Source: an uncultured Gammaproteobacteria bacterium
GTDB taxonomy: Bacteria; Patescibacteriota; Microgenomatia; JAMCZE01
Direction of reading: 5' to 3'
Length of the DNA stretch: 64,000 nucleotides
Assembly (NCBI GenBank): GCA_964641255.1
Contig: CAZXMM010000001.1
Span: 873,890-937,889 of the forward strand
The translations under genes were made by a program, and so were the position numbers. This document shows positions 1-64,000 of this stretch, one piece after another. Below the pieces are notes generated by a model that saw only the letters and a list, made by a program, of their open reading frames with translations, did no database searches and was not told the origin of the DNA. Within the stretch, counting starts at the first letter, position 1, and each line of letters starts with the position of its first letter.

Positions 1-504
1 GATATCTAATTTTTCCACGGTGTCATCGGTCCACTTTTGGATATCTTTTTCCCACCGTTTTTGAGTATCCTCATCCAGTTGTTCGCTTTTTAGTTCCTCT
101 AGAGTCTCGTGACGAATCTGCCTGGCCATGACTTTACCGCCCTCAGCCTTGCTCTTAGCGAGCTTGACATATTCTTCGCGCCTCTCTAAAGACAGAGCGG
201 GAATAATCACTCGGATTTGGTTATCGCTTTGAGTCGCGCTGACGCCCAAATTGGCTTCACCAATCGCTTTTTCGATCACTGAAAGATTGGTGATATCAAA
301 AGGAGTGACAACAAGAGTCGTGGGGTCAGCCACCATTATGGTCGCTAACTCGACTAGTTTCATCTTACTACCATAGGCATCCACCACTACCGCTTCAATA
401 AGTTGGGGTGAGGCCTTGCCGGTGCGAATGGTCGCCAGGTCACCTTTGACCAGCTCGACTACTTTGTGGAATTTTTGCTGGGACTGATTAATTAGTTGAT
501 CCAT
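1..504 (-). CDS. frr: ribosome recycling factor; start codon at 502-504, 3-prime end runs off window
   Basis: Minus-strand translation MDQLINQSQQKFHKVVELVKGDLATIRTGKASPQLIEAVVVDAYGSKMKLVELATI... matches the RRF family; lies directly downstream of tsf. Confidence 0.8.
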   Translation of the reverse strand, partial: MDQLINQSQQKFHKVVELVKGDLATIRTGKASPQLIEAVVVDAYGSKMKLVELATIMVADPTTLVVTPFDITNLSVIEKAIGEANLGVSATQSDNQIRVIIPALSLERREEYVKLAKSKAEGGKVMARQIRHETLEELKSEQLDEDTQKRWEKDIQKWTDDTVEKLDI

Positions 505-951
505 TTATATAGTGACGCGGCTGATAGCTCCCACTTTGATATTTTCACCAAGCTTACCGACCACTGCCTTTATCATATCAGAAATGGTGACTTTAGAGTC
601 ACGAATATATTCTTGTTTTAACAGTTCGTCTACTGTCTCGGCCTGCATCGAAGCTACTTGAAGAGCGAGCTCCTTGCCCAAATTAAGAAAGTCTTCCGTT
701 TTTGCTACGAAATCGGTTTCGCACTGCAGTGAAACGAGGACGCCAATTTTGCCGCCGTGAACATATGCGAAGACTTTTCCCTCGTGAGTTTCCCGGTCTG
801 CTTTCTTGGCCGCCCTCTCAATCCCCTTTTTCTTTAAAAACTCGGTGGCTTTTTCAAAATCACCTTGGGACTGATCCAGAGCTAGCCGGCAATCAGCAAT
901 CCCAGCGCCCGTATGTTCTCTTAATTTTTTGATATCATCAACACTCGCCAT
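505..951 (-). CDS. tsf: elongation factor Ts, short form (about 148 aa from MASVDD start)
   Basis: UBA-like N-terminus IKKLREHTGAGIADCRLAL and EF-Ts core; conserved rpsB-tsf-frr order. Confidence 0.8.
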   Translation of the reverse strand: MASVDDIKKLREHTGAGIADCRLALDQSQGDFEKATEFLKKKGIERAAKKADRETHEGKVFAYVHGGKIGVLVSLQCETDFVAKTEDFLNLGKELALQVASMQAETVDELLKQEYIRDSKVTISDMIKAVVGKLGENIKVGAISRVTI

Positions 952-998
952 AAAGTTAAAGATCCAAGAAGCAATAATCAAGAGACAAGTCCCTAGTG

Positions 999-1742
999 TT
1001 AGTTTGTTTCTTGGGTCTTGGTGTTTATATCTTCCTTTTGTCTCTCTGCCAGTCCCTCAAGCCATGCCTCGGCCAAATAGTCAATAATTATTTTCAGCGA
1101 GCCAACCGCATCGTCGTTGGCGGGAATAGCCTCGGTTATTCCGGTGGGATTAGTGTTCGTGTCAACGATGCCCAGAACCTTAACTCCGGTGGCTACTGCT
1201 TCTCTGACCGCTCCTTCTTCCTTGCGGACATCAACCAGAAAAATGGTGGACGGAGTTTTTTTAAGACCCACCAAACCCCCGTAGACCTTTTTGTATTTTT
1301 CAAGCTTTCTTGAGGCTAAGAGTTTTTCTTTTTTAGTAACAAAAGCATCGGCGGTGATTTGATTTTCCAAATTAACTATCTCGTCCAGATTATTGCGTTT
1401 AATAACCTCAAAATTAGTTAGTAGTCCTCCGGGCCAACGCTCCAGGAGATAAAAAAAGTTGTTGTCGTGAGCAGCCTCGTTAATCCGCAACAAAATAGCG
1501 TCCATAATCTCTCGGGCCTGCCTTTTGGTAGCCACAAAGATAATGGGCTCATTAGCTTTAGCTAGCTCTTTAAACAGCTTGGCCGTTGCCACCAGTCCAG
1601 CTTTAGTTTTGGCTAGGTCAATAATGTGGACGCCGTCCCGGTTACCATAAATATAGTCTGAAGCTTTGGGATTCCAGCGGTTAGTTTGGTGACCAAAATG
1701 GCAACCAGCTTCCAGAAGTTCCTTTAGTGAAATATCTTTCAT
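999..1742 (-). CDS. rpsB: 30S ribosomal protein S2
   Basis: MKDISLKELLEAGCHFGHQTNRWNPK... typical S2 N-terminus and length. Confidence 0.9.
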   Translation of the reverse strand: MKDISLKELLEAGCHFGHQTNRWNPKASDYIYGNRDGVHIIDLAKTKAGLVATAKLFKELAKANEPIIFVATKRQAREIMDAILLRINEAAHDNNFFYLLERWPGGLLTNFEVIKRNNLDEIVNLENQITADAFVTKKEKLLASRKLEKYKKVYGGLVGLKKTPSTIFLVDVRKEEGAVREAVATGVKVLGIVDTNTNPTGITEAIPANDDAVGSLKIIIDYLAEAWLEGLAERQKEDINTKTQETN

Positions 1743-1813
1743 ATGTTTAATCCCTTAATCCGCCATTCAGCAATAGGTATATATCAGGGATTCACGCTGA
1801 ATGTGAGTGATAG

Positions 1814-2602
1814 CTACATTGTAGCAGCCTCGAGTGTATTTTCCAAGAGTGAAACGACCGTCATGGGTCCGACCCCTCCTGGAACCGGAGTAATAAAAGA
1901 GGCGATTTTGGACACCTCACCAAAATCCACCTCCGCCTGGGGAGCACCACAGTCAATCACCACAGCACCCTTCTTAACCATGTCTTTGGTCACGAGCCCG
2001 GCCTGGCCGGTTGCTACTACTAAAATATCCGCCGCTTTAGTCAAAGCAATAAGTTCTTCACGGCTAGTAGCGTGGTCACATAAATTTAGCTTAGCTACCT
2101 GGTTTCTCACCGCTTCGCCCAGCGGATAACCGACGAGTTCTCCCTGGCCGACAATAGTCATTGTTGACGAGCTTAGATCAACTCCGACTGTAGCTAATAA
2201 ATCAAGGACCGCCCTAACGGTAGCCGGTAAAAAAAGTTTGCCCCGGCCCAAGCCATCGACGTCTTTGGCAGGCAAAACGGCATCTAAAAATTCTTGTTGA
2301 TCTGCCTCCAGGTGCTTAGGTAGAGGCAGCTGAAGAAGAATACCAGTGACACTTGGGTCAGTATTGAGCCGGGTAATGGTCTTTAGTAGTTCCTCCCGAC
2401 TGACTCCCTCAGTTAGAGAAATAATCTCACTCTCAATCCCGACCTCTAAAGCGCGTTTTTTCTTTAAAGTGACATAAGTCTGGCTAGCCCGATCCTGTCC
2501 CACTAAAACCGCCACCAGTTTAGGTTTGGTTTCCATGCTTTGTATCTTGTTTTTTAGATTTTTTAATTTCCGTGAGGCGATCTCTCTCCCGTCAATGGTC
2601 AT
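1814..2602 (-). CDS. folD: bifunctional methylenetetrahydrofolate dehydrogenase/cyclohydrolase
   Basis: MTIDGREIASRKL...LVAVLVGQDRASQTYV...GILLQLPLP; FolD family over full length. Confidence 0.9.
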   Translation of the reverse strand: MTIDGREIASRKLKNLKNKIQSMETKPKLVAVLVGQDRASQTYVTLKKKRALEVGIESEIISLTEGVSREELLKTITRLNTDPSVTGILLQLPLPKHLEADQQEFLDAVLPAKDVDGLGRGKLFLPATVRAVLDLLATVGVDLSSSTMTIVGQGELVGYPLGEAVRNQVAKLNLCDHATSREELIALTKAADILVVATGQAGLVTKDMVKKGAVVIDCGAPQAEVDFGEVSKIASFITPVPGGVGPMTVVSLLENTLEAATM

Positions 2603-2656
2603 ATTTTTAGTGTAATGTTAGATTGTAGAAATAACCAGCTCTGGCCATAGAAGCTG

Positions 2657-2863
2657 CTAACTGGATTCTTCAGTAGACGAATCTCCTTTTGTTTTTGGAG
2701 CTTGTTTGGCTCTAGACAGCCTGGCAGCTCGACGAATAGCCGCCAACAGCAAATTCTTTTTAACGTCCTTAGCTTTGGCAGAACCTTTCCCTTGTGTCAC
2801 TTGCGAGTCGACAACATAATTGCCGGCATTTTCAATATTTCTGCCCCCTTCGCTTCTAGGCAT
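2657..2863 (-). CDS. small basic hypothetical protein (68 aa)
   Basis: ORF only; Lys/Arg/Ala-rich; same strand as flanking folD/glyA. Confidence 0.3.
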   Translation of the reverse strand: MPRSEGGRNIENAGNYVVDSQVTQGKGSAKAKDVKKNLLLAAIRRAARLSRAKQAPKTKGDSSTEESS

Positions 2864-2938
2864 AGCAACTATTCACTAATAAATAATATTTAACAGATTA
2901 TACTATAAGATTACGGGTTTGGGTATCGTCCTGATTCT

Positions 2939-4264
2939 TTATTGAAATCTTTTCGTGAGTAATATAACTCGACTAGAGATGCCCTTAAGCTTAACACTTT
3001 CCTCTAATTCCCTTTGGGCAATCTGAAAAAACCTTGCTCTTTTTTCCTTGTCCTGCAAATCGTTCACATTATTGTATGGTTTCACCTCGGCAATGACCTC
3101 GGCAATCCAGGCGGCGATTTTTTTCATCTCTCTTTCTTTTAGTCCAAGAGTCGTAATCGCCGGAGTCCCCAGTCTCACTCCAGAACTATAAAACGGCGGA
3201 AAGATTTCCCCTGGGACGGTATTTTTGTTGGCCACAATGCCAGCCAGTTCCAAAGCATAGGCCACAATGTTGCCCATTTTCTTTTGCGCCCGCAGGTCAA
3301 TCACCAGCAAATGATTGTCAGTCCCTCCGGAAACCAAGTTTACTCCCCGCTTCATGAGTTCTTCCGAAAGCACTTTGGCGTTTTTGACAATTTGCTGTGA
3401 ATATCTTTTGAACGCTGGTGTGGCCGCTTCTTTGAGACAAACCGCAATGCCGGCAATGGTGTTGTTGTGTGGTCCACCTTGCAACCCAGGAATAATTGCC
3501 GAGTCAATTTTATCTCCCATCTTGGGATCCAGTTTCAATCCTTTTTCAGTCACCAAAATGAGTGCTCCTCTGGGGCCCCGCAGCGTTTTGTGAGTCGTGG
3601 CCATGATGACATGGGCGTAGGGAACGGGACTGGGGTGCACTCCGCCAACAATCAGTCCGGCAATATGGGAAACGTCGGCTAGTAATATTGCGCCTACTTT
3701 GTCAGCTATTTGGGCAAAGCACTTAAACTCCAACGTTCTGGGATAAGCCGTCGTCCCAGCGATAATCATTTTGGGTTTTTCTTGGAGAGCGAGTTTTTCA
3801 AGTTTGTCATAATCAATTCTTCCATCCTCTTCGACACTATACTGGACCGAATTAAATATTTTCCCTGAAAAGGTCACTTTGGGGTGACCATGAGTCAGGT
3901 GTCCGCCGGAAGACAGTGCCAAACCCATGATTTTGTCTCCTGGCTCAAGAAGGGCAAACATGATGGCACTATTGGCTGGAGACCCGGAGTAAGCTTGGAC
4001 ATTAGCGTAAGGCACACCAAAAAGCTTTTTTGCTCTATCAATAGCGAGTTGTTCCACTTCATCCACCACTTTGTTTCCCTGATAGTAACGCTTACGAGGA
4101 TAACCCTCTGAGTATTTATCGGTAAGTACTGAAGATAAGGTTTCCCTCACTGCGAATGAAGCAAAGTTTTCTGATGGGATCATCTCAAGGACAGATTTCT
4201 GACGCTTTTCCTCAGCCGCTATGAGTTTGGCAATTTGTGGATCAACTTGTTTAAGTTTTTTCAT
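2939..4264 (-). CDS. glyA: serine hydroxymethyltransferase
   Basis: SGGHLTHGHPKVTFSGK... and ATTHKTLRGPRGALIL PLP-lysine region; 441 aa. Confidence 0.9.
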   Translation of the reverse strand: MKKLKQVDPQIAKLIAAEEKRQKSVLEMIPSENFASFAVRETLSSVLTDKYSEGYPRKRYYQGNKVVDEVEQLAIDRAKKLFGVPYANVQAYSGSPANSAIMFALLEPGDKIMGLALSSGGHLTHGHPKVTFSGKIFNSVQYSVEEDGRIDYDKLEKLALQEKPKMIIAGTTAYPRTLEFKCFAQIADKVGAILLADVSHIAGLIVGGVHPSPVPYAHVIMATTHKTLRGPRGALILVTEKGLKLDPKMGDKIDSAIIPGLQGGPHNNTIAGIAVCLKEAATPAFKRYSQQIVKNAKVLSEELMKRGVNLVSGGTDNHLLVIDLRAQKKMGNIVAYALELAGIVANKNTVPGEIFPPFYSSGVRLGTPAITTLGLKEREMKKIAAWIAEVIAEVKPYNNVNDLQDKEKRARFFQIAQRELEESVKLKGISSRVILLTKRFQ

Positions 4265-4913
4265 TAGTTTTTTCCTTAACCAATTCTAACACAAGTCGGT
4301 AAACGTCTTCGTGCACCGTGAGTACTTCCCGGTCACCATTGACCGCTTTAACAATTCGCGGAAACTTTTTAACCAGGAAACGCTCTCCCTCTTTGACCCG
4401 CTTGTAGAAAGCGGTACCAAGAGTTTCTAACCGATCCCCCTCACCATCTGACAGGCGACTTAGGCACTTCTTCATTGGGACGTCAAGAAGAATAACTTTA
4501 TACGGCCACATATCCCCGACAGCAATTTTGTTAATTTCCATTACCGTCTTAAATCCCAATTTATGACCAAAGCCCTGATTGGCAATACTTGTAAAAAAAG
4601 ACCTGTCTGCAATTACTATGCCTCCCTTATCAAGGTTAGGTCGGACAACTCTTCTTAAAGTCTGGGCTCTCGAAGATGCGTAGAGATATTGCTCGCAAAT
4701 CGGTTCGATGACCTCATCAAAGTTTGTCCCTTGGACGACTTTTCTGATATGGTCAGCAATCTCTGATCCACCGGGTTCTTTGGTAACAACAATTAGCTTT
4801 TTAGGAAACTCCTTTTTAAGTCGGTCGGCCAAAAGTTTGACCTGGGTACTTTTGCCGGATCCCACCATACCTTCAAAAACGATATAGAGTCCTTTTTTCG
4901 CTTTAGCTTTCAT
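4251..4913 (-). CDS. tmk: thymidylate kinase
   Basis: P-loop YIVFEGMVGSGKSTQ, TKEPGGS, DRSFFTSIANQG, LLDV lid region as in dTMP kinases. Confidence 0.75.
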   Translation of the reverse strand: MKAKAKKGLYIVFEGMVGSGKSTQVKLLADRLKKEFPKKLIVVTKEPGGSEIADHIRKVVQGTNFDEVIEPICEQYLYASSRAQTLRRVVRPNLDKGGIVIADRSFFTSIANQGFGHKLGFKTVMEINKIAVGDMWPYKVILLDVPMKKCLSRLSDGEGDRLETLGTAFYKRVKEGERFLVKKFPRIVKAVNGDREVLTVHEDVYRLVLELVKEKTNEKT

Positions 4914-5500
4914 GTTTTTTTGATCATCCTTTTTTTAACCGCTTCTTTTTTCAACTCTTCATAATAGTTCATTAAGGTTTGACTGAATACTAACTTGTCA
5001 GCTAGTAAACTGTCGAGGTGACTGGTGGTTCCCTTGACATCGTGCCAGGCTTGTTTAGTAATCATTCTTTGAATCACGCCGCTGATCTTATCCATCGCTC
5101 GCACCGTTTTGGCCTCCAGAGTTTTCAGCGCCTCGAATTCTGTCCAAAGACTGGTGAATTCTTTTTTTAAGGCAGGGGGTAAAGTGCTAAAAAACTTTCT
5201 GGCTGCTTTATCCTCTTTTGCTTCCTTCTTTTTTCGCAGCACGGGATCAAAAATGGAAGCATCGCCAACTACAATCTCCACTAGATCGTGCATGAGAGCC
5301 ATCTTGATCATTTTGTTAAGATCCAATTTTTTTCCAAATTCTTTTTCCAAAGTTCCTGCCAGCAACCAGCACATCATTCCCACCGACCAACTGTGTTCCG
5401 CAGCATTTTCTAATCTTCCCACCGACCCATTAACTGCCCTGTTAACGTCTTTGAGTTTATTTGTGTCCCAAATGAACTTTTTTAAATTTTTTGACAGCAT
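4910..5500 (-). CDS. HD-domain phosphohydrolase, YfbR-like 5-prime-deoxynucleotidase
   Basis: ENAAEHSWSVGMMCWLLAG ... MALMHDLVEIVVGD HD motif arrangement as in YfbR. Confidence 0.65.
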   Translation of the reverse strand: MLSKNLKKFIWDTNKLKDVNRAVNGSVGRLENAAEHSWSVGMMCWLLAGTLEKEFGKKLDLNKMIKMALMHDLVEIVVGDASIFDPVLRKKKEAKEDKAARKFFSTLPPALKKEFTSLWTEFEALKTLEAKTVRAMDKISGVIQRMITKQAWHDVKGTTSHLDSLLADKLVFSQTLMNYYEELKKEAVKKRMIKKT

Positions 5501-5503
5501 AGA

Positions 5504-7315
5504 TTAATTTTTGATTCCCAGCTCGGTCTTTTTCCGTTCAATTTTCTTTTCTGACTCGCGGCGGGCTAAAGTGTAGTTACTGTTATCTACTAACAGCCCG
5601 GCAAAAACCAGGGGGGAGGACTGAGTGGCCAGTCTAGCTATCTTTTGACAGAGCATTCTATAAAACGGCCTGCCCTGGGGACCGGTGCGCAGTTCCACCA
5701 TCCAGTAAATTTCTCTCGCCGTCAGATTCATATACCAATGTTGAATGTAGCCAAAAGGCACCACATACTGAGCGAGATAGGGTGACACTTTGGACAAGTG
5801 ATCGTAGAGTTTGGCCGCCCTCTTTAACACCGTCTCGATCTCTTTTTTAAATGGCGACTCCTGCACTTCTTTTTCCAGATCAAACCCCCACTTGGTAGTG
5901 AACAGTTGTCTATCCTGAGTGTTCATCCGGTGACGGTGTAAATCTCGGTAGTCCCCGCCCCGGCCCCACAATTCAAAAAAATAGTTAGCGTTTTCAAACG
6001 CCCGTGGCACCTTTCTAAACCGATCAGAGAAGCGCTCGGGAATTTTTTTCCCCAAACTACGTTCTTTAAAAATCGCTTGAAAAAATTCTGCCTTTTGTTT
6101 CTGGGAAAGCTTTTTGACTGCTTTTTTGACCTCTGACAACTGGGCTAGTGTCTCCCCTGTTCCTAAAAAAGAAGTCAGTATCATGTCCTCTGGAGTGTTT
6201 GATAGAGAGAGAAGTTTGACCCACTGGCCCTTAAAAATGGGTGCTCTTTGACTAACTTTTAACTGCTTTTGCAGCTGTGCTTTGAGGATCCTTAGATTGG
6301 CCTTAAAGTACTGTACCTGCGCCCCTCTTTCGGTTTTGGACCTCGTCACAAAAGATGGAACCACCAGTTCTAGTTCAGCAGCTATTGCTTGGCCCCAAAA
6401 TCTTAGCTCGCCTAAGGGATGAGTGATGAGTTTGTTGATTAAGTCCTCATAAACCCGGCCGTTACCACTAAGGGCAACGTTAGTCTTAGTCGCAAACGGC
6501 AGTAAATCACGGATGTCATCAAAACGTTTGGCCCCGCGGGAATTTTTAAATGATCCTGGGGTTTCGTCGCTGCCTTGAGGGTAGCGCTCCATAATGTAGC
6601 TTAGATAGGGCTCAGCTATTTGGGTATAGGTTTTGAATAAATCATTCATGCACCTCCTATATTGCCTCTCCCATTTGGTCTTTTTGATTTCTCCTGGGAC
6701 CAAATACTTAAATGACCCGTCTCGTTCTTTGTCAAAGAAAGAAACATAGCGAGTTGATTTCTCAATTAGAGATAAGCCAATTCGTTTATCCACAATTTCT
6801 TGCAGGGCCACATTGGAAATTCCCTCAAGACATAGATGCACCGTCCCCATTTCAGCAATTGAGTCGTCCCCATAATCGGCGAGCCACTTATCAAAAAACT
6901 TTCTGGCGCGCTGCACATTAGCCACTGACTCTACTCCGCCGTTTTTGTTGATAAAGGAAATATAGGCCAGAAATTTCCGCTTCGTCGACTGGCGCAATTT
7001 TTTTTCTGCTGGGGAAATTTCATTCCAGTCCTTTTCGTTTTCTGGAAAAATAATTGGGCCAACGTATTCATCTAAAAACATTCGCCTCAAACTTTTGGTT
7101 GAGCGACTGTAGCGAGATGACAGAGCCCCGATGACCTCCTCTGGCAGATGAGACACCACAAACAGTGGCCGATCAACATTACTAAAAAACGGGAAAAGAA
7201 ATTTTTTCTCCGTTCGAGTAAATGGTTCAGGAGAAAAAGCTGGCGCGTATTTTTTGCAATCTTCGTCGATTGGCAAAATTGTCAGTTGATAACTGCGCTT
7301 AGCTTTTTTTGGCAT
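5504..7315 (-). CDS. long (603 aa) ThyX-like flavin-dependent thymidylate synthase family protein
   Basis: ThyX-like blocks: ...DKRIGLSLIEKSTRYVSF (cf RHRx7S..RY) and NGRVYEDLINKLITHPLGELRFWGQAIAAEL (cf NaRsL.nFlnlR...aqwEi); a second RHR at LHRHRMNTQ; lies between tmk/HD nucleotidase and dcd. Confidence 0.5.
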   Translation of the reverse strand: MPKKAKRSYQLTILPIDEDCKKYAPAFSPEPFTRTEKKFLFPFFSNVDRPLFVVSHLPEEVIGALSSRYSRSTKSLRRMFLDEYVGPIIFPENEKDWNEISPAEKKLRQSTKRKFLAYISFINKNGGVESVANVQRARKFFDKWLADYGDDSIAEMGTVHLCLEGISNVALQEIVDKRIGLSLIEKSTRYVSFFDKERDGSFKYLVPGEIKKTKWERQYRRCMNDLFKTYTQIAEPYLSYIMERYPQGSDETPGSFKNSRGAKRFDDIRDLLPFATKTNVALSGNGRVYEDLINKLITHPLGELRFWGQAIAAELELVVPSFVTRSKTERGAQVQYFKANLRILKAQLQKQLKVSQRAPIFKGQWVKLLSLSNTPEDMILTSFLGTGETLAQLSEVKKAVKKLSQKQKAEFFQAIFKERSLGKKIPERFSDRFRKVPRAFENANYFFELWGRGGDYRDLHRHRMNTQDRQLFTTKWGFDLEKEVQESPFKKEIETVLKRAAKLYDHLSKVSPYLAQYVVPFGYIQHWYMNLTAREIYWMVELRTGPQGRPFYRMLCQKIARLATQSSPLVFAGLLVDNSNYTLARRESEKKIERKKTELGIKN

Positions 7316-7910
7316 TGGTTTTTGGTGAAGTAACCTTTCTTACCCCGCGTACAAATTCACGAAACAGCCGTGATTCAGTTGGGCCAGACTGACCCTGGTA
7401 TTTGCTACCCAGCTCTCTAGAACCATAAGGACGGTCAGCAGGAGTCGAGAGAAAATGGAAACTCATCTGCCCTATCTTCATCCCGGGATAAAGAGCAATG
7501 GGAATGTTAGCCAGATTGGACATCTCTAAAGTTCCGGTTCCCCGAAAACCTGGGTCAAAATAGCCGGCGGTCGCGTGCACCACGATACCTAGTCGCGCCA
7601 GACTGCTTTTGCCCTCTAGCCTACCGACCAGGTCGCTTGGAAATTCAAAGTATTCCATGGTTTCTCCCAAAATAAACTCACCAGGGTGGATGATTAAGGG
7701 TTCGTCGTCTTTTAACTTAACTAGCTCCATAAAATCATCGACGGGATGGCGAACATCCAAAAACGCTTTTTTAGTATTTCGGAAAATGCGAAATGTATTA
7801 GCCAGCCTTAAGTTGTAAGAACTGGGTTGGATGAGTTCTGGTTTAAAGGGAGCAATGATTAGTTTTTTGCTTTTAACCAACTCCTTGATTGACCGATCAG
7901 AAAGTACCAT
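7299..7910 (-). CDS. dcd: dCTP deaminase
   Basis: IQPSSYNLRL, GRLEGKSSLARLGIVVH motifs of the dCTP deaminase/dUTPase fold. Confidence 0.85.
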   Translation of the reverse strand: MVLSDRSIKELVKSKKLIIAPFKPELIQPSSYNLRLANTFRIFRNTKKAFLDVRHPVDDFMELVKLKDDEPLIIHPGEFILGETMEYFEFPSDLVGRLEGKSSLARLGIVVHATAGYFDPGFRGTGTLEMSNLANIPIALYPGMKIGQMSFHFLSTPADRPYGSRELGSKYQGQSGPTESRLFREFVRGVRKVTSPKTNAKKS

Positions 7911-7913
7911 TTT

Positions 7914-9599
7914 CTATATTGATTTAGCTAATTTTGTTTCGGATTGCTCGAGAAAGTTTAAAAAGAGAGGGTGAGGTGATAAGGGCCTTGACTGTAACTC
8001 CGGATGATACTGTGTGGCCACGAAAAAGGGGTGGTTAGCAATCTCAATAGCTTCTACCAGTTTTCCGTCAGGCGATTCGCCGGAAATAATTAAACCAGCT
8101 TTCTCGAGTCTGGCCCTAAAGGCATTATTAAATTCATACCGATGACGGTGTCGCTCCAGTATTGTTTTACCAACAACATACTCTTTTGCGAACTGTGCAT
8201 ACTTTTTATAACTCTTGGCAAGCTGTTTTCCTTTTGGTGAGATTTTGGTAGGCCATTGCCCCAAACGAATCGTGCCACCATACTGCTTCTTTGCTAAATA
8301 GGCGGCTTGGTCGGGCATGATATGAACCACAGGAAACTTGGTTTTGGGATCAGCCTCAGTAGTATTAGCCCCTTTCATCCCCAAGACATTCCTAGCAAAT
8401 TCAATGACCGCCATTTGCATGCCAAAACACAGTCCCAGATAAGGGAGCTTATTTTCCCTCGCGTACTGAATGGCCCGGATTTTCCCCTCTACTCCCCGAC
8501 TACCCCACCCCTGAGGAACGATGAGACCCGAGATTCCACTAAACAGCCTGGTCACCTCTTGGTCAGTCTTGTTTTCTAAATCGTCAGTGTTAATCCAGCG
8601 GAGCTTTGGCTTAAGACCCAAATTAATGCCGGCGTGTTTAATGGCCTCGGTAACACAAACATAGGAATCGGCTAGATTAAATTCCCCGGATTTATAATAC
8701 TTGGCGGCGATGGCAATCTCCACGGTTTTTAAATTAGGCTGCTTACTTCTAGTCACAAACCCTTGCCAGTCTTTAAGATTCGCTTTGGCAATTTTTAACC
8801 CCAAAATTTTTAAGACGGCTTCGTCGATGGTCTGTTGACTATTGTTCAGAAGGAGGGGTATTTCATAGACACTCTCCACATCAGGAGCCCCAAAGATATT
8901 TTCCGGCCTGACACTAGTAAATAACGCCAGTCTGGCTAACCGCCTCGTATCGATTGGTTTTTCCGACCGAGCGACTAAGATATCCGGGTGAATACCCATC
9001 CCGTTTAAAATATGAACTGAGGTTTGGGCTGGTTTACTTTTCAGCTCTCCTAGACTAGCAATTAGTGGCAGATAGGTCACATGGATATGGCCCACATCAC
9101 CGGGATTTTTTAAAGTTAGGATTCTGCTGGCCTCGAAAAATATTCCATTTTGGTACTCGCCCACGGTTCCACCCAGTTCTACCAGTACAATATCGGCTCT
9201 TTTTTCCTTGCCAGCCTCCTTGATCCGCCTGATAATTTCATCAGTAACATGAGGCACAGCTTCGACGTCTTCGCCTTCGTATTCGAGGGCTCGTTCCTTA
9301 CGGATCACCTCCTGATAAATCTGGCCAGTAGTAATATAGTTGGCCCGAGACATATTCTCGTTTAAATACCGCTCGTAATGACCCAGGTCTTCGTCGGCCT
9401 CTAACCCGTCAGTCGTGACAAATGTCTCACCATGTTCCAGAGGTCTGATTGTCCCAGCATCAACGTTTAGATACATGTCGATCTTAACTGGAGCTACGGT
9501 GTAACCACGAGACTTTAACAGAAGCGCTAGGGAGGCTGAAGTTATACCTTTTCCCAGACCAGAGATTACTCCGCCAGATACAAAAATAAACTTCATCAA
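7914..9599 (-). CDS. pyrG: CTP synthase
   Basis: MKFIFVSGGVISGLGKGITSASLALLLK N-terminal synthetase domain plus C-terminal glutamine amidotransferase (GLCFGMQ). Confidence 0.9.
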   Translation of the reverse strand: MMKFIFVSGGVISGLGKGITSASLALLLKSRGYTVAPVKIDMYLNVDAGTIRPLEHGETFVTTDGLEADEDLGHYERYLNENMSRANYITTGQIYQEVIRKERALEYEGEDVEAVPHVTDEIIRRIKEAGKEKRADIVLVELGGTVGEYQNGIFFEASRILTLKNPGDVGHIHVTYLPLIASLGELKSKPAQTSVHILNGMGIHPDILVARSEKPIDTRRLARLALFTSVRPENIFGAPDVESVYEIPLLLNNSQQTIDEAVLKILGLKIAKANLKDWQGFVTRSKQPNLKTVEIAIAAKYYKSGEFNLADSYVCVTEAIKHAGINLGLKPKLRWINTDDLENKTDQEVTRLFSGISGLIVPQGWGSRGVEGKIRAIQYARENKLPYLGLCFGMQMAVIEFARNVLGMKGANTTEADPKTKFPVVHIMPDQAAYLAKKQYGGTIRLGQWPTKISPKGKQLAKSYKKYAQFAKEYVVGKTILERHRHRYEFNNAFRARLEKAGLIISGESPDGKLVEAIEIANHPFFVATQYHPELQSRPLSPHPLFLNFLEQSETKLAKSI

Positions 9600-9638
9600 G
9601 AAAGAAAATTAACAGAGAGTGAGAACTTACACAAGAGA

Positions 9639-11705
9639 TCAGTTTACCTGCTCAGCCTCTGGAACTTTTGGCTTATTCCAGGAAGCATAGTCGCACTCAG
9701 GGTAGCGACTACAACCGTAAAAGGTTTTTTTGCTGCGGGTGGTTTTGACCACCACTTCGCCAATACTACATTTTGGACAAGAGACATCAATTTTTCTCAC
9801 GAAGGGTTTAGTGAACTTGCACTCTGGAAAAGTACTGCAAGCTAAAAACTTGCCAAACTTGCCGACCCTGACCACAAGAGCTGCACCACAGTTGGGGCAT
9901 TTTTCGTCAGTTTCTAAAACGGCAATCCTTACTCTCTCGGCGCTTTCACTTACTTCATTTAGCTGTTTAGCAAACGGGTCGTAAAAGTTCTTAATTACCG
10001 CAATCCAGTCCTTTTTAGTCCCATTGGCTATCTCATCAAGCTCGTCTTCCATTTTGGCAGTAAACTGGTAGTCAAAAAGACTGGGGAAATGAGTCAGTAA
10101 AAAGTCGGTAACTGCTGACCCGAGAGCGGTGGGAATGAGCCGCTTGTCTAGTTTTTCTACGTATTGCCGCTCCAAAATTGTAGAAATAATCGGCGCATAA
10201 GTGGAGGGGCGACCGATACCGTACTCTTCCAAAATTTTAATCAGTGAGGCTTCGCTAAACCGGGGCGGGGGCAAAGTAAAGTGCTTGCCAAAATCAAGTT
10301 GTAAAAGTGAGAGATCCTCGTTAAGAGTAAGTGGGGGCAACGACCGGTCGTCTTTTTCTCCACCCGCCTCCGTAGCGTCAGTTGGATCTTTTTCTTCTTT
10401 GGTTTGGGTTTTGGGAAATAGCACTTGCCAGCCGTCAAAAAGGACAACGGTCCCGCTGGCCCGGAAAGTGTAATTGCTCCCAGCGCTGATATCGACTGTA
10501 GTTTGTTCTGACCTCGCTTCAGTCATCTGGGAGGCTACAAAGCGTTTCCAGATAAGCTCGTACAATCTACCCTGCTCCCGATCTCTAGCATGGATAGCCT
10601 CGGTTTTTAATAGGGCGTTAGTAGGTCTAATCGCTTCGTGGGCCTCCTGAGCTACTTTTGACTTAGTTTTAAAGAGCCTGGGAGATTCTGGCAGGTAATT
10701 TGCTCCGAAGTCTTGACCAATAAAATCTCGAACGGCAGTGACCGCTTCGACAGCAAGATTAGTGGAATCGGTGCGGTGATAAGTGATAAGTCCCTGTTCA
10801 TAAAGGTTTTGGGCGATTTGCATGGTCCGTTTAGCACTCCAACCATAAACACTGGCAGCTGCCTGTTGCAAGGTTGAAGTAGTAAATGGAGCGTAAGGAT
10901 TTCGTTTCACTTCCCTTTTGGCAATGTTAGCCACTTTATAACTAACACCGCTTAGTTCAGATACCACTCTATCTACCTGGTCTTTAGTATTAATTACTGC
11001 TTCTTTACTATCTATTTTATGTAGCTTGGCCTCAAAAGTGGTTGGACTTACCCCAGTAACCTGTCGTAGTAAAGCGGTTACTTCCCAGTATTCGATCGGC
11101 CTAAACCGTTCAATTTCCCGTTCCCGCTCCACGATTAAACGAACTGCCACACTCTGCACTCGACCAGCTGACAACCCGCGACGAATCTTACGCCATAGTA
11201 ATGGCGACAGCTTGTAACCTACTAGCCGATCCAAAACTCTCCGTGCCTGTTGAGCATCCACTAGAGGCATGTTAAGACTACCTGGATGAGACAGAGCCTC
11301 TTTAATCGCCTTTTCAGTAATCTCGTGGAAAGTGATCCGCTGAAACTGTTTCGGCTTCTCGTGGCCCCGCCGAGATTTTTTATCCGCCCCGGGAGTAAGT
11401 AACGTAGCAATATGCCAAGCGATTGCCTCTCCCTCCCTATCTGGATCAGTCGCCAGCGTTATGGTTTCAGCTTGTTTGGCTATAGCCTGAAGCTCCTTGA
11501 CTCGGTCGGCTTTTTTGGCTGGTACCACGTAAGTGAGAGCAAAATTCTTCTCTACCGCTATACCGAGCCTACTCTCAGGTAAATCTCGAACGTGACCCAT
11601 TGACGCCTCAATTTGGTAATTTTGGCCAAGAAACCGCGACAGGGTTCGGGCTTTGGTTGGTGACTCGACAATAATAAGATGCATACGGGTTAATAGTGGA
11701 ACCAT
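9639..11705 (-). CDS. topA: DNA topoisomerase I
   Basis: TOPRIM N-terminus LIIVESPTKARTL, catalytic domain, C-terminal Zn-ribbon repeats (CPNCGA..CSTFPEC, CPKC..CSRYPEC). Confidence 0.9.
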   Translation of the reverse strand: MVPLLTRMHLIIVESPTKARTLSRFLGQNYQIEASMGHVRDLPESRLGIAVEKNFALTYVVPAKKADRVKELQAIAKQAETITLATDPDREGEAIAWHIATLLTPGADKKSRRGHEKPKQFQRITFHEITEKAIKEALSHPGSLNMPLVDAQQARRVLDRLVGYKLSPLLWRKIRRGLSAGRVQSVAVRLIVEREREIERFRPIEYWEVTALLRQVTGVSPTTFEAKLHKIDSKEAVINTKDQVDRVVSELSGVSYKVANIAKREVKRNPYAPFTTSTLQQAAASVYGWSAKRTMQIAQNLYEQGLITYHRTDSTNLAVEAVTAVRDFIGQDFGANYLPESPRLFKTKSKVAQEAHEAIRPTNALLKTEAIHARDREQGRLYELIWKRFVASQMTEARSEQTTVDISAGSNYTFRASGTVVLFDGWQVLFPKTQTKEEKDPTDATEAGGEKDDRSLPPLTLNEDLSLLQLDFGKHFTLPPPRFSEASLIKILEEYGIGRPSTYAPIISTILERQYVEKLDKRLIPTALGSAVTDFLLTHFPSLFDYQFTAKMEDELDEIANGTKKDWIAVIKNFYDPFAKQLNEVSESAERVRIAVLETDEKCPNCGAALVVRVGKFGKFLACSTFPECKFTKPFVRKIDVSCPKCSIGEVVVKTTRSKKTFYGCSRYPECDYASWNKPKVPEAEQVN

Positions 11706-11733
11706 TGTAAGCTATCTGTCAAGAGTAGCCGAT

Positions 11734-12378
11734 TTAGCTTAGGGCGGCAATAATGTCTGCGACACTAGTAACGGGGGTAGCGCCTTGACTGATAAGGAAA
11801 TTAGTGCCTTTGGAGACTTCAGAGTTTATAGGTCCGGGTACAACCAAGACCTCTTTCCCTTGCTCAAGAGCCATTCGGGCTGTGATAAGGCTGCCAGATT
11901 TCATTGCTGCTTCGGTGATTAAGACTGCCACCGCCACTCCAGAAATTAGCCGATTTCGAGCAGCAAACGTCCATTTATTTACTACCTGGCCTGGTGGTAT
12001 TTCGGACATAATTACCCCCCCGGAAGTAATAATATCCGTTGCTAGCTGCTTATTGGTCTGGGGGTAGATACGATCAACGTCAGTTCCTAAAACAGCAATC
12101 GTCTTACCACCCAAGTCCAGAGTAGTCTGGTGGGCAACGGTATCCACACCTCTTGCCAACCCCGAAACAATTACAAATCCTCTGGCGACCAAGCCACTCG
12201 TAAGAGTAGTGGTAATTTCCCGACCGTAACTACTAATTTGCCTAGTGCCCACCACCCCGATAATCTGCCGCTCGTTGAAAAGTTGCTCGAGCGCCTCTTC
12301 GGTAAGCCTAGTCCTGACAAAAATCTGTTTGGGGGGATCAGGAATTAGGTGTAGTTGTGGTGGAAAAAACGTGGTCAT
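11734..12378 (-). CDS. dprA: DNA processing protein DprA/Smf (short form)
   Basis: GLARGVDTVAHQ..., Rossmann-like DprA core; adjacent to topA as in many bacteria. Confidence 0.75.
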   Translation of the reverse strand: MTTFFPPQLHLIPDPPKQIFVRTRLTEEALEQLFNERQIIGVVGTRQISSYGREITTTLTSGLVARGFVIVSGLARGVDTVAHQTTLDLGGKTIAVLGTDVDRIYPQTNKQLATDIITSGGVIMSEIPPGQVVNKWTFAARNRLISGVAVAVLITEAAMKSGSLITARMALEQGKEVLVVPGPINSEVSKGTNFLISQGATPVTSVADIIAALS

Positions 12379-14132
12379 TGAGTTCCAAATTTGGCTTCGA
12401 GAATACTTTTAACTATAGGTGCAGCCACATCAGACCCCTCACCGCCAGCTTCCACTAGCACTGTAATAACCACTTCTGGTTTATCAGCAGGAGCAAAAGC
12501 GGTGAGCCACGCATGGGTACGATTTTTCGGATCGCCAAATTCGGCTGTTCCGGTCTTACAAGCGACCGGTACTTTAAAGTTAAAGAGTGGATAGGCGGTA
12601 CCACCAATAGAGCAAGCTGCCACCATACCACGCTTAACTATCCCTAGGGTTTGGTCAGTGATTCCGGTGGCTAGACAGTCTGAAACAGTAGAGTTTTTGT
12701 CGCCAGGTGGACCGAAGTGTTTTAACACTTGGGGGCGACATAATTTTCCCCCATTAGCAATGACACTAGTCCAGGCATTAACTTGCAGTGGGGTTGTTAG
12801 TAAATAACCCTGGCCGATAGCTAAGTGGTAAGTATCACCCAGGTACCAACTTTTGCTCATTTCTTTTTGCCAACTAAGAGACGGAAAAGTGCCACTACTC
12901 TCTCCAGGTAAGTCAATCCCCAACCTACCGTTACCGCCCAACTTCTTGGTCCAAATTTCCAAATTATCTCGCCCAATTAATTCTCCTGCCTTGTAAAAGT
13001 AAATGTCATTACTCTTTTGTAGCGCCCCTATGACGTTAAGCGTTCCTTGAGTACCTCCATCCTTCAAATATTTCCAATTGGGAAACTTGTACGGACCAAT
13101 AATTAATACTCCCGTGTCCTCGACCTGGAAATCTTCAGAAATTGACCGACTTTCTAACCCAGCTGTTGCTGTCACTATTTTATATGTCGATCCTGGGGGG
13201 TAAGTCCCGCCCACTCCTCGGTCAAACAATGGTCTTTTTTGGTCGGTGAATATTGCCGTGACTCTAGCGCTTTGCTCAGCAGTAGAAAGCAATAAGTCGG
13301 TAAACACATTGGGGTTAAAAGAGGGACTAGAAAAAAGAGCTAATACTTCTCCATTTGCCGGATTAGTAACCACGACTGCCCCACTCTTATTAGCCATTGC
13401 CAAAGCCGCCACCCGCTGCAAATTCCAGTCCAGATTAAGGGTCAGATTTTGCCCAGGAATTGGCTCGGTAGTACCCAGGGTGCGAATCTCTTGGCCCAAA
13501 GCATCCACTTCAATGACACTTACCCCGTCTTTGCCGCGTAAGTAGTCTTGATAATATTCTTCGACCCCGGCTCGACCAATTCGATCGCCCAACTTATATC
13601 CGTGGGGAGTTTGTAGCTCCTTTGGGGTAACCTCTGAGACATAGCCGAGAATGTGGGCAGTCGCTTCAGCAAAAACATAGAATCTACTACTATCAAGCTC
13701 GAGCTGCTGACCCCTAGCTAATCCTCTTGCCTCTAAATCAATCGCCTGATCCTTAGAAATCACTTGAGCTTTACACGGAGAGCCGGATGGTTCAGTCGCG
13801 CAATCAACCAGTCGAAACGCCGGCAAATTATTAACCAGGGCCTGACCGTTACGGTCGAAAATTATTCCTCTGGGGGCGTGGAGAGTGACTTTTTTAGCCC
13901 GATTGTCATTAGAAAGCGCCCGGTAGTAGTGGCCCATTACGATTTGGGTCCAAAATAGACGGCCACATAAAACTAACACCGCCGCCAAAATAGAGACCTT
14001 TAGAATTAGAACTCTAAACTGTGGGGAAACATTATCATCATCACCGCCTTGGCCGAGTCGTCCCCGACCACGAAGCACTGAGGGCTTAGAACTAGCCAAA
14101 ACTCCATCACCTAGTCCATCTGTAAGTTTCAT
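12375..14132 (-). CDS. mrdA: penicillin-binding protein 2 (transpeptidase)
   Basis: N-terminal TM, SxxK (STYK), KTG(T) motifs; follows mreBCD. Confidence 0.8.
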   Translation of the reverse strand: MKLTDGLGDGVLASSKPSVLRGRGRLGQGGDDDNVSPQFRVLILKVSILAAVLVLCGRLFWTQIVMGHYYRALSNDNRAKKVTLHAPRGIIFDRNGQALVNNLPAFRLVDCATEPSGSPCKAQVISKDQAIDLEARGLARGQQLELDSSRFYVFAEATAHILGYVSEVTPKELQTPHGYKLGDRIGRAGVEEYYQDYLRGKDGVSVIEVDALGQEIRTLGTTEPIPGQNLTLNLDWNLQRVAALAMANKSGAVVVTNPANGEVLALFSSPSFNPNVFTDLLLSTAEQSARVTAIFTDQKRPLFDRGVGGTYPPGSTYKIVTATAGLESRSISEDFQVEDTGVLIIGPYKFPNWKYLKDGGTQGTLNVIGALQKSNDIYFYKAGELIGRDNLEIWTKKLGGNGRLGIDLPGESSGTFPSLSWQKEMSKSWYLGDTYHLAIGQGYLLTTPLQVNAWTSVIANGGKLCRPQVLKHFGPPGDKNSTVSDCLATGITDQTLGIVKRGMVAACSIGGTAYPLFNFKVPVACKTGTAEFGDPKNRTHAWLTAFAPADKPEVVITVLVEAGGEGSDVAAPIVKSILEAKFGTQ

Positions 14133-14142
14133 GAGAGTAAAA

Positions 14143-14472
14143 TTAAAAGTGCATTATTCCCTGGCGCAGTAATATAAAAACCAAGCTTTCAAGCAATAGG
14201 GTTATTACGATTACAATCTTGGTTTGGCTCTTAAACCTGGGCATTAAACCGAAGCAAGTTGCGCAATAAGACAGAAGTAGTACGGCGCTAAGTCCCAATG
14301 GCTGAAGCCACAGCAAATCCACACTAACCCCACTGATAAAGGCCAGTGCGTAGACTTTCTTCTGCTCCACCTGTCGCCAGATAGCCACGGCTAGAACTAG
14401 AGCGGGCCAAAAAAAAGCGTCAACCACTCCTAAACTAAAAACCGCCACCAAAGCTAAAAGATAGTAAAGCAT
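14143..14472 (-). CDS. mreD: rod shape-determining protein MreD-like membrane protein
   Basis: 109-aa polytopic membrane protein located between mreC and mrdA. Confidence 0.5.
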   Translation of the reverse strand: MLYYLLALVAVFSLGVVDAFFWPALVLAVAIWRQVEQKKVYALAFISGVSVDLLWLQPLGLSAVLLLSYCATCFGLMPRFKSQTKIVIVITLLLESLVFILLRQGIMHF

Positions 14473-14473
14473 A

Positions 14474-15244
14474 CTAATTGATAGGTAAAAATACCGTTGT
14501 TAAGCGCCCATAATCAATCAGCGGTCGCACCTCGCCTCTGACAAATAAGTCGGTATCCTTGCTATTTTTGGAAACGACTTTCCCAATCACCAGCCCGGGG
14601 GCAAAGACACCATCTTCACCGCTGGTTAGCACCACGTCCCCCTCGAGCACTTCTTCATTTTGAGCTACCCGATCAAAAAAAATGCTACTGTTAAACTGCC
14701 CTACCGCCAGGCAGTGTGCCTGGCGAATCCGACAGGGAATTTTTGACCCCCCTCCGGTTGGCAGCTCGACAAAACTTACCTGCGGGGTAACCTTAATCAC
14801 TCTGCCGACTAAATTATTTAAATAGGTAACACTTTGGCCTACTCTGATACTATCTTGACTGCCCTTAGCAATTATCAGTCCAGTACCCGCCCCGACCACT
14901 AAAGCAGAGGAAAAACGAGACTGAGCGACACTGACCTCGCCAAGTTGTTTCCGCAGTTCCAAATTCTCCCTTTCCAGGGCCCCCACTCGTTCAGCCGCAG
15001 CAGTAAGTTCAGCGTTACGCTCTTCCAGACTCCTGATTCGCACTTCCCCCGAACGCCAGAAGGCCACTACTAACAGGCTATCAGTTAGACCCCCCCGAAG
15101 AGCGTGTGCCCCCATTTGGATCGGTAGCGTCGCTACCGCAGTGAACGAGAAAAATGGAGCAGTCAAACGAGTCCAATCAAGAATTAGTAGCAAAAAGGCG
15201 GCTGCTAAAAACAGACTGAGAGAACGATAATCTAGGATTTTCAT
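14474..15244 (-). CDS. mreC: rod shape-determining protein MreC
   Basis: N-terminal TM, coiled coil (EERNAELTAAAERVGALERENLELRKQL), beta-rich C-terminus; operon position. Confidence 0.7.
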   Translation of the reverse strand: MKILDYRSLSLFLAAAFLLLILDWTRLTAPFFSFTAVATLPIQMGAHALRGGLTDSLLVVAFWRSGEVRIRSLEERNAELTAAAERVGALERENLELRKQLGEVSVAQSRFSSALVVGAGTGLIIAKGSQDSIRVGQSVTYLNNLVGRVIKVTPQVSFVELPTGGGSKIPCRIRQAHCLAVGQFNSSIFFDRVAQNEEVLEGDVVLTSGEDGVFAPGLVIGKVVSKNSKDTDLFVRGEVRPLIDYGRLTTVFLPIN

Positions 15245-16296
15245 TATTTTAAGCCTCCCGTGACCCGCACTCGTGCTAACAATTTATCATCGGTCAACAC
15301 TTTGCCAGTTCCTCGTACTACAGCCGTTAACGGCTGATCAGCCACCCAAACTGGCATCTTAGTCGCCTCAGACAAAGCTAAGTCTATGTGCCTTAGCAAG
15401 GCTCCACCGCCAGCAATCGCTATGCCCCGATTTAAAATATCAGACACTAGTTCGGGAGGTGTTAGTTCAATCAACTCTTTAATGGCTCCAAAGATTTGAT
15501 TAATTATTGGCCCAAGTGCTTCGCGAATTTCGGTTTCGGAGATTTTTAGTGATTTTGGAAGTCCAGTGGCTAAGTCCCGTCCTCTGACAACCGAGTAACG
15601 TTCTTCTTCACCTTTTTGAGGATAAGCGCTACCAATAGCAATTTTAATTTGCTCAGCTGTGGGTTGGCCAATAAGCACTCCGTATTTAAGTCGCAAAAAA
15701 CTAACAATTGCTTCATCCATCTTATCCCCTGCTACCCGAATCGACTTATTGACAACAATCCCACCGAGCGAAGTCACAGCAATTTCCGTTGTTCCCCCAC
15801 CAATATCCACAATTATGCTCCCAGCCGAATCGTCAACTGGTAAACCAATCCCAATAGCTGCTGCCATTGGCTCCTCAATGAGATAAGCCCTCCTGGCTCC
15901 TGCCGAAAGGGCCGCCTCCTGAACCGCCCGCCTTTCCACCGGTGTTACTCCTGAGGGAATGCCAATGACCACTTTGGGCTTGGGAATTTTTGGAATCAGC
16001 CCGGGTGTTTGGTGCACTAGCTTAATATAGTGAGCCAACATCGCCGCAGTGGCATCAAAGTCAGAAATTACTCCGTCCCGCAAGGGGCGAATAACGGAAA
16101 TCGTGGCTGGTGCCCGACCAGTCATCTTCTTGGCTTCGGTGCCGATGTCTATGAGTTGTTTGGTCTTTTTATGAATTGCTACCACACTGGGCTCGTTAAT
16201 AATAATTCCCTTACCCTTAACCATGACGAGGGTGTTGGCGGTGCCCAAATCAATTCCCATGTCGTGTGAAATTAGCGAGAAGAGGTAATCAAGCAT
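15244..16296 (-). CDS. mreB: rod shape-determining protein MreB (actin-like)
   Basis: MGIDLGTANTLVMVKGKGIIINEPSVVAI..., 350 aa. Confidence 0.9.
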   Translation of the reverse strand: MLDYLFSLISHDMGIDLGTANTLVMVKGKGIIINEPSVVAIHKKTKQLIDIGTEAKKMTGRAPATISVIRPLRDGVISDFDATAAMLAHYIKLVHQTPGLIPKIPKPKVVIGIPSGVTPVERRAVQEAALSAGARRAYLIEEPMAAAIGIGLPVDDSAGSIIVDIGGGTTEIAVTSLGGIVVNKSIRVAGDKMDEAIVSFLRLKYGVLIGQPTAEQIKIAIGSAYPQKGEEERYSVVRGRDLATGLPKSLKISETEIREALGPIINQIFGAIKELIELTPPELVSDILNRGIAIAGGGALLRHIDLALSEATKMPVWVADQPLTAVVRGTGKVLTDDKLLARVRVTGGLK

Positions 16297-16343
16297 AGTC
16301 TTTTAGTTAGTTGTGTTTGCAGTATAGCAATGGCGTTGTTAGA

Positions 16344-18488
16344 ATGAAATCCATCATGGAAAAACTAGCGCACCGTGTAATTGACTGGTCCTTCTGTTTG
16401 TTGTTTTTTCTTATTCCTCTAGTCTTTTTTTCCGGCTCTTTTGAGTTGTTTGAATACAACAAAATGATGGTCACATATGCTTTAACTACAGTCATCATTG
16501 CCGCCTGGCTAGTCAAAATTATCGCTTCAGGAGTAAACCTGGCTAAACCCTGGAAACTAGTACCACCAAACCCCTTTAATCTTCCCATCGCTTTATATTT
16601 GGTGGCTCATATTATTTCGACTGTGACCAGTATCGATCCCCATGTATCTATTTGGGGCTACTATAGCCGCTTCCACGAAGGACTGCTGGCAACAATTTGT
16701 TACGTCAGTCTGTTTTATGCGGCTATTACTAATTTAACTAAAACGAGTGTCCAAAAAATTATTGTTAGCTCTTTCGGAGCGGCAGCTATTGTGGCACTTT
16801 GGGGGATAGCCGAACATTTTGGCGCTTCGCCATCGTGTTTGTTTATTACTAAACAACTCAATAATAGTTGTTGGATCCAAGACGTAACCAATCGGGTGTT
16901 TGCCACTTTGGGCCAACCCAACTGGATGGCCGCCTATCTCGATATTATAATCCTCGTTCTCATTGGTTATAGTCTCGATCTAAAAAAATCAGGAGCCACT
17001 ACTAGGAAATTTATAGTCCTGCTTTTTCTCGCTTTCATCGCCCTCTTATTTACTAAATCGCGCTCAGGACTAGTCGGACTAGCTACTGGAGGACTAGTCT
17101 TTATCGGTACCTACGGTTTTTCCCGAGCGCTTGTCCCCCTCATTTCTGCTCTGATCATTGGGACCGCAATTTTTGGTCTACCCCTTCCTCACCTGGATAA
17201 ATTTTCCCTATCTACTCTAGTTAATAGCCAAACGGCAGGTTCTAAAAAATCGGTCGATACCACTACCCCGGACTTCTTTATTAGCGAATCAGGTGACATC
17301 CGCAAAATCGTCTGGGAAGGAGCGGTCCGTGTCTGGCAACGCTACCCACTCTTTGGTTCTGGTGTAGAAACATTTGCTTATAGCTATTATCTCGACCGGC
17401 CGGTTGAACACAATTTAGTTTCAGAATGGGACTTTCTCTACAATAAAGCACACAATGAATTTCTTAATATTTTAGCCACTACTGGAACGGTAGGAATGCT
17501 CGCCTTTCTCTACTTAATCATAAGTTATTGTTTTTGGGTGATAAAATCACTGCTAGTGTCCAAATCCCCCCCCAGCACAGTGATCTTGGGACTTTTTGCT
17601 GCCTATATCTCGCTGCTGGTAACTAATTTTTTTGGGTTTTCGGTAGTAATTATTGGTCTGTTCTTTTTTCTGATTCCCGCCTTTAGCTGGGTATTAAACG
17701 ACACTCAAAACCACGAAATTAGCCAGGCCAATAAAGGACTAACTACTAGTCGCCTGTTAGCAATCGGCCTAACTATAACTATCGCCGCAGTGATACTTTC
17801 TCGGCTCTATGGCATGTGGCAGGCCGATAAAAACTACGCTTATGGCCGCAACCTTAATGGTATTAATGACTACGTCTCTGGCTACCCCTACCTACTAAGT
17901 GCCGTTTCGGCCAATCCTAATGAGCCCACTTTCAGAGACGAACTTTCTTATAGCGAAGCGGTTTTGGCCTCGCTAATATTTCGCACTGTTTCTCAGTCTG
18001 AAGCTACTCCAGCCGCTAATTTTTCCATGGAGACGGTCTTACCCAGAGTTAACCTCTCTGGCAACCAGTTAGTAGCAGCTGCCATTTCTGACTCAAACAC
18101 TGTCGTACAATACTCGCCAAATTCGATGCCTTTTTGGAAAACTAGGACCAAGCTATTTTATCAACTGGCTACCATCGACCCCAAATACCTAAAGGAGGCC
18201 TTAGTCGCTATCCAGACGGCTGCCAAGCTAGCTCCCAGTGACGCCAAGGTGCACTACAATCTGGCAATTGTCTTAAGTCAACTCGGTCAAATCCCGGATG
18301 CTATCACCGTCTTAGAGCAGACTATCAAAATGAAGCCCAATTACCGCGAAGCTCGTTTTCAACTCGGGCTGAGTTACGAGCTCGTGGGCCAAAGAACTAA
18401 GGCCAGAGCGCAGATGGAAGAAATCCTCAAACGCGACACTAAAGATAGCGAAGCCCAAAAGTGGCTAAACGACCACCCCGCTAACTAA
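16344..18488 (+). CDS. O-antigen ligase (Wzy_C)-like polytopic membrane protein with C-terminal TPR repeats
   Basis: KAHNEFLNILATTGTVGMLAFLYL Wzy_C-type motif; C-terminal TPR-like helices; start moved to internal Met because the ORF-track start is 14 bp from the divergent mreB start. Confidence 0.6.
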   Translation: MKSIMEKLAHRVIDWSFCLLFFLIPLVFFSGSFELFEYNKMMVTYALTTVIIAAWLVKIIASGVNLAKPWKLVPPNPFNLPIALYLVAHIISTVTSIDPHVSIWGYYSRFHEGLLATICYVSLFYAAITNLTKTSVQKIIVSSFGAAAIVALWGIAEHFGASPSCLFITKQLNNSCWIQDVTNRVFATLGQPNWMAAYLDIIILVLIGYSLDLKKSGATTRKFIVLLFLAFIALLFTKSRSGLVGLATGGLVFIGTYGFSRALVPLISALIIGTAIFGLPLPHLDKFSLSTLVNSQTAGSKKSVDTTTPDFFISESGDIRKIVWEGAVRVWQRYPLFGSGVETFAYSYYLDRPVEHNLVSEWDFLYNKAHNEFLNILATTGTVGMLAFLYLIISYCFWVIKSLLVSKSPPSTVILGLFAAYISLLVTNFFGFSVVIIGLFFFLIPAFSWVLNDTQNHEISQANKGLTTSRLLAIGLTITIAAVILSRLYGMWQADKNYAYGRNLNGINDYVSGYPYLLSAVSANPNEPTFRDELSYSEAVLASLIFRTVSQSEATPAANFSMETVLPRVNLSGNQLVAAAISDSNTVVQYSPNSMPFWKTRTKLFYQLATIDPKYLKEALVAIQTAAKLAPSDAKVHYNLAIVLSQLGQIPDAITVLEQTIKMKPNYREARFQLGLSYELVGQRTKARAQMEEILKRDTKDSEAQKWLNDHPAN

Positions 18489-19573
18489 GTTGTCCGGTCA
18501 ACCATGTAGTGAGCAATACCCTCGATGTAATCAATGGCCAAGGGATTTAGGCCCTTAATCTTTCGCAATTGGTAAGCGCTTTTTGCTGCTAAAATGGCAA
18601 AATCTCTAGCCCGTTGACACGAATAATCGTACGAGCCCGAAGCAATTATTGCCCGCTTTAGAGCCGCTATTTGGGCCTTGGTGGCGACGCGCCTACCCCA
18701 AACCGGTTTCAGTGTCGCCTTTTGAGACTTTGTCCCTCGCTGAAGTAACGTATGAATAAGGAGGGTACACTTCCCCTGGAGCAAATCTGAGTCCGCCGAT
18801 TTTCCGGTTTTTTCAGGAGTCCCAAAAACTCCCAAAAGATCATCCTGGAGCTGAAAAGCGACCCCACCAGCCATGGCGTATTCACTAAGGAGCTTTAAAA
18901 CCACTGGGTCCGAGATACCTCCTAGGTAAGCCCCAATCAACAGCGGATTCTCATATGTATAGATGGCGCTTTTAGCCTTGTGCAAAGTAATTACGTCGTC
19001 CTCACTCCACTGCCCTAGCGATTCTAAAATTAAATCGTAAGCTTGCCCGTAAGCTGTATTGACAATGCCTCGAAGCATTTTTTGCAAGGCTTTAGCATTG
19101 CCACATCTACTTAAAAGCTCGTACCCAAGCGCTGAAAGAGCGTCTCCAGCACAAACCGTGATGCCGGCGGCAGTATGCTCACTAACTTTAGCCTTGCTTT
19201 CGTAGTATTTGTGAGTAGTCGGCCCGCCTCGCCGCACGGCGTCTCCATCCATAAAATCGTCATGCATCAGCAGTCCGGTATGGACTATCTCTACAGCCAT
19301 CGCGGCATTCCAGACCTCACTTGTAAACTCCTTACCACTTAGGGCAAAACCGTAATTGACCAAAGAACCCCGTAGTCTCTTGGCTGGTCTTAAATTGTGC
19401 TCCTTGGAGTGGGTCAGCAGCTCGGCCACCATGACTTTCTGGCGCTCGTTAAAACCAAAGTGCAGTGACAGCTCGGAGTTAAAATATGCCGCCAGCTTGG
19501 CATCAATAACTGGCACATAGTCACTTAAAGTTTGCTTGGCTCTGAGTCCTAAATTCATACGCGCCACGCCCAA
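18485..19573 (-). CDS. polyprenyl (geranylgeranyl/farnesyl) diphosphate synthase
   Basis: Two aspartate-rich motifs HDDFMDGD and QLQDDLLG. Confidence 0.8.
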   Translation of the reverse strand: MGVARMNLGLRAKQTLSDYVPVIDAKLAAYFNSELSLHFGFNERQKVMVAELLTHSKEHNLRPAKRLRGSLVNYGFALSGKEFTSEVWNAAMAVEIVHTGLLMHDDFMDGDAVRRGGPTTHKYYESKAKVSEHTAAGITVCAGDALSALGYELLSRCGNAKALQKMLRGIVNTAYGQAYDLILESLGQWSEDDVITLHKAKSAIYTYENPLLIGAYLGGISDPVVLKLLSEYAMAGGVAFQLQDDLLGVFGTPEKTGKSADSDLLQGKCTLLIHTLLQRGTKSQKATLKPVWGRRVATKAQIAALKRAIIASGSYDYSCQRARDFAILAAKSAYQLRKIKGLNPLAIDYIEGIAHYMVDRTT

Positions 19574-19664
19574 TCGATAAAAAAAGCACCATAAGGTAGT
19601 GCTTCTGTCACTTTAGCATTGTCGAGAGTAAAAAAATAGCCACCACTCTTGCTATAATTCTCTT

Positions 19665-20237
19665 ATGTATCCGATTGTTGTCGCCCCCAATAGTGTTTTA
19701 AGTACCAAAACTGAGGAGGTTTCCTTCTTTGGCGCCAAACTGGAAAAGATAGTTTCAGCGATGACTGAAACTCTATTGGCCCAAAAAGACCCTGAAGGTG
19801 TAGGACTCGCCGCCAATCAAGTCGGACTATCCCTAAAGCTGTTTCTAGCTCGCTTTGATACCAAAAAGAGCTCTCCCATCCACGTGTTCATCAACCCCAC
19901 CATAGTGAACCACAGCGAACAGTTACAGCCCAGTGAAACCGATAAGCACGCCTCTCTGGAAGGCTGCCTCTCGATCCCCAAATTCTACGGACTGGTTAAA
20001 CGGTACGCTACCATTACGCTTGAATACCAAATTCCGAAGGATCGTAATTATGACCAACTAGTCACTAAAGTAGACACTTTTACCGGCTTTGCGGCGGTGG
20101 TTCTTCAACACGAACTGGACCACTTGGCCGGACACCTGTTTGTTGAGCGGATCCTGGAACAGAAAGGGCGCCTGTATAAAATCACCGGTCGTGATAAGCG
20201 GGGTAAAGAGGTCTGGGAAGAAGTTGAGCTCGGTTGA
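19665..20237 (+). CDS. def: peptide deformylase
   Basis: EGCLSIP and HELDHL metal-binding motifs. Confidence 0.85.
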   Translation: MYPIVVAPNSVLSTKTEEVSFFGAKLEKIVSAMTETLLAQKDPEGVGLAANQVGLSLKLFLARFDTKKSSPIHVFINPTIVNHSEQLQPSETDKHASLEGCLSIPKFYGLVKRYATITLEYQIPKDRNYDQLVTKVDTFTGFAAVVLQHELDHLAGHLFVERILEQKGRLYKITGRDKRGKEVWEEVELG

Positions 20238-20270
20238 AATTACTGTCTATCTTATAGTAAGATAGCGGGC

Positions 20271-20855
20271 ATGGTTGGCAGTTATCATGTCATTGATCTT
20301 AGGGAATCAACCCAGTTCACTTTCAATACCCTGCCCCATTTAGGACTCGGCTGGCTGGCTAAATACTACCGAATCATTAACGCTACTTGCCAGCATTTTG
20401 AGGGCATTTTTTGCTCTATGCTGGGAGACGGCACTGGGGTAATGTACCAGCACAAGGATCACGCTTCGGCGGCTGTCTTGTCTTGTGCTACGATCCTTGA
20501 GTCCTTGAAAAAAATCAATTTTCCTCTCCGCGGCAACGCCGGAGTCGATAGTGGCACTGTGGACTTACATTACTTGCAAACAAACCACACCACCTTCCTT
20601 TGCCCCTACGGAGCCACTATCATCACCGCTTTTCGCACTGAGGGTATCGCGCCGTCTCTTGGTCATGAAGTCTTAATTACCGATGCTACTTATCAGCAAC
20701 TCCCCCAGTGTCTAACGACACCTTTTTGTTTTGCTGGAGCTCAGGAATTAAAGGGAATTAAGACTAAAATCAAAATGTGGGGGAGCCCCGCGTGTGATAT
20801 CCTAAAGCAAGCAGAAACCAAGCTACCATTAGCCAACTCAGTTTTGTTTGAATGA
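20271..20855 (+). CDS. minimal class III nucleotidyl (adenylate/guanylate) cyclase-like catalytic domain protein
   Basis: HVIDLRESTQFT (cf vlFaDivgFT), MLGDGTGVMY (cf KtiGDaymvv), GVDSGTVDL (cf GihsGpv), ATIITAFRTE (cf tVNvAsRmE), ELKGIKTKIKMW (cf vKGkg.pvavY). Confidence 0.4.
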   Translation: MVGSYHVIDLRESTQFTFNTLPHLGLGWLAKYYRIINATCQHFEGIFCSMLGDGTGVMYQHKDHASAAVLSCATILESLKKINFPLRGNAGVDSGTVDLHYLQTNHTTFLCPYGATIITAFRTEGIAPSLGHEVLITDATYQQLPQCLTTPFCFAGAQELKGIKTKIKMWGSPACDILKQAETKLPLANSVLFE

Positions 20856-21700
20856 AAAAACTACGTGTCGTTTTTTTTGGTACCTCTTCCTACTCTCTGC
20901 CGGTGGTCGCGGCACTGGCACAGCACTGTGAATTACTCTTAATCGTTACCCGGCCTGACAAACCGGAGGGAAGAAAAGCGATTATGACTGCTTCAGCGAC
21001 CAAAAGATGGGCTATTGAACACAATATTGACACATTAACTCCGGAGACTCTTAAGAAAGAGACTCCACCCAGAAGAAAGCTCGAGGACAAGTTAAAAAAA
21101 CTGAAAGTTGATTTAGCCATTGTAGCCGACTACGGCTTGATTATTCCCGAAGGGATTTTTTCCTTGCCGCGACTGGGAACAATCAATATTCACTTTTCGA
21201 GACTACCAACTTGGCGTGGTCCCTCCCCGGTACAGTTTACTCTACTCTCAGGAGAAACTGACGCCTGGATAACTATTTTTAAGCTGGATAACCATGCCGA
21301 TATTCCTATCAAGATGGACTCCGGACCAATTATCTGGCAAAAAAGTTACCCAATTCTGCCAGACGATACTACTGGTCAGCTCTATACTAGATTGTTTGAA
21401 CACATAGCCGCTGAGTTGCCAACTATCTTGAGTACGCCGTTTTCTTTAACTCCCCAAGACCACACCAAGGCAACCTATTGCCGCTTTCTTACTCGAGAGG
21501 ACGGATTTGTCCCTTACGACCAAATTGCAAAGAGCGAAAACTATAATCGCTTTCGGGCTATGACACCCTGGCCAGGACTATGGACTCTGACCCCCGAAGG
21601 CAAACGCCTAAAGATTCTTGGCTGTCACTCACAGGGTGAAAAACTTATTCTGGACGAAATCCAGTACGAAGGAAAAAAACCTCAACGCCCCAAAGTCTGA
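20852..21700 (+). CDS. fmt: methionyl-tRNA formyltransferase
   Basis: LRVVFFGTSSYSLPVVAAL...VTRPDKPEGRK and NIHFSRLPTWRGPSPVQ motifs; def-fmt arrangement. Confidence 0.85.
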   Translation: MKKLRVVFFGTSSYSLPVVAALAQHCELLLIVTRPDKPEGRKAIMTASATKRWAIEHNIDTLTPETLKKETPPRRKLEDKLKKLKVDLAIVADYGLIIPEGIFSLPRLGTINIHFSRLPTWRGPSPVQFTLLSGETDAWITIFKLDNHADIPIKMDSGPIIWQKSYPILPDDTTGQLYTRLFEHIAAELPTILSTPFSLTPQDHTKATYCRFLTREDGFVPYDQIAKSENYNRFRAMTPWPGLWTLTPEGKRLKILGCHSQGEKLILDEIQYEGKKPQRPKV

Positions 21701-21878
21701 GCTAGAGCTATCCCCCCAGCGCAGCAAAGCCCACACATCACTGTCGCACTGGTAACTATCAACCACCCCATAACAACTGTTGCTCGGGGCACATTGACAG
21801 AATATGGGTCATCCTTATCAGCTAGCCAAAAATTCCGAAAGGCATTCCTAAAAAATGTTACCGAGGATTTCTCTAACA

Positions 21879-22127
21879 TTAAACGGAAGCGGTGGCAGTG
21901 ACCGGCTTTTTTAACAATAATTCCCGGGGCACCTTGTACTGAGCGAGGCACGATGCACAAGCTCGGACACTTTTGACTACTCCGTGAACCAAAATCTTTC
22001 CCTTATGTAAATTGGGGAGAAAAATTTTGGGGTTTTTAGACGCCCGCTTTTCCCATTGGCCGGTGTGTGAATGGCGGATCAAATGACCATACTGGACACC
22101 TTTTCCGCAAACCTGGCATACTGTCAT
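21879..22127 (-). CDS. rpmB: 50S ribosomal protein L28 (Cys-containing form)
   Basis: MTVCQVCGKG..SHS....R.FLPNLH typical L28; start chosen at internal Met of ORF 21879..22181. Confidence 0.75.
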   Translation of the reverse strand: MTVCQVCGKGVQYGHLIRHSHTGQWEKRASKNPKIFLPNLHKGKILVHGVVKSVRACASCLAQYKVPRELLLKKPVTATASV

Positions 22128-22145
22128 ATGTGGTAGAATCTTACC

Positions 22146-22799
22146 ATGCTCGATCCGCTTCTGGCAACACTCATTGTCCAAGTGGCCTCATTTGCCATTT
22201 TAGTCTATTCAGTAATCCTTCATGAAATTGCCCACGGGTTTATCGCTGACAAGCTGGGTGACCCCACCGCCAGACTGGCCGGGCGCCTGACTCTAAATCC
22301 CAGATCCCATGTCGACCCCTGGATGACTATTCTTTTACCCCTGGTGCTGTTTTTAACTAACACTGGCGTTATCTTTGGAGCTGCCAAACCCGTTCCCATT
22401 GACCCTTTTAATTTCCGCTATCCCAAGAAAGACACCGCCCTTACGGCCCTAGGCGGCCCAGTGACGAACCTGTTACTGGCGATAGTTTTTGCAGTTTTCT
22501 TGCGTTTCGTTACTATGCTACTACCCAGTGGTGACTACGTGACCCTGGTGCAAGATATTTTCCTTCAAGCCATAGTTCTCAACGTTGGCTTGGCAGTATT
22601 TAATTTGATCCCCGTCCCCCCCCTTGACGGCTTCAAAGTCTTAGCCGGAATATTAACCGATGACATCGCCGAACAAATGTACCGTCTAGAACGGTTTGGA
22701 TTCATGATCATTTTTGCGCTGCTTTTGTTATTTCCCAACGTCATCTTTGGCATCACTTCCCCTATAGTTAGAACATTAATTAGTCTATTACTCTTTTAA
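22146..22799 (+). CDS. site-2 protease family (M50) zinc metallopeptidase, membrane
   Basis: HEIAHG HExxH in TM helix, polytopic, about 217 aa. Confidence 0.7.
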   Translation: MLDPLLATLIVQVASFAILVYSVILHEIAHGFIADKLGDPTARLAGRLTLNPRSHVDPWMTILLPLVLFLTNTGVIFGAAKPVPIDPFNFRYPKKDTALTALGGPVTNLLLAIVFAVFLRFVTMLLPSGDYVTLVQDIFLQAIVLNVGLAVFNLIPVPPLDGFKVLAGILTDDIAEQMYRLERFGFMIIFALLLLFPNVIFGITSPIVRTLISLLLF

Positions 22800-23080
22800 A
22801 ACTCCCCCCTTGTGTTTTGGGTGTACAATATATGTAGGTTCCCTGAAGGATGAGATGGAGTAAAGGATGTTCCTCATCAACGTTTTGTCGGAAGGGAGTC
22901 CCCGATTATCGGGGAAAGACACTGGCTCAGACCATGCGTTCGCGCTAAAGTTTGACACAGTCTCACCCATTTTCTTTCGAGGAAACAACTTTACTACTGT
23001 CTATCCACCCAGGGGACTTTTGCTACCCAAAACCCTTCCCTTCCTTTTTCCTCCCCGTACTCAGTATAATTACCCAACGA

Positions 23081-23155
23081 GCCGCCTTAGCTCAGTGGTA
23101 GAGCACCTGTTTTGTAAACAGGTGGTCCTCGGTCCAATCCCGAGAGGCGGCTCCA
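23081..23155 (+). tRNA. tRNA-Thr (anticodon UGU)
   Basis: Cloverleaf GCCGCCT/AGGCGGC acceptor, D-arm GCTCAGTGGTAGAGC, anticodon loop TTTGTAA, T-arm CTCGGTCCAATCCCGAG, encoded CCA. Confidence 0.85.
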
Positions 23156-23189
23156 GTAAGGAAGTGTCCTAGCTTATAAATAAAAACTC

Positions 23190-23810
23190 ATGCTAGAAAT
23201 CTATCTCGCTCGCCACGGCCAAGACCTTGATAATGCCGTGGGTATTTTAAATGGACAGAGAGATCAACCGCTCAGCAAAATCGGTCTTGTCCAGGCTCAA
23301 AGTCTGGCTGATGAAATTGCACGGCTTAACTTACCACTGGATCAGATTTACACCTCTCCCCTGAAAAGAGCTTATAGGACGGCTCAAATTGTGGCTACCA
23401 CCCTAAAAATGCCCGAGCCGACCATTATTGAGAACTTAAAAGAGCGAACATTTGGCATACACGATGGGATGTTACAAAAGGACATTCCCACAGTATTTGG
23501 AGACAATCTTATTAAAACAGAGCACACCAATTATATTTTAGAACCCAAAGGCGGTGAGACGTTTCCTACTCTGATAGAAAGGGCCAGAAAGGTCCTCGGC
23601 GAGATATGGAAGCGGCATCCCAAAGGAAAGGTGTTAGTAGTAGCCCACGGCGATATTGGTAAGATGATGTACGCTAGCTATTACAATTTGGACTGGCAGG
23701 AGGTACTGACCCTGTTTCATTTTGGCAACTCTGATCTAGTCCTTCTTTCAAAAAACACTGATCCCAAAAATGCTCACGTCTTTCGGGCTAAACAAGTCAA
23801 TCACAACTAA
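23190..23810 (+). CDS. histidine phosphatase (phosphoglycerate mutase) family protein
   Basis: LARHGQ RHG motif, 206 aa. Confidence 0.7.
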   Translation: MLEIYLARHGQDLDNAVGILNGQRDQPLSKIGLVQAQSLADEIARLNLPLDQIYTSPLKRAYRTAQIVATTLKMPEPTIIENLKERTFGIHDGMLQKDIPTVFGDNLIKTEHTNYILEPKGGETFPTLIERARKVLGEIWKRHPKGKVLVVAHGDIGKMMYASYYNLDWQEVLTLFHFGNSDLVLLSKNTDPKNAHVFRAKQVNHN

Positions 23811-23813
23811 AGT

Positions 23814-24644
23814 ATGACTCACACTTTCGACTCTTGGACACAACGCTTAATGGACACTGGCCCAGTCATTGATGGGTGGCAAAGAAAGCAAGTAGGCCCC
23901 AAGAACGACGGCCCTTACCGCACCGGTTACCAAAATCTCCCGATTCACGAAACTAACGAACCACTGGTTCCTTTGGGCTATTATGGTGTCTCTTTTGCCG
24001 AATACTACCTTGATAAGGTTTATGACTATTTGTTGGATGGAAACAATGTTTTTCTTCCCTTAGTGGAACAGAGGATTATTTGGCCCTTTGTGTGGGTACG
24101 CCAGTCAATCGCGACCAAGCTAGTAAGGGCAGACGCTCTCCTGCGATCTCATGGTCTTTTTCTCAAGGTGGTAAGCGGCTGGAGAAGCCCGATTGTCCAG
24201 GAGTTAGCCAAAGATGAGGCTACCAAAAAATTAGGGATAGACGCTGCCAAACGCTTATTTGCTGCCACCCGGGTTAGCAAAGCACAAGTAATCAGCCCTC
24301 ACGCCACGGGGGCCGCGCTTGATATTCAGCTTTACTCTCTGGAGACATTTAAAAACCTCTCTGCCTCAGATAAAAACGATGAATTTGGATTTTACAATTT
24401 AGAAATAAAGCCGGATTTAACCAAAGAAAATGAAATGAAAAAGAAAATTCGTCGAATCTTGTATCATGTCCTATGTACACCTGATATTTGTTTTACACAA
24501 ACCGAAACTTTTACTATCCATCCTGGAGAATTTTGGCACTTTGGCTACGGCGATCCCCTGTCCTCATATTTAATGAAACAGCCATTTGCCAAATATGGGG
24601 CTACTGAACCACCAAAAAATTATCGTATCACTTCGTTTTCTTAA
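23814..24644 (+). CDS. M15-family D-Ala-D-Ala dipeptidase/carboxypeptidase (VanX-like)
   Basis: SGWRSP and SPHATGAALD (SxHxxGxAxD) motifs. Confidence 0.5.
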   Translation: MTHTFDSWTQRLMDTGPVIDGWQRKQVGPKNDGPYRTGYQNLPIHETNEPLVPLGYYGVSFAEYYLDKVYDYLLDGNNVFLPLVEQRIIWPFVWVRQSIATKLVRADALLRSHGLFLKVVSGWRSPIVQELAKDEATKKLGIDAAKRLFAATRVSKAQVISPHATGAALDIQLYSLETFKNLSASDKNDEFGFYNLEIKPDLTKENEMKKKIRRILYHVLCTPDICFTQTETFTIHPGEFWHFGYGDPLSSYLMKQPFAKYGATEPPKNYRITSFS

Positions 24645-24685
24645 TTCTTCATTTACGGCCAAACTTCGGCTATAATTTACTGGCT

Positions 24686-24773
24686 GCTGAGGTACCAGAG
24701 TGGACAAATGGGCCAGACTGTAAATCTGGTGCTGGAAACGGCTACGAAGGTTCGAATCCTTCCCTCAGCACCA
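24686..24773 (+). tRNA. tRNA-Tyr (anticodon GUA), long variable arm
   Basis: Acceptor GCTGAGG/CCTCAGC, anticodon loop CTGTAAA, long variable arm, T-arm GAAGGTTCGAATCCTTC, CCA; near-identical to E. coli tRNA-Tyr architecture. Confidence 0.8.
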
Positions 24774-24774
24774 A

Positions 24775-25719
24775 ATGCAATTAGGCGCGTCTTTTAGTCA
24801 TCGGCATCTACAATCATTAGGCTATGACCCCCTAACCGCTCTTAAAGAGTTGGCTAGTTTGGGACTAAAATGGATTCGCTTAGGCTGTTACTGGGACGAA
24901 ATTGAGAAAGAGCCGGGTAAATTTACTTTCCAAGCCCTCGACCCACTCATTAAATTTTGTACCAAGGAAAAAATTAACCTGGTCTTAACAGTGGGAATCA
25001 AAGCTCCTCGCTATCCGGAATACTACCTGCCCAAATGGCTGGCTCAGCAAGTCCACTTTAGACGGCTCTCTACTATCGACGTCACAAACAAGGTTTTACT
25101 GTCTGCCACTTCTAATTTTATTAAAAACACCATTGAGCATTTTCAGGGCCACCCTACTATTAAAGTCTGGCAGGTAGAAAACGAGCCTTTAGACTGGTCG
25201 GGAGAAAAATGGTGGAAAATTACCCCCGCATTTCTAAAAAAGGAAGTTATTCTAGTCAAAAAACTTGACCCAACGAGAAAGATTCTTATCAACTTATGGG
25301 GCAACGAACTAAGCAAACGCGAGCTCTATAAAGAAGCGCTTAAACTGGCCGATATTATTGGGTTTGATTTCTATTTGCGCCACCCTATGTTTTTCTTTTT
25401 TAATTTTTTTAATCGCTATATTGGCCCACTAGATAAAGCGGCCAAAATTAAAGAAATACTTTGTGAAGTTACAGGTCTTGGTAAAGAGATTTGGATTACT
25501 GAACTGCAAGCCGAGCCCTGGGAAGTAGCCGAACTTCATACTAAAAAGGATAATCCCCCGAGTTTTTTGCCGAAACATTTTGCTGGCAATTTGGATTATG
25601 GTAAATCTCTCGACCCTTCAGTCATTTTCCTGTGGGGTTTTGAGTGGTGGTATGACCGCAAACAAAAAGGTGACCTACGTTATTGGCAAGAAGCCCAAAA
25701 AGCCATCAATTCGTTATAG
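24775..25719 (+). CDS. glycoside hydrolase family 5-like (TIM-barrel) protein
   Basis: ENEP (acid/base) and ITELQA (nucleophile) motifs spaced as in GH5. Confidence 0.45.
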   Translation: MQLGASFSHRHLQSLGYDPLTALKELASLGLKWIRLGCYWDEIEKEPGKFTFQALDPLIKFCTKEKINLVLTVGIKAPRYPEYYLPKWLAQQVHFRRLSTIDVTNKVLLSATSNFIKNTIEHFQGHPTIKVWQVENEPLDWSGEKWWKITPAFLKKEVILVKKLDPTRKILINLWGNELSKRELYKEALKLADIIGFDFYLRHPMFFFFNFFNRYIGPLDKAAKIKEILCEVTGLGKEIWITELQAEPWEVAELHTKKDNPPSFLPKHFAGNLDYGKSLDPSVIFLWGFEWWYDRKQKGDLRYWQEAQKAINSL

Positions 25720-25729
25720 AAACTTCAAC

Positions 25730-26152
25730 TTAGTTAATCAGCTCGCGAGCCAGTTTCAATCCTTGCTTGACATAAAACTCATCATAAGAAAAAACGCCAT
25801 CTGCATTTAACTTTTTGGCAATTGCCACTACTGAGCAATCGACTAAGGTGTTTTTCTTGCTACCCGCTGGGTTAAAAAGACTCGCTGCTTCTCTTAAAAC
25901 TTCTGGATCAATGGTAGCTATATCAATAATGTCGTTTTTGACTAAATCAACAAGCCTCGCATTAACTACCGGAGTAGGTAAAACCCGCTGAAAAAGTGAG
26001 ACAATCTCAAAAATAACTGACGTTGGGTAAACAATTTGAAAATTAGAGGCAATCAGCTTTTGAAAAGTCTCGGTGGCTTGAACATTTAACTCATCGTTAG
26101 GATTGTAAATAGCAAATATAGCATCTGAGTCAGTAATAACAATCTTAGTCAT
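25730..26152 (-). CDS. PIN-domain toxin (VapC-like)
   Basis: N-terminal IVITDSDAIFA acidic residue, later TLVDCSVVA; 140 aa; antitoxin immediately upstream. Confidence 0.65.
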   Translation of the reverse strand: MTKIVITDSDAIFAIYNPNDELNVQATETFQKLIASNFQIVYPTSVIFEIVSLFQRVLPTPVVNARLVDLVKNDIIDIATIDPEVLREAASLFNPAGSKKNTLVDCSVVAIAKKLNADGVFSYDEFYVKQGLKLARELIN

Positions 26153-26158
26153 ACTTTA

Positions 26159-26434
26159 CTAGGAATAGAGAATTTCGTCTGCCCGCTGGCGCAAATCAGA
26201 AGGTAATTTCTTTAACTCGTCATGGTTGTCACGAGCCAACTTAAGCATCTCTAAGGCTACGTAACTAGCTTTAGATCGCTGGAGTAGCTTTAAATCCTCG
26301 AGGCTTACAATCGCCGCCTGAGGCTCCTTATTGGTTGTCAAAATAACCACCTTTTTTGTGATTTTGACTCCATCGATAATGGATTTATAGGCTTTTTGTA
26401 GGTCTCTGGCGGGAACAAAATTACTGGTTAACAT
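26159..26434 (-). CDS. Phd/YefM-family antitoxin
   Basis: 91 aa, VVILTTNKEPQAAIVSLEDL pattern, 4-7 bp from the PIN gene. Confidence 0.6.
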   Translation of the reverse strand: MLTSNFVPARDLQKAYKSIIDGVKITKKVVILTTNKEPQAAIVSLEDLKLLQRSKASYVALEMLKLARDNHDELKKLPSDLRQRADEILYS

Positions 26435-26487
26435 TGGTCAATGATATCACACTTTTATTTCACATGTCAATGTCAACTATCCAAATT

Positions 26488-28446
26488 CTAGTCCGCCACC
26501 AGTGGTGAGGCTAGGGAGATATCAAACTCAAAGTCTCGCTCACTTTGGGGCTGGGTAATAATCTTTCTAAAAACCAAAAAGTACATCTTTTGAAGCTGCA
26601 GCAAGTTAGTAAGGGGGATATCCGACTTCATCCGCTCAAAAGCCCTCTGTTCGCTTAAGTTAAAGCGCCACAGATTCCCTAATGATCCGCCTTGATTTTG
26701 AGCTTGTCTTGGAATGTAAAATGTCCCATGTCCATAATTGTTACCCTGAAAACTAGGCACTCCCCCACCATTAGCTCCGAGTAAGAAATCGAGTTCGACC
26801 TCTCTATCTGCCCCCCAACTGGGGGTAACTCCACTTTGGGTTTTATAATCAGCCGCTAGCTCTGTATAAAATTGGTGCTTATCTTCAGTGCTGCCATAGT
26901 GCCGCAGCAAATCATAATAGCTGGCCAGTAGCCGGCTGGTAATTAGTCCGGCATAAGCTACTTCCCGCCTCTCTTCCCTGCCTATAGCGGTGACACTGGG
27001 ATCGCTAGCCCGACTCAGGGTCTGAGTAGCAAACTGGTAAGCCAGTCTCCAGCCGTCATAGCCATCGGGTGACAAACGAGAGAGATACACATGATCTACT
27101 CTCTTATTCACTGTCGGAGGGTTAAGCAGTAAAAACTGCTCCACATTAAAGAAGCTGACAAAGAGAATAAATACGCCAATGAGGGAAACTTCTATAGTTA
27201 CCCACTTAATCCCTCCAACGCTACTCCACAGCCGTCTCGCTAATAGAGTTGTCCCTAAGAGAAGCACCAGGATGAGAAAGATACCGCCATACACTCGGAC
27301 GATACTGAGTCCGTGGTAGTCTTGATACAAAAGAACCCGGCGCAAAATTGAAAAGACAAAAAGAATAAACTCGGCAAACACCACTGCGTGGGCAACGCTA
27401 AGAAGTCTACTCTTCCCGCCGGCACTGCGAAGTGCCACAAGTCCGACACAAAGTAGGCCATATAACAGGCCGGCAGCGAGGACAAACTCCCCAAACCCTT
27501 TGCGCACATATTCCGAGTAGGTCGAGACACCAATTTCTGATAAATGTAGCTCTGTGGGCACACTCACAAACAGATAGGGCCAAGACAGGATGAGATAGGT
27601 GGCAAAAAGTAGTGCAACTAGAACCGTGACTACTCCCACTTCTGACCCAAAGGAAAACGACAATACTTTTTTTTCGGTTTCCTCAGGTGAAAACTTAGGA
27701 GCAGCGGCATAGGCAAGAGGCAAGGAAAGAGCAAAGACTACAAAGCTAAAGATGAGACGAAATGATTCCTTGGAGAAGTTCTCCGGTAAATTGACATGGG
27801 TGACAAAGCTCTTAAATACGGGATCGGCTGATAATAATGGAATAAAGACAGATACCACAATAATCCCTACTATCCCGCCAATTACTAAGGATTTAATCCG
27901 AAGCAGCGAAACGGTTTCTCTTTTAACGGGAATCAGCTCACCAATTTTGCCATTTAAGCTGCGGGACACAACAAAGAGGAGTCCTAAGGTATACGCACCC
28001 AGCGCCAAAAGCGGCGTGGCGATCATAGCTACAATTGAGTGCCATACCTTCTTAGTAGCTAAGCTATAAAAGAAAAAGAAAAGAAGCAGACTGAAACCGC
28101 CAAGAAATGCGAGCACCTGAGCAAGCGGGAAAGTTCTTAAGACAATGGCAGTGCCAAGTAACAGTAGCCCACAAACAAAAACAACCACAGCTTTTTTAAC
28201 AAACAACCTGACATTTTCCAGTCGTAAGAGAAGGAGAAAAACAAAGGAGCCAAGTAAAAAAAGGGCTGCTGCTAAACTTCCTAGCTGCTGAAAGAGAAAA
28301 AGATTAAGAAAAAGAGTAAAGCCAAAAAGAGCGCCAACTCGGCGAAGTATTATTTTAGCGGAGGGCAGCAAATGTGTGCCTTCGTCTAGATTCTGCATTA
28401 CGTCCAATAATTGTAGCAGATCAATGCAAGTTTTGACCACTTTCAA
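26488..28446 (-). CDS. hypothetical polytopic membrane protein (652 aa) with soluble C-terminal domain
   Basis: More than 10 predicted hydrophobic helices; no recognizable catalytic motif. Confidence 0.4.
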   Translation of the reverse strand: MKVVKTCIDLLQLLDVMQNLDEGTHLLPSAKIILRRVGALFGFTLFLNLFLFQQLGSLAAALFLLGSFVFLLLLRLENVRLFVKKAVVVFVCGLLLLGTAIVLRTFPLAQVLAFLGGFSLLLFFFFYSLATKKVWHSIVAMIATPLLALGAYTLGLLFVVSRSLNGKIGELIPVKRETVSLLRIKSLVIGGIVGIIVVSVFIPLLSADPVFKSFVTHVNLPENFSKESFRLIFSFVVFALSLPLAYAAAPKFSPEETEKKVLSFSFGSEVGVVTVLVALLFATYLILSWPYLFVSVPTELHLSEIGVSTYSEYVRKGFGEFVLAAGLLYGLLCVGLVALRSAGGKSRLLSVAHAVVFAEFILFVFSILRRVLLYQDYHGLSIVRVYGGIFLILVLLLGTTLLARRLWSSVGGIKWVTIEVSLIGVFILFVSFFNVEQFLLLNPPTVNKRVDHVYLSRLSPDGYDGWRLAYQFATQTLSRASDPSVTAIGREERREVAYAGLITSRLLASYYDLLRHYGSTEDKHQFYTELAADYKTQSGVTPSWGADREVELDFLLGANGGGVPSFQGNNYGHGTFYIPRQAQNQGGSLGNLWRFNLSEQRAFERMKSDIPLTNLLQLQKMYFLVFRKIITQPQSERDFEFDISLASPLVAD

Positions 28447-28461
28447 TGATACTATTGTAAA

Positions 28462-29955
28462 GTGAGAAACAAATTACCTTTTTTCATTCTAGCCTCTATT
28501 GGACTAGTCCTCTATTTGCCCTCCCTGTTTGGCCCCTTCCTCTGGGATGACGAAGATTTTGTTTATGCCAATCAGTACGTAAAAGAGTTTAGGATTGATA
28601 AATTTTTTACCGACTCGCAAACCGCTGGCAGGGGCAAATTGAGTAATTATTATCGCCCTTTACCGCAGATTGTCTACGCGACTACTCACTCACTATTTGG
28701 TCCTAAGCCGCCATTTTTCCACGCCGTTAACATTCTTGTCCATATTGGCGCAGCTAGCGCCATCTTTATTTTTTTGCGCTTAATGCTAACCGGTAAAGCT
28801 CCACCGGGAATTTCCCTACTAGTAGCACTGATTTTTTTAATCCACCCGGTCCAAACCGAGGCCGTTTCCTATATTTCTGGGCTATCTGATCCCTTGTACG
28901 TACTTTTTGGCACCCTAGCTCTGATCACTTTTTCTTTGCGAAATAAAAGACACAATATGCTCATCCTTAGTTTGGGTTTTTTTGTTTTGTCTCTACTTTC
29001 CAAAGAAACCGCTTTAGTATTTCTGCCATTAACCCTACTTTTAGAATGGACTATTAGCCATAAGATCCGGCACAGTCTTTATTTCGCCTTGCCGGCCGGA
29101 CTGTACCTCCTTTACCACTTCACCGCTATTAATAACTTGGATATTGCCGCCGCCTGGGGGCAGACTGCCTACACCCAATCGGTTACTACCCGCTTTTTAA
29201 CTTTTATCAGTAACTGGTATAGCTATCTTTTGCTCCTCGTCTTTCCTTGGCACCTATTTATGGAGCGAGACTACAGTGTCGCTATCCAAACTAACTGGTT
29301 GTCTATCCAGAGCCTGGGGTTTCTCCTCATAAACGGCGCTTTAATTTACTGGCTTAGCAGCAAGCGGGACGCACAATTATGGTTTTGTTATCTAGCTTTT
29401 TATATAAGTTTTATTCCTTATACTGGCATAGTTCTTATTAACGGTCTGTTCTACGAGCACTTTTTGTACTTGCCCCTAGTCTTTTTCTTTGCGTTTTGGC
29501 TACTAGTATTCAAAGACCATCTCCGACCAGTATTACCGTTACTGGCGGTGGGGCTATTCCTTCTGGCCACCCGCAACATCATTAGACAATTCGACTGGAA
29601 TGATGAAGTGAGGTTTTACACTCAGACACTCCACTACGCTCCAAAAAGCATTCGCATTCGCAACGGCCTGGGCATGGCCTATGCCAAGTGGGGAAACTAC
29701 GAAAAAAGCCTGCAAATCTACGCCGAGGCAATAAAACTCTCCCCCCAAACCCCTAATCTTTACCATAATAGTGCCAATGTCTACTTGGCCACGGGAGAGG
29801 TAGATAAAGCTGAGGAATTTTTCCGCCGAGCTCTAACTGTTGACCCCAATTTCTTCTTTTCCTGGCAAGCCCTAGCCTCACTCTACGAACAAACTGGGCA
29901 AAAAGAAAAACTTGATCTTCTACTTCGGGAGTACCAGAAGGGGCCACTCAATTAG
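28462..29955 (+). CDS. GT-C-fold membrane glycosyltransferase-like protein with C-terminal TPR repeats (TMTC/DUF1736-like)
   Basis: LFGPFLWDDEDFVYAN motif, polytopic N-half, TPR-like C-terminus. Confidence 0.5.
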   Translation: MRNKLPFFILASIGLVLYLPSLFGPFLWDDEDFVYANQYVKEFRIDKFFTDSQTAGRGKLSNYYRPLPQIVYATTHSLFGPKPPFFHAVNILVHIGAASAIFIFLRLMLTGKAPPGISLLVALIFLIHPVQTEAVSYISGLSDPLYVLFGTLALITFSLRNKRHNMLILSLGFFVLSLLSKETALVFLPLTLLLEWTISHKIRHSLYFALPAGLYLLYHFTAINNLDIAAAWGQTAYTQSVTTRFLTFISNWYSYLLLLVFPWHLFMERDYSVAIQTNWLSIQSLGFLLINGALIYWLSSKRDAQLWFCYLAFYISFIPYTGIVLINGLFYEHFLYLPLVFFFAFWLLVFKDHLRPVLPLLAVGLFLLATRNIIRQFDWNDEVRFYTQTLHYAPKSIRIRNGLGMAYAKWGNYEKSLQIYAEAIKLSPQTPNLYHNSANVYLATGEVDKAEEFFRRALTVDPNFFFSWQALASLYEQTGQKEKLDLLLREYQKGPLN

Positions 29956-30975
29956 CTAAAGTTCCTTCCAAGAATACGACCCATCGGCAACTCGGCGACA
30001 AATACTTACGCTATCGTCCTCTCCAGAAGCGCCAGAAGTAAACCACATGGTTCCCCTGACCGACTCGGAGCAGTTAGGCTTAGCCACAAATTGACCTGGG
30101 TTGAGTCGTAACCCGCCATTAATTTCCAACTTTTGGGTGGCATTATCGGTACCAATCCCTAGGTTACCCGCATAGTTGAAGTTAGCTCGTTTGCCATAGC
30201 CTGTCCAAAATTCGATACTACCATTACTGTTTGAACTACTGATTCGTACCGGCCCAGTACCAGAATCAATAACAAACTTGCCAGCCACATCGGGATTATT
30301 GTAATTCGATGAATAGGCTGAGATATAACCGTTACCATTAGCTGAGGTAACAAAAATTTGGGAAACTCCAAGCCAACTCGCATCATTTTCTACCCGCAAG
30401 CCAGTTTCCCCACTAGTGGAGTATTTAACATGCAGTGGAGTCAAGGGAACGCCCCCGACCCCCACCCTCCCGGCCTGATAATAAAGATCGTTGCCACTTA
30501 CTTGCCACTGGCCATTACCAGTACCAGGGTTGGGGGTTAGCCAAGATAGGATGCCGGCTCCATTGTTAGTTAGCACTGTCCCCGCACCACCCTGAGTAGT
30601 CGGCCAACTGTAGGAAACGCCAGTGATCTTAGCTAGATTACCGGTAGTCAGATTGACACCAAAAAGATTGCCCACGGAAAAATCTGTCCACGGGGACTTC
30701 GTACCCACGCCAACATTGCCCTTATTATTAACAAAAAGCCCTACGGAATTGGTGGGAGCTAGTTGAACAGCTCCAGTTGTGGGTCCACCTAACAAAAGAG
30801 TCTTCATACCGACAGTACTTAGTGTGGGATCCTTAAAAATAGTCAGTTTGCCAGCAATACTGGCAACTAGCGGTGGAAACGGAAGAGCCTCATTAGCCGG
30901 AGCGGCTAGAACTGGCGAAGCAAGAGTGAAAAAGAAAATGTACCAGATTAGACTAACTAAAAACAACCTCTTCAT
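29956..30975 (-). CDS. secreted Gly/Asn-rich hypothetical protein
   Basis: Signal peptide, repeated G.VG.GT / GNxG motifs. Confidence 0.4.
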   Translation of the reverse strand: MKRLFLVSLIWYIFFFTLASPVLAAPANEALPFPPLVASIAGKLTIFKDPTLSTVGMKTLLLGGPTTGAVQLAPTNSVGLFVNNKGNVGVGTKSPWTDFSVGNLFGVNLTTGNLAKITGVSYSWPTTQGGAGTVLTNNGAGILSWLTPNPGTGNGQWQVSGNDLYYQAGRVGVGGVPLTPLHVKYSTSGETGLRVENDASWLGVSQIFVTSANGNGYISAYSSNYNNPDVAGKFVIDSGTGPVRISSSNSNGSIEFWTGYGKRANFNYAGNLGIGTDNATQKLEINGGLRLNPGQFVAKPNCSESVRGTMWFTSGASGEDDSVSICRRVADGSYSWKEL

Positions 30976-31029
30976 ACCAGCACTTTAACGGGGATGTTAA
31001 TCCTCGTCAATAGTTAAAACTATGTCAAG

Positions 31030-33654
31030 TTACCAACACCACCAAAGAAAACAACTCTTAAGTTTTGAGGCGCCTTTGGTAACCTTCGACTCCTTAGGTG
31101 GCTGGACCAGCGAAACATCCTTGACGTTAGTTTTGGACTCCTGTTCAGATTTTAAAAGTCCGTTATCTTGTGAATTGGCACCTAAAACCGAGGTTCCCCC
31201 TCTCAGTGCTGGATAGACGACTGCAAAGAGCGACAATTCCCGAGTGGAGGTAGCAATGGTTTGATTATTTCTATTAACAACCCACGGTCCAGGAAGTTGC
31301 CGCCAACGCCCTAGCTTCTTATCATAGTAAGCTATCCGCAACGATTCTGGCAAACGCCCTAGCAATTTTTCCGAATCGAAACTAAGAACTATTGTATACG
31401 GATTATCGGTACGCAAAACCGGGTAACCGTTGAAGGCAGACACGGCCGAGAAATCATAAATTCTCGAATAGATATTTAGGCCCTGGGCCCAAGGGAACGG
31501 AACCGCAGCGGTTGTTAGCATCTCTGGTGATTTTTCCACTGGTTTAATGTATAAATCAATACTCGTAGCTTGAGAAGGAATAATCCCCCCGATACCTGGA
31601 TTACTAACTGACCCGGTTAATGATAAAACCCCACCCTCTCCAATACTGCCCACCCTGTTGGGCCCCACACTGATTGGCTGGGCATAACCAGAGATTAGAT
31701 TGGGATTAGAAGTTGAACCAGCAGGAGGTGGAACAATCGTAAAAGCAAACGAGGCATAATTACTGGAGGCAGTATATGAAGTGTTGCCATCATAGGCCCT
31801 AATGTAGGCGGTGTGTGTGCTAAGCGACAGCTCAGAACTAACCTGACAAGAGTAGTTACTATTACCAATCAGTGTACAAGTCTGCCAGTCAGATGTGCTA
31901 TCAATGCTAAACTGAACACCAGATAAACTGGTGGTTGCAAGTGAAGACACCGTAATGTTTCCTGACATACCCGGAGTGCGGTCATCATGCTGACTGAAAC
32001 TGTTAGCGCTCGGAGTGTGAGGAAAATTGTAGATAACATACACTGAGCCCGAAGAGGTTATATTATTAAGATTAGCGTTAGCAGCTGGCACTATCAGATC
32101 GTTCTTACCATCCGCATTGAAATCGGCGAGCACCAAACGGGAGTCACCCAATTGGTCTCCTGCCGTGGACCCATCTAAACGATAAACAAACTTGGTGACA
32201 TCTGCTAGGTCAACAGTATTACCAGTTCCTGAATAGTTTTCCAATAAGGTGTTATTAACAGCATATACAGATCCCGAACTAGAGCGGGAATTATAGTCAC
32301 TTAGCCGGCTACCTATTACCAAATCGCTAGGCCCATTATTATCTATATTACCCGCGACAATAACCCCCTCTCCTACAAGATCATTAGCTACCGCCCCATC
32401 AATCCGAACATTGAATTTAGCCGTATTTGCTAAATCCGCAGTGTTACCAGTTCCTGAATACGTACCCAATAAACTGTTGTAAATTACATAAAGTGAGCCA
32501 GAATTAGTGCGTGAATTATAGTCAGTAGCGCTAGTGCCCACGATAATGTCCAGTTTATTATCATTGTCCACATCCGCAAGCGCTCCCATACGCCCCCCTA
32601 GACCATCAAATGAAGTGCTACCAGCTACAGGACCATCAAATCGAACATTGTAAGTAGCAGAGCTTAAGTTTAGACTATTAGCTGTACCCGTATAATCATC
32701 CAAAATGGTGTTATAGATCACATACACTGATCCGGATCCACTACGGGAATTTCTATCAGCCTGAGAAGCAGCAACTACTAAATCGTTTTTACCATCGTTA
32801 TCTAAATCCCCTACAGTTAGGTTACCCTTACCCAACTCATCGCCAATGCCCTCGGCAAAGAAACGTAAATTAAAGTTTGAGGTGAAAGCCATATTGACGT
32901 TATTTCCCGTTCCAGAATAATCATCAATAAGCGTGTTATAAATAACAACCACTGCTCCATAGCTGGAGCCAGAACTAGTTTTGGCTGGCGCACCATAGAT
33001 AAGATCCTTCTTATTGTCGTTGTCCAAGTCAGCCAATGCTAACCCACTGTAATTTAACAAACACGAGCTACATTCTTGATAAGCAATATTAAAACTACTA
33101 CTACTTGCTAAATCTACCGTATTGCCAGTCCCAGTATAACTGGCTATTAAACTGCCATAGACAAGGTAAATTTTTGGCGCGGAAGAAAATGACATGAATG
33201 CTAGGTCGTCTTTTCCATCACCGTCCACATCCCCAGCTGCTACCGCAAATCCGAGGTTAGCTGAAGCTTCCGCACCGTCGTAGCGAACATTATAAGAGCT
33301 GGGACTACTTAAATCCCAGGTGCTACCTAAACTGGAATTATCATCCAAAAGTGTGTTATAGATTATGTAGATAGAGCCCGAATCGGCACGTGAGTTATAG
33401 TCGGTAGACGGAGACCCAATAACCAAGTCCGTTTTACCATCACCATCAAAATCCCCACTAGCAAGAGTACGCCCAACAACCCCATCGCTTACCGCCCCAT
33501 CATAGCGAATATTGTAATTACTGCTTGTTGCCAAATCTATAGTTACACCCTGGGCTGATACGCTGGTGGCAATACTAGCATTGACAAGAAAAAAAACTAC
33601 GAGGAATATCGGGAAGATAATCAACTGCAGTAAGATACTTTGACTCTTTTGCAT
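31030..33654 (-). CDS. secreted FG-GAP/VCBS-repeat (integrin-alpha-like beta-propeller) surface protein, 874 aa
   Basis: More than 7 repeats of DxDxDGxxDL(v/i)(v/i)G..(s/a) e.g. DFDGDGKTDLVIGSP, DVDGDGKDDLAF, DLDNDGKNDLVVAAS. Confidence 0.65.
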   Translation of the reverse strand: MQKSQSILLQLIIFPIFLVVFFLVNASIATSVSAQGVTIDLATSSNYNIRYDGAVSDGVVGRTLASGDFDGDGKTDLVIGSPSTDYNSRADSGSIYIIYNTLLDDNSSLGSTWDLSSPSSYNVRYDGAEASANLGFAVAAGDVDGDGKDDLAFMSFSSAPKIYLVYGSLIASYTGTGNTVDLASSSSFNIAYQECSSCLLNYSGLALADLDNDNKKDLIYGAPAKTSSGSSYGAVVVIYNTLIDDYSGTGNNVNMAFTSNFNLRFFAEGIGDELGKGNLTVGDLDNDGKNDLVVAASQADRNSRSGSGSVYVIYNTILDDYTGTANSLNLSSATYNVRFDGPVAGSTSFDGLGGRMGALADVDNDNKLDIIVGTSATDYNSRTNSGSLYVIYNSLLGTYSGTGNTADLANTAKFNVRIDGAVANDLVGEGVIVAGNIDNNGPSDLVIGSRLSDYNSRSSSGSVYAVNNTLLENYSGTGNTVDLADVTKFVYRLDGSTAGDQLGDSRLVLADFNADGKNDLIVPAANANLNNITSSGSVYVIYNFPHTPSANSFSQHDDRTPGMSGNITVSSLATTSLSGVQFSIDSTSDWQTCTLIGNSNYSCQVSSELSLSTHTAYIRAYDGNTSYTASSNYASFAFTIVPPPAGSTSNPNLISGYAQPISVGPNRVGSIGEGGVLSLTGSVSNPGIGGIIPSQATSIDLYIKPVEKSPEMLTTAAVPFPWAQGLNIYSRIYDFSAVSAFNGYPVLRTDNPYTIVLSFDSEKLLGRLPESLRIAYYDKKLGRWRQLPGPWVVNRNNQTIATSTRELSLFAVVYPALRGGTSVLGANSQDNGLLKSEQESKTNVKDVSLVQPPKESKVTKGASKLKSCFLWWCW

Positions 33655-33681
33655 GTTATCAATATACCAAAAAATAGGTAG

Positions 33682-34704
33682 CTACTTCGCAAGAAGAGAT
33701 TGGTAAAAATTAAGCATGTCAGCTACCGCCTTGTCCCAGCTAGGGACCAAATTGTGATCAGCCTGTGGATAAACTTTATAAGTGAGTGCCGACAGGGTCG
33801 CTTCTTTTTTAACTGCGGCAGTAAACTCATCCGACCAACACCTAGGAACTAACTCATCAATTTCTCCTTGTTGTAGTAAGATTGGCGCTTTAATCCAGGA
33901 AAGATAGTTAGTGACAGTAAATTCCTCTACGTTGTAGTTATCCTCAAACTGAGCTAAGACTCGTCTCAGGGCTTTCCCATGATCGTCAAAATCGTCAGTA
34001 TAGAAAAGTATGCTGTAAGGAAAGGGTTTAGTCACCGGATTCCACAGTACCGTAGGAATATCACGGCCGGTAATCGCAAGAGCCGCTAGGCTGATATGTC
34101 CCCCATTGGAATGGCCCCACATCCCCAAGCGACAACCTTTTTGACACAGTTTATCAGCCCCCGACAGTAAACTTAAAACAGTCGTATAAGTTTGAAATCT
34201 CTCCTCAAAAACATTAGTGCTAGGATTGTCAGAACCACCAAAGCCTAAGTGGTTGGGTGCCAAAGTAACATAGCCAGTTTGGGCCAACACGCTAGCTACC
34301 CGCTCGGTGCCAAAACCGGGATAAAACTCCTGCTGACTGGCAAAACCCCGGTTAAGAATAATAATGGGAGTGGTAAAGCCGGAAATCGTGGCTAGCTGAG
34401 ATTCACTGCTGGGGATATTAGCTATACCTAAAACGCGCCTACCGTCCGCCTCGAAAGAAAAATCCCAGGTAGTAAACTCTGGATTAGATTTAACAACTTT
34501 AGTAAAAGTGAGATGGGAATCAAATTGCCGTTTTTTTAGTGCTTCAAACGTATAGCTAAGTAGTGGTTTGGGTTTTTCTTCTCGGCTCGCTAGTTTGCCT
34601 ACTGGGGTCACAACGGAGGGTGACTGTAGAAAAAAATACCACCCGCCCAGTGTTAACAGACTAATAATCAGGCCGATAGCAAAGCCTAGGAGTCCGTTTT
34701 TCAT
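33682..34704 (-). CDS. membrane-anchored alpha/beta hydrolase
   Basis: GHSNG nucleophile elbow; ORF-track N-terminal 29 aa are tRNA translation, so start moved to MKNGLLG. Confidence 0.55.
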   Translation of the reverse strand: MKNGLLGFAIGLIISLLTLGGWYFFLQSPSVVTPVGKLASREEKPKPLLSYTFEALKKRQFDSHLTFTKVVKSNPEFTTWDFSFEADGRRVLGIANIPSSESQLATISGFTTPIIILNRGFASQQEFYPGFGTERVASVLAQTGYVTLAPNHLGFGGSDNPSTNVFEERFQTYTTVLSLLSGADKLCQKGCRLGMWGHSNGGHISLAALAITGRDIPTVLWNPVTKPFPYSILFYTDDFDDHGKALRRVLAQFEDNYNVEEFTVTNYLSWIKAPILLQQGEIDELVPRCWSDEFTAAVKKEATLSALTYKVYPQADHNLVPSWDKAVADMLNFYQSLLAK

Positions 34705-34778
34705 GGAGCCTGAGGTGGGAATCGGACCCACGACCTCTTCCTTACCAAGGAAGCGTTCTGCCACTGAACTACCCAGGC
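34704..34778 (-). tRNA. tRNA-Thr (anticodon GGU)
   Basis: Reverse complement GCCTGGGTAGTTCAGTGGCAGAACGCTTCCTTGGTAAGGAAGAGGTCGTGGGTCCGATTCCCACCTCAGGCTCCA folds as cloverleaf; anticodon loop TTGGTAA. Confidence 0.8.
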
Positions 34779-34864
34779 TACTAAGAGGCAATTATCCCTA
34801 AATGGTAACTAAAAGAAAATACCCCTTTCTCAAATACGATCAAGGCGCTATACTAACAACTAAT

Positions 34865-35041
34865 ATGGCCAGTAAAGATGTTACTCTCAAGCTGGGACTA
34901 GTCTGTAGTGTCTGCAATCGCAGAAACTATTTGACGTCCAAGAATAAGATGGAAAACAAAGACAAGTTGCTCCTCAAAAAGTACTGTCGTTTCTGTAAAG
35001 TGCACACCGACCATAAAGAGGTAGAAAAACTAGGCAAATAG
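34865..35041 (+). CDS. rpmG: 50S ribosomal protein L33 (C4 zinc-ribbon form)
   Basis: MASKDVTLKLGLVCSVCNRRNYLTSKNK...KKYCRFCKVHTDHKE; start at internal Met. Confidence 0.7.
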   Translation: MASKDVTLKLGLVCSVCNRRNYLTSKNKMENKDKLLLKKYCRFCKVHTDHKEVEKLGK

Positions 35042-35057
35042 CTCGCCCCACACCACT

Positions 35058-35669
35058 ATGCCAACGCGCAAACTCATAAAAATCTTGGTTTCTTCCCTCG
35101 CTCTCGGCTTTTTTCTGGGAGTATTGGTTTTTATCGGCACTTTGACTTACATTACTAAACGGGCCGTAATTGATAACAAAATTATCTCCGATGCCATTAT
35201 CATTCTTGGCAGTCGTACCCACTCTAATGAAACCGCCAATCCCTGTCTTGTGGCCAGAATCAAGCACGGGGTAGATCTCTATCACCAGGGCTATGCTAGT
35301 AAAATAATTTTAGCTGGGGGCTACAATCCCGATGATAAACTGATCGAGGCCGAAGAAATGAAGAAGCTGACCCTGGCCCTCGGAGTTACCGAGGAAGATG
35401 TTTTGCTTGAGAGCAAGTCAACGAGCACCCAGGAGAATTTAGTGTTTTCTAACAAGATTATGAGTGATAACGGCCTAACCAGAGCAATTATTGTAACTGA
35501 GCCCTACCACTCACCCCGAGCTGATCTAGTAGCTGATAAAGTCGGGATTACCCATACTGTCTCCCCCGCTGTAAAGAGTCCCTGTTGGACTAATTTTGCC
35601 TTAGGCTGGTTCCCCCTTCTAAGAGACACCGCCGCCCTCATTGACTACAAAATTAAGGGGAGGCTGTAG
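35058..35669 (+). CDS. DUF218 (YdcF/SanA/ElyC-like) membrane-anchored protein
   Basis: IIILGSR...ILAGGYNP...STSTQENLVFS pattern. Confidence 0.55.
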   Translation: MPTRKLIKILVSSLALGFFLGVLVFIGTLTYITKRAVIDNKIISDAIIILGSRTHSNETANPCLVARIKHGVDLYHQGYASKIILAGGYNPDDKLIEAEEMKKLTLALGVTEEDVLLESKSTSTQENLVFSNKIMSDNGLTRAIIVTEPYHSPRADLVADKVGITHTVSPAVKSPCWTNFALGWFPLLRDTAALIDYKIKGRL

Positions 35670-35675
35670 TTGGGA

Positions 35676-36938
35676 TTAGACTCCAATTAGCAATTCGGCA
35701 CGTTTTTTATTCCAAAACTCTCCCCGCCGACACAACAGTTGAGCGTCACTCGGGTCGGCCAATAAGCGTTCAACTAATGTTTCCAAAAGAATGGTATTCT
35801 GCGATCCCTTCAGTAAAATCACATCTCCGTTTTTTATAAAATTAAAGACGTCATCGGCTAGGGCGAGCATTTGTTCATGGACCCTGAGATTTTCCTGGGG
35901 AAATCCCAGCTCTAACGCTTTCGGGGCCAAAAAACTTTTCATTAATGGTCCAAAAGTAAAGATGACATCCGCGTCCTGGACCGCTTCCAAAGCTAGTGCT
36001 TCGTGTTCCTCCTGCGCTAGTTCTCCCAACTCTCGCATGTCACCTAAAATGGCAATTTTCCGTTTACCCTGAGCTTGTCTAAGAACTTTCAAGGCCCCAA
36101 TCATCGGAACCTTACTGGCGTTATAAGTCGAGTCAATTAAAGTAGAACCATTAATACCCTTAAAGACACTCATTCTGCCCGGTGGGAGTTTAAAATGGAC
36201 CTTGAGACGGGCTTTAGCACTCTTCTCATTAATCCCTAGAGCCTTGCCTACCGCCACGGCGGCGGCCAGAGTAGCGCCGTAATCTTTAGTGAGAACAAAC
36301 CCCGGCAAGTTAAGAGTAAAATTTCTCACACTATTACCCTCTCTCTGGCCAAAGGTTAACACCTTGGCCTGGGTTTTTTGTTCAAAAGCCAACACTCTTG
36401 GGTCGTCAGCATTTAAAATAGCGCTACCGCTACTAGGCAGGGCGGAAATTAGCTTCCCCTTTTCCCTGGCAATCCCATCCACACCATCCAAAAAGTTAGC
36501 AGTATGTACTGGAAGCGCATTGAGAAATACTCCAATGGATGGATGGATAAAGGACAAGAGGTAACTCATATCGCCTGGCTTATCTACACCCATCTCCGCA
36601 AGGTAAACATCATACTTTTCCCAGTTAGTCAGCAGTTGCCAGGGAGTAAGAAGTAGCGCCCGCAAAACCATTTCCAACACTGAGCCATAGTTCGCATCAA
36701 AGCCGAGGATATCCAGAGGCAGACCCACTTCTGAGTTAAAGCTTTTCTTACCCTCTTTAACGCGGTACTGATCTTTCAGGATGGCATAGATGGCTTCTTT
36801 GCAGGAGGTTTTACCTGCTGAGCCGGTAACACCGATAATCAGGGGGTGGATCTTTCTAAGCTGAACAGACGCAGCTACACGTAAGTAGGACAAAAAAAGA
36901 TTTAGAAGAATTCTACGCATAAATAATTGTATCACCAT
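35676..36938 (-). CDS. murF: UDP-MurNAc-tripeptide--D-Ala-D-Ala ligase (MurF-type Mur ligase)
   Basis: IIGVTGSAGKTSCKE P-loop, Mur ligase middle and C domains. Confidence 0.7.
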   Translation of the reverse strand: MVIQLFMRRILLNLFLSYLRVAASVQLRKIHPLIIGVTGSAGKTSCKEAIYAILKDQYRVKEGKKSFNSEVGLPLDILGFDANYGSVLEMVLRALLLTPWQLLTNWEKYDVYLAEMGVDKPGDMSYLLSFIHPSIGVFLNALPVHTANFLDGVDGIAREKGKLISALPSSGSAILNADDPRVLAFEQKTQAKVLTFGQREGNSVRNFTLNLPGFVLTKDYGATLAAAVAVGKALGINEKSAKARLKVHFKLPPGRMSVFKGINGSTLIDSTYNASKVPMIGALKVLRQAQGKRKIAILGDMRELGELAQEEHEALALEAVQDADVIFTFGPLMKSFLAPKALELGFPQENLRVHEQMLALADDVFNFIKNGDVILLKGSQNTILLETLVERLLADPSDAQLLCRRGEFWNKKRAELLIGV

Positions 36939-37100
36939 TATTATTGACAGGTATAATCGAACACTCTACATTAGTTGTATAAGTCTATGTCCTACCATCA
37001 AAAGCTTCGAGCCAAAATGCGACACCTAAGAAGTGAGGGCCACACGATTGGAAAGTTAGCGCGTATGACCGGGGCCTCCCGCAGCACCATGTCTCTGTAG

Positions 37101-37649
37101 GTGAAAGGGACAGAGCTGAGCAATTCAGCTAGAACTATTATTAAAAATAAACAATTATTGGCTCAACAGAAGGGACGTGGCACCATTCAAAAGCACCGCC
37201 AAGAAATTAAGGATCGTATCACAGCTACTGCTAATAAGCTTGTGGAAAAGGTGGCAATAGATAATGACTACGCCAAATTGTGTGCTTCTCTTATTTTTTG
37301 GTGCGAAGGCAGTAAAGGTCAAACTTCAGTACGTTTTACTAACTCGGACCCAACGCTTATAAAGCTGTTTCTTAATTTGCTCCGAAAGGGGTTTATGATT
37401 GACGAAACTAAGTTACGGGCCCTTATACACTTGCATGAGTACCATAACGAGCTTCAACAGAAGGCTTTTTGGAGTGACGTAACAAAAATTCCTTTGTCAC
37501 AATTTAGTAGGTCATATCTTAAACCGCATACCGGGAAAAATAAGCGAGCTAATTATCCAGGATGTCTAGCTGTTTATTACTATGACTCTAAAGTTGCAAA
37601 AGAATTAAGTGCAATCTACAATGCATTTACCTCAAGGGGTGTCGGTTAA
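37101..37649 (+). CDS. hypothetical protein with weak LAGLIDADG-like motif (possible degenerate homing endonuclease)
   Basis: LCASLIFWCEGSKGQTSVRFTNSDPTLIKLFLNLLRKGFMI resembles LAGLIDGDGS + beta-strand + ..LL..I...lg pattern; 3-prime end overlaps first 15 nt of tRNA-Trp. Confidence 0.25.
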   Translation: MKGTELSNSARTIIKNKQLLAQQKGRGTIQKHRQEIKDRITATANKLVEKVAIDNDYAKLCASLIFWCEGSKGQTSVRFTNSDPTLIKLFLNLLRKGFMIDETKLRALIHLHEYHNELQQKAFWSDVTKIPLSQFSRSYLKPHTGKNKRANYPGCLAVYYYDSKVAKELSAIYNAFTSRGVG

Positions 37650-37705
37650 CGGTAAACCATGGGACTCCAAATCCCAGACTGGGGGTTCAATTCCCTCCAC
37701 CCCTG
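37635..37705 (+). tRNA. tRNA-Trp (anticodon CCA), CCA tail not encoded
   Basis: AGGGGTG/CACCCCT acceptor, D-arm GGTTAACGGTAAACC, anticodon loop CTCCAAA, T-arm GGGGGTTCAATTCCCTC, discriminator G. Confidence 0.8.
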
Positions 37706-37731
37706 CTGCGTACTGTCAGAATAATCAAATC
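37690..37731 (+). repeat. repeat R0: tRNA-Trp T-arm/acceptor end plus 3-prime flank, homologous to cassette repeats R1-R9
   Basis: CCTCCACCCCTGCTGCGTACTGTCAGAATAATCAAATC aligns with R1 CCTCTGCCCAGGGTTGCTGCGTATTGTCAGGACAATCTAAATC. Confidence 0.6.
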
Positions 37732-37751
37732 TCCATTTGATACAATAAATA

Positions 37752-38378
37752 ATGGCCAAGAAGTACGATGCGGTGATAGTTTTAGCTGGGGGAGTAAATT
37801 CCGATGGCACACTTCCACAAATAATAAAAGAGCGGATTAATTTAGGAATTAGGCTATTACAAGAAAGCGCTTCAGACTTTTTGGTGTTCTCCGGGCACTT
37901 TACTTTTGTGCTAGATAACCCGCTCAATTTGAGTGAATCTGAGTCAATGAAAACTTATGCCATTTCCCAGGGAATCGCTGAAAGCAAAATCTTACTTGAT
38001 GACAAATCCAAAGATACCCTGAGCAATGCATATTTCGTAAAAGTGGACCTGGCCATACCCAGAAATTGGAAAAAACTTGCAGTGGTGAGCTCAGAAACCC
38101 ACATTGAGAGGGCTAAGTATTTATTTAATAAAGTTTTTGGGGCCAATTTTAAAATTGACTACTCTTCTACTCCATTTACCCAACTGGATACCGAGGGTTC
38201 AGCAAAAAGCAAAGAGATGGAGCGCAAACAGTTGGTTTTTTCGCATCAGTGGCTTGATCCAATTAAAGACGGTGACGATAGGTCCATTAAAGAATTGCTC
38301 TTTACCAAACACCCTGGCTTTGCGCCTAACCCAGAATTTACCATCACTCAGCTAATTGAACAACTAAATAAACTTTAA
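37752..38378 (+). CDS. DUF218 (YdcF/SanA-like) protein, second paralog; cassette 1
   Basis: AVIVLAGGVNSDG...LVFSGHF...SKDTLSNAYF...LAVVSSETHIERA DUF218 pattern. Confidence 0.5.
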   Translation: MAKKYDAVIVLAGGVNSDGTLPQIIKERINLGIRLLQESASDFLVFSGHFTFVLDNPLNLSESESMKTYAISQGIAESKILLDDKSKDTLSNAYFVKVDLAIPRNWKKLAVVSSETHIERAKYLFNKVFGANFKIDYSSTPFTQLDTEGSAKSKEMERKQLVFSHQWLDPIKDGDDRSIKELLFTKHPGFAPNPEFTITQLIEQLNKL

Positions 38379-38393
38379 CTTCTGCGTAAAAAG

Positions 38394-38455
38394 TTCGAAT
38401 ATCCTCTGCCCAGGGTTGCTGCGTATTGTCAGGACAATCTAAATCGAGATAAACT
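38394..38455 (+). repeat. cassette-boundary repeat R1 (short form)
   Basis: GCGTAAAAAGTTCGAATATCCTCTGCCCAGGGTTGCTGCGTATTGTCAGGACAATCTAAATC. Confidence 0.7.
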
Positions 38456-39938
38456 TATCTGGATTTATCTTCTCTAAAAAGTAACGATCGTGAGTAATTA
38501 CTAAAAACGTCCCTGTGTATGAGTCGATAGCCGCCTCTAAAGCCTCACGAGAAGGAATATCTAGATGATTAGTGGGCTCATCAAGAATAATAAAATTTGC
38601 TCCCGATGCCATGATCTTAAGAAGAGCTAGACGGGACTTTTGACCACTACTTAAATCATTAACAGGTGTTCTTAGGTTCTCGTCGCTATAGAGAAACCTA
38701 TGGGCAAACTTGTAAGCTGTAGTTCTATCTTGAGTAATATTTTCTTCCAAATAATTAAGCAAGATATCGCTGCTTTTCATCTCAGAATGTTCTTGTGGCA
38801 AATACCCAATTTCTACATTGTTCCCTATTTCAATACTCCCAATGTCTGGGGTGACTTTTCCCAAAACCAAATTAATAAGCGTTGTCTTTCCCGACCCATT
38901 TGATCCCAAAAGTGCTACTTTTTCGCCCCTCTCAATAAGCAAATTAAAGTTATCAAAAAGTTTTGCTTCGCCCAGTGTCTTTGATAGTCCCTTTATATAC
39001 AGGACGGTTTTGCCTGTCTCCGTTTTAGGTTTAAATATTGCTGACAAAGCCACATCATCCTTCGGTCGCTCTAACATTTCCGTTTTTTCAAGTCGTGTTT
39101 CCAGTCCTTGAGCAACGCGGGCGTATTTCCTGGAGGCACGATTCATAAAGAATGTGGAGGCAAACTTATCCTTGTCGCGGGTTGGACGATCACTCTTTTC
39201 CAAGCGTTGAATGCGCTCTTTCTTTTCGACAATCTCCCTTTCTAGTCTTTTGACCGTTTTCTGTTGCTCATCATATTGTCGGATTTTAGCATCCTTCTCA
39301 ATTTGCTTTTGTTCTCGGTAGAAAGAGTAGTTGCCTCCATACAGTTTCGTTTTCCCATCTTCAAGCTCGACTACTTTGTCAACCAAATTATCCAAAAACT
39401 TCCGATCATGAGAGATTACCAGCGCTGACCCATCATAATTTTTGAGATAGGTTTCTAGCCACTGCAACGCCGCTAGATCAAGATGATTAGTCGGTTCATC
39501 CAACAATAGGAAATCGGGGGTCTTTATCAGCAGTCTGGCCAGATATACTTTTGTTCTTTGACCACTGGAAAGCTCACTCATCTGCCTGTAAGCCACTTCA
39601 CTCAATCCTACCTCTGCCAGTGCAACATCCACCTCATATTCATTCCCCTGATCGATTTCCAAGCAATTGACCAGGAATTCGTGAACTGATTCATCAGTAA
39701 AGATCTCAGGCGCTTGAGGCACATAGCCTACAGTGGCGTCTTTAGGAACAAATTGAATACTTCCCGAGTCGGTCTTCTCCAAGCCAGCAATAATCTTCAG
39801 GAGTGTAGTCTTGCCACTCCCGTTGGCTCCAATTAACCCCACAATTTCCCCTTCTCCTATTGAAAAAGAGATTTCATTTAGGACAACGTGCCCTGCATAT
39901 TCCTTGGTGATCGAATTTAGTATTAAGTTCATGTCCAT
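38439..39938 (-). CDS. ABC-F family ATPase (tandem ABC domains, EttA/ARE-like); cassette 2
   Basis: Two Walker A (GANGSGKTT, GSNGSGKTT) and two LSSGQ signature motifs with charged inter-domain linker; no TM domain. Confidence 0.8.
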   Translation of the reverse strand: MDMNLILNSITKEYAGHVVLNEISFSIGEGEIVGLIGANGSGKTTLLKIIAGLEKTDSGSIQFVPKDATVGYVPQAPEIFTDESVHEFLVNCLEIDQGNEYEVDVALAEVGLSEVAYRQMSELSSGQRTKVYLARLLIKTPDFLLLDEPTNHLDLAALQWLETYLKNYDGSALVISHDRKFLDNLVDKVVELEDGKTKLYGGNYSFYREQKQIEKDAKIRQYDEQQKTVKRLEREIVEKKERIQRLEKSDRPTRDKDKFASTFFMNRASRKYARVAQGLETRLEKTEMLERPKDDVALSAIFKPKTETGKTVLYIKGLSKTLGEAKLFDNFNLLIERGEKVALLGSNGSGKTTLINLVLGKVTPDIGSIEIGNNVEIGYLPQEHSEMKSSDILLNYLEENITQDRTTAYKFAHRFLYSDENLRTPVNDLSSGQKSRLALLKIMASGANFIILDEPTNHLDIPSREALEAAIDSYTGTFLVITHDRYFLEKINPDKFISI

Positions 39939-40136
39939 ACCTCCAGCTTTACATAACTACCTCGTTTAGACAACAAAAAACCAGCCTTCGTGACTGGTTT
40001 AAATTTCTATTTCTAATTTACTTGTTAATTCACTAACACAAAAACCCAGCCGCTTGGCGGTTCCTTAGGCTTGTAGCCTATATGTGTCAGTGCTCTTTGT
40101 CATACTATGGGTATTATAGCATATTGGCGGTTTTGT

Positions 40137-40222
40137 GCGTAATAAGTTCGAATCCTTCGACGAGCTCAGGACAAGTTCCTTCTGCCCAGGGCTGCCACAT
40201 ATTGCCAAGACAGTCTAAACTC
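40137..40222 (+). repeat. cassette-boundary repeat R2 (long form with internal CAGGACAAGTTCC insert)
   Basis: GCGTAATAAGTTCGAATCCTTCGACGAGCTCAGGACAAGTTCCTTCTGCCCAGGGCTGCCACATATTGCCAAGACAGTCTAAACTC. Confidence 0.7.
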
Positions 40223-40266
40223 ATTATATTCCCTACCTTCTCTTAAAGATCTATAATAAACCGGTA

Positions 40267-40746
40267 ATGGAAGTAATTATTCGCCCCGTAAAACTATCTG
40301 ACTCCGAAGATATTGCTAATTACCTTTTTACCCAGGCCAAGGAAGAAGACATTAAAAAGAATCTGCAGGATGACATTCAAAAAATGGATCAGGGAAAACT
40401 TTTAAGAATTGTTGCAGAGATAGACGGAAAAGTAATTGGGCAATGCGACTTCAGGAGGCCTTCATCTGCTACCAAACAACACATAATTGATATAACTGGC
40501 CTTGTAGTAAATTCTCAGTATCAAGGTAAACGCGTTAGCTCGAAATTAATGGAATATGGATTCAATTGGGCTAAAGAACGTGGCATAACTATTGCCACAA
40601 TCTTCGTGAGAAAAGGCACAAAGGCAGAAGACATTTACCTTCACCAAGGGTTTGCGATTTATGGAGAATTAAAAGACGGCATTAAAGAAACCTGGGGAGA
40701 AGAAAAGATTTACGATGAGATCTTCCTCGCAAAAAGACTTGTATAG
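40267..40746 (+). CDS. GNAT family N-acetyltransferase (copy a); cassette 3
   Basis: 159 aa, VVNSQYQGKRVSSKLM acetyl-CoA binding segment. Confidence 0.7.
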   Translation: MEVIIRPVKLSDSEDIANYLFTQAKEEDIKKNLQDDIQKMDQGKLLRIVAEIDGKVIGQCDFRRPSSATKQHIIDITGLVVNSQYQGKRVSSKLMEYGFNWAKERGITIATIFVRKGTKAEDIYLHQGFAIYGELKDGIKETWGEEKIYDEIFLAKRLV

Positions 40747-40761
40747 CCCTCTTCAATTTGA

Positions 40762-40810
40762 GCATAAAAAGTTCGAATATCTTCTGCCCAGGGCTGCCAA
40801 CATTACTACG
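40762..40810 (+). repeat. cassette-boundary repeat R3 (short form)
   Basis: GCATAAAAAGTTCGAATATCTTCTGCCCAGGGCTGCCAACATTACTACG. Confidence 0.7.
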
Positions 40811-40833
40811 CTTCAAAATGATATAATTAGGGC

Positions 40834-41037
40834 ATGTACAACTGGAATATTGACACCTCAAAATGGAACAAAAAAAGCTCCATGTATAAAGTTTGGCGGC
40901 TCGAACAGCTAATCAACTTTGGCCTTAACAAAGAGAAGATTGGTCTCACTGAGATAAAAAAGTATTGGTCTAGATTAACTCTAGATCCACAACGAAAAGC
41001 GTTTATGAAACTTATTCTATGGCCAAATCAATCTTAA
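40834..41037 (+). CDS. small hypothetical protein (67 aa) overlapping start of AbiEii-like gene; possible cognate partner
   Basis: ORF only; 19-bp overlap with downstream nucleotidyltransferase gene. Confidence 0.25.
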   Translation: MYNWNIDTSKWNKKSSMYKVWRLEQLINFGLNKEKIGLTEIKKYWSRLTLDPQRKAFMKLILWPNQS

Positions 41038-41678
41038 CGGAAACTCAGACTAAGATTCTTAATTTTCTCTCCAATAAATCCTTCTTTCAAGATAACTTTT
41101 ACCTGACGGGAGGAACAGCCCTTGCCGAATTTTATTTACACCATCGTCTTTCCGAAGATTTAGATTTCTTTAGTGAACTAGAAATCGACAAATTTTCCTT
41201 AACCTCTCTTGCGAAGGAAATCTCGATGGTAATCGGGGCTGAAACTCAAGATGTTCAAGAAAGTTATAATCGTAATTTGGTCTATTTTAATATAAAAAGG
41301 GGGGTTCTGAAGACTGAATTTACTTATTTTCCTTTTCCTTCCGTAGAAAAACCAAAGAAGGTATCAGGAATTGCCATTGATTCCTTAACGGATATTGCTA
41401 CGAATAAATTTTTCACTATTTATCAAAAACCTTCAGCTCGGCACTTTATTGATCTTTATCTTATTCTTACGACTAAAAACTATACCTGGGCGCAACTGGA
41501 AAAGCTTGCGCGAATTAAGTTTGACACAATCATTGATCCAATTCAGCTGGGTAGTAAACTTATTAAGTCGGCAACAATTTCCGATCTTCCCCGTATGCTT
41601 ATTAAGCTTCCAGAGGATAAGTGGCGAAATTATTTTATGGAAAAGGCCCAAGAACTGAAAGATCAAGTGATAAAGTAG
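41019..41678 (+). CDS. AbiEii/AbiGii-family nucleotidyltransferase (type IV toxin-like, DUF1814); cassette 4
   Basis: YLTGGTALAEFYLHHRLSEDLDFF matches GGTAL....R.S.DiDf nucleotidyltransferase motif. Confidence 0.55.
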   Translation: MAKSILTETQTKILNFLSNKSFFQDNFYLTGGTALAEFYLHHRLSEDLDFFSELEIDKFSLTSLAKEISMVIGAETQDVQESYNRNLVYFNIKRGVLKTEFTYFPFPSVEKPKKVSGIAIDSLTDIATNKFFTIYQKPSARHFIDLYLILTTKNYTWAQLEKLARIKFDTIIDPIQLGSKLIKSATISDLPRMLIKLPEDKWRNYFMEKAQELKDQVIK

Positions 41679-41722
41679 GTTCTAACATGGTTCACCAGGC
41701 CCTGCCGATTATATATAGGCTA

Positions 41723-41740
41723 CTCTGACAATCTAAACTC
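41723..41740 (+). repeat. partial repeat (tail-only remnant, R3b) between AbiEii-like gene and GT2 gene
   Basis: CTCTGACAATCTAAACTC resembles tails of R1 (CAGGACAATCTAAATC) and R2 (CAAGACAGTCTAAACTC). Confidence 0.4.
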
Positions 41741-41771
41741 CTCTGATATAATCAGACATTGAGTTGCTTAT

Positions 41772-42464
41772 ATGAATTACACCTGTATCCTTCCTGTTTA
41801 TAATGAAGCTCCTAGAGTCGGTGGTGTATTAAAAGCTGTGACGCAGATAAAGGAAATATCGGAAATAATTTGCGTAGACGGGGGCTCTACAGATGAATCA
41901 ATAAAGGTCATCGAGAGAGACTTCCCCACCGTCACTCTAATAAAACATAAGACTAAAGAAGGTAAGGCTAAAGCCGTCACTTCAGGACTTCGAGCTGCTA
42001 AAGAACAAGCAATTATTTTACTAGACTCAGACATGCTGGGTGTGAAGCCAGAAGAACTCGTGCGTGCTATCAAGGTTTTCGAAGAACGCCAACTTGATTG
42101 TCTGATCTTAAGTAAGTCTCCCATGAATGCTGTCGATGCTTTACAAAGGAAATTATGGGGAGCATTACTCCTTTCTCAGGCAGGTGAAAGGATAATTAAA
42201 AAGCGATATTTAGAGGAAGCATTGGAATCTTCCGGAGCAAATGGATACCAATTAGAGATTGCTCAAAACAAGTATTTAATTGATAAAAATAAGAACACAG
42301 CATTTATGGATATTTCCGCGAGAAATGTTGGTAAAGCAAAAAAATTGGGTTTGTGGGCAGGTGTTATTAAGGAAATTAGTATGTGGAAACAAGTAATTGA
42401 TTACGCTGGACTTCCCTTTTTAATCAAACAATCGTTTTTCTTCACTAAGCAAAAGGTTTCCTAA
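41772..42464 (+). CDS. family 2 glycosyltransferase (DPM1-like); cassette 4
   Basis: ILPVYNEAPRV, ICVDGGSTDES, LLDSDM (DxD) motifs. Confidence 0.65.
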   Translation: MNYTCILPVYNEAPRVGGVLKAVTQIKEISEIICVDGGSTDESIKVIERDFPTVTLIKHKTKEGKAKAVTSGLRAAKEQAIILLDSDMLGVKPEELVRAIKVFEERQLDCLILSKSPMNAVDALQRKLWGALLLSQAGERIIKKRYLEEALESSGANGYQLEIAQNKYLIDKNKNTAFMDISARNVGKAKKLGLWAGVIKEISMWKQVIDYAGLPFLIKQSFFFTKQKVS

Positions 42465-42490
42465 TCAGAAGTCAGTAACCGAGTATTTTG

Positions 42491-42546
42491 TGCATAAAAG
42501 GTTCGAATGTCGTCTGCCCAGGGCTGCTAAATTGTTTTAGACAGCC
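42491..42546 (+). repeat. cassette-boundary repeat R4 (short form)
   Basis: TGCATAAAAGGTTCGAATGTCGTCTGCCCAGGGCTGCTAAATTGTTTTAGACAGCC. Confidence 0.7.
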
Positions 42547-42602
42547 ACAACAACCTGAACTATTTGCACTTCCCTAGTCTCTCAATAGATTTATAATTAA
42601 GT

Positions 42603-43082
42603 ATGGAAATAATTATTCGCCCAATAAGAATCTCTGACTCAGCAGATATTCACAAGTATTTGTTCATTCAAGCTCAGGAAGATGCGATCAAAAAAAATAT
42701 AGAAGCAGATCTTGAAAAGATGGACCAAGGGAAACTTTTGAGAATAGTTGCCGAGGCAGATGGAAAAGTGATTGGTCAATGTGACTTTAGGCGGGCATCA
42801 TCAGCCACTAAACAACATCTCGTCGACGTTACTGGTTTGGTTGTAAACTCCAAGTATCAAGGTCAAGGAATTAGCTCTCAGCTACTGGGGTATGGATTTA
42901 GCTGGGCAAAACAGCACGGAATGACGATAGCCACAATATCTGTGAGAAAAGGGACGAAGGCAGAAGACGTTTACCTTCATCAAGGATTCACGGTTTATGG
43001 TGAACTTAAAGACGGAATTAAAGAAACCTGGGGAGACGGTAAGATTTACGATGAAATCTTCCTCGCTAAGAAGCTGGACTAA
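42603..43082 (+). CDS. GNAT family N-acetyltransferase (copy b, paralog of 40267..40746); cassette 5
   Basis: 159 aa, about 75 percent identical to copy a by eye over full length, including about 60 bp of upstream sequence. Confidence 0.7.
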   Translation: MEIIIRPIRISDSADIHKYLFIQAQEDAIKKNIEADLEKMDQGKLLRIVAEADGKVIGQCDFRRASSATKQHLVDVTGLVVNSKYQGQGISSQLLGYGFSWAKQHGMTIATISVRKGTKAEDVYLHQGFTVYGELKDGIKETWGDGKIYDEIFLAKKLD

Positions 43083-43098
43083 CAATCTTCAGATTTGT

Positions 43099-43170
43099 GC
43101 GCAATTAGTTCAAATTCCTTCTCCATAAAAATTCTTCGAATTTTCAGGATAAATGCCCAGGGTTGCTGAG
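43099..43170 (+). repeat. cassette-boundary repeat R5 (degenerate, partly duplicated)
   Basis: GCGCAATTAGTTCAAATTCCTTCTCCATAAAAATTCTTCGAATTTTCAGGATAAATGCCCAGGGTTGCTGAGG. Confidence 0.6.
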
Positions 43171-43263
43171 GAAATTTAGCTTCAAAATTCACCAAAAATC
43201 AGCGATGGTTGGATGTAAATTCAAACCTAAACTCGCCCTTCTATAGTCCGAAAACTTACCACC

Positions 43264-43728
43264 TTATCGTATCATTCTCTCATATGCCACTCGACTTTGA
43301 TCCTCCCATGATGGCCCACTAAACTTAAAACCATTTTTCTCTGCAATTTTTCTCGAAGCGACATTATCACTCGACGTAATAATTACCAATTTATTAAGTT
43401 CGGTGTCGTTTTTTGCGTGTTCTACTAGCAATTGTAAAGACAAACCACCTACCCCTTTACCCCTCACTTCAGGATCGAAAATATGATAACCAATCAACGC
43501 CTCTTTCTTATTTATATCTATATCATGCAGGAATATTTCACCCACAAGTTTGCCTCGATAGAATATTCCAAAATAATCAACCGAGAGATCCACATTGGCC
43601 TTATTTCTCCACTTCTCCCAGTCCAAATCAGTATTATTGACAGGGTTGGCCAATTTGACCTTATCGATATCGACCCTCTTCAAAGTCACCTCTCCACTAG
43701 TAATTTCGGATTTGTTGCCAGCAGACAT
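43264..43728 (-). CDS. GNAT family acetyltransferase (RimJ/RimL-like, copy c); cassette 6
   Basis: HIFDPEVRGKGVGGLSLQLL...NVASRKIAEKNGFKF. Confidence 0.65.
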   Translation of the reverse strand: MSAGNKSEITSGEVTLKRVDIDKVKLANPVNNTDLDWEKWRNKANVDLSVDYFGIFYRGKLVGEIFLHDIDINKKEALIGYHIFDPEVRGKGVGGLSLQLLVEHAKNDTELNKLVIITSSDNVASRKIAEKNGFKFSGPSWEDQSRVAYERMIR

Positions 43729-43757
43729 TCCTAAAGTTTACCAGACTTTAAATTTGA

Positions 43758-43798
43758 CCGTAAAAAGTTCGAATACCTTCTGCCCAGGGCTATAAAAC
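43758..43798 (+). repeat. cassette-boundary repeat R6 (short form)
   Basis: CCGTAAAAAGTTCGAATACCTTCTGCCCAGGGCTATAAAACG. Confidence 0.7.
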
Positions 43799-43866
43799 GT
43801 GAATTGTTATCGTTTTACGTCATTCATTCACGTGATATTGACATTTTATCGTGAATATGACATCAT

Positions 43867-44742
43867 TTGCTCATGCTTTCAAACCAAATTAAAAGCAAAA
43901 TTGGGGAACTTAAAAATGAATATGAGCACTTACGAATAGGGAAAGAGTCGCTTCTTACCCTCCTTGACGAAGCAGAAGTTCCAGAAGCGGTCTACAACTC
44001 TAACGCCATTGAAAATTCCACTCTTACCCTCGCGGAAACCGAAAAGATTCTTCTTGAAATGGAAGTGTCTAGAAAAATAAGCCTGCGTGAGGTATTTGAA
44101 GCCAAGAATCTAGCCGGAGCCATGGAATATATAAGGAATAAGGCCCAACAAACTGAACTAACCAAAGACCTTATCCTCTCTTTGCATAGTATGTTCATTG
44201 GCAATATTGATGACAAAATAGCAGGCAGGTTCAGGTCTCAGAAAGAGTTCGTTCGAGTCGGGAGCTACATCGCTACACCCCCCGAACACGTTGAAAGTCG
44301 GGTGGAATCCTTACTCATCGACTACGCCAGTGACTTACGGAGTTATCTAATTGATAGTATTACCAAATTTCATCTGGAATTCGAACTTATCCACCCTTTT
44401 ATTGATGGAAATGGTCCGATTGGACGAGTGATCATCAACTATCAATTACTCCGTAACGGACTGCCCCCTATTACCATTAGGAGTAAAGAGAAAAATGCCT
44501 ACCACCTCGGTTTTGTTGCTTACCAAGACAGTAAAAACACTACTAAAATGGAAAAAATTATCAGTTTAGCGGTAATAGAGTCTCTCCATAAAAGACTGGC
44601 CTATCTTAAAAGTCAACGAATTATTCCTCTCGTTGAGTACAGCAAGCAATTAGACAAACCCGCACCGGTTGTTCTTAACATGGCGGCCCGCCAAACTCTT
44701 CCCGCCTTCAGAGAAAAAGGTGTTTGGAAGATAGGAATCTGA
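43867..44742 (+). CDS. Fic/DOC family protein (variant Fic motif); cassette 7
   Basis: HPFIDGNGPIGR (cf HPFx[DE]GNGRxxR). Confidence 0.65.
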   Translation: MLMLSNQIKSKIGELKNEYEHLRIGKESLLTLLDEAEVPEAVYNSNAIENSTLTLAETEKILLEMEVSRKISLREVFEAKNLAGAMEYIRNKAQQTELTKDLILSLHSMFIGNIDDKIAGRFRSQKEFVRVGSYIATPPEHVESRVESLLIDYASDLRSYLIDSITKFHLEFELIHPFIDGNGPIGRVIINYQLLRNGLPPITIRSKEKNAYHLGFVAYQDSKNTTKMEKIISLAVIESLHKRLAYLKSQRIIPLVEYSKQLDKPAPVVLNMAARQTLPAFREKGVWKIGI

Positions 44743-44749
44743 AGCTGGA

Positions 44750-44900
44750 GGCATAAAAAGTTTGAATCCTTCGACTGCGCTCAGGACAAGTTGTCCTCTC
44801 CCACAAACTCGTCAGTACGCGGCATGCACTCCGTGTATGCCCGCGTGCTTTGATTAGCTGGACTTCGTGCCCAGGGCAGCAAAGCCTGCTATTGACAGAC
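44750..44900 (+). repeat. cassette-boundary repeat R7 (extra-long form with embedded near-palindromes)
   Basis: GGCATAAAAAGTTTGAATCCTTCGACTGCGCTCAGGACAAGTTGTCCTCTCC...GTGCCCAGGGCAGCAAAGCC; contains AGGACAAGTTGTCCT palindrome. Confidence 0.65.
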
Positions 44901-44930
44901 GATATACCATCGTATATACTTCAGCATACT

Positions 44931-45212
44931 ATGAATTACGCAATCGTTGCCACAAAAATAGATCCTCAGACCAAAAAACTGGCAATGGAAACCGCCCATG
45001 GCCTTGGCTTACCTCTTAGCGTAGTCATCAAAGCCTTTCTAAAACAATTTATTCGCACTAAGTCGATTACTTTCAATACTTCCGAAGAACCTAGTACGTA
45101 TCTTAAAAACGCCATCGCCCAGGCAGAAAAGAACTTAAGTAAAGGAAGCTATTCTCCAACATTCAAAACTGGTGCAGACGCCGTTGCTTGGTTGGAAAAA
45201 CAAGGTATATGA
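44931..45212 (+). CDS. DinJ/RelB-family antitoxin; cassette 8
   Basis: MNYAIVATKIDPQTKKLAMETAHGLGLPLSVVIKAFLKQFI; start at internal Met; ATGA overlap with toxin gene. Confidence 0.55.
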   Translation: MNYAIVATKIDPQTKKLAMETAHGLGLPLSVVIKAFLKQFIRTKSITFNTSEEPSTYLKNAIAQAEKNLSKGSYSPTFKTGADAVAWLEKQGI

Positions 45213-45481
45213 GAGTTGTCTATGATCCCCTTTTCCTAGCTCGACTCAAAAAGGCCAATGTCAGAATACGCAAAAGTTTCAAAGAACGCATCATAATATT
45301 TTCTAAGGATCCACTTGCACTCCAACTCAACAATCACGCGTTAAAAGATGATTACCAAGGTTACCAAAGTATTGATATTACGAGTGACTGGAGAGCAATT
45401 TACAAAGAGGCAATAATTGGAGAGGATACCGTTGCCTACTTTATTATCTTAGGAACCCACAAAGAACTATATGGTAATTGA
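45209..45481 (+). CDS. RelE/YafQ-family mRNA interferase toxin; cassette 8
   Basis: MRVVYDPLFLARLKK...SKDPLALQLNNHALKDDYQGYQSIDITSDWRAIY...ILGTHKELY typical RelE/YafQ fold signature. Confidence 0.55.
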   Translation: MRVVYDPLFLARLKKANVRIRKSFKERIIIFSKDPLALQLNNHALKDDYQGYQSIDITSDWRAIYKEAIIGEDTVAYFIILGTHKELYGN

Positions 45482-45484
45482 CCA

Positions 45485-45580
45485 GGCGTAAAAAGTTCAA
45501 ATCCTTCGATCCCCTAATTGGCGAACTCAGGACAAGTTTCTTCTGTCCAGGGCTGCCGCGGATTACTAGGACAATCAACT
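45485..45580 (+). repeat. cassette-boundary repeat R8 (long form)
   Basis: GGCGTAAAAAGTTCAAATCCTTCGATCCCCTAATTGGCGAACTCAGGACAAGTTTCTTCTGTCCAGGGCTGCCGCGGATTACTAGGACAATCAACT. Confidence 0.7.
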
Positions 45581-45588
45581 TATAGATT

Positions 45589-46212
45589 GTGCATTTGCTA
45601 TACTTTTCCCACATGGATTCCCTGCTTACAATTAAAGTCATCGCTTCGGCTGCAGCTACTGGCATCGCACTTATCGCTTATATTCCCTACCTCATCGATA
45701 TGTTTAAAGGGAGGAATAAGCCGCATCTTTATACGTGGATCAGTATTTTTCTTGTAACTGCAGTCGTTAGCTACCTTCAACTTATTGGCGGAGCAGGTGT
45801 AGGAGCGATTCCAACAATAATAGGCGTTATTGTCGATGGGATTATTTTATTTTACTGCTTTAAATATGGAACTAAGGACATCGTCTTCATGGATAAGATA
45901 TGCCTCTTCATCTCGGTGGTGGGGGTTATGGCCTACGCAGCTTTGCATACAATGCCCATTGTTTCATTAGCAATTGTCACGGCGGCGGAAATTATCTCGT
46001 TTATCCCTACATTTAGAAAAACGAGAAATGATCCATATTCTGAATCATTAACCAGTTATTACCTAATATTACTTAAACTTACCCTAATACTGATTGCTCT
46101 ACAAACTTACAATCTTCTTACTGCCTCCTACTCGATTCTTTGGATTAGTGTATTTGTCGTATTTCTTACCTGCACTTATCGCTGGCGAGCCACCAAAAGG
46201 CAATCTGCTTAG
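45589..46212 (+). CDS. hypothetical polytopic membrane protein; cassette 9
   Basis: ORF with 5-6 hydrophobic helices; no motif recognized. Confidence 0.35.
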   Translation: MHLLYFSHMDSLLTIKVIASAAATGIALIAYIPYLIDMFKGRNKPHLYTWISIFLVTAVVSYLQLIGGAGVGAIPTIIGVIVDGIILFYCFKYGTKDIVFMDKICLFISVVGVMAYAALHTMPIVSLAIVTAAEIISFIPTFRKTRNDPYSESLTSYYLILLKLTLILIALQTYNLLTASYSILWISVFVVFLTCTYRWRATKRQSA

Positions 46213-46253
46213 AAAAATATGTCAAATACCTTTTGCCCAGCACTGTATTAACT
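46212..46253 (+). repeat. degenerate terminal repeat R9
   Basis: GAAAAATATGTCAAATACCTTTTGCCCAGCACTGTATTAACT aligns with R6 GTAAAAAGTTCGAATACCTTCTGCCCAGGGCTATAAAACG. Confidence 0.5.
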
Positions 46254-46688
46254 CGCTAGCTGAGGTAGGTGTTCACCTCTCCAGTGATCAATATTCTCCT
46301 TAAGGAAAGTAGCAGGAGTCTCTTCCCGATTCTGCCAAAACTCTTTGTTCCACAAGCCATCCGGAAGACTTTGATATAAACCAAGTAACTTTTCCCCTTG
46401 GCCCTCGAACTCTTTATACACCTCTTCCCAAGTCTGGCTTTTCCTCTTGTCCACCCCCTGAGCATTAAATATATCTACATCAGGTTCCCAAATGGGCTCC
46501 TCTCCTCTTTTAAGTGCTTCCAAGCAATTAATATCATGTTCGATCCAGTGGTTAAGGTGGGCGAGAACGTCTTTAAGCGACCATTTATCAAAAAGTGTTT
46601 GCGTTCTTTGATCTGGAGGAAAGCAGGCAATCTTCTCGATGAGTTCTTGACGGACTTCCCCAAATTCTTTGATCTTGTCGGAAATCAT
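46248..46688 (-). CDS. DinB/ClbS-like four-helix-bundle family protein
   Basis: W.LKDVLAHLNHWIEHD pattern typical of DinB_2/DUF1706. Confidence 0.4.
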   Translation of the reverse strand: MISDKIKEFGEVRQELIEKIACFPPDQRTQTLFDKWSLKDVLAHLNHWIEHDINCLEALKRGEEPIWEPDVDIFNAQGVDKRKSQTWEEVYKEFEGQGEKLLGLYQSLPDGLWNKEFWQNREETPATFLKENIDHWRGEHLPQLAS

Positions 46689-46717
46689 ACCGGATTATAT
46701 CCTTAACGGAAGTCAAC

Positions 46718-47314
46718 CTACTTGGTAAGAATAAATTTTATCATCTTGGACGGAAACAGCATTGCTGCTGCAATACTTACCACGTGTTCTACTGAGGGGA
46801 TCACAATATTGCTCGCTTTGTAAATTGCCACTGTAGTCGGTGGGACAACCTCGTCAAAAAAGGGTCTGATTGTCATAATTTTTTGTCTCTCGGTCATGGT
46901 TAATTTTGACTCTAGTTGCTCTGCCTTCAAAACTGATTCTTTGAACGAAGGACTACTTGACGTTGCTTGAGCAAAGGTAAACCATGGCCAATCTCCTGTT
47001 CTAATTCTTCCGCAGTTGATTATTACTCGATGGATTTTATTCTTCCTCTCTCCAAAAATATTTAGTGCCAAACTACTTCCAGCACTATTGCCTACTAACG
47101 AAACGTTCTGGCCAGCATCAGTTAGCCTGTCTACCAACTCAAGTGCTCTACATAGCTTTGGTTGTAATCCCCTTTCCTCAATTCCCCAGGCAGCATCAAA
47201 AACGTGTGGAGTCACTCCAAATTTTCTCCAGCCATGTGATACCCAAATGTGTTTCTCAACTTCGTTGCCCAATTCTGGAATAATCACAACGTGGTGTTTG
47301 GACGACACTGTCAT
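46718..47314 (-). CDS. small alpha/beta hydrolase family protein
   Basis: GNSAG nucleophile elbow. Confidence 0.45.
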   Translation of the reverse strand: MTVSSKHHVVIIPELGNEVEKHIWVSHGWRKFGVTPHVFDAAWGIEERGLQPKLCRALELVDRLTDAGQNVSLVGNSAGSSLALNIFGERKNKIHRVIINCGRIRTGDWPWFTFAQATSSSPSFKESVLKAEQLESKLTMTERQKIMTIRPFFDEVVPPTTVAIYKASNIVIPSVEHVVSIAAAMLFPSKMIKFILTK

Positions 47315-47892
47315 TCAAATTCAATCCCCTCACTAGCTCGGATTTTAAAGTTACCACTGTCCCCCTCAATCAGGGCAAATCCCCCATCTTCCACTCTCTT
47401 AACACTAAGACCCATCATTTCTTTGAAAAAAGTTCTTAAGAAGAGTCCGTGAGTGACAGCTACTAGGGATTGGTGGTCCATTTTTAACAAGATCTGGACC
47501 GCTGTTTTCACCCGGTTATTCATGTCCTCCTCTCTCTCACTACCGTCCACATAGTCGTAGTTTTGGTGTTTTCTTACCTGTTCGGGATACTTGTCCTTAG
47601 CCTCACTCCTAACCATTCCCGTCAAAATCCCATTGAGGTTTCGCTCCTTTAGGTATTCACAAACTTCGACCGGAGTATTCAGTTTACTAGCGAGTATCTC
47701 TGCCGCCTGGATAGCTCTTTTAAGCGGTGAGGACAAAATAACTTCAAACTTTTCCTCTAGGGCGAGAATCTTTTGGGCACTGACCCGAAGCTGCTCCTTG
47801 CCCCTCTTTGTCATCTCAAAATCCGCCCAGCCCCCATAGCGATCTTCAAGATCGTCAACTGACTGCCCGTGCCTGACAAACAAAATCTTCAT
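47311..47892 (-). CDS. histidine phosphatase family protein (second paralog)
   Basis: FVRHGQS RHG motif; 193 aa. Confidence 0.6.
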   Translation of the reverse strand: MKILFVRHGQSVDDLEDRYGGWADFEMTKRGKEQLRVSAQKILALEEKFEVILSSPLKRAIQAAEILASKLNTPVEVCEYLKERNLNGILTGMVRSEAKDKYPEQVRKHQNYDYVDGSEREEDMNNRVKTAVQILLKMDHQSLVAVTHGLFLRTFFKEMMGLSVKRVEDGGFALIEGDSGNFKIRASEGIEFE

Positions 47893-47900
47893 ACTGGTAA

Positions 47901-48470
47901 TTATACAGAGAGCGTTAAAACTAACTTAACAAGAATAACAACGTTCCAGATCGCTAACGCCCCTAAAGCCAGATACTCGGCCAGCCACATTCTAAGTCTT
48001 TTAAGCGGAATGAGAACAAGAGTAGATAACATTACACAGGCTACAAAATTCGTAGCTACAGCCAAAAAGACATCAGTATTAAAAAGGGTTAGTCCGACAC
48101 CAAATAAAGAGAATATAGTCAGTAAACAACTAAGTCCTATCAGGAGTTTGTGCTTAAGGGTTGACGAACGAAAACAAAAAGCCACTGTTCCTAGCAGAAG
48201 TGACCCCAATCCCAGAATGTAGATAGAAATTGGTGGCACACAAATTATTGGGAGAGAAATTAGTAGGTAGACTACCTGTAAAAGCATGTAGAGATTTATC
48301 CAAATTAGAAAATTCCTTCTCGTAGAATCCAAGTCTCTCAGGGTGGAAATGGCGTCTGTTTTATAATTAAACTCCTTACAGCCAAGGATCCTAGAAAGAA
48401 TCGGTCCGAACAAAATTACCAGCGGAGAAAATGCCAGAGCGGACAATAGCAAGATCTGAACAGGCTCCAT
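47901..48470 (-). CDS. hypothetical membrane protein
   Basis: ORF with about 5 hydrophobic helices. Confidence 0.35.
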   Translation of the reverse strand: MEPVQILLLSALAFSPLVILFGPILSRILGCKEFNYKTDAISTLRDLDSTRRNFLIWINLYMLLQVVYLLISLPIICVPPISIYILGLGSLLLGTVAFCFRSSTLKHKLLIGLSCLLTIFSLFGVGLTLFNTDVFLAVATNFVACVMLSTLVLIPLKRLRMWLAEYLALGALAIWNVVILVKLVLTLSV

Positions 48471-48540
48471 TTACTTATATTGCCATAAACCGAATGTTAA
48501 CTAAAGAAGGGAGATTACCCGAATATATGACAAATAAAAC

Positions 48541-48951
48541 TTACTTCCCCGACTCCCCTACCTTCCCCTTCACCTTATTTATATGGTCACCCGGTAGTGA
48601 GGGCCAGCGAACTGACACTACAGTAGCGTCCTCTTCCACCCGGTAGCGGTGGGGGAATTTAGCTCGAGTAATATAGTAGTCCCCAGGACCAAGTAAATAT
48701 TCACCCTGGGGGAAAATCACCCGAAATTTCCCCACCAGTACCAAACTCAGCGTTGTTGCCGTTTGACAAATTGACCAGTCGTACCGCTCTTCTCCCGTGG
48801 TGTGCTTAAAATATTTGACCTCCAAGTCGCGCGATTGCCTTAAAGACCCCTTTGGCTTACAAAAATGGCCAACAAACCACCCCCGCGTATCCTGCCCATC
48901 AGTGGTAGCATTGCCAATATAAAAGTTTCGGTCTTGTGCCTGACTCCCCAT
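48541..48951 (-). CDS. cupin-domain protein
   Basis: Beta-rich 136-aa protein with cupin-like G.F..H..P.G...GPGDYY pattern. Confidence 0.4.
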   Translation of the reverse strand: MGSQAQDRNFYIGNATTDGQDTRGWFVGHFCKPKGSLRQSRDLEVKYFKHTTGEERYDWSICQTATTLSLVLVGKFRVIFPQGEYLLGPGDYYITRAKFPHRYRVEEDATVVSVRWPSLPGDHINKVKGKVGESGK

Positions 48952-48980
48952 ATTTATATTCTACTTCTGAAGTTCCCCTC

Positions 48981-49009
48981 TTGACAAATATTGGCACTCG
49001 TGATATAAG
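48981..49009 (+). promoter_or_regulatory. sigma70-like promoter of hsp20 (TTGACA-17-TATAAG)
   Basis: TTGACA 48981-48986, 17-nt spacer, TATAAG 49004-49009, 25 bp before hsp20 ATG. Confidence 0.5.
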
Positions 49010-49017
49010 AGTGCCAA
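48991..49017 (+). promoter_or_regulatory. CIRCE-like HrcA operator (TTGGCACTC-N9-GAGTGCCAA)
   Basis: Perfect 9-bp inverted repeat with 9-nt spacer; one complementary substitution per arm versus consensus TTAGCACTC-N9-GAGTGCTAA; overlaps -10. Confidence 0.6.
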
Positions 49018-49033
49018 AAGGAGGTGAGAACTA

Positions 49034-49435
49034 ATGCCCATTATTAGATACGATCCCCTAAGTCAAGTGGGTTCGCTACTACGCTGGCCTAGCCTACTCG
49101 ATGAAGATTTTGGCAATTCCAGCCAGTCGCTGGATGTTTACGAAACTGATAAGAGTATTACGGTGGCAGCCAACGTAGCCGGGGTGGAACCGAGTAAGGT
49201 CAAGGTAACTTTTCATAAAGGCATATTAACAATCACCGGCGAGGTCGCTAGTGAGGAAAAGGACAAAAAATATTATCAAAAGTCTTACCACAACTATTAT
49301 TACAAAGTGGCAGTGCCGGGGGAAATTAACCTTAATGCCGAACCCAAAGCTAAGTTCAAAAATGGCCTGGTGGAAATAGTGTTTGACAAAGTTCCCGAAG
49401 AACAACCCAAAGAAATTGTCGTTAAAGCCGGATAA
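49034..49435 (+). CDS. Hsp20/alpha-crystallin family small heat-shock protein
   Basis: LDVYETDKSITVAANVAGVEPSKVKVTFHKGILTITGE alpha-crystallin domain. Confidence 0.8.
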   Translation: MPIIRYDPLSQVGSLLRWPSLLDEDFGNSSQSLDVYETDKSITVAANVAGVEPSKVKVTFHKGILTITGEVASEEKDKKYYQKSYHNYYYKVAVPGEINLNAEPKAKFKNGLVEIVFDKVPEEQPKEIVVKAG

Positions 49436-49487
49436 ACAAAGTAACCAAAAAACCTAGCTGGCTTACCACCGCTAGGTTTTTTACTAC

Positions 49488-49901
49488 TTGATTTTTCACC
49501 CCCTGAGGCGGATGATCTCTGCTGCTGTGGCCAAATATTTCTTCGACACAAGGCAGCGAGTGGTATGTTTTGTTGAAACTAAAGCGCCGGTACCATGTAA
49601 CCTTACCAAGACCGAAACACAAGTCGTCGAACTTTTAGTTAATGGTGGCAACAATATCCCCCGACTAGCCGCCGCTTTAGAAGTTTCAGATCATGTTGTA
49701 ATCCAGCACCTTCGCAATGCTCGCCGAAGACTGGGTATCGAACCATCAGCGAGGCAACCACGGATAAAAGGGCAGGGACGAGGAACGGGATTCTTTGTTG
49801 GTAAACAAATTACTGACGCTTTTGAGGCGACCCCCTTTCCTCCCTGCCGATTTCAAGACACCTGTCTGCTGGCAAAAAACTGTCGCCTGAAGGTAACCTA
49901 A
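49488..49901 (+). CDS. LuxR/GerE-type HTH transcriptional regulator
   Basis: LTKTETQVVELLVNGGNNIPRLAAALEVSDHVVIQHLRNARRRLGI. Confidence 0.5.
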   Translation: MIFHPLRRMISAAVAKYFFDTRQRVVCFVETKAPVPCNLTKTETQVVELLVNGGNNIPRLAAALEVSDHVVIQHLRNARRRLGIEPSARQPRIKGQGRGTGFFVGKQITDAFEATPFPPCRFQDTCLLAKNCRLKVT

Positions 49902-49936
49902 TTGCTCTTTCACCTAATCTATCCTATAATACAGCG

Positions 49937-50896
49937 ATGGCTAACCACGGCTTTACTATTCCTCTAGTTCTTGGCACAGTTTTTGTCGTCTTAATGACTA
50001 CCGCTGTAGTGACTGCTTTTGGGCTTCCTAAAAGTACGCCTTCTAATACTGAGACCACCAAACTCAGTCTTCCTGGGCCCACTGAGCCAATCATTGTTGA
50101 AGCCAAACGAGAGGAAGCGCCAGTGGCCAAGAATGATCAAACTCAAACTGTAGTTTTACCACCAAGTGTGGAAATAAAACCAGAGCCTGCTCCAGTGGTC
50201 CCCAAACCTAATGTAGCCACCGCCAAAGTCAGCATCACCATTTTTGATATTGACGGATGGAAGTCAATCACCAGCGACGATTTTCATTTTAATGTTTTTA
50301 GTAATAGCCCGAAAGTGCGCTTTGAAACCAAAGGGGTCACTACTTGGCAGGTAGACAATCTCAGTCCGGGACGCTATAGCGCTGAAGTCTATTTCCCCAC
50401 TGCCTCCTGGCAGGCCCGGACTTATTCCTGCGAGAACTGCACCAACCAGAGTTTTACGAGTGGAACCAACCATAGTAGCTATGATTTTGACCTCCTTGAT
50501 GGCAGCCATCCCCATCTGAAGTTCGGCTACGCCCGGGGTAGTGGCTCGGGACTAAGTCAGGATAACAATTCTGGGACTAATAACCAGAGGGACACTACAC
50601 CCCCGATCACTAATATCTATTACCCCCAAAATGGTGGCACCATCACCTACAAACTAGATGGTAAAGTCTGTGCTATTCAAACTGCTCCTACCGATGACAG
50701 TGGCCACAATAATGTGGAGATTAGTTTTCAATTTGATAGTGGCTCCTGGTCAGAGTGGAAAGCAAATCAGGGTTACCTTTGCGCCGAAACTCTGCCTAAT
50801 GGCCCCCACACCATGCAGTATCACTCCCGAGACAAAGCAGGTAATGTAGAAGCCACTAGGACTCTCAGCTTCAGTGTCAATATCCCAGGAAACTAA
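49937..50896 (+). CDS. membrane-anchored/secreted hypothetical protein (319 aa)
   Basis: N-terminal TM/signal, Pro/Thr-rich linker, beta-rich C-terminus. Confidence 0.4.
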   Translation: MANHGFTIPLVLGTVFVVLMTTAVVTAFGLPKSTPSNTETTKLSLPGPTEPIIVEAKREEAPVAKNDQTQTVVLPPSVEIKPEPAPVVPKPNVATAKVSITIFDIDGWKSITSDDFHFNVFSNSPKVRFETKGVTTWQVDNLSPGRYSAEVYFPTASWQARTYSCENCTNQSFTSGTNHSSYDFDLLDGSHPHLKFGYARGSGSGLSQDNNSGTNNQRDTTPPITNIYYPQNGGTITYKLDGKVCAIQTAPTDDSGHNNVEISFQFDSGSWSEWKANQGYLCAETLPNGPHTMQYHSRDKAGNVEATRTLSFSVNIPGN

Positions 50897-50925
50897 TGGG
50901 GGGGCCGCGTGATAGACTTTAAGCT

Positions 50926-52335
50926 ATGAACTGGTCACGCGTTGCTCTACTTCTAATTTTTAGCCTGGCTGCCCTACTGAGATTTTACCAAGTTGACCAC
51001 CTAACTATCTTTGACGCCGACCAAGAATTTGCCGCCACCTTTGCCAGCGAAGTTCTAACTGTTTATCCACTTAGGCTTATTGGCCAGGGATTATCAGTCC
51101 AAGGCTTGTTCCTGGGTCCCTGGTACTTCTATTTTCTGGTCCCCTTTTACTATTTTAGCCACCTGCACCCGACTGGCGGAGTTGTGGGATCAGTCGCTCT
51201 CGGGTTAATCACCATCGGTTGTTACTACCTAGTGATCAGGCGGGTGTTTGGCCCAAAAATGGCCTTAGTAGTCGCTCTGTTTCGCACATTACTTTACGCC
51301 TTCGTTGAGGCCGACATTTTGGTCACCCCGGCTTTTTCGGCAGATATTGCCGTCCTTCTGACCTGGTATTTTATGTACCAGTTTTTTTACAGCAGTCAGT
51401 GGTATCTACTGCCTCTCGGGCTGGTGTTTGGTTTGTACTCCAGTATCCACCCGATTCTCTTTCCCTTGACTCTGGTCTTTGTCGCCCTAATGATTTGGCG
51501 GCGGCACTTCCCCAACTGGAAAACTGCTGGTGCGGCTACAGTTCTCTTTATAATCCCCAACCTCCCACTACTTCTTTTTGAATACTACCGCAGATTCCTG
51601 GATCTAAAGAATTTAGTAACACTGGGTAGTAGTGGCAATGGAGAGGTGAAAGACTGGCAGACCTTACTAGATTATCTCTTGTTAGCCCTCACTCATCCGG
51701 CCCGACTAGCCACTGGGCCACTACCCCTACCATTACCATTACTCCTTGGCCTTGGCCTACTTTTCCTGGCTCTAACCATCATTAATCTCAAAAAAACTTT
51801 TAAGAGAAGGGGAGGTTTTCATCGACAACTGTTAACTAGCACCACTGTAATTACTCTTGGTTACTACTTTTTACTACCAATCCACGCCCCCGACTATTAC
51901 TTCTTAGCCGTTAAGACCCTGGTCTTTCTTTACGTCACTTTGGCTTTGGGCCAACTAATTCTAATCGGAAAAAAGCCTTTATTTATCTGTCTCTTTTCCC
52001 TTATCTGGATAGCTAATATGTTCAGCTATACTGTCGCGCACCAACGCCTCGGCCTCTCCCTAGCCGATAAAGACAGAGCGTTTAAATACCTGGCGGCCCA
52101 AGCAGTTAACAATAGAATCACAATTAGCTACGATGTTGACTACGGCCAGCACTATGGCCTCGGATACCTCACTCGCTACTACCAGCTAGATAAATTACCC
52201 GACTTAGCACTACCTCAAGCTACCTATACCATAGTTATCCCCAGCTCCAGACGCAAGGAGCCACAAATCCGCTTTGGTAACTTAGGAATTATCTCTGTAG
52301 TGGGTAATCACGGCTTGCCTTTACAGGCTAAATAG
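50926..52335 (+). CDS. GT-C-fold membrane glycosyltransferase (ArnT/PMT, family 39-like)
   Basis: ALLRFYQVDHLTIFDADQEFAATFA N-terminal motif region and more than 10 TM helices. Confidence 0.5.
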   Translation: MNWSRVALLLIFSLAALLRFYQVDHLTIFDADQEFAATFASEVLTVYPLRLIGQGLSVQGLFLGPWYFYFLVPFYYFSHLHPTGGVVGSVALGLITIGCYYLVIRRVFGPKMALVVALFRTLLYAFVEADILVTPAFSADIAVLLTWYFMYQFFYSSQWYLLPLGLVFGLYSSIHPILFPLTLVFVALMIWRRHFPNWKTAGAATVLFIIPNLPLLLFEYYRRFLDLKNLVTLGSSGNGEVKDWQTLLDYLLLALTHPARLATGPLPLPLPLLLGLGLLFLALTIINLKKTFKRRGGFHRQLLTSTTVITLGYYFLLPIHAPDYYFLAVKTLVFLYVTLALGQLILIGKKPLFICLFSLIWIANMFSYTVAHQRLGLSLADKDRAFKYLAAQAVNNRITISYDVDYGQHYGLGYLTRYYQLDKLPDLALPQATYTIVIPSSRRKEPQIRFGNLGIISVVGNHGLPLQAK

Positions 52336-52348
52336 TTACAATAGGGAT

Positions 52349-53062
52349 ATGGCTAGGAAAAAAACCACTCTACCTTCTGACGAAATGAGTCTCAAATATG
52401 GAATGATTGGGGCAGCCATGATTGGCATTTTTTTAGTAATCGCCTTTATTGTCGGCCGACAAACTAACACCCCGACTACCAAACCAGTCCCCAGTAGCGA
52501 GGTGGCGATCACAAAAAAGGAAGTAACACTGACCAAGATCGACACTAAGGAGCCACCCAAAGTAGCAGCTCAGCAAGGCTGGAAACGCTATACTGCGCGC
52601 GACCCCCAGTACGGCTTTGAAACTACCCTTAATCTTCCCCCCGACTTTAGTTTTCAGTTTTCTGGCTCGGAATTTACCATTCAAAGCGGTTCTCCCACCA
52701 CTGAACAGTGGATTTATCAAAGCTCCATTTTTAATGGTAAAGACGGAGTTAAAAATTACTATACCGGCCAATCACGGCGAGTCTGGTACCAAAGTTATCT
52801 TAGCCGGCAGTATAGTGCCCCAGATAACTACCTCTTTGAGCCAGACCAAATACTTTCCGTGGAAGAGTTTTCCTTAAATAAGGGTACCTATCTCGGAGTA
52901 AAAGTAAATACCGCCGCTGGTATCCAAACTCATTACCTGTTTGTGCAGAATATGATTGTGCATATCTTTGCTCCTGCCTCAGACAAAGCTAGTAGTCCCG
53001 AAGCCAAACTCCCCACTCTCCTCCCCCAAGTCCTAGAGTCCCTCAGTTCCAAAGAAATCTGA
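52349..53062 (+). CDS. membrane-anchored hypothetical protein; 3-prime 59 bp duplicated at 54577-54635
   Basis: ORF with N-terminal TM; C-terminus KLPTLLPQVLESLSSKEI encoded by repeat copy A. Confidence 0.4.
   Translation: MARKKTTLPSDEMSLKYGMIGAAMIGIFLVIAFIVGRQTNTPTTKPVPSSEVAITKKEVTLTKIDTKEPPKVAAQQGWKRYTARDPQYGFETTLNLPPDFSFQFSGSEFTIQSGSPTTEQWIYQSSIFNGKDGVKNYYTGQSRRVWYQSYLSRQYSAPDNYLFEPDQILSVEEFSLNKGTYLGVKVNTAAGIQTHYLFVQNMIVHIFAPASDKASSPEAKLPTLLPQVLESLSSKEI
53003..53061 (+). repeat. 59-bp direct repeat copy A
   Basis: CCAAACTCCCCACTCTCCTCCCCCAAGTCCTAGAGTCCCTCAGTTCCAAAGAAATCTGA. Confidence 0.7.
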
Positions 53063-53065
53063 CTC

Positions 53066-54133
53066 CTACCGACGCCCAGAAGATTGGCCAGACCCAAGGA
53101 GTAACCAAAATTGTGCCAGGGTGACCACACTAAGTGGGTTAAAAGTGAGAACCGTCATTAAGCCTAAAAGCAGACTAAAAGTCAAACTATCCTTGTTTTT
53201 AACAGCCCGGGTTACTGCCTGGATGCAAAGTAACACTAGTAAACCTAGTCCAATTGCCCCACCCTGCAACCAGTAATCCAAAAATAAGTTATGACTACTA
53301 TCTACTACTTCATAACTGAGCGGACTTTGTTGTTGACGAGCCTCATCGTGAATAACTGGCAATCCTCGGCCAAATCCGTAACCAATAAGTGGAGCCTTCC
53401 AACCAGCCTGCCAGGCAAGCTGCCAGATTCCCTGTCTGCTTTCCCAAGTAGACTCCTGTTCCAGAAATGGGAGGGAAAAAGAAAGCAAATATAAAAAAAG
53501 ACAGACTGTAGCGACCCGGGAGATCCGCCAACGTAATTTTAGAAGAATTAACACTAAGAGCTGAAGAGTTAGTGCTACTAACGCCGACCAAGAAGCCGTG
53601 AAGAAAATGATCCCTCCACAAAGCCCCAAACCCGCCAACTGGACAATCCTATTTTGCTTGTAAAAAACTAGTGGCCAAAGAAAAATCGCCACAGCTGCTA
53701 GGGCATTGGGTTCGCCCAACAAGCCAGTAGCTCTGCCGGCCTGATTAAAGGGAAAGACAAATATTGATCCAAATAGAGTTGCCAGACTAGCTAAAATCCA
53801 GATTTTGGGTAACGACTGAAGCGAATAGCCCCGAAAAATTATAAAAAGGGCCAACAAATGCCAAAGAAAAAATACACCCTGTAGCCGTAGAGGGTAACCA
53901 AAAATTTGCCTACTCTCTGGAATAAGTACTAGTTGGATCATGGTAAGACCAATAAGTCCTAACACTGACAGCGGAGGCCAACTCCAGCGCTTGATAGTTA
54001 GCAGGTACAATACTGAGGCGAGGATAATAGCGATCTGGAACACAATCACACGAAAAATTTCGGAGAAAAAAACCAGAGGTAAGGCTAGAACAACAAAGGC
54101 AAATAGAGCCTTAGAGACCACCTCAAGAAGCAT
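53066..54133 (-). CDS. O-antigen ligase (WaaL/Wzy_C)-like membrane protein
   Basis: SHNLFLDYWLQGGAIGLGLLVL Wzy_C motif, polytopic. Confidence 0.55.
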   Translation of the reverse strand: MLLEVVSKALFAFVVLALPLVFFSEIFRVIVFQIAIILASVLYLLTIKRWSWPPLSVLGLIGLTMIQLVLIPESRQIFGYPLRLQGVFFLWHLLALFIIFRGYSLQSLPKIWILASLATLFGSIFVFPFNQAGRATGLLGEPNALAAVAIFLWPLVFYKQNRIVQLAGLGLCGGIIFFTASWSALVALTLQLLVLILLKLRWRISRVATVCLFLYLLSFSLPFLEQESTWESRQGIWQLAWQAGWKAPLIGYGFGRGLPVIHDEARQQQSPLSYEVVDSSHNLFLDYWLQGGAIGLGLLVLLCIQAVTRAVKNKDSLTFSLLLGLMTVLTFNPLSVVTLAQFWLLLGSGQSSGRR

Positions 54134-54534
54134 TATTTTTTACCAGTAAAATCAATTCCGTAATTGTACGAATTGGCAGGAAGTACGTATTCCTTGGGTT
54201 TAAAGTCAGTGCCCCTCTCATCGCGAGCAAAGATGAAATACTTACCCCCATAAGGAACAGTATGGCTATAGCCGCCTGTCTTATCTGTCTTTACCCGATA
54301 TTTGTGCCCAGTCTTTTTACTTTCAGCCACGATGGTGACGTTATTAGCCGGCACTTTTTTCCCATTTGCCAATTTATAAAAGACTTGTCCACTTATATAC
54401 TGATATTCATATGGACTGGTCAGTGGAGCCAGTGCGGTTTGAGCGTGAACCTGAATAAATCTGAACTGGCTACCAAGACCAGTAAGAAACAGGGCGGCAA
54501 TGGCGAAAGCGATAATTACACGAGTAATCTTCAT
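54133..54534 (-). CDS. secreted hypothetical protein (133 aa)
   Basis: Signal peptide then beta-rich domain. Confidence 0.4.
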   Translation of the reverse strand: MKITRVIIAFAIAALFLTGLGSQFRFIQVHAQTALAPLTSPYEYQYISGQVFYKLANGKKVPANNVTIVAESKKTGHKYRVKTDKTGGYSHTVPYGGKYFIFARDERGTDFKPKEYVLPANSYNYGIDFTGKK

Positions 54535-54576
54535 ATAGCAATCGCTGTCATAAAGCTTTTTTTGCTACTGTCAAGG

Positions 54577-54635
54577 GCCAAACTCCCCACTCTCCTCCCC
54601 CAAGTCCTAGAGTCCCCCAGCTCCAAGGCAATCTA
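54577..54635 (+). repeat. 59-bp direct repeat copy B
   Basis: CCAAACTCCCCACTCTCCTCCCCCAAGTCCTAGAGTCCCCCAGCTCCAAGGCAATCTAG (53 of 59 identical to copy A). Confidence 0.7.
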
Positions 54636-54695
54636 GTTTCCCCTCAGCAATCAAAGGGAGTCTATACTTGACACCGCTATCTAAAATGTAATAAA

Positions 54696-54902
54696 TTGGT
54701 CTTAGATATAAAGCTATCTAAATATATGTCAGCTGATAAAATGGGCGATCACAGAACGGAAAACGTGACTCAGGAAGAGAGAACTAAATCGGACAGAGAC
54801 AATAAGGCAGCAGCAGAGGACTGGAAAAAAGGAATGACTCGCGAACAGTTAGAACGAGTCGAGCAAAAAACACGAGAAATTGAGGAAAAAACTAAGCATT
54901 AG
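54696..54902 (+). CDS. small charged hypothetical protein (possible stress-related)
   Basis: ORF only, highly charged, helical. Confidence 0.3.
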   Translation: MVLDIKLSKYMSADKMGDHRTENVTQEERTKSDRDNKAAAEDWKKGMTREQLERVEQKTREIEEKTKH

Positions 54903-54922
54903 TACGGAATCGGTTTATAACT

Positions 54923-55492
54923 ATGTTCACTCTCCCACCACTACCCTACGACTATTCCGCATTAGAGCCGTGGATTGACACTGAGACCATGAAGATCCAC
55001 CATGATAAGCACCACCAGGCCTATGTGGACAACCTCAATAAACTCTTGGCCCCCTATCCTGAGCTATTAGACGGCGATTTAGATATCCTCACTAACTTAG
55101 ATAAGATCCCGGAGGAAATCCGTCAAAAAGTCCGCAACAACATTGGTGGCCACGTCAATCACACCCTATTTTGGACTTTCATGGCTCCCCCCACTAATCA
55201 AAAGATGTTAGCCGATTTTGCTCCCTTGCAAGAAGAGTTTAGTGCCAAGGCCCTTAATCGTTTTGGCTCGGGCTGGGCGTGGCTGATTAAAGACGGTGAC
55301 AACCTAAAAGTAGTAGATACCCCCAATCAGGACAACCCGATGATGGATAATCCGAAGGTTAAAATCCTTTTAGGACTGGACGTGTGGGAACACGCCTACT
55401 ATTTAAAGTACCAAAATCGCCGCAAGGACTACATTGAAGCCTGGTTTAATGTCGTCAACTGGGCTGCCGTAACCAAGCGACTAGCTACCTAG
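54923..55492 (+). CDS. sodA: Fe/Mn superoxide dismutase
   Basis: LPYDYSALEPWIDTETMKIHHDKHHQAYV and DVWEHAYY motifs. Confidence 0.9.
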   Translation: MFTLPPLPYDYSALEPWIDTETMKIHHDKHHQAYVDNLNKLLAPYPELLDGDLDILTNLDKIPEEIRQKVRNNIGGHVNHTLFWTFMAPPTNQKMLADFAPLQEEFSAKALNRFGSGWAWLIKDGDNLKVVDTPNQDNPMMDNPKVKILLGLDVWEHAYYLKYQNRRKDYIEAWFNVVNWAAVTKRLAT

Positions 55493-56098
55493 TTTTGCCA
55501 AAATAGCTTCAATAGTCTGGTCAAGTTGTCCGTCCTCGTTATAGATAGCCAGTTTGGTAAACGCCTCTCTATTAGCTTCGAAATCTAGGCGTTCGGCCTG
55601 CAGTCTAGTCAGACTACCAGTGGCATTGGTTTGGTCTCTCCCCACAATTCGCTTTTCTAACTCTTTCCAATCGGCTACCGTAATATAAAAAACTGCGGTC
55701 CTGGCTAAGAGGCTGGCAGCCTCTTTTGAGTCTACACCATAATTTTTCCTGAAAGTGTCGGCAAGATTAAGAGCCGCCAGAGGATCAATGCGCCAGAGAA
55801 TATTGGTGGGACTAGTAAAAATCCTGGCTAGCTCGGCTTTACTCGTGCCATAATGGTTGCCATTAGTCCAAGAGTTGGTATTGGTTTCAGCAAACTGCCC
55901 CGCTTCTTCCAGGGCTACAAACTGATCTCCTGAGACAAAGTGATAATCCCGACCGTCTTGTTCTCCCTCTCGGGGCAGCCGAGAAGTATGAGTAATTATC
56001 CGGGGCCAACCATACAGCTCAGCTAGTTTATTAGCCACCGTGTCTTTGCCTGCCGCCACTGGGCCCGTTATCACGACTAGTTTTTTCTGTTTCCCCAT
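55481..56098 (-). CDS. gmk: guanylate kinase
   Basis: VITGPVAAGKDTV P-loop and TSRLPREGEQDGRDYHFVS matching TTR.pR.gE.dG.dY.FvS; start at internal MGKQKK. Confidence 0.65.
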   Translation of the reverse strand: MGKQKKLVVITGPVAAGKDTVANKLAELYGWPRIITHTSRLPREGEQDGRDYHFVSGDQFVALEEAGQFAETNTNSWTNGNHYGTSKAELARIFTSPTNILWRIDPLAALNLADTFRKNYGVDSKEAASLLARTAVFYITVADWKELEKRIVGRDQTNATGSLTRLQAERLDFEANREAFTKLAIYNEDGQLDQTIEAILAKLGS

Positions 56099-56179
56099 GC
56101 CCCATTTTAGCACCTTGAAGAGATTTTGCCGCTTGACTGGTTTTAACCTTTCTTTTAGACTGCTTTGACAAAATAACTC

Positions 56180-57199
56180 ATGGCCAAGCAAGCTAGTCCC
56201 AAAACCGCTATCATCACCGGCATCACCGGCCAAGACGGCTCCTATCTAGCCGAACTCTTACTAAAGAAGAACTATCAAGTGGTCGGATTACTGCGGAAAA
56301 CTTCCTATAACGAACCCAACAACATTGGCCATTTGCGCGGCAATGTTTCTCTAGTCTACGGCGATCTGCTCGATAGTGTGTCTCTAGTTGAAGCTCTAAA
56401 AAAGTACAAACCAGTGGAAGTGTATAACTTAGCTGCTCAGTCTGCGCCCGGCGAGTCGTGGCGAATGCCTATCCAGACTGGAGAAATCACTGCGCTGGGC
56501 GCGCACCGACTTTTTGAAGCCGTCCGTCAAGTTAACCCCCTGATTAAGATTTACCAGGCTTCATCGTCAGAAATGTTTGGAGCGGTGCTACAAATTCCCC
56601 AAACTGAAACCACCCCTTTTAATCCGGCTAACCCCTACGCCGCTTCCAAACTCTACGCCCATACAGTGGCAAAAATTTATCGCCACAGTTTTGGCATGTT
56701 TATTACCTGCGGCATTCTTTTTAACCACGAAAGCCCCCGGCGCGGCCTTGGCTTTGTGACGCAAAAAGTCGCTTATGGAGCCGCCTGCGCCAAGCTGGGA
56801 ATCAAAACCTCCACCGCTCTTAATGAAGAGGGAGAACCAATCGTTAGTCGGGGGAAGATTGCTCTAGGCAATCTGGAAGCCAAACGCGACTGGGGCTTTG
56901 CCGGAGACTATGTCGAGGCGATGAAACTGATGATGGAACAAAAAACCCCCGGCGACTTTGTCATCGGCACCGGAGTTACCCACACAATCGGCGATCTTTG
57001 CCAAGCGGCTTTTAACTACGTGGGGCTTAACTACCAGAAATACGTTTTTACCGACCCCCGCTTCGTCCGGCCTATGGAAACCGGACCCCTAGTAGCTAAC
57101 CCCGCTCACGCCAAAGCGGTCCTTGGCTGGCAGCCAAAGACCTCTTTTGACGAGCTGGTGGCGATGATGGTGGACGCCCACCTAGCCAGGCTCAAATAG
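56180..57199 (+). CDS. gmd: GDP-mannose 4,6-dehydratase
   Basis: ITGITGQDGSYLAELLLKKNYQVVGLLRKTSYNEPNNIGHL, SDR extended fold, YxxxK. Confidence 0.85.
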   Translation: MAKQASPKTAIITGITGQDGSYLAELLLKKNYQVVGLLRKTSYNEPNNIGHLRGNVSLVYGDLLDSVSLVEALKKYKPVEVYNLAAQSAPGESWRMPIQTGEITALGAHRLFEAVRQVNPLIKIYQASSSEMFGAVLQIPQTETTPFNPANPYAASKLYAHTVAKIYRHSFGMFITCGILFNHESPRRGLGFVTQKVAYGAACAKLGIKTSTALNEEGEPIVSRGKIALGNLEAKRDWGFAGDYVEAMKLMMEQKTPGDFVIGTGVTHTIGDLCQAAFNYVGLNYQKYVFTDPRFVRPMETGPLVANPAHAKAVLGWQPKTSFDELVAMMVDAHLARLK

Positions 57200-57596
57200 T
57201 ACTTTGCCAAAGCCTGGCAAAGACCAGACGAAAGTGGGCTACCAACTCTGGATCAGTAACCAGTATCGCCGATGGGCTTTTAGGATTAAATGAGGCCAGT
57301 AGAACCTGCTTCTCTCCTACCACCAGGTCGCTCTCGGACTGACCACTTAAAAAGTGGACTTGGTTCTTGCCGCTTTTAGCCTGAGCATACTGCCGGTTTT
57401 CTTTGGTATCAGGTAGTATCTCCCGAGTAGCTAACTGATAGAGTTTGGGGGCATACTCTCGATCAAAATAGTCACCCATCACCAAGCTATAGTGCTTGGC
57501 CAAGCAAACAATATCGAGGGCTGTCTCGCCAAGCATCGCTTCGTAACCCGCTTTGATGCCTGCCACCCCAGGCAGTAGTGTTATTAATTGAGTCAT
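57192..57596 (-). CDS. hypothetical protein (134 aa)
   Basis: ORF only. Confidence 0.3.
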   Translation of the reverse strand: MTQLITLLPGVAGIKAGYEAMLGETALDIVCLAKHYSLVMGDYFDREYAPKLYQLATREILPDTKENRQYAQAKSGKNQVHFLSGQSESDLVVGEKQVLLASFNPKSPSAILVTDPELVAHFRLVFARLWQSTI

Positions 57597-57700
57597 ATTA
57601 TTTTATCACCCCCTTTTCGTCCTTGAATTGGACAATTAATCTATGAGATGATAGTTTCGATCCTGTTATTTGGTCAAATTGACGTCCAAAAGGTGGACAT

Positions 57701-58513
57701 ATGACACAAAATGTTTTAACCGCCTTTCTCCGTGAGCTCGGACTGTCGCCCGAGGAGATAACTCTCTACCTCGCTCTTAAAGACAGCGGAGCCAGTAGTA
57801 CGGTCGGTCTGGCTAGACAAACCACCATTGCTCGAACGACCATTTACCGCTTGCTCGACCACTTAGTCGGCATGGGGCTAGTGGAAGAAATGGTGGTGGA
57901 GAAAAAATCAGTCTTTCAGATCACCCCACCAGAAAAAATTCTGGCCCTAATCAAGCACCAAAAAGAACGCTTTGTAAATCTTGAAAGTGACTTCTCAACA
58001 ATTGCCAAACTACTGTCTCAAGGAGAAGCAGAACTGGCCCCAGGAACCCAGGTTCGCTATTTCCGCGGCCCGGCGGGCATCGAGCAAATGGAATGGAATA
58101 GTTTTAACGCCAGCGAGCTCTGCAGCTATTTTTTCTTGACCTACGATGAAATTTTTGGCAAAACGAAGGCCCAAGAGTTACGAGAGGAAATTGTTCTTCG
58201 CGGGCAGCGAATTAGAAGCCTGCTCTCAGACGACGACCGCTACTTAAATAAGAAAACCCTAGACTTTATTAAAAAAAGTCCGCTTTTCAAGCCGTTCGAA
58301 TTTCGCTATTTACCGGCAGGGCAGGTCAAAATTTCCCAAACAATGTATATCTATGACAACACCGTCGCGATGTATAACTGGTACCGGGGAGAAATCGCCG
58401 GAGTAGAAATCCATAATGGCACTTTCGCTCAGCTCCAAAGACAGATTTTTAATTTGCTTTGGGATCAGGCCAAAACCCCAGATCAAGTCCTAGCTTCGAG
58501 AGAGAAGAACTAA
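57701..58513 (+). CDS. TrmB-family transcriptional regulator
   Basis: N-terminal wHTH LSPEEITLYLALKDSGASSTVGLARQTTIARTTIYRLLDHLVGMGLV. Confidence 0.55.
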   Translation: MTQNVLTAFLRELGLSPEEITLYLALKDSGASSTVGLARQTTIARTTIYRLLDHLVGMGLVEEMVVEKKSVFQITPPEKILALIKHQKERFVNLESDFSTIAKLLSQGEAELAPGTQVRYFRGPAGIEQMEWNSFNASELCSYFFLTYDEIFGKTKAQELREEIVLRGQRIRSLLSDDDRYLNKKTLDFIKKSPLFKPFEFRYLPAGQVKISQTMYIYDNTVAMYNWYRGEIAGVEIHNGTFAQLQRQIFNLLWDQAKTPDQVLASREKN

Positions 58514-59204
58514 TTTTCCAAACCACTGGAACCATCTACCAATTTTATCGAGGCTAAAATCTCATTATAAAGACTCAGAAACTCTGGCCGCCTGACTGAC
58601 GGTATCTGGAGTTCAACTGCAATCGGAGTATCACCCGCCACCGCTGCCGGCATTAGGTAGCTCTTGGGTTGGGACCAGGGCACATCTTCGGGTAATATGA
58701 AACGCCTTTCATTATTATCAGGATCAAGTTTGGGTGTGAGCGGCTGAGCGTCACTAGTGTTAATGGACCAACGACCATAATAAGGAGGGGCTACTTTTAA
58801 GAAATATTTCTTCTCATTGAGATAGAAATGAGCTCCCGGGACTCGTCATAACACCACTGTTTGGGAATCCTAATGTGGACTACCGTGCGATTACTAGCCA
58901 GTGGGCCAACTACAAGAAAAATCGCCAGTTCCTGGCTTTTTTCCCACTGCAGCGCTTGCTCAGTAGTGAAATTGCAATTTTTGGTGCCGGCCAACTCTTG
59001 CTCCAAGGCCATTAGTCGACCTTCAAGAAGATCACTGCGATCATTTTGAATTGTGACCAGGTTTCTGGCTCCTTGGAGCTCGGCGAAAATGGTCTGAGTT
59101 TGACCATAGAAATAGTAGGCCGTAGCAGCAATAACCACCAGGAGAAAAAATAAGCTCCCGAGTAAGAGCTTAAAGTAGAGCTGGGAGTCAATTTTAAGCT
59201 TCAT
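58514..59204 (-). pseudogene. membrane-anchored coiled-coil protein apparently split by a frameshift (135-aa ORF 58797..59204 continues about 110 codons in another frame to about 58515)
   Basis: Open frame without stops ...RVPGAHFYLNEKKYFLKVAPPYYGRWSINTSDAQPLTPKLDPDNNERRF...LVDGSSGLEN directly downstream of the ORF stop, offset by one nucleotide. Confidence 0.35.
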
Positions 59205-60517
59205 TAGGACTTCTTCTTACCAATAATGACCTCGATTTTGTTATCACTACCCGACTGGGTTTCCACTTCGACCACTTCGTAAGTCTGGGAAATAGTTTCC
59301 TTTAGTCTGTTAATAATCTGCTCAGGAACGCCACTGGTGACCAGAAGTTTGGTCGTTACAAAGGCGGAATTGCTAGCATTTTTAGTTTCCACAATATTAA
59401 AACCCTCGGCCTTAAGAGTCTCTGCTAACCTCCCCGCTTCACCAGTCACCCGGGTGCCGTTAAGAACGGTAACTGAAAAATCTCCCGGTTTGGGCTCAGG
59501 AGCTACCGGTTTAGCCACTGGCTCAACAGTCTTTTTAACCACAGTTTGACTAGTGGAGGTAGTCGTTTGGCCACTAAAGGTTTTAATGAGGATAAAAACT
59601 AAGCCAAAACCCAACAACAGAGCTCCCACCAGCAGAAAAATCTTCTGGAGTGGTAGTGCTTTAGCAGTAAAGTTAAATTTGGGGAAACTAACCCCCAGTA
59701 GTAGGCTATGCAGCCCACCCCGACTGGATAAACTAAGAGCGGCGTTGGTCAATAGGTCGTAAATATCACTTTGTCCGAGGTGCTCAATAGTGACTCCCCG
59801 TTCTGTACGAATTTTGGCTAAAATTGCTTCATCGATGATTCCAAGGGTAAAAGCTCGTTTGACTTCAAAAAGATTGTGGGTCGCGATAAATTCGCCAAAC
59901 CGGCCGGCAAAAACGTCTTTAGGATAGTGCGCCACCTCAGTGATACCACCATTGGTAACCGCTGCCACCGTAATGTCTTTCTCTGAAGGAACCAACAAAA
60001 AATACTGACCAGTTTGAGCAAAAGCCTCAGCAGCGATATTAATACTACTAACTACCGCGGTGATCTTTTTCCCGGCCGTAAGGAAAGGCCGCTCAAAATC
60101 TTCAACCAACCGCCGCTCAAAAGCCACATAGGTGATATCTGAAGTTGGTTTCTTTTCCTTAATTTTGATTTCGTCTGGGAAAATCAGCAGTTCTTCCTTA
60201 AAGTAAGGCAGCGACCGAATAAACGATTCGACTGAGTCAGTGGCGGGGATAGTTTTGGTAAAGGTTTTATCGGGGGGCACAAATAGTAGTACCTCACTGG
60301 CTTCATTAAGTGGTGGTTTCTGGGCAAAGGCAATACCAATTTGGGCAGCAAATTTGGGCGGATCAGCAATAAAAGCGTCACGCAACACTGCTTCCGTAAA
60401 ACTGATTTGCCCGGCAAACACCCGCTCCACTTTTTTGCCACTCCGGCGGTAGACCACTAATTTAGTGTTGTCCTTTTCTAAAAAGACTGCCAGAAGCGAA
60501 CTGGGAATACGGGCCAT
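59204..60517 (-). CDS. membrane protein with PilM/FtsA-like N-terminal domain, one TM helix and C-terminal LytR_C domain
   Basis: C-terminus FSVTVLNGTRVTGEAGRLAETLKAEGFNIV matches LytR_C; N-half actin-like fold suspected only. Confidence 0.4.
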   Translation of the reverse strand: MARIPSSLLAVFLEKDNTKLVVYRRSGKKVERVFAGQISFTEAVLRDAFIADPPKFAAQIGIAFAQKPPLNEASEVLLFVPPDKTFTKTIPATDSVESFIRSLPYFKEELLIFPDEIKIKEKKPTSDITYVAFERRLVEDFERPFLTAGKKITAVVSSINIAAEAFAQTGQYFLLVPSEKDITVAAVTNGGITEVAHYPKDVFAGRFGEFIATHNLFEVKRAFTLGIIDEAILAKIRTERGVTIEHLGQSDIYDLLTNAALSLSSRGGLHSLLLGVSFPKFNFTAKALPLQKIFLLVGALLLGFGLVFILIKTFSGQTTTSTSQTVVKKTVEPVAKPVAPEPKPGDFSVTVLNGTRVTGEAGRLAETLKAEGFNIVETKNASNSAFVTTKLLVTSGVPEQIINRLKETISQTYEVVEVETQSGSDNKIEVIIGKKKS

Positions 60518-60526
60518 AACTGTAGT

Positions 60527-61147
60527 CTAACAAATTATTCCCCGAACGAAAAGAGGCCGGTGCCACCGGCTGACTCCTAAAACCGCTAAAGCCTCGAGGT
60601 GCTTTTTTGTTCCATAGCCCTTGTTGTTAGCCCATTCATAATCAGGAAATCGCTCGTGAAGCTTAACCATAAGCTCATCCCGATAGACTTTAGCTATAAT
60701 TGACGCGGCGGCAATTGATAAGGACTGCTCATCTCCCTTAATGATCGCAAGTTGGTTTTTTAACCCAACACCCCTCGTGTACTTTAAAGGAAAGGCGTCA
60801 ATGAGCAGAAATTTCCCCTCGCCCCTAATACAGCTCACGGCCTGACGCATCGCCCGTTCGGTGGCTCTGACTATCCCGACTCTATTAATAGTAGCCACAT
60901 CCACCACTCCGATCCCCCACCCCAATGCCTGTTCTCGAATAAGATTATCTAGCTGCACCCTCTTCAGGGCTGACAATTTCTTGGAGTCATTAATACCCAA
61001 CCCTGCCCAATCTAGCCTGCGCCCAAGATATACAGCCCCAGCCACTACCGGACCGGCCAGTGCCCCCCTACCAACCTCGTCCACCCCGATAATTCTAAAC
61101 CTAGGATCCAGTGTCGCTTCGAAACCAAAATGTGGGGCGGCTGTCAT
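60527..61147 (-). CDS. rnhB: ribonuclease HII
   Basis: IIGVDEVGRGALAGPVVAGAV and catalytic DSK motif. Confidence 0.8.
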   Translation of the reverse strand: MTAAPHFGFEATLDPRFRIIGVDEVGRGALAGPVVAGAVYLGRRLDWAGLGINDSKKLSALKRVQLDNLIREQALGWGIGVVDVATINRVGIVRATERAMRQAVSCIRGEGKFLLIDAFPLKYTRGVGLKNQLAIIKGDEQSLSIAAASIIAKVYRDELMVKLHERFPDYEWANNKGYGTKKHLEALAVLGVSRWHRPLFVRGIIC

Positions 61148-61238
61148 CTTGCTATTTTAGCAAAGAACGACTATACTCCCCTTGACAGTCGCTAAGAAGA
61201 CTGTTTTTTATTGGCAGTAAGAGTAGAATTATAGTTGT

Positions 61239-61469
61239 ATGGCAATTGGCGATAATTTCACTGTAACCAGACCAGATTTTGGCAACAATCCATTAACTTT
61301 TTTCAAAGAAGCAGTGGCCGAGCTTAGGAAAGTCACTTGGCCCAAAAGAGATGAAATCATTAAACTTACTGCCGTAGTGATTGCCGTGAGCGCTCTAGTA
61401 GGAATTTATTTAGGGGGACTGGATTTTGTCTTTGCCAAAATAATTGAAATCATTTTAACTAGTAACTAA
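61239..61469 (+). CDS. secE: preprotein translocase subunit SecE
   Basis: KVTWPKRDEIIKLTAVVIAVSALVGIYLGGLDF single TM; precedes nusG. Confidence 0.7.
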   Translation: MAIGDNFTVTRPDFGNNPLTFFKEAVAELRKVTWPKRDEIIKLTAVVIAVSALVGIYLGGLDFVFAKIIEIILTSN

Positions 61470-61473
61470 CCCT

Positions 61474-62121
61474 ATGAACGACGATCAAGCCAACAATATC
61501 AAACCCATCCTTGATGAGGATGAAGTGGTGGCTATCCCAACAGCACCAGAAGTAGCAGCTCCCGTAAATGACATTACACCCGCTGCCGAAGTCCCGAGTA
61601 ATGCTAAGTGGTACGTGCTCCACACATACTCAGGTCATGAGAACAAAGTGGCCGCGGCTATCAAACAGAGAATTGAGGCCATGAAGATTACCGGCCGCGT
61701 CTTTGACGTGTTAGTCCCTACTCGCGAAACCGTGGTCGTTAAAAGAGGAAAAAAGGAAGAGATCAAGGAAAAAATCTTCCCGGGCTATATTCTCATTCGC
61801 ATGATTGTCGATGATGACTCCTGGCTCGTGGTCCGAACCACACCGGGAGTGACCGCCTTCGTGGGCATTGGCAACCGCCCAACCCCCTTGTCTGACAAAG
61901 AAGTTAACGCTATCTTGAAGTTCTCAGAACTAGCCGCTCCCAAATTTAAAGCTACTTTCACCGCCGGGGAAGCCGTTAAGATTGTGGATGGTCCGTTTGC
62001 TGACTTCCTAGGGGCAGTCGAGTCAATTGATGATGCCAAGGGCAAAGTCAAAGTCCTAGTCTCGATCTTCGGCCGAGAAACTCCCGTGGAACTAGATTTC
62101 TTACAAGTATCAAAGCTGTAA
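61474..62121 (+). CDS. nusG: transcription termination/antitermination factor NusG
   Basis: KWYVLHTYSGHENKV NGN domain and C-terminal KOW (GEAVKIVDGPFADFLGAVESI). Confidence 0.85.
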   Translation: MNDDQANNIKPILDEDEVVAIPTAPEVAAPVNDITPAAEVPSNAKWYVLHTYSGHENKVAAAIKQRIEAMKITGRVFDVLVPTRETVVVKRGKKEEIKEKIFPGYILIRMIVDDDSWLVVRTTPGVTAFVGIGNRPTPLSDKEVNAILKFSELAAPKFKATFTAGEAVKIVDGPFADFLGAVESIDDAKGKVKVLVSIFGRETPVELDFLQVSKL

Positions 62122-62139
62122 TTTGTCATTGTCTGTCAT

Positions 62140-62667
62140 ATGAGTAATGATGCCGAGAGAAGAGTCCAGCAATGGGGCGCAGAACTAGCACTAGATAAGA
62201 CCACAAGAGAAATAGAACGGGTGGTACAGAATTACCTCAAAACGGATGACCTACGACTACAGCCTGATTTTGATGAGTATGTAACCATAACCCAGAGCAA
62301 TATCCTCGAACTCTTCAATGGTTTAACTGAGTCCACTGTTAAGAAACTACTAGATCAAGTTCTTGGGGACCAACCCGTACCTAAGGGGTGTGCAGATTTC
62401 GATAAATTTATGGCAACACGGTTTGCTAATATTGACCCACGACTGAACTTTCAAGTCAAGGTCAAAACACATCTTACACGAGCCGCACTAACCTTAGTCC
62501 ACATTGAAAAAACCTGTAGGAATGACGTCCCTATGATGCACCACCCCGCTAGCTATGCTCAATTGGTAGGCTCAACTTATTATTTAGTCGCGGCCAAAGA
62601 ATTGAGTAGGACACTATCCCCTAACGCTCCCCAGACTCTTAATGACGATCACTGGTTTACCCCATAG
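62140..62667 (+). CDS. hypothetical protein inserted between nusG and rplK
   Basis: ORF only, 175 aa, no recognized motif. Confidence 0.35.
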   Translation: MSNDAERRVQQWGAELALDKTTREIERVVQNYLKTDDLRLQPDFDEYVTITQSNILELFNGLTESTVKKLLDQVLGDQPVPKGCADFDKFMATRFANIDPRLNFQVKVKTHLTRAALTLVHIEKTCRNDVPMMHHPASYAQLVGSTYYLVAAKELSRTLSPNAPQTLNDDHWFTP

Positions 62668-62816
62668 AGTCTCGTACACACTTTGACAATTGTATTCTTT
62701 ACTTTTTTTCGTACTAACTCTATAATCTCTCTACCAGTTACGCTGGGAGGCTAAAGCCGAATATAACTTCTCTACCCCCCGGGTAGTTTTGTCTTCGGCT
62801 GACCCTAAAAACCCAT

Positions 62817-63245
62817 ATGGCCAAGAAAGTTAAAACACTCATTAAGCTCAACCTTCCGGCTGGCGAAGCCACCCCAGCTCAACCCGTTGGTCCCGCCTTG
62901 GGTCAGCACGGTCTTAACATCATGGAGTTTGTTAAGGCTTACAATGAAAAGACCGCTTCGCAAAAAGGTCAGACCATCCCCGCTGTGATTACTGTCTATG
63001 ACGACCGCACTTTTACTTTCATCACTAAAATTGCCCCCGTATCCGCACTCATTAAGACGGAACTAAAACTTGAGTTAGCCTCCCACAAACCCGGCCGAGA
63101 GGTAGCGGGACAACTAACTAGGGCTCAAGTTAAAAAAATTGCCGAAACTAAAATGGAGGATTTAAATGCTAACGGCAATATTGAAGCCGCCATGCGAATC
63201 GTCGAAGGAACAGCGAGATCGATGGGTATTAAGATTATCGATTAA
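62817..63245 (+). CDS. rplK: 50S ribosomal protein L11
   Basis: [43 protein letters not shown]. Confidence 0.9.
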
Positions 63246-63290
63246 ATTGATTTGGATCTTGTTTCTTAGATTTTAGTTATTTGAGTCAGT

Positions 63291-64000
63291 ATGGGTAAAG
63301 TAAAAACCGTAGTCATGGGAGATGAAGTCGCCGAGGCCGCAGCCAGAGAAAAGGCCAAAGCTAAGAACGTGGCCAAAAAGGCAGAAAAAAAAGCTAAAGA
63401 ACAACCACAACCCGAACCAGTCGAGGCCACTCTAGACACTCCTCAAGCCAAAAAACCAGTGGTCAAAAAAGCCACCCACACGGGACGTTATAATTTTGCT
63501 CCTGGTAAGAAATACACTCAGGCTAGTAGTTTAGTGGACAAAAACCACCTCTACTCCTTAAGTGAAGCGGTGACGCTAGTCCAAAAAACTTCCTATTCCC
63601 GCTTTGATGGTTCAGTCGAACTCCACGTCAATGTGCTGGATAAGGGAATCAGGGGCATTGTCTCCCTGCCTCACGGTACTGGTAAAACAGTGAGGGTTAA
63701 AATCGCTGATGATGAATTACTCACTAATTTGGCTGCCGGCGGCAAAATTGACTTTGATATATTGGTAGCTAGTCCCGAGATGATGCCCAAACTAGCTAAA
63801 GTAGCTAAGATTTTAGGACCCAAAGGACTCATGCCTAGCCCCAAAACTGGCACCATTGGACCCGACCCCAAAAAACTAGCTAGCGAACTGTCCCAGGGGC
63901 AACTCCAGTGGAAAACTGAAGCTCAAACACCAATCATTCATTTGACTCTGGGCAAAGTTAGCTTTGATAGTAAACAATTGGAAGAAAATCTCGAGGCTAC
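63291..64000 (+). CDS. rplA: 50S ribosomal protein L1 (5-prime partial in window; Lys/Ala-rich N-terminal extension)
   Basis: Open frame from ATG 63291 to window end: ...RGIVSLPHGTGKTVRVKI...PEMMPKLAKVAKILGPKGLMPSPKTGTIG L1 motifs. Confidence 0.8.
   Translation, partial: MGKVKTVVMGDEVAEAAAREKAKAKNVAKKAEKKAKEQPQPEPVEATLDTPQAKKPVVKKATHTGRYNFAPGKKYTQASSLVDKNHLYSLSEAVTLVQKTSYSRFDGSVELHVNVLDKGIRGIVSLPHGTGKTVRVKIADDELLTNLAAGGKIDFDILVASPEMMPKLAKVAKILGPKGLMPSPKTGTIGPDPKKLASELSQGQLQWKTEAQTPIIHLTLGKVSFDSKQLEENLEA

What the first reader, a model, noticed from the sequence alone, without database searches (positions are those of the whole stretch)
37635..46253. tRNA-Trp-anchored array of nine small gene cassettes separated by tRNA-3-prime-end-like direct repeats (integron-like, no canonical attC, no integrase in window)
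What is seen directly in the sequence:
- Starting at the 3-prime end of tRNA-Trp, a diverged copy of the tRNA T-arm/acceptor end plus about 25 bp of its flank recurs 10 times.
- These are R1-R9 at 38394, 40137, 40762, 42491, 43099, 43758, 44750, 45485 and 46212, plus a tail-only remnant at 41723.
- Each copy sits in an intergenic gap, and each gap delimits a unit of one to three genes.
- The genes are DUF218, ABC-F, GNAT, AbiEii-like + GT2, GNAT, GNAT, Fic, DinJ-RelE and a membrane protein.
- The repeat core is RTAAAAAGTTCGAAT(M)YCTTCTGCCCAGGGCTGC. It carries a 9-bp near-palindrome GCCCAGGGC, the kind of site a tyrosine or serine recombinase could use as a crossover core.
- The repeats come in short (about 45-60 bp) and long (86-150 bp) forms. 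The long forms contain an extra CAGGACAAGTT(G)TCCT palindromic insert.
- The R1 tail aligns base for base with the sequence immediately downstream of tRNA-Trp: CTGCGTATTGTCAGGACAATCTAAATC versus CTGCGTACTGTCAG-AATAATCAAATC.

Why it matters:
- Repeats derived from a tRNA 3-prime end are the classic footprint of site-specific integration.
- The unit size (0.5-1.7 kb), the promoter-proximal single genes, and the cargo (acetyltransferases, toxin-antitoxin pairs, Fic, ABC-F, AbiE-like) are typical of integron gene cassettes, not of whole integrative elements.
- The repeats lack the RYYYAAC/GTTRRRY cores of attC, and two cassettes are inverted.
- I do not recognise this arrangement as a described system. 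It may be a non-canonical cassette-capture platform, or CALIN-like, in a lineage where integrons are not known.
Basis: partly seen in the sequence, partly recalled or inferred. Interest (0 to 1): 0.85.

Follow-up and report, generated by a model that had tools for sequence, protein, structure and literature searches.

The report
Serine-recombinase cassette stack at tRNA-Trp
The repeats are attachment-site arms of a large-serine-recombinase family of mobile elements from Patescibacteria that insert at the 3' end of tRNA genes, and the nine small gene units are recombinase-less insertions stacked behind tRNA-Trp; this is an integron-like layout made by a different enzyme.

Summary
The repeat array is real. 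Nine copies plus a tail-only remnant lie on one strand, only between 38.3 and 46.2 kb, and each sits between small gene units. The repeats are not copies of the tRNA end. On the minus strand they read QPWAE(D/G)IRT(F/Y)YAQ, the last codons of a large serine recombinase (LSR) gene.

In relatives of this Patescibacteria genome, full 8-10 kb elements sit at the same tRNA-Trp. Their LSR gene runs antisense into the tRNA 3' end, and the same repeat lies at the far end. So the repeat "core" is the P arm of an attP that lies inside the LSR gene, and the repeat "tails" are P' arms. The crossover maps to CTGC at the tRNA 3' end. A T-loop-like octamer lies 15 nt from CTGC in P arms and 10 nt in the tRNA, the 5-bp attP/attB shift known for LSRs.

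Thirty-eight metagenome contigs carry the same arm, including arrays of up to eight. Nearly all units are 0.3-2.6 kb and lack an LSR. The same cassettes occur at different array positions. No attC-like folding and no recombinase gene are present in the window. Verdict: a new LSR-based variant of tandem-island or cassette arrays; whether cassettes move on their own is unproven.

The parts
37635..37706 (+). tRNA-Trp(CCA). Its T-loop/acceptor end is the left (B) arm of the attachment site. The crossover tetranucleotide CTGC spans the 3' end.
   Evidence: ARAGORN. Relatives have an LSR gene running antisense into the same tRNA.
37707..37731 (+). P'-type tail directly after the tRNA (attL right arm). 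It is a remnant of the last codons before the crossover of an LSR gene.
   Evidence: 85% identical to the R1 tail, 0/2000 shuffles. The same tail type follows tRNA-Trp in L007.
37752..38378 (+). Cassette 1: DUF218 protein.
   Evidence: Pfam PF02698, E = 1.6e-21.
38373..38445 (+). R1: P arm (38373-38419) plus P' tail (38420-38445). The minus strand reads LDLDCPDNTQ|QPWAEDIRTFYAE.
   Evidence: (E = 1.7e-14)
38439..39938 (-). Cassette 2 (inverted): ABC-F-type protein with two ABC domains.
   Evidence: Pfam ABC_tran x2 and ABC_tran_Xtn.
40131..40222 (+). R2: long-form P arm with a 23-nt insert, followed by a P' tail.
   Evidence: (E = 1.9e-10)
40267..40746 (+). Cassette 3: GNAT acetyltransferase. 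It is a paralogue of cassette 5 (75% nt identity).
40751..40819 (+). R3: short P arm plus a type-2-like tail.
   Evidence: E = 3.7e-16
40834..41678 (+). Cassette 4a: a 67-aa ORF plus an AbiEii-like nucleotidyltransferase.
   Evidence: Pfam PF08843. A homologous cassette directly follows tRNA-Trp in L011.
41720..41740 (+). Tail-only remnant (P' arm without a P arm).
41772..42464 (+). Cassette 4b: family-2 glycosyltransferase.
42481..42532 (+). R4: short P arm.
   Evidence: E = 3.9e-15
42603..43082 (+). Cassette 5: GNAT acetyltransferase.
43086..43190 (+). R5: P arm interrupted by a 31-nt insert, followed by the type-2 tail TGAGGAAATTTAGCTTCAAAAT.
   Evidence: (D5). The same tail follows a tRNA-Trp 3'-end copy in L004.
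43264..43728 (-). Cassette 6 (inverted): GNAT acetyltransferase.
43747..43797 (+). R6: short P arm.
   Evidence: E = 9.6e-15
43867..44742 (+). Cassette 7: Fic protein.
   Evidence: A homologous Fic cassette in L012 starts at the same offset from the crossover.
44749..44883 (+). R7: long-form P arm with an insert of about 90 nt that includes a GC-rich hairpin.
   Evidence: (D4)
44850..45481 (+). Cassette 8: RelB/DinJ-like antitoxin plus YafQ-like toxin.
45484..45576 (+). R8: long-form P arm plus P' tail.
   Evidence: (D3, D4)
45589..46212 (+). Cassette 9: membrane protein with no Pfam family.
46213..46245 (+). R9: degenerate terminal P arm (distal end of the array).
   Evidence: 0/2000 shuffles against the R6 arm. 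Weak in the profile search.

Best explanation
**What the repeats are.** They are attachment-site arms left by a Patescibacteria family of large serine recombinases (LSRs).
- The attP of these elements lies inside the 3' end of the recombinase gene.
- The attB is the 3' end of a tRNA gene, here tRNA-Trp.
- The conserved block of about 40 nt, TTTGWGCGTAAAAAGTTCGAAT-N15-CTGC, is the P arm. It encodes the last 13-20 codons of the LSR, read on the minus strand.
- The variable "tails" to its right are P' arms (the codons just before the crossover) or B'-like sequence.

**How the array forms (inferred).** Each insertion at the tRNA-proximal site pushes older units away from the tRNA. The window therefore holds a stack: tRNA|P'-unit-P|P'-unit-P|...-P|chromosome.

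**What the units are.** All nine units in the window have no recombinase gene and carry accessory genes: GNATs, toxin-antitoxin pairs, Fic, ABC-F, GT2 and DUF218. Promoter-like boxes lie upstream of several of them, but they are no more frequent than in shuffles.

**Shown:** the identity of the arms, the crossover position, the link to LSRs, and the variation between genomes at the crossover.

**Inferred:**
- Insertion was serial.
- The small units are non-autonomous cassettes inserted, and possibly excised, by an LSR supplied in trans. I put this at about 0.5, against about 0.3 for nine decayed full-size elements.
For: **LSR elements at the same tRNA in relatives**
- L006, L009 and L010 (MurF 53-64% identical, same tRNA-Thr/MurF/tRNA-Trp synteny) carry a 586-594-aa LSR gene antisense to tRNA-Trp and overlapping its 3' end.
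- Family members have Resolvase, Recombinase and Zn_ribbon_recom domains.

**The repeat is the far end of those elements and the LSR's own tail**
- The window's repeat sits 9.6 kb (L006) and 8 kb (L010) away at the other end of the element.
- Joining the two ends of the L006 element gives the LSR tail ...LESSWAQNPYM|QPWAEGIRTYYAQNFQFVTI*. The window repeats translate to QPWAEDIRTFYAQ.
- In L021 an LSR C-terminal ORF runs uninterrupted through the arm...SENWQPWMEAIRTFYAQPTYSTV*.

**Crossover and site geometry**
- Across 41 distinct copies, conservation is near total up to CTGC and is lost at the next base. Entropy by minus-strand codon phase is 3rd 0.58 > 1st 0.42 > 2nd 0.25.
- GTTCRAWT lies 15 nt from CTGC in P arms and 10 nt in the tRNAs. 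This is the 5-bp shift of the zinc-ribbon motif between attP and attB described for LSRs (PMC3783163).

**Family-wide behaviour**
- 608 LSR homologues were found.
- Of the best 120, 106 have W.QNP..L near the C-terminus. In 48 of these the next residues read as the antisense of a tRNA T-loop.
- One member was checked and overlaps tRNA-Asn.

**Other loci**
- 38 metagenome contigs carry the arm. Wherever a tRNA-Trp is on the contig, it lies upstream on the same strand.
- Arrays of up to 8 arms in 6.2 kb occur.

**Cassette-level evidence**
- 31 of 39 inter-site intervals are 0.25-1.74 kb, six are 2.6-2.8 kb and two (7.9 and 9.6 kb) carry an LSR; nothing lies between 2.8 and 7.9 kb.
- Only one LSR remnant was found.
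- The same cassettes occupy different array positions, with homology starting at the crossover.
Against: - No LSR gene, or fragment longer than 19 codons, is in the 64-kb window. The rest of the 950-kb genome could not be read.
- No recombination was observed. Everything is comparative.
- Four of the nine window arms (R2, R5, R7, R8) carry inserts that break the 15-nt spacing, so they may be dead sites.
- Canonical LSRs do not recombine attP with attL. Repeated insertion at an occupied site therefore needs a relaxed enzyme (as with Ccr) or another route.
- Several cassettes have B'-like rather than P'-like left ends.
- The distal end of the L009 element was not found.
- Dyad symmetry of the reconstructed attP is only approximate.
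Confidence: 0.8

Rival explanations
1. Decay only. The nine units are what is left of nine full-size (8-10 kb) LSR elements that inserted in tandem. Each then lost its recombinase and replication genes by deletion. The small units have never moved on their own.
For: - Full elements sit at the same site in relatives.
- In L010 a full element is tRNA-proximal, with an LSR-less AbiEii unit behind it.
- L021 keeps a 105-codon LSR remnant.
- Truncated LSRs occur in the protein set (P0131, P0164, P0178).
- Tandem arrays of integrative elements and their decay are well known (PMC7192596).
Against: - The size distribution is bimodal, with nothing between 2.8 and 7.9 kb.
- Only one LSR remnant was found among all arm sites in the loci searched (at least 45 distinct copies).
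- Arms and tails are cleanly bounded at the crossover.
- A diverged (67% nt) Fic cassette keeps the same boundaries in two unrelated arrays.
Confidence: 0.3
2. Integron-like platform. A tyrosine recombinase elsewhere in the genome captures cassettes through folded, attC-like single-stranded sites.
For: The layout resembles an integron: small cassettes, mostly co-oriented, each followed by a repeat, with typical cargo.
Against: - DNA folding of both strands of seven repeats gives z-scores around zero, with no shared hairpin.
- There are no RYYYAAC/GTTRRRY cores.
- Pfam found no tyrosine recombinase among 49 window ORFs scanned.
- The arm is the end of an LSR ORF.
- Promoter-like boxes lie upstream of several cassettes, though no more often than in shuffles.
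Confidence: 0.02
3. A dispersed MITE/REP-type or regulatory repeat (terminator or promoter module) unrelated to site-specific recombination.
For: - The tails contain -35-like hexamers placed 16-18 nt before TATAAT-like boxes.
- The repeats directly follow stop codons.
Against: - There are no copies elsewhere in the 64-kb window.
- All copies are on one strand and downstream of tRNA-Trp, across dozens of contigs.
- There are no terminal inverted repeats and no stable fold.
- Promoter and terminator counts are not above shuffles.
Confidence: 0.03
4. The array grew mainly by local duplication and by homologous recombination between the 40-nt arms, possibly after DNA uptake, rather than by repeated recombinase-catalysed insertion.
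For: - Two GNAT cassettes are paralogues, 75% nt identical.
- R2, R7 and R8 arms share one insert, so they are copies of each other.
- DprA is present in the window.
Against: - Seven of the nine units are unrelated to each other.
- Tails are of several unrelated types.
- The boundaries fall exactly at the crossover, not within the arms.
Confidence: 0.1

Closest known systems
SCC/SCCmec composite islands of staphylococci (CcrAB/CcrC large serine recombinases, 3' end of rlmH/orfX)
   Same: - Large serine recombinases insert elements at the 3' end of a conserved housekeeping gene.
- Repeated insertion gives islands of several units bounded by direct repeats that hold the integration site.
- Some units lack the recombinase (pseudo-SCC, ACME). 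Source: PMC7029136.
   Different: - Here the target is a tRNA gene.
- Units are mostly single genes of 0.3-1.7 kb, not 10-60 kb.
- attP lies inside the recombinase ORF.
- The hosts are Patescibacteria.
Tandem arrays of integrative genetic elements at tRNA genes (Islander/TIGER surveys)
   Same: - The array is anchored at a tRNA 3' end.
- Serial insertion restores a usable site.
- Arrays mix diverse neighbours, and within-array recombination occurs (PMC7192596).
   Different: - Those arrays are almost all made by tyrosine integrases, and the repeat is a true tRNA fragment.
- Use of tRNA genes by large serine integrases was called previously unreported in 2020, at 14 of 297 cases, and in need of proof (PMC7192596; PMC4383910).
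- Here the tRNA is not split, and the repeat is not a tRNA fragment.
Integron gene-cassette arrays
   Same: - One-to-few-gene cassettes, each followed by a recombination site.
- Stacking from a fixed entry point.
- Accessory, toxin-antitoxin and acetyltransferase cargo.
- The recombinase is not part of the cassette.
   Different: - No IntI, no folded attC and no attC cores; attI and Pc were not tested.
- Promoter-like boxes lie upstream of several cassettes, and two cassettes are inverted.
- The site is the double-stranded half-site of a serine recombinase.
Integrases whose ORF spans attP: Mx8 IntP and SSV-type integrases
   Same: attP lies inside the recombinase gene, so integration changes (Mx8) or splits (SSV) the protein. 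The target is a tRNA gene (PMC4383910, which cites Tojo 1996).
   Different: - Those are tyrosine recombinases.
- Here a serine recombinase swaps only its last ~20 residues.
Tycheposons of Prochlorococcus and pdif modules of Acinetobacter plasmids (from my own knowledge; not checked here)
   Same: - tRNA-proximal islands built from stacked complete and cargo-only elements (tycheposons).
- Small one-to-three-gene modules bounded by sites for a recombinase supplied in trans (pdif).
   Different: - The recombinase classes differ (tyrosine/Xer).
- The hosts differ.
- The sites are not part of the recombinase ORF.

Membership tests
Integron (IntI / attI / attC cassettes) | IntI tyrosine recombinase gene next to the array | tested here: not met
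   Pfam found no Phage_integrase hit among 49 window ORFs scanned, including all array neighbours.
Integron (IntI / attI / attC cassettes) | attC sites: inverted core sites RYYYAAC/GTTRRRY and a folded imperfect hairpin | tested here: not met
   The cores are absent. DNA folds of both strands of seven repeats give z-scores between -2.7 and +1.1, with no common structure.
Integron (IntI / attI / attC cassettes) | Promoterless, co-oriented cassettes read from Pc | tested here: inconclusive
   Two of the nine units are inverted. TATAAT-like boxes lie just before several ATGs, but the promoter-like count is not above shuffles and transcription was not measured.
Large-serine-recombinase integrative element (attP x attB) | LSR gene (Resolvase + Recombinase + zinc ribbon) at one end of the element | tested here: met
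   Met in relatives L006, L009 and L010 at the same tRNA-Trp. Not met for any unit in the window itself.
Large-serine-recombinase integrative element (attP x attB) | Junctions share only a short crossover identity, and the arms differ on either side | tested here: met
   attL ...CCCCTGCATGTACGG and attR ...AAGGCTGCAAACAAAA share CTGCA. Entropy steps up right after CTGC.
Large-serine-recombinase integrative element (attP x attB) | Zinc-ribbon-domain motif 5 bp closer to the centre in attB than in attP | tested here: met
   GTTCRAWT is 15 nt from CTGC in all P arms and 10 nt in the tRNA-Trp genes. The rule is from PMC3783163. This was tested for the left arms only.
Large-serine-recombinase integrative element (attP x attB) | Imperfect dyad symmetry of a 40-50-bp attP around a central dinucleotide | tested here: inconclusive
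   By eye, the right arm of type-1 sites has ATTTTGAGC, resembling the inverted octamer. The inferred centre is 2-4 nt off the mapped crossover (sequences).
Large-serine-recombinase integrative element (attP x attB) | Recombination catalysed by the enzyme | not testable with these tools
   Needs an in vitro or in vivo assay.
Tandem array / composite island of integrative elements | Direct repeats of the att site in one orientation, anchored at a conserved gene end. Units may have or lack the recombinase. | tested here: met
   Recombinase-bearing units are seen only in relatives.
MITE / REP-type dispersed repeat | Copies scattered over the genome, on both strands, with terminal inverted repeats or a stable hairpin | tested here: not met
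   In the window and in 48 other loci the copies are on one strand, downstream of tRNA-Trp. There is no stable fold. The whole source genome was not available.
attP-inside-integrase elements (Mx8 / SSV type) | The recombinase ORF extends across attP, so integration alters the protein | tested here: met
   The enzyme class differs (serine, not tyrosine), so this is an analogy, not membership.

The most novel reading that the evidence does not exclude
Patescibacteria have a serine-recombinase counterpart of the integron.
- Non-autonomous cassettes of one to three genes carry nothing but an LSR attachment site.
- An LSR supplied in trans by a rare 8-10 kb autonomous element captures them at the 3' end of tRNA genes, and possibly releases them.
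- Cassettes with B'-like left ends may use the attL x attR reaction to enter and the attB x attP-type reaction to leave, the reverse of the autonomous element.
Probability: 0.4. Interest if true: 0.85.

Novelty: new variant of a known kind. Interest (0 to 1): 0.66.

Why it matters
- **A rarely documented target class.** Large serine integrases were long held not to use tRNA genes. A 2020 survey found only 14 of 297 cases and asked for proof (PMC7192596). Here a family of more than 600 LSRs from Patescibacteria appears specialised for tRNA 3' ends, with attP and attB readable directly from the sequence.
- **Gene gain in reduced genomes.** The result gives a concrete route by which these very small, host-dependent genomes acquire and shuffle accessory genes such as toxin-antitoxin pairs, Fic, GNATs, ABC-F and stress proteins.
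- **Possible tools.** It supplies many natural attP/attB pairs for an enzyme class used in genome engineering.
- **Testable mobility.** If the small units move on their own, they would be a second, mechanistically distinct cassette-capture system beside integrons.
- **Annotation artefact.** Public LSR proteins of this family carry chimeric C-termini, read from the antisense strand of a tRNA.

Tried and rejected
- **Species-representative genomes.** Scanning with GTTCGAATNNCNTCTGCCCAGGG gave one hit, in a Syntrophomonadaceae MAG with no tRNA nearby. About one hit is my own estimate of the chance expectation.
- **Metagenomes and viruses.** The same pattern in JGI metagenomes gave none. A generalised pattern then gave 38 loci but none in IMG/VR.
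- **Plus-strand reading frame.** The + strand frame of the repeat (VRISSAQGC) has third codon positions coinciding with the minus frame. I dropped it because a stop codon precedes it in every copy, and the minus frame matches a real LSR tail.
- **Displaced gene end.** The idea that the repeat is the displaced 3' end of the flanking DinB-like gene (46248-46688) was rejected. The frame and the sequence do not fit.
- **tRNA-like structure.** The T-stem halves do not pair (by eye), and the alignment to the tRNA is at shuffle level.
- **attC-like folding.** None was found.
- **Recombinases in the window.** None was found by Pfam or by tblastn with 120 LSRs.
- **L009 element.** Its distal end was not found with the profile or with regular expressions.
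- **Promoters and terminators.** Counts are not above shuffles.
- **ORF upstream of tRNA-Trp.** It has no PDB sequence relative and only weak HTH hits.
- **Viral contigs.** An LSR alignment found one distant (36%) relative, with no tRNA on the contig.

Full report
**1. The observation**

tRNA-Trp(CCA) is at 37635-37706 on the + strand. The repeat family is real.
- The core TTCTGCCCAGGGCTGC occurs seven times at up to three mismatches, against 0.45 expected. All copies are on the + strand and all lie between 38.4 and 45.6 kb of the 64-kb window.
- The head GTAAAAAGTTCGAAT occurs at the same seven places.
- A profile built from the copies recovers R1, R2, R3, R4 and R6 at E = 1e-10 to 1e-16. It recovers R5, R7 and R8 as separate head and core halves, and R9 only weakly.
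- Shuffle tests support R9 (0/2000), R5 (3/2000) and the tail-only remnant (1/2000). The remnant's motif occurs 3 times against 0.23 expected.
- Every copy lies between ORFs.
- The 26 nt after the tRNA match the R1 tail (85% identity, 0/2000 shuffles).

One element of the description fails. The tRNA T-arm/acceptor sequence does not align to the repeat core better than shuffles (1114/2000). Only the octamer GTTC(G)AAT is shared.

**2. What the repeat encodes**

Differences between copies fall on every third base. On the minus strand the copies read (L)DC(P)xNxxQPWAE(D/G)IRT(F/Y)YAQ. In the window this is never part of a long ORF, and some copies carry stops, so it is a fragment of something coding.

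**3. The organism and the locus in relatives**

The MurF gene beside the tRNA has a 100% match on a 950-kb NCBI contig. Its relatives are labelled Patescibacteria, and the nearest are only 64% and 53-56% identical. The one other contig carrying the DUF218 cassette protein has the same array.

Relatives keep the synteny tRNA-Thr(GGT) ... MurF, tRNA-Trp. They have different genes after tRNA-Trp:
- **L003:** one HSP20 gene.
- **L004:** a 285-aa GNAT and a 312-aa protein.
- **L007/L008:** a 177-aa protein, and others.

In each relative the genes are followed by the same element in the same orientation. L004 also has an exact second copy of the tRNA-Trp 3' end, followed by the tail type seen at window R5.

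**4. The recombinase**

In L006 a 588-aa large serine recombinase (LSR) gene lies antisense to tRNA-Trp and overlaps its last 61 nt. The repeat sits 9.6 kb away at the far end of the inserted block.

Joining the two junctions restores one ORF end...LESSWAQNPYM|QPWAEGIRTYYAQNFQFVTI*. The window repeats match this tail (tblastn).

L009 and L010 have LSR elements of the same kind at tRNA-Trp; L010's spans about 8 kb, while L009's far end was not found. Both also encode a DnaG-type zinc-ribbon (primase-like) protein, L010 a DUF3987 protein, and L009, like L006, a restriction-modification gene. L010 has the arm at its far end.

In L021 an LSR C-terminal ORF runs straight through the arm...SENWQPWMEAIRTFYAQPTYSTV*. 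That is independent proof that the arm is the natural end of an LSR gene.

The repeat therefore has two parts:
- The conserved "head plus core" is the P arm of an attP that lies inside the recombinase gene.
- The "tails" are P' arms, i.e. the codons just upstream of the crossover.

The window's tRNA-proximal junction is an attL (tRNA|P'). R1 to R8 are P|P' or P|other composites, and R9 is the distal P arm.

**5. Crossover and site geometry**

attL (…CCACCCCTGCATGTACGG) and attR (…CCCAAGGCTGCAAACAAAA) of L006 share only CTGCA.

Among 41 distinct copies from 40-odd loci, conservation is almost complete up to CTGC and is lost at the next base. Entropy follows codon phase on the minus strand: 3rd 0.58 > 1st 0.42 > 2nd 0.25.

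The T-loop-like octamer lies 15 nt from CTGC in all P arms and 10 nt from CTGC in the tRNA-Trp genes. Rutherford et al. showed that the zinc-ribbon-domain motif of an LSR site is shifted 5 bp toward the centre in attB relative to attP (PMC3783163). This explains why the repeat looked tRNA-like without being a tRNA copy. The same protein domain must read both.

The GCCCAGGGC palindrome is absent from most family members, which read CCATCCAGGG. It is incidental.

**6. The family**

A search with the restored LSR found 608 homologues at E <= 1e-20. The names given by sources are Levy-, Woese-, Davies- and Gottesmanbacteria and "Patescibacteria group".

Of the best 120:
- 106 have a W.QNP..L motif near the C-terminus.
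- In 48 of those, the following residues read x(D/E)S(N/D), the antisense of a tRNA T-loop.
- 39 end within four residues of the motif.
- 18 have other tails. One of these (P0150) was looked up and has no tRNA nearby; the rest may also be unintegrated or tandem forms.

One member that I checked overlaps tRNA-Asn. The whole family therefore seems to target tRNA 3' ends. Gene callers give its members chimeric C-termini.

**7. Arrays elsewhere**

A generalised arm pattern found 38 metagenome contigs and none in IMG/VR.
- In all nine contigs that hold a tRNA-Trp, the arm is 0.5-2.7 kb downstream on the same strand. Further arms on a contig are all on that strand.
- L018 has eight arms in 6.2 kb. 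L012, L022 and L029 have three each.
- Of 39 inter-site intervals, 31 are 0.25-1.74 kb, six are 2.6-2.8 kb and two (7.9 and 9.6 kb) hold an LSR. Nothing lies between 2.8 and 7.9 kb.
- tblastn with 120 LSRs finds LSR sequence only in L006, L009, L010 and the L021 remnant.
- Cargo elsewhere resembles the window's: Fic, AbiEii, NUDIX, DsbA-like, GIY-YIG and a methyltransferase.

**8. Variation at the boundaries**

- A 470-nt cassette lies directly after tRNA-Trp in L040 and between two arms in L012 (85% nt identity).
- A 2.6-kb cassette is first in L036 and internal in L029 (89%).
- A Fic cassette is shared by L012 and the window (67%) with different neighbours.

In each case the homology begins at the first bases after CTGC.

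**9. Tests of the integron reading**

- DNA folding of both strands of seven repeats shows no shared hairpin, and z-scores scatter around zero.
- attC cores are absent.
- No tyrosine or serine recombinase was found among 49 window ORFs scanned with Pfam.
- Two cassettes are inverted.
- Several have TATAAT-like boxes just before the ATG. Promoter-like matches are not above shuffles overall.

The layout is integron-like, but the machinery is not.

**10. Mechanism: what is shown and what is inferred**

*Shown:* the identity of the arms, their link to an LSR gene, the crossover position, the attP/attB spacing rule, the tRNA-Trp anchoring, and the cassette-level differences between genomes.

*Inferred:* insertion is serial at the tRNA-proximal junction. 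This yields the observed P(new)|P'(old) composites and puts the newest unit next to the tRNA, as in L010.

*Open:* are the small units decayed elements or non-autonomous cassettes?
- **For cassettes:** the bimodal sizes, the near absence of LSR remnants, the clean ends, and an old Fic cassette that keeps its boundaries. I put this at about 0.5.
- **For decay:** L021 and the truncated LSRs. I put this at about 0.3.

A further difficulty applies to both routes. Canonical LSRs do not recombine attP with attL. Either this family is relaxed, as Ccr recombinases are, or another pairing is used.

Some cassettes have B'-like left ends. A circle of such a cassette would carry an attR-like site. It could enter by the attL x attR reaction and leave by the attB x attP-type reaction. 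This is an idea only.

**11. Comparison with known systems, and novelty**

Tandem arrays of integrative elements are known (PMC7192596). So are SCC composite islands with recombinase-less units, made by Ccr LSRs at the 3' end of rlmH (PMC7029136). Integrase ORFs that span attP are known for Mx8 and SSV, both tyrosine recombinases (PMC4383910).

What is unusual:
[quoted passage not shown] PMC7192596 found 14 of 297 and called this previously unreported and in need of proof.
- **The scale of the family.**
- **The host phylum.**
- **The predominance of single-gene, recombinase-less units.**

Full-text searches found no description of this system in Patescibacteria. The library is incomplete, so this is absence of evidence only. 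I rate it a new variant of a known kind.

**12. Limits**

- The rest of the source genome could not be read.
- Nothing here demonstrates recombination.
- Four window arms carry inserts at one point that break the 15-nt spacing and are unexplained.
- The dyad symmetry of the attP is only approximate.

Noticed in passing
window 37101-37649 (+); L040 (reverse-complement orientation) 8902-9564; L032 (reverse-complement orientation) 5196-5906: A conserved ORF sits directly upstream of tRNA-Trp. In the window its stop codon lies 15 nt inside the tRNA gene. It has no Pfam family. The longer homologues show weak N-terminal HTH hits, and by eye a LAGLIDADG-like stretch (LFWTEGGKS). It has no PDB sequence relative. 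Its fixed position beside the attachment site may or may not be meaningful.
   Followed up: partly
L004 about 8110-8085 (- strand): An exact second copy of the tRNA-Trp 3' end (TTCTATCCGCCCCTGC) lies about 100 bp after the tRNA. It is followed by GGAGGAAATTTAGCTTCAGATTT, the same tail type as window R5 (43167-43190). It looks like a nearly empty insertion.
   Followed up: partly
window 40154-40177, 44770-44864, 45506-45540, 43116-43153; L010 about 2750-2728: Inserts interrupt the P arm at the same point, between the T-loop-like octamer and the crossover-proximal part. Three share CTCAGGACAAGTT, which together with TTGTCAGGACAA in the tails forms palindromes. The L010 insert is a 23-nt palindrome. 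The R7 insert includes a GC-rich hairpin (44804-44839).
   Followed up: partly
protein hits P0121-P0240: Public gene calls for this LSR family run on into the antisense strand of the target tRNA. This gives artificial C-termini such as ...LPRVDSNHEP or ...QGWIESNYR.
   Followed up: yes
L021 (reverse-complement orientation) 475-816, minus strand: The last ~105 codons of an LSR are fused in frame to an unrelated N-terminal segment (MNMKNALILHGAGNDHTGNWLPW...). The ORF reads through the P arm to a stop six codons later.
   Followed up: partly
L050 2325-3911 and 10001-11776; L051: A 38-kb contig holds two LSR genes and a 1519-aa helicase-like protein, with no tRNA within 10 kb. The LSR P0150 has a non-tRNA C-terminus. 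It is probably an unintegrated element of the same family.
   Followed up: partly
L052 5980-7722 (IMG/VR contig): This is the only viral-collection relative (36% identity). Its tail reads ...YLESPVMLATSDLNPMERGF with no tRNA on the contig. It is a possible attP form whose own tail has a T-loop-like sequence.
   Followed up: partly
window 38426-38455, 40202-40230, 41725-41752: The P' tails supply -35-like hexamers (TTGTCA, TTGCCA, CTGACA) 16-18 nt before TATAAT-like boxes. The one at 41725-41752 lies just ahead of the GT2 gene (41772), and the one at 40202-40230 ahead of the GNAT gene (40267). The overall count is not above shuffles.
   Followed up: partly
window 49034-49435; L003 8881-9282; L007 277-678: An HSP20 gene recurs near tRNA-Trp. 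It is the single att-flanked cassette in L003 and the third gene in L007. In the window it lies 3 kb beyond the end of the array.
   Followed up: no
window 11734-12378 and 35058-35669: A DprA gene (DNA uptake/processing) is present. A second DUF218 gene sits beside MurF, a family relative of the first cassette gene.
   Followed up: no
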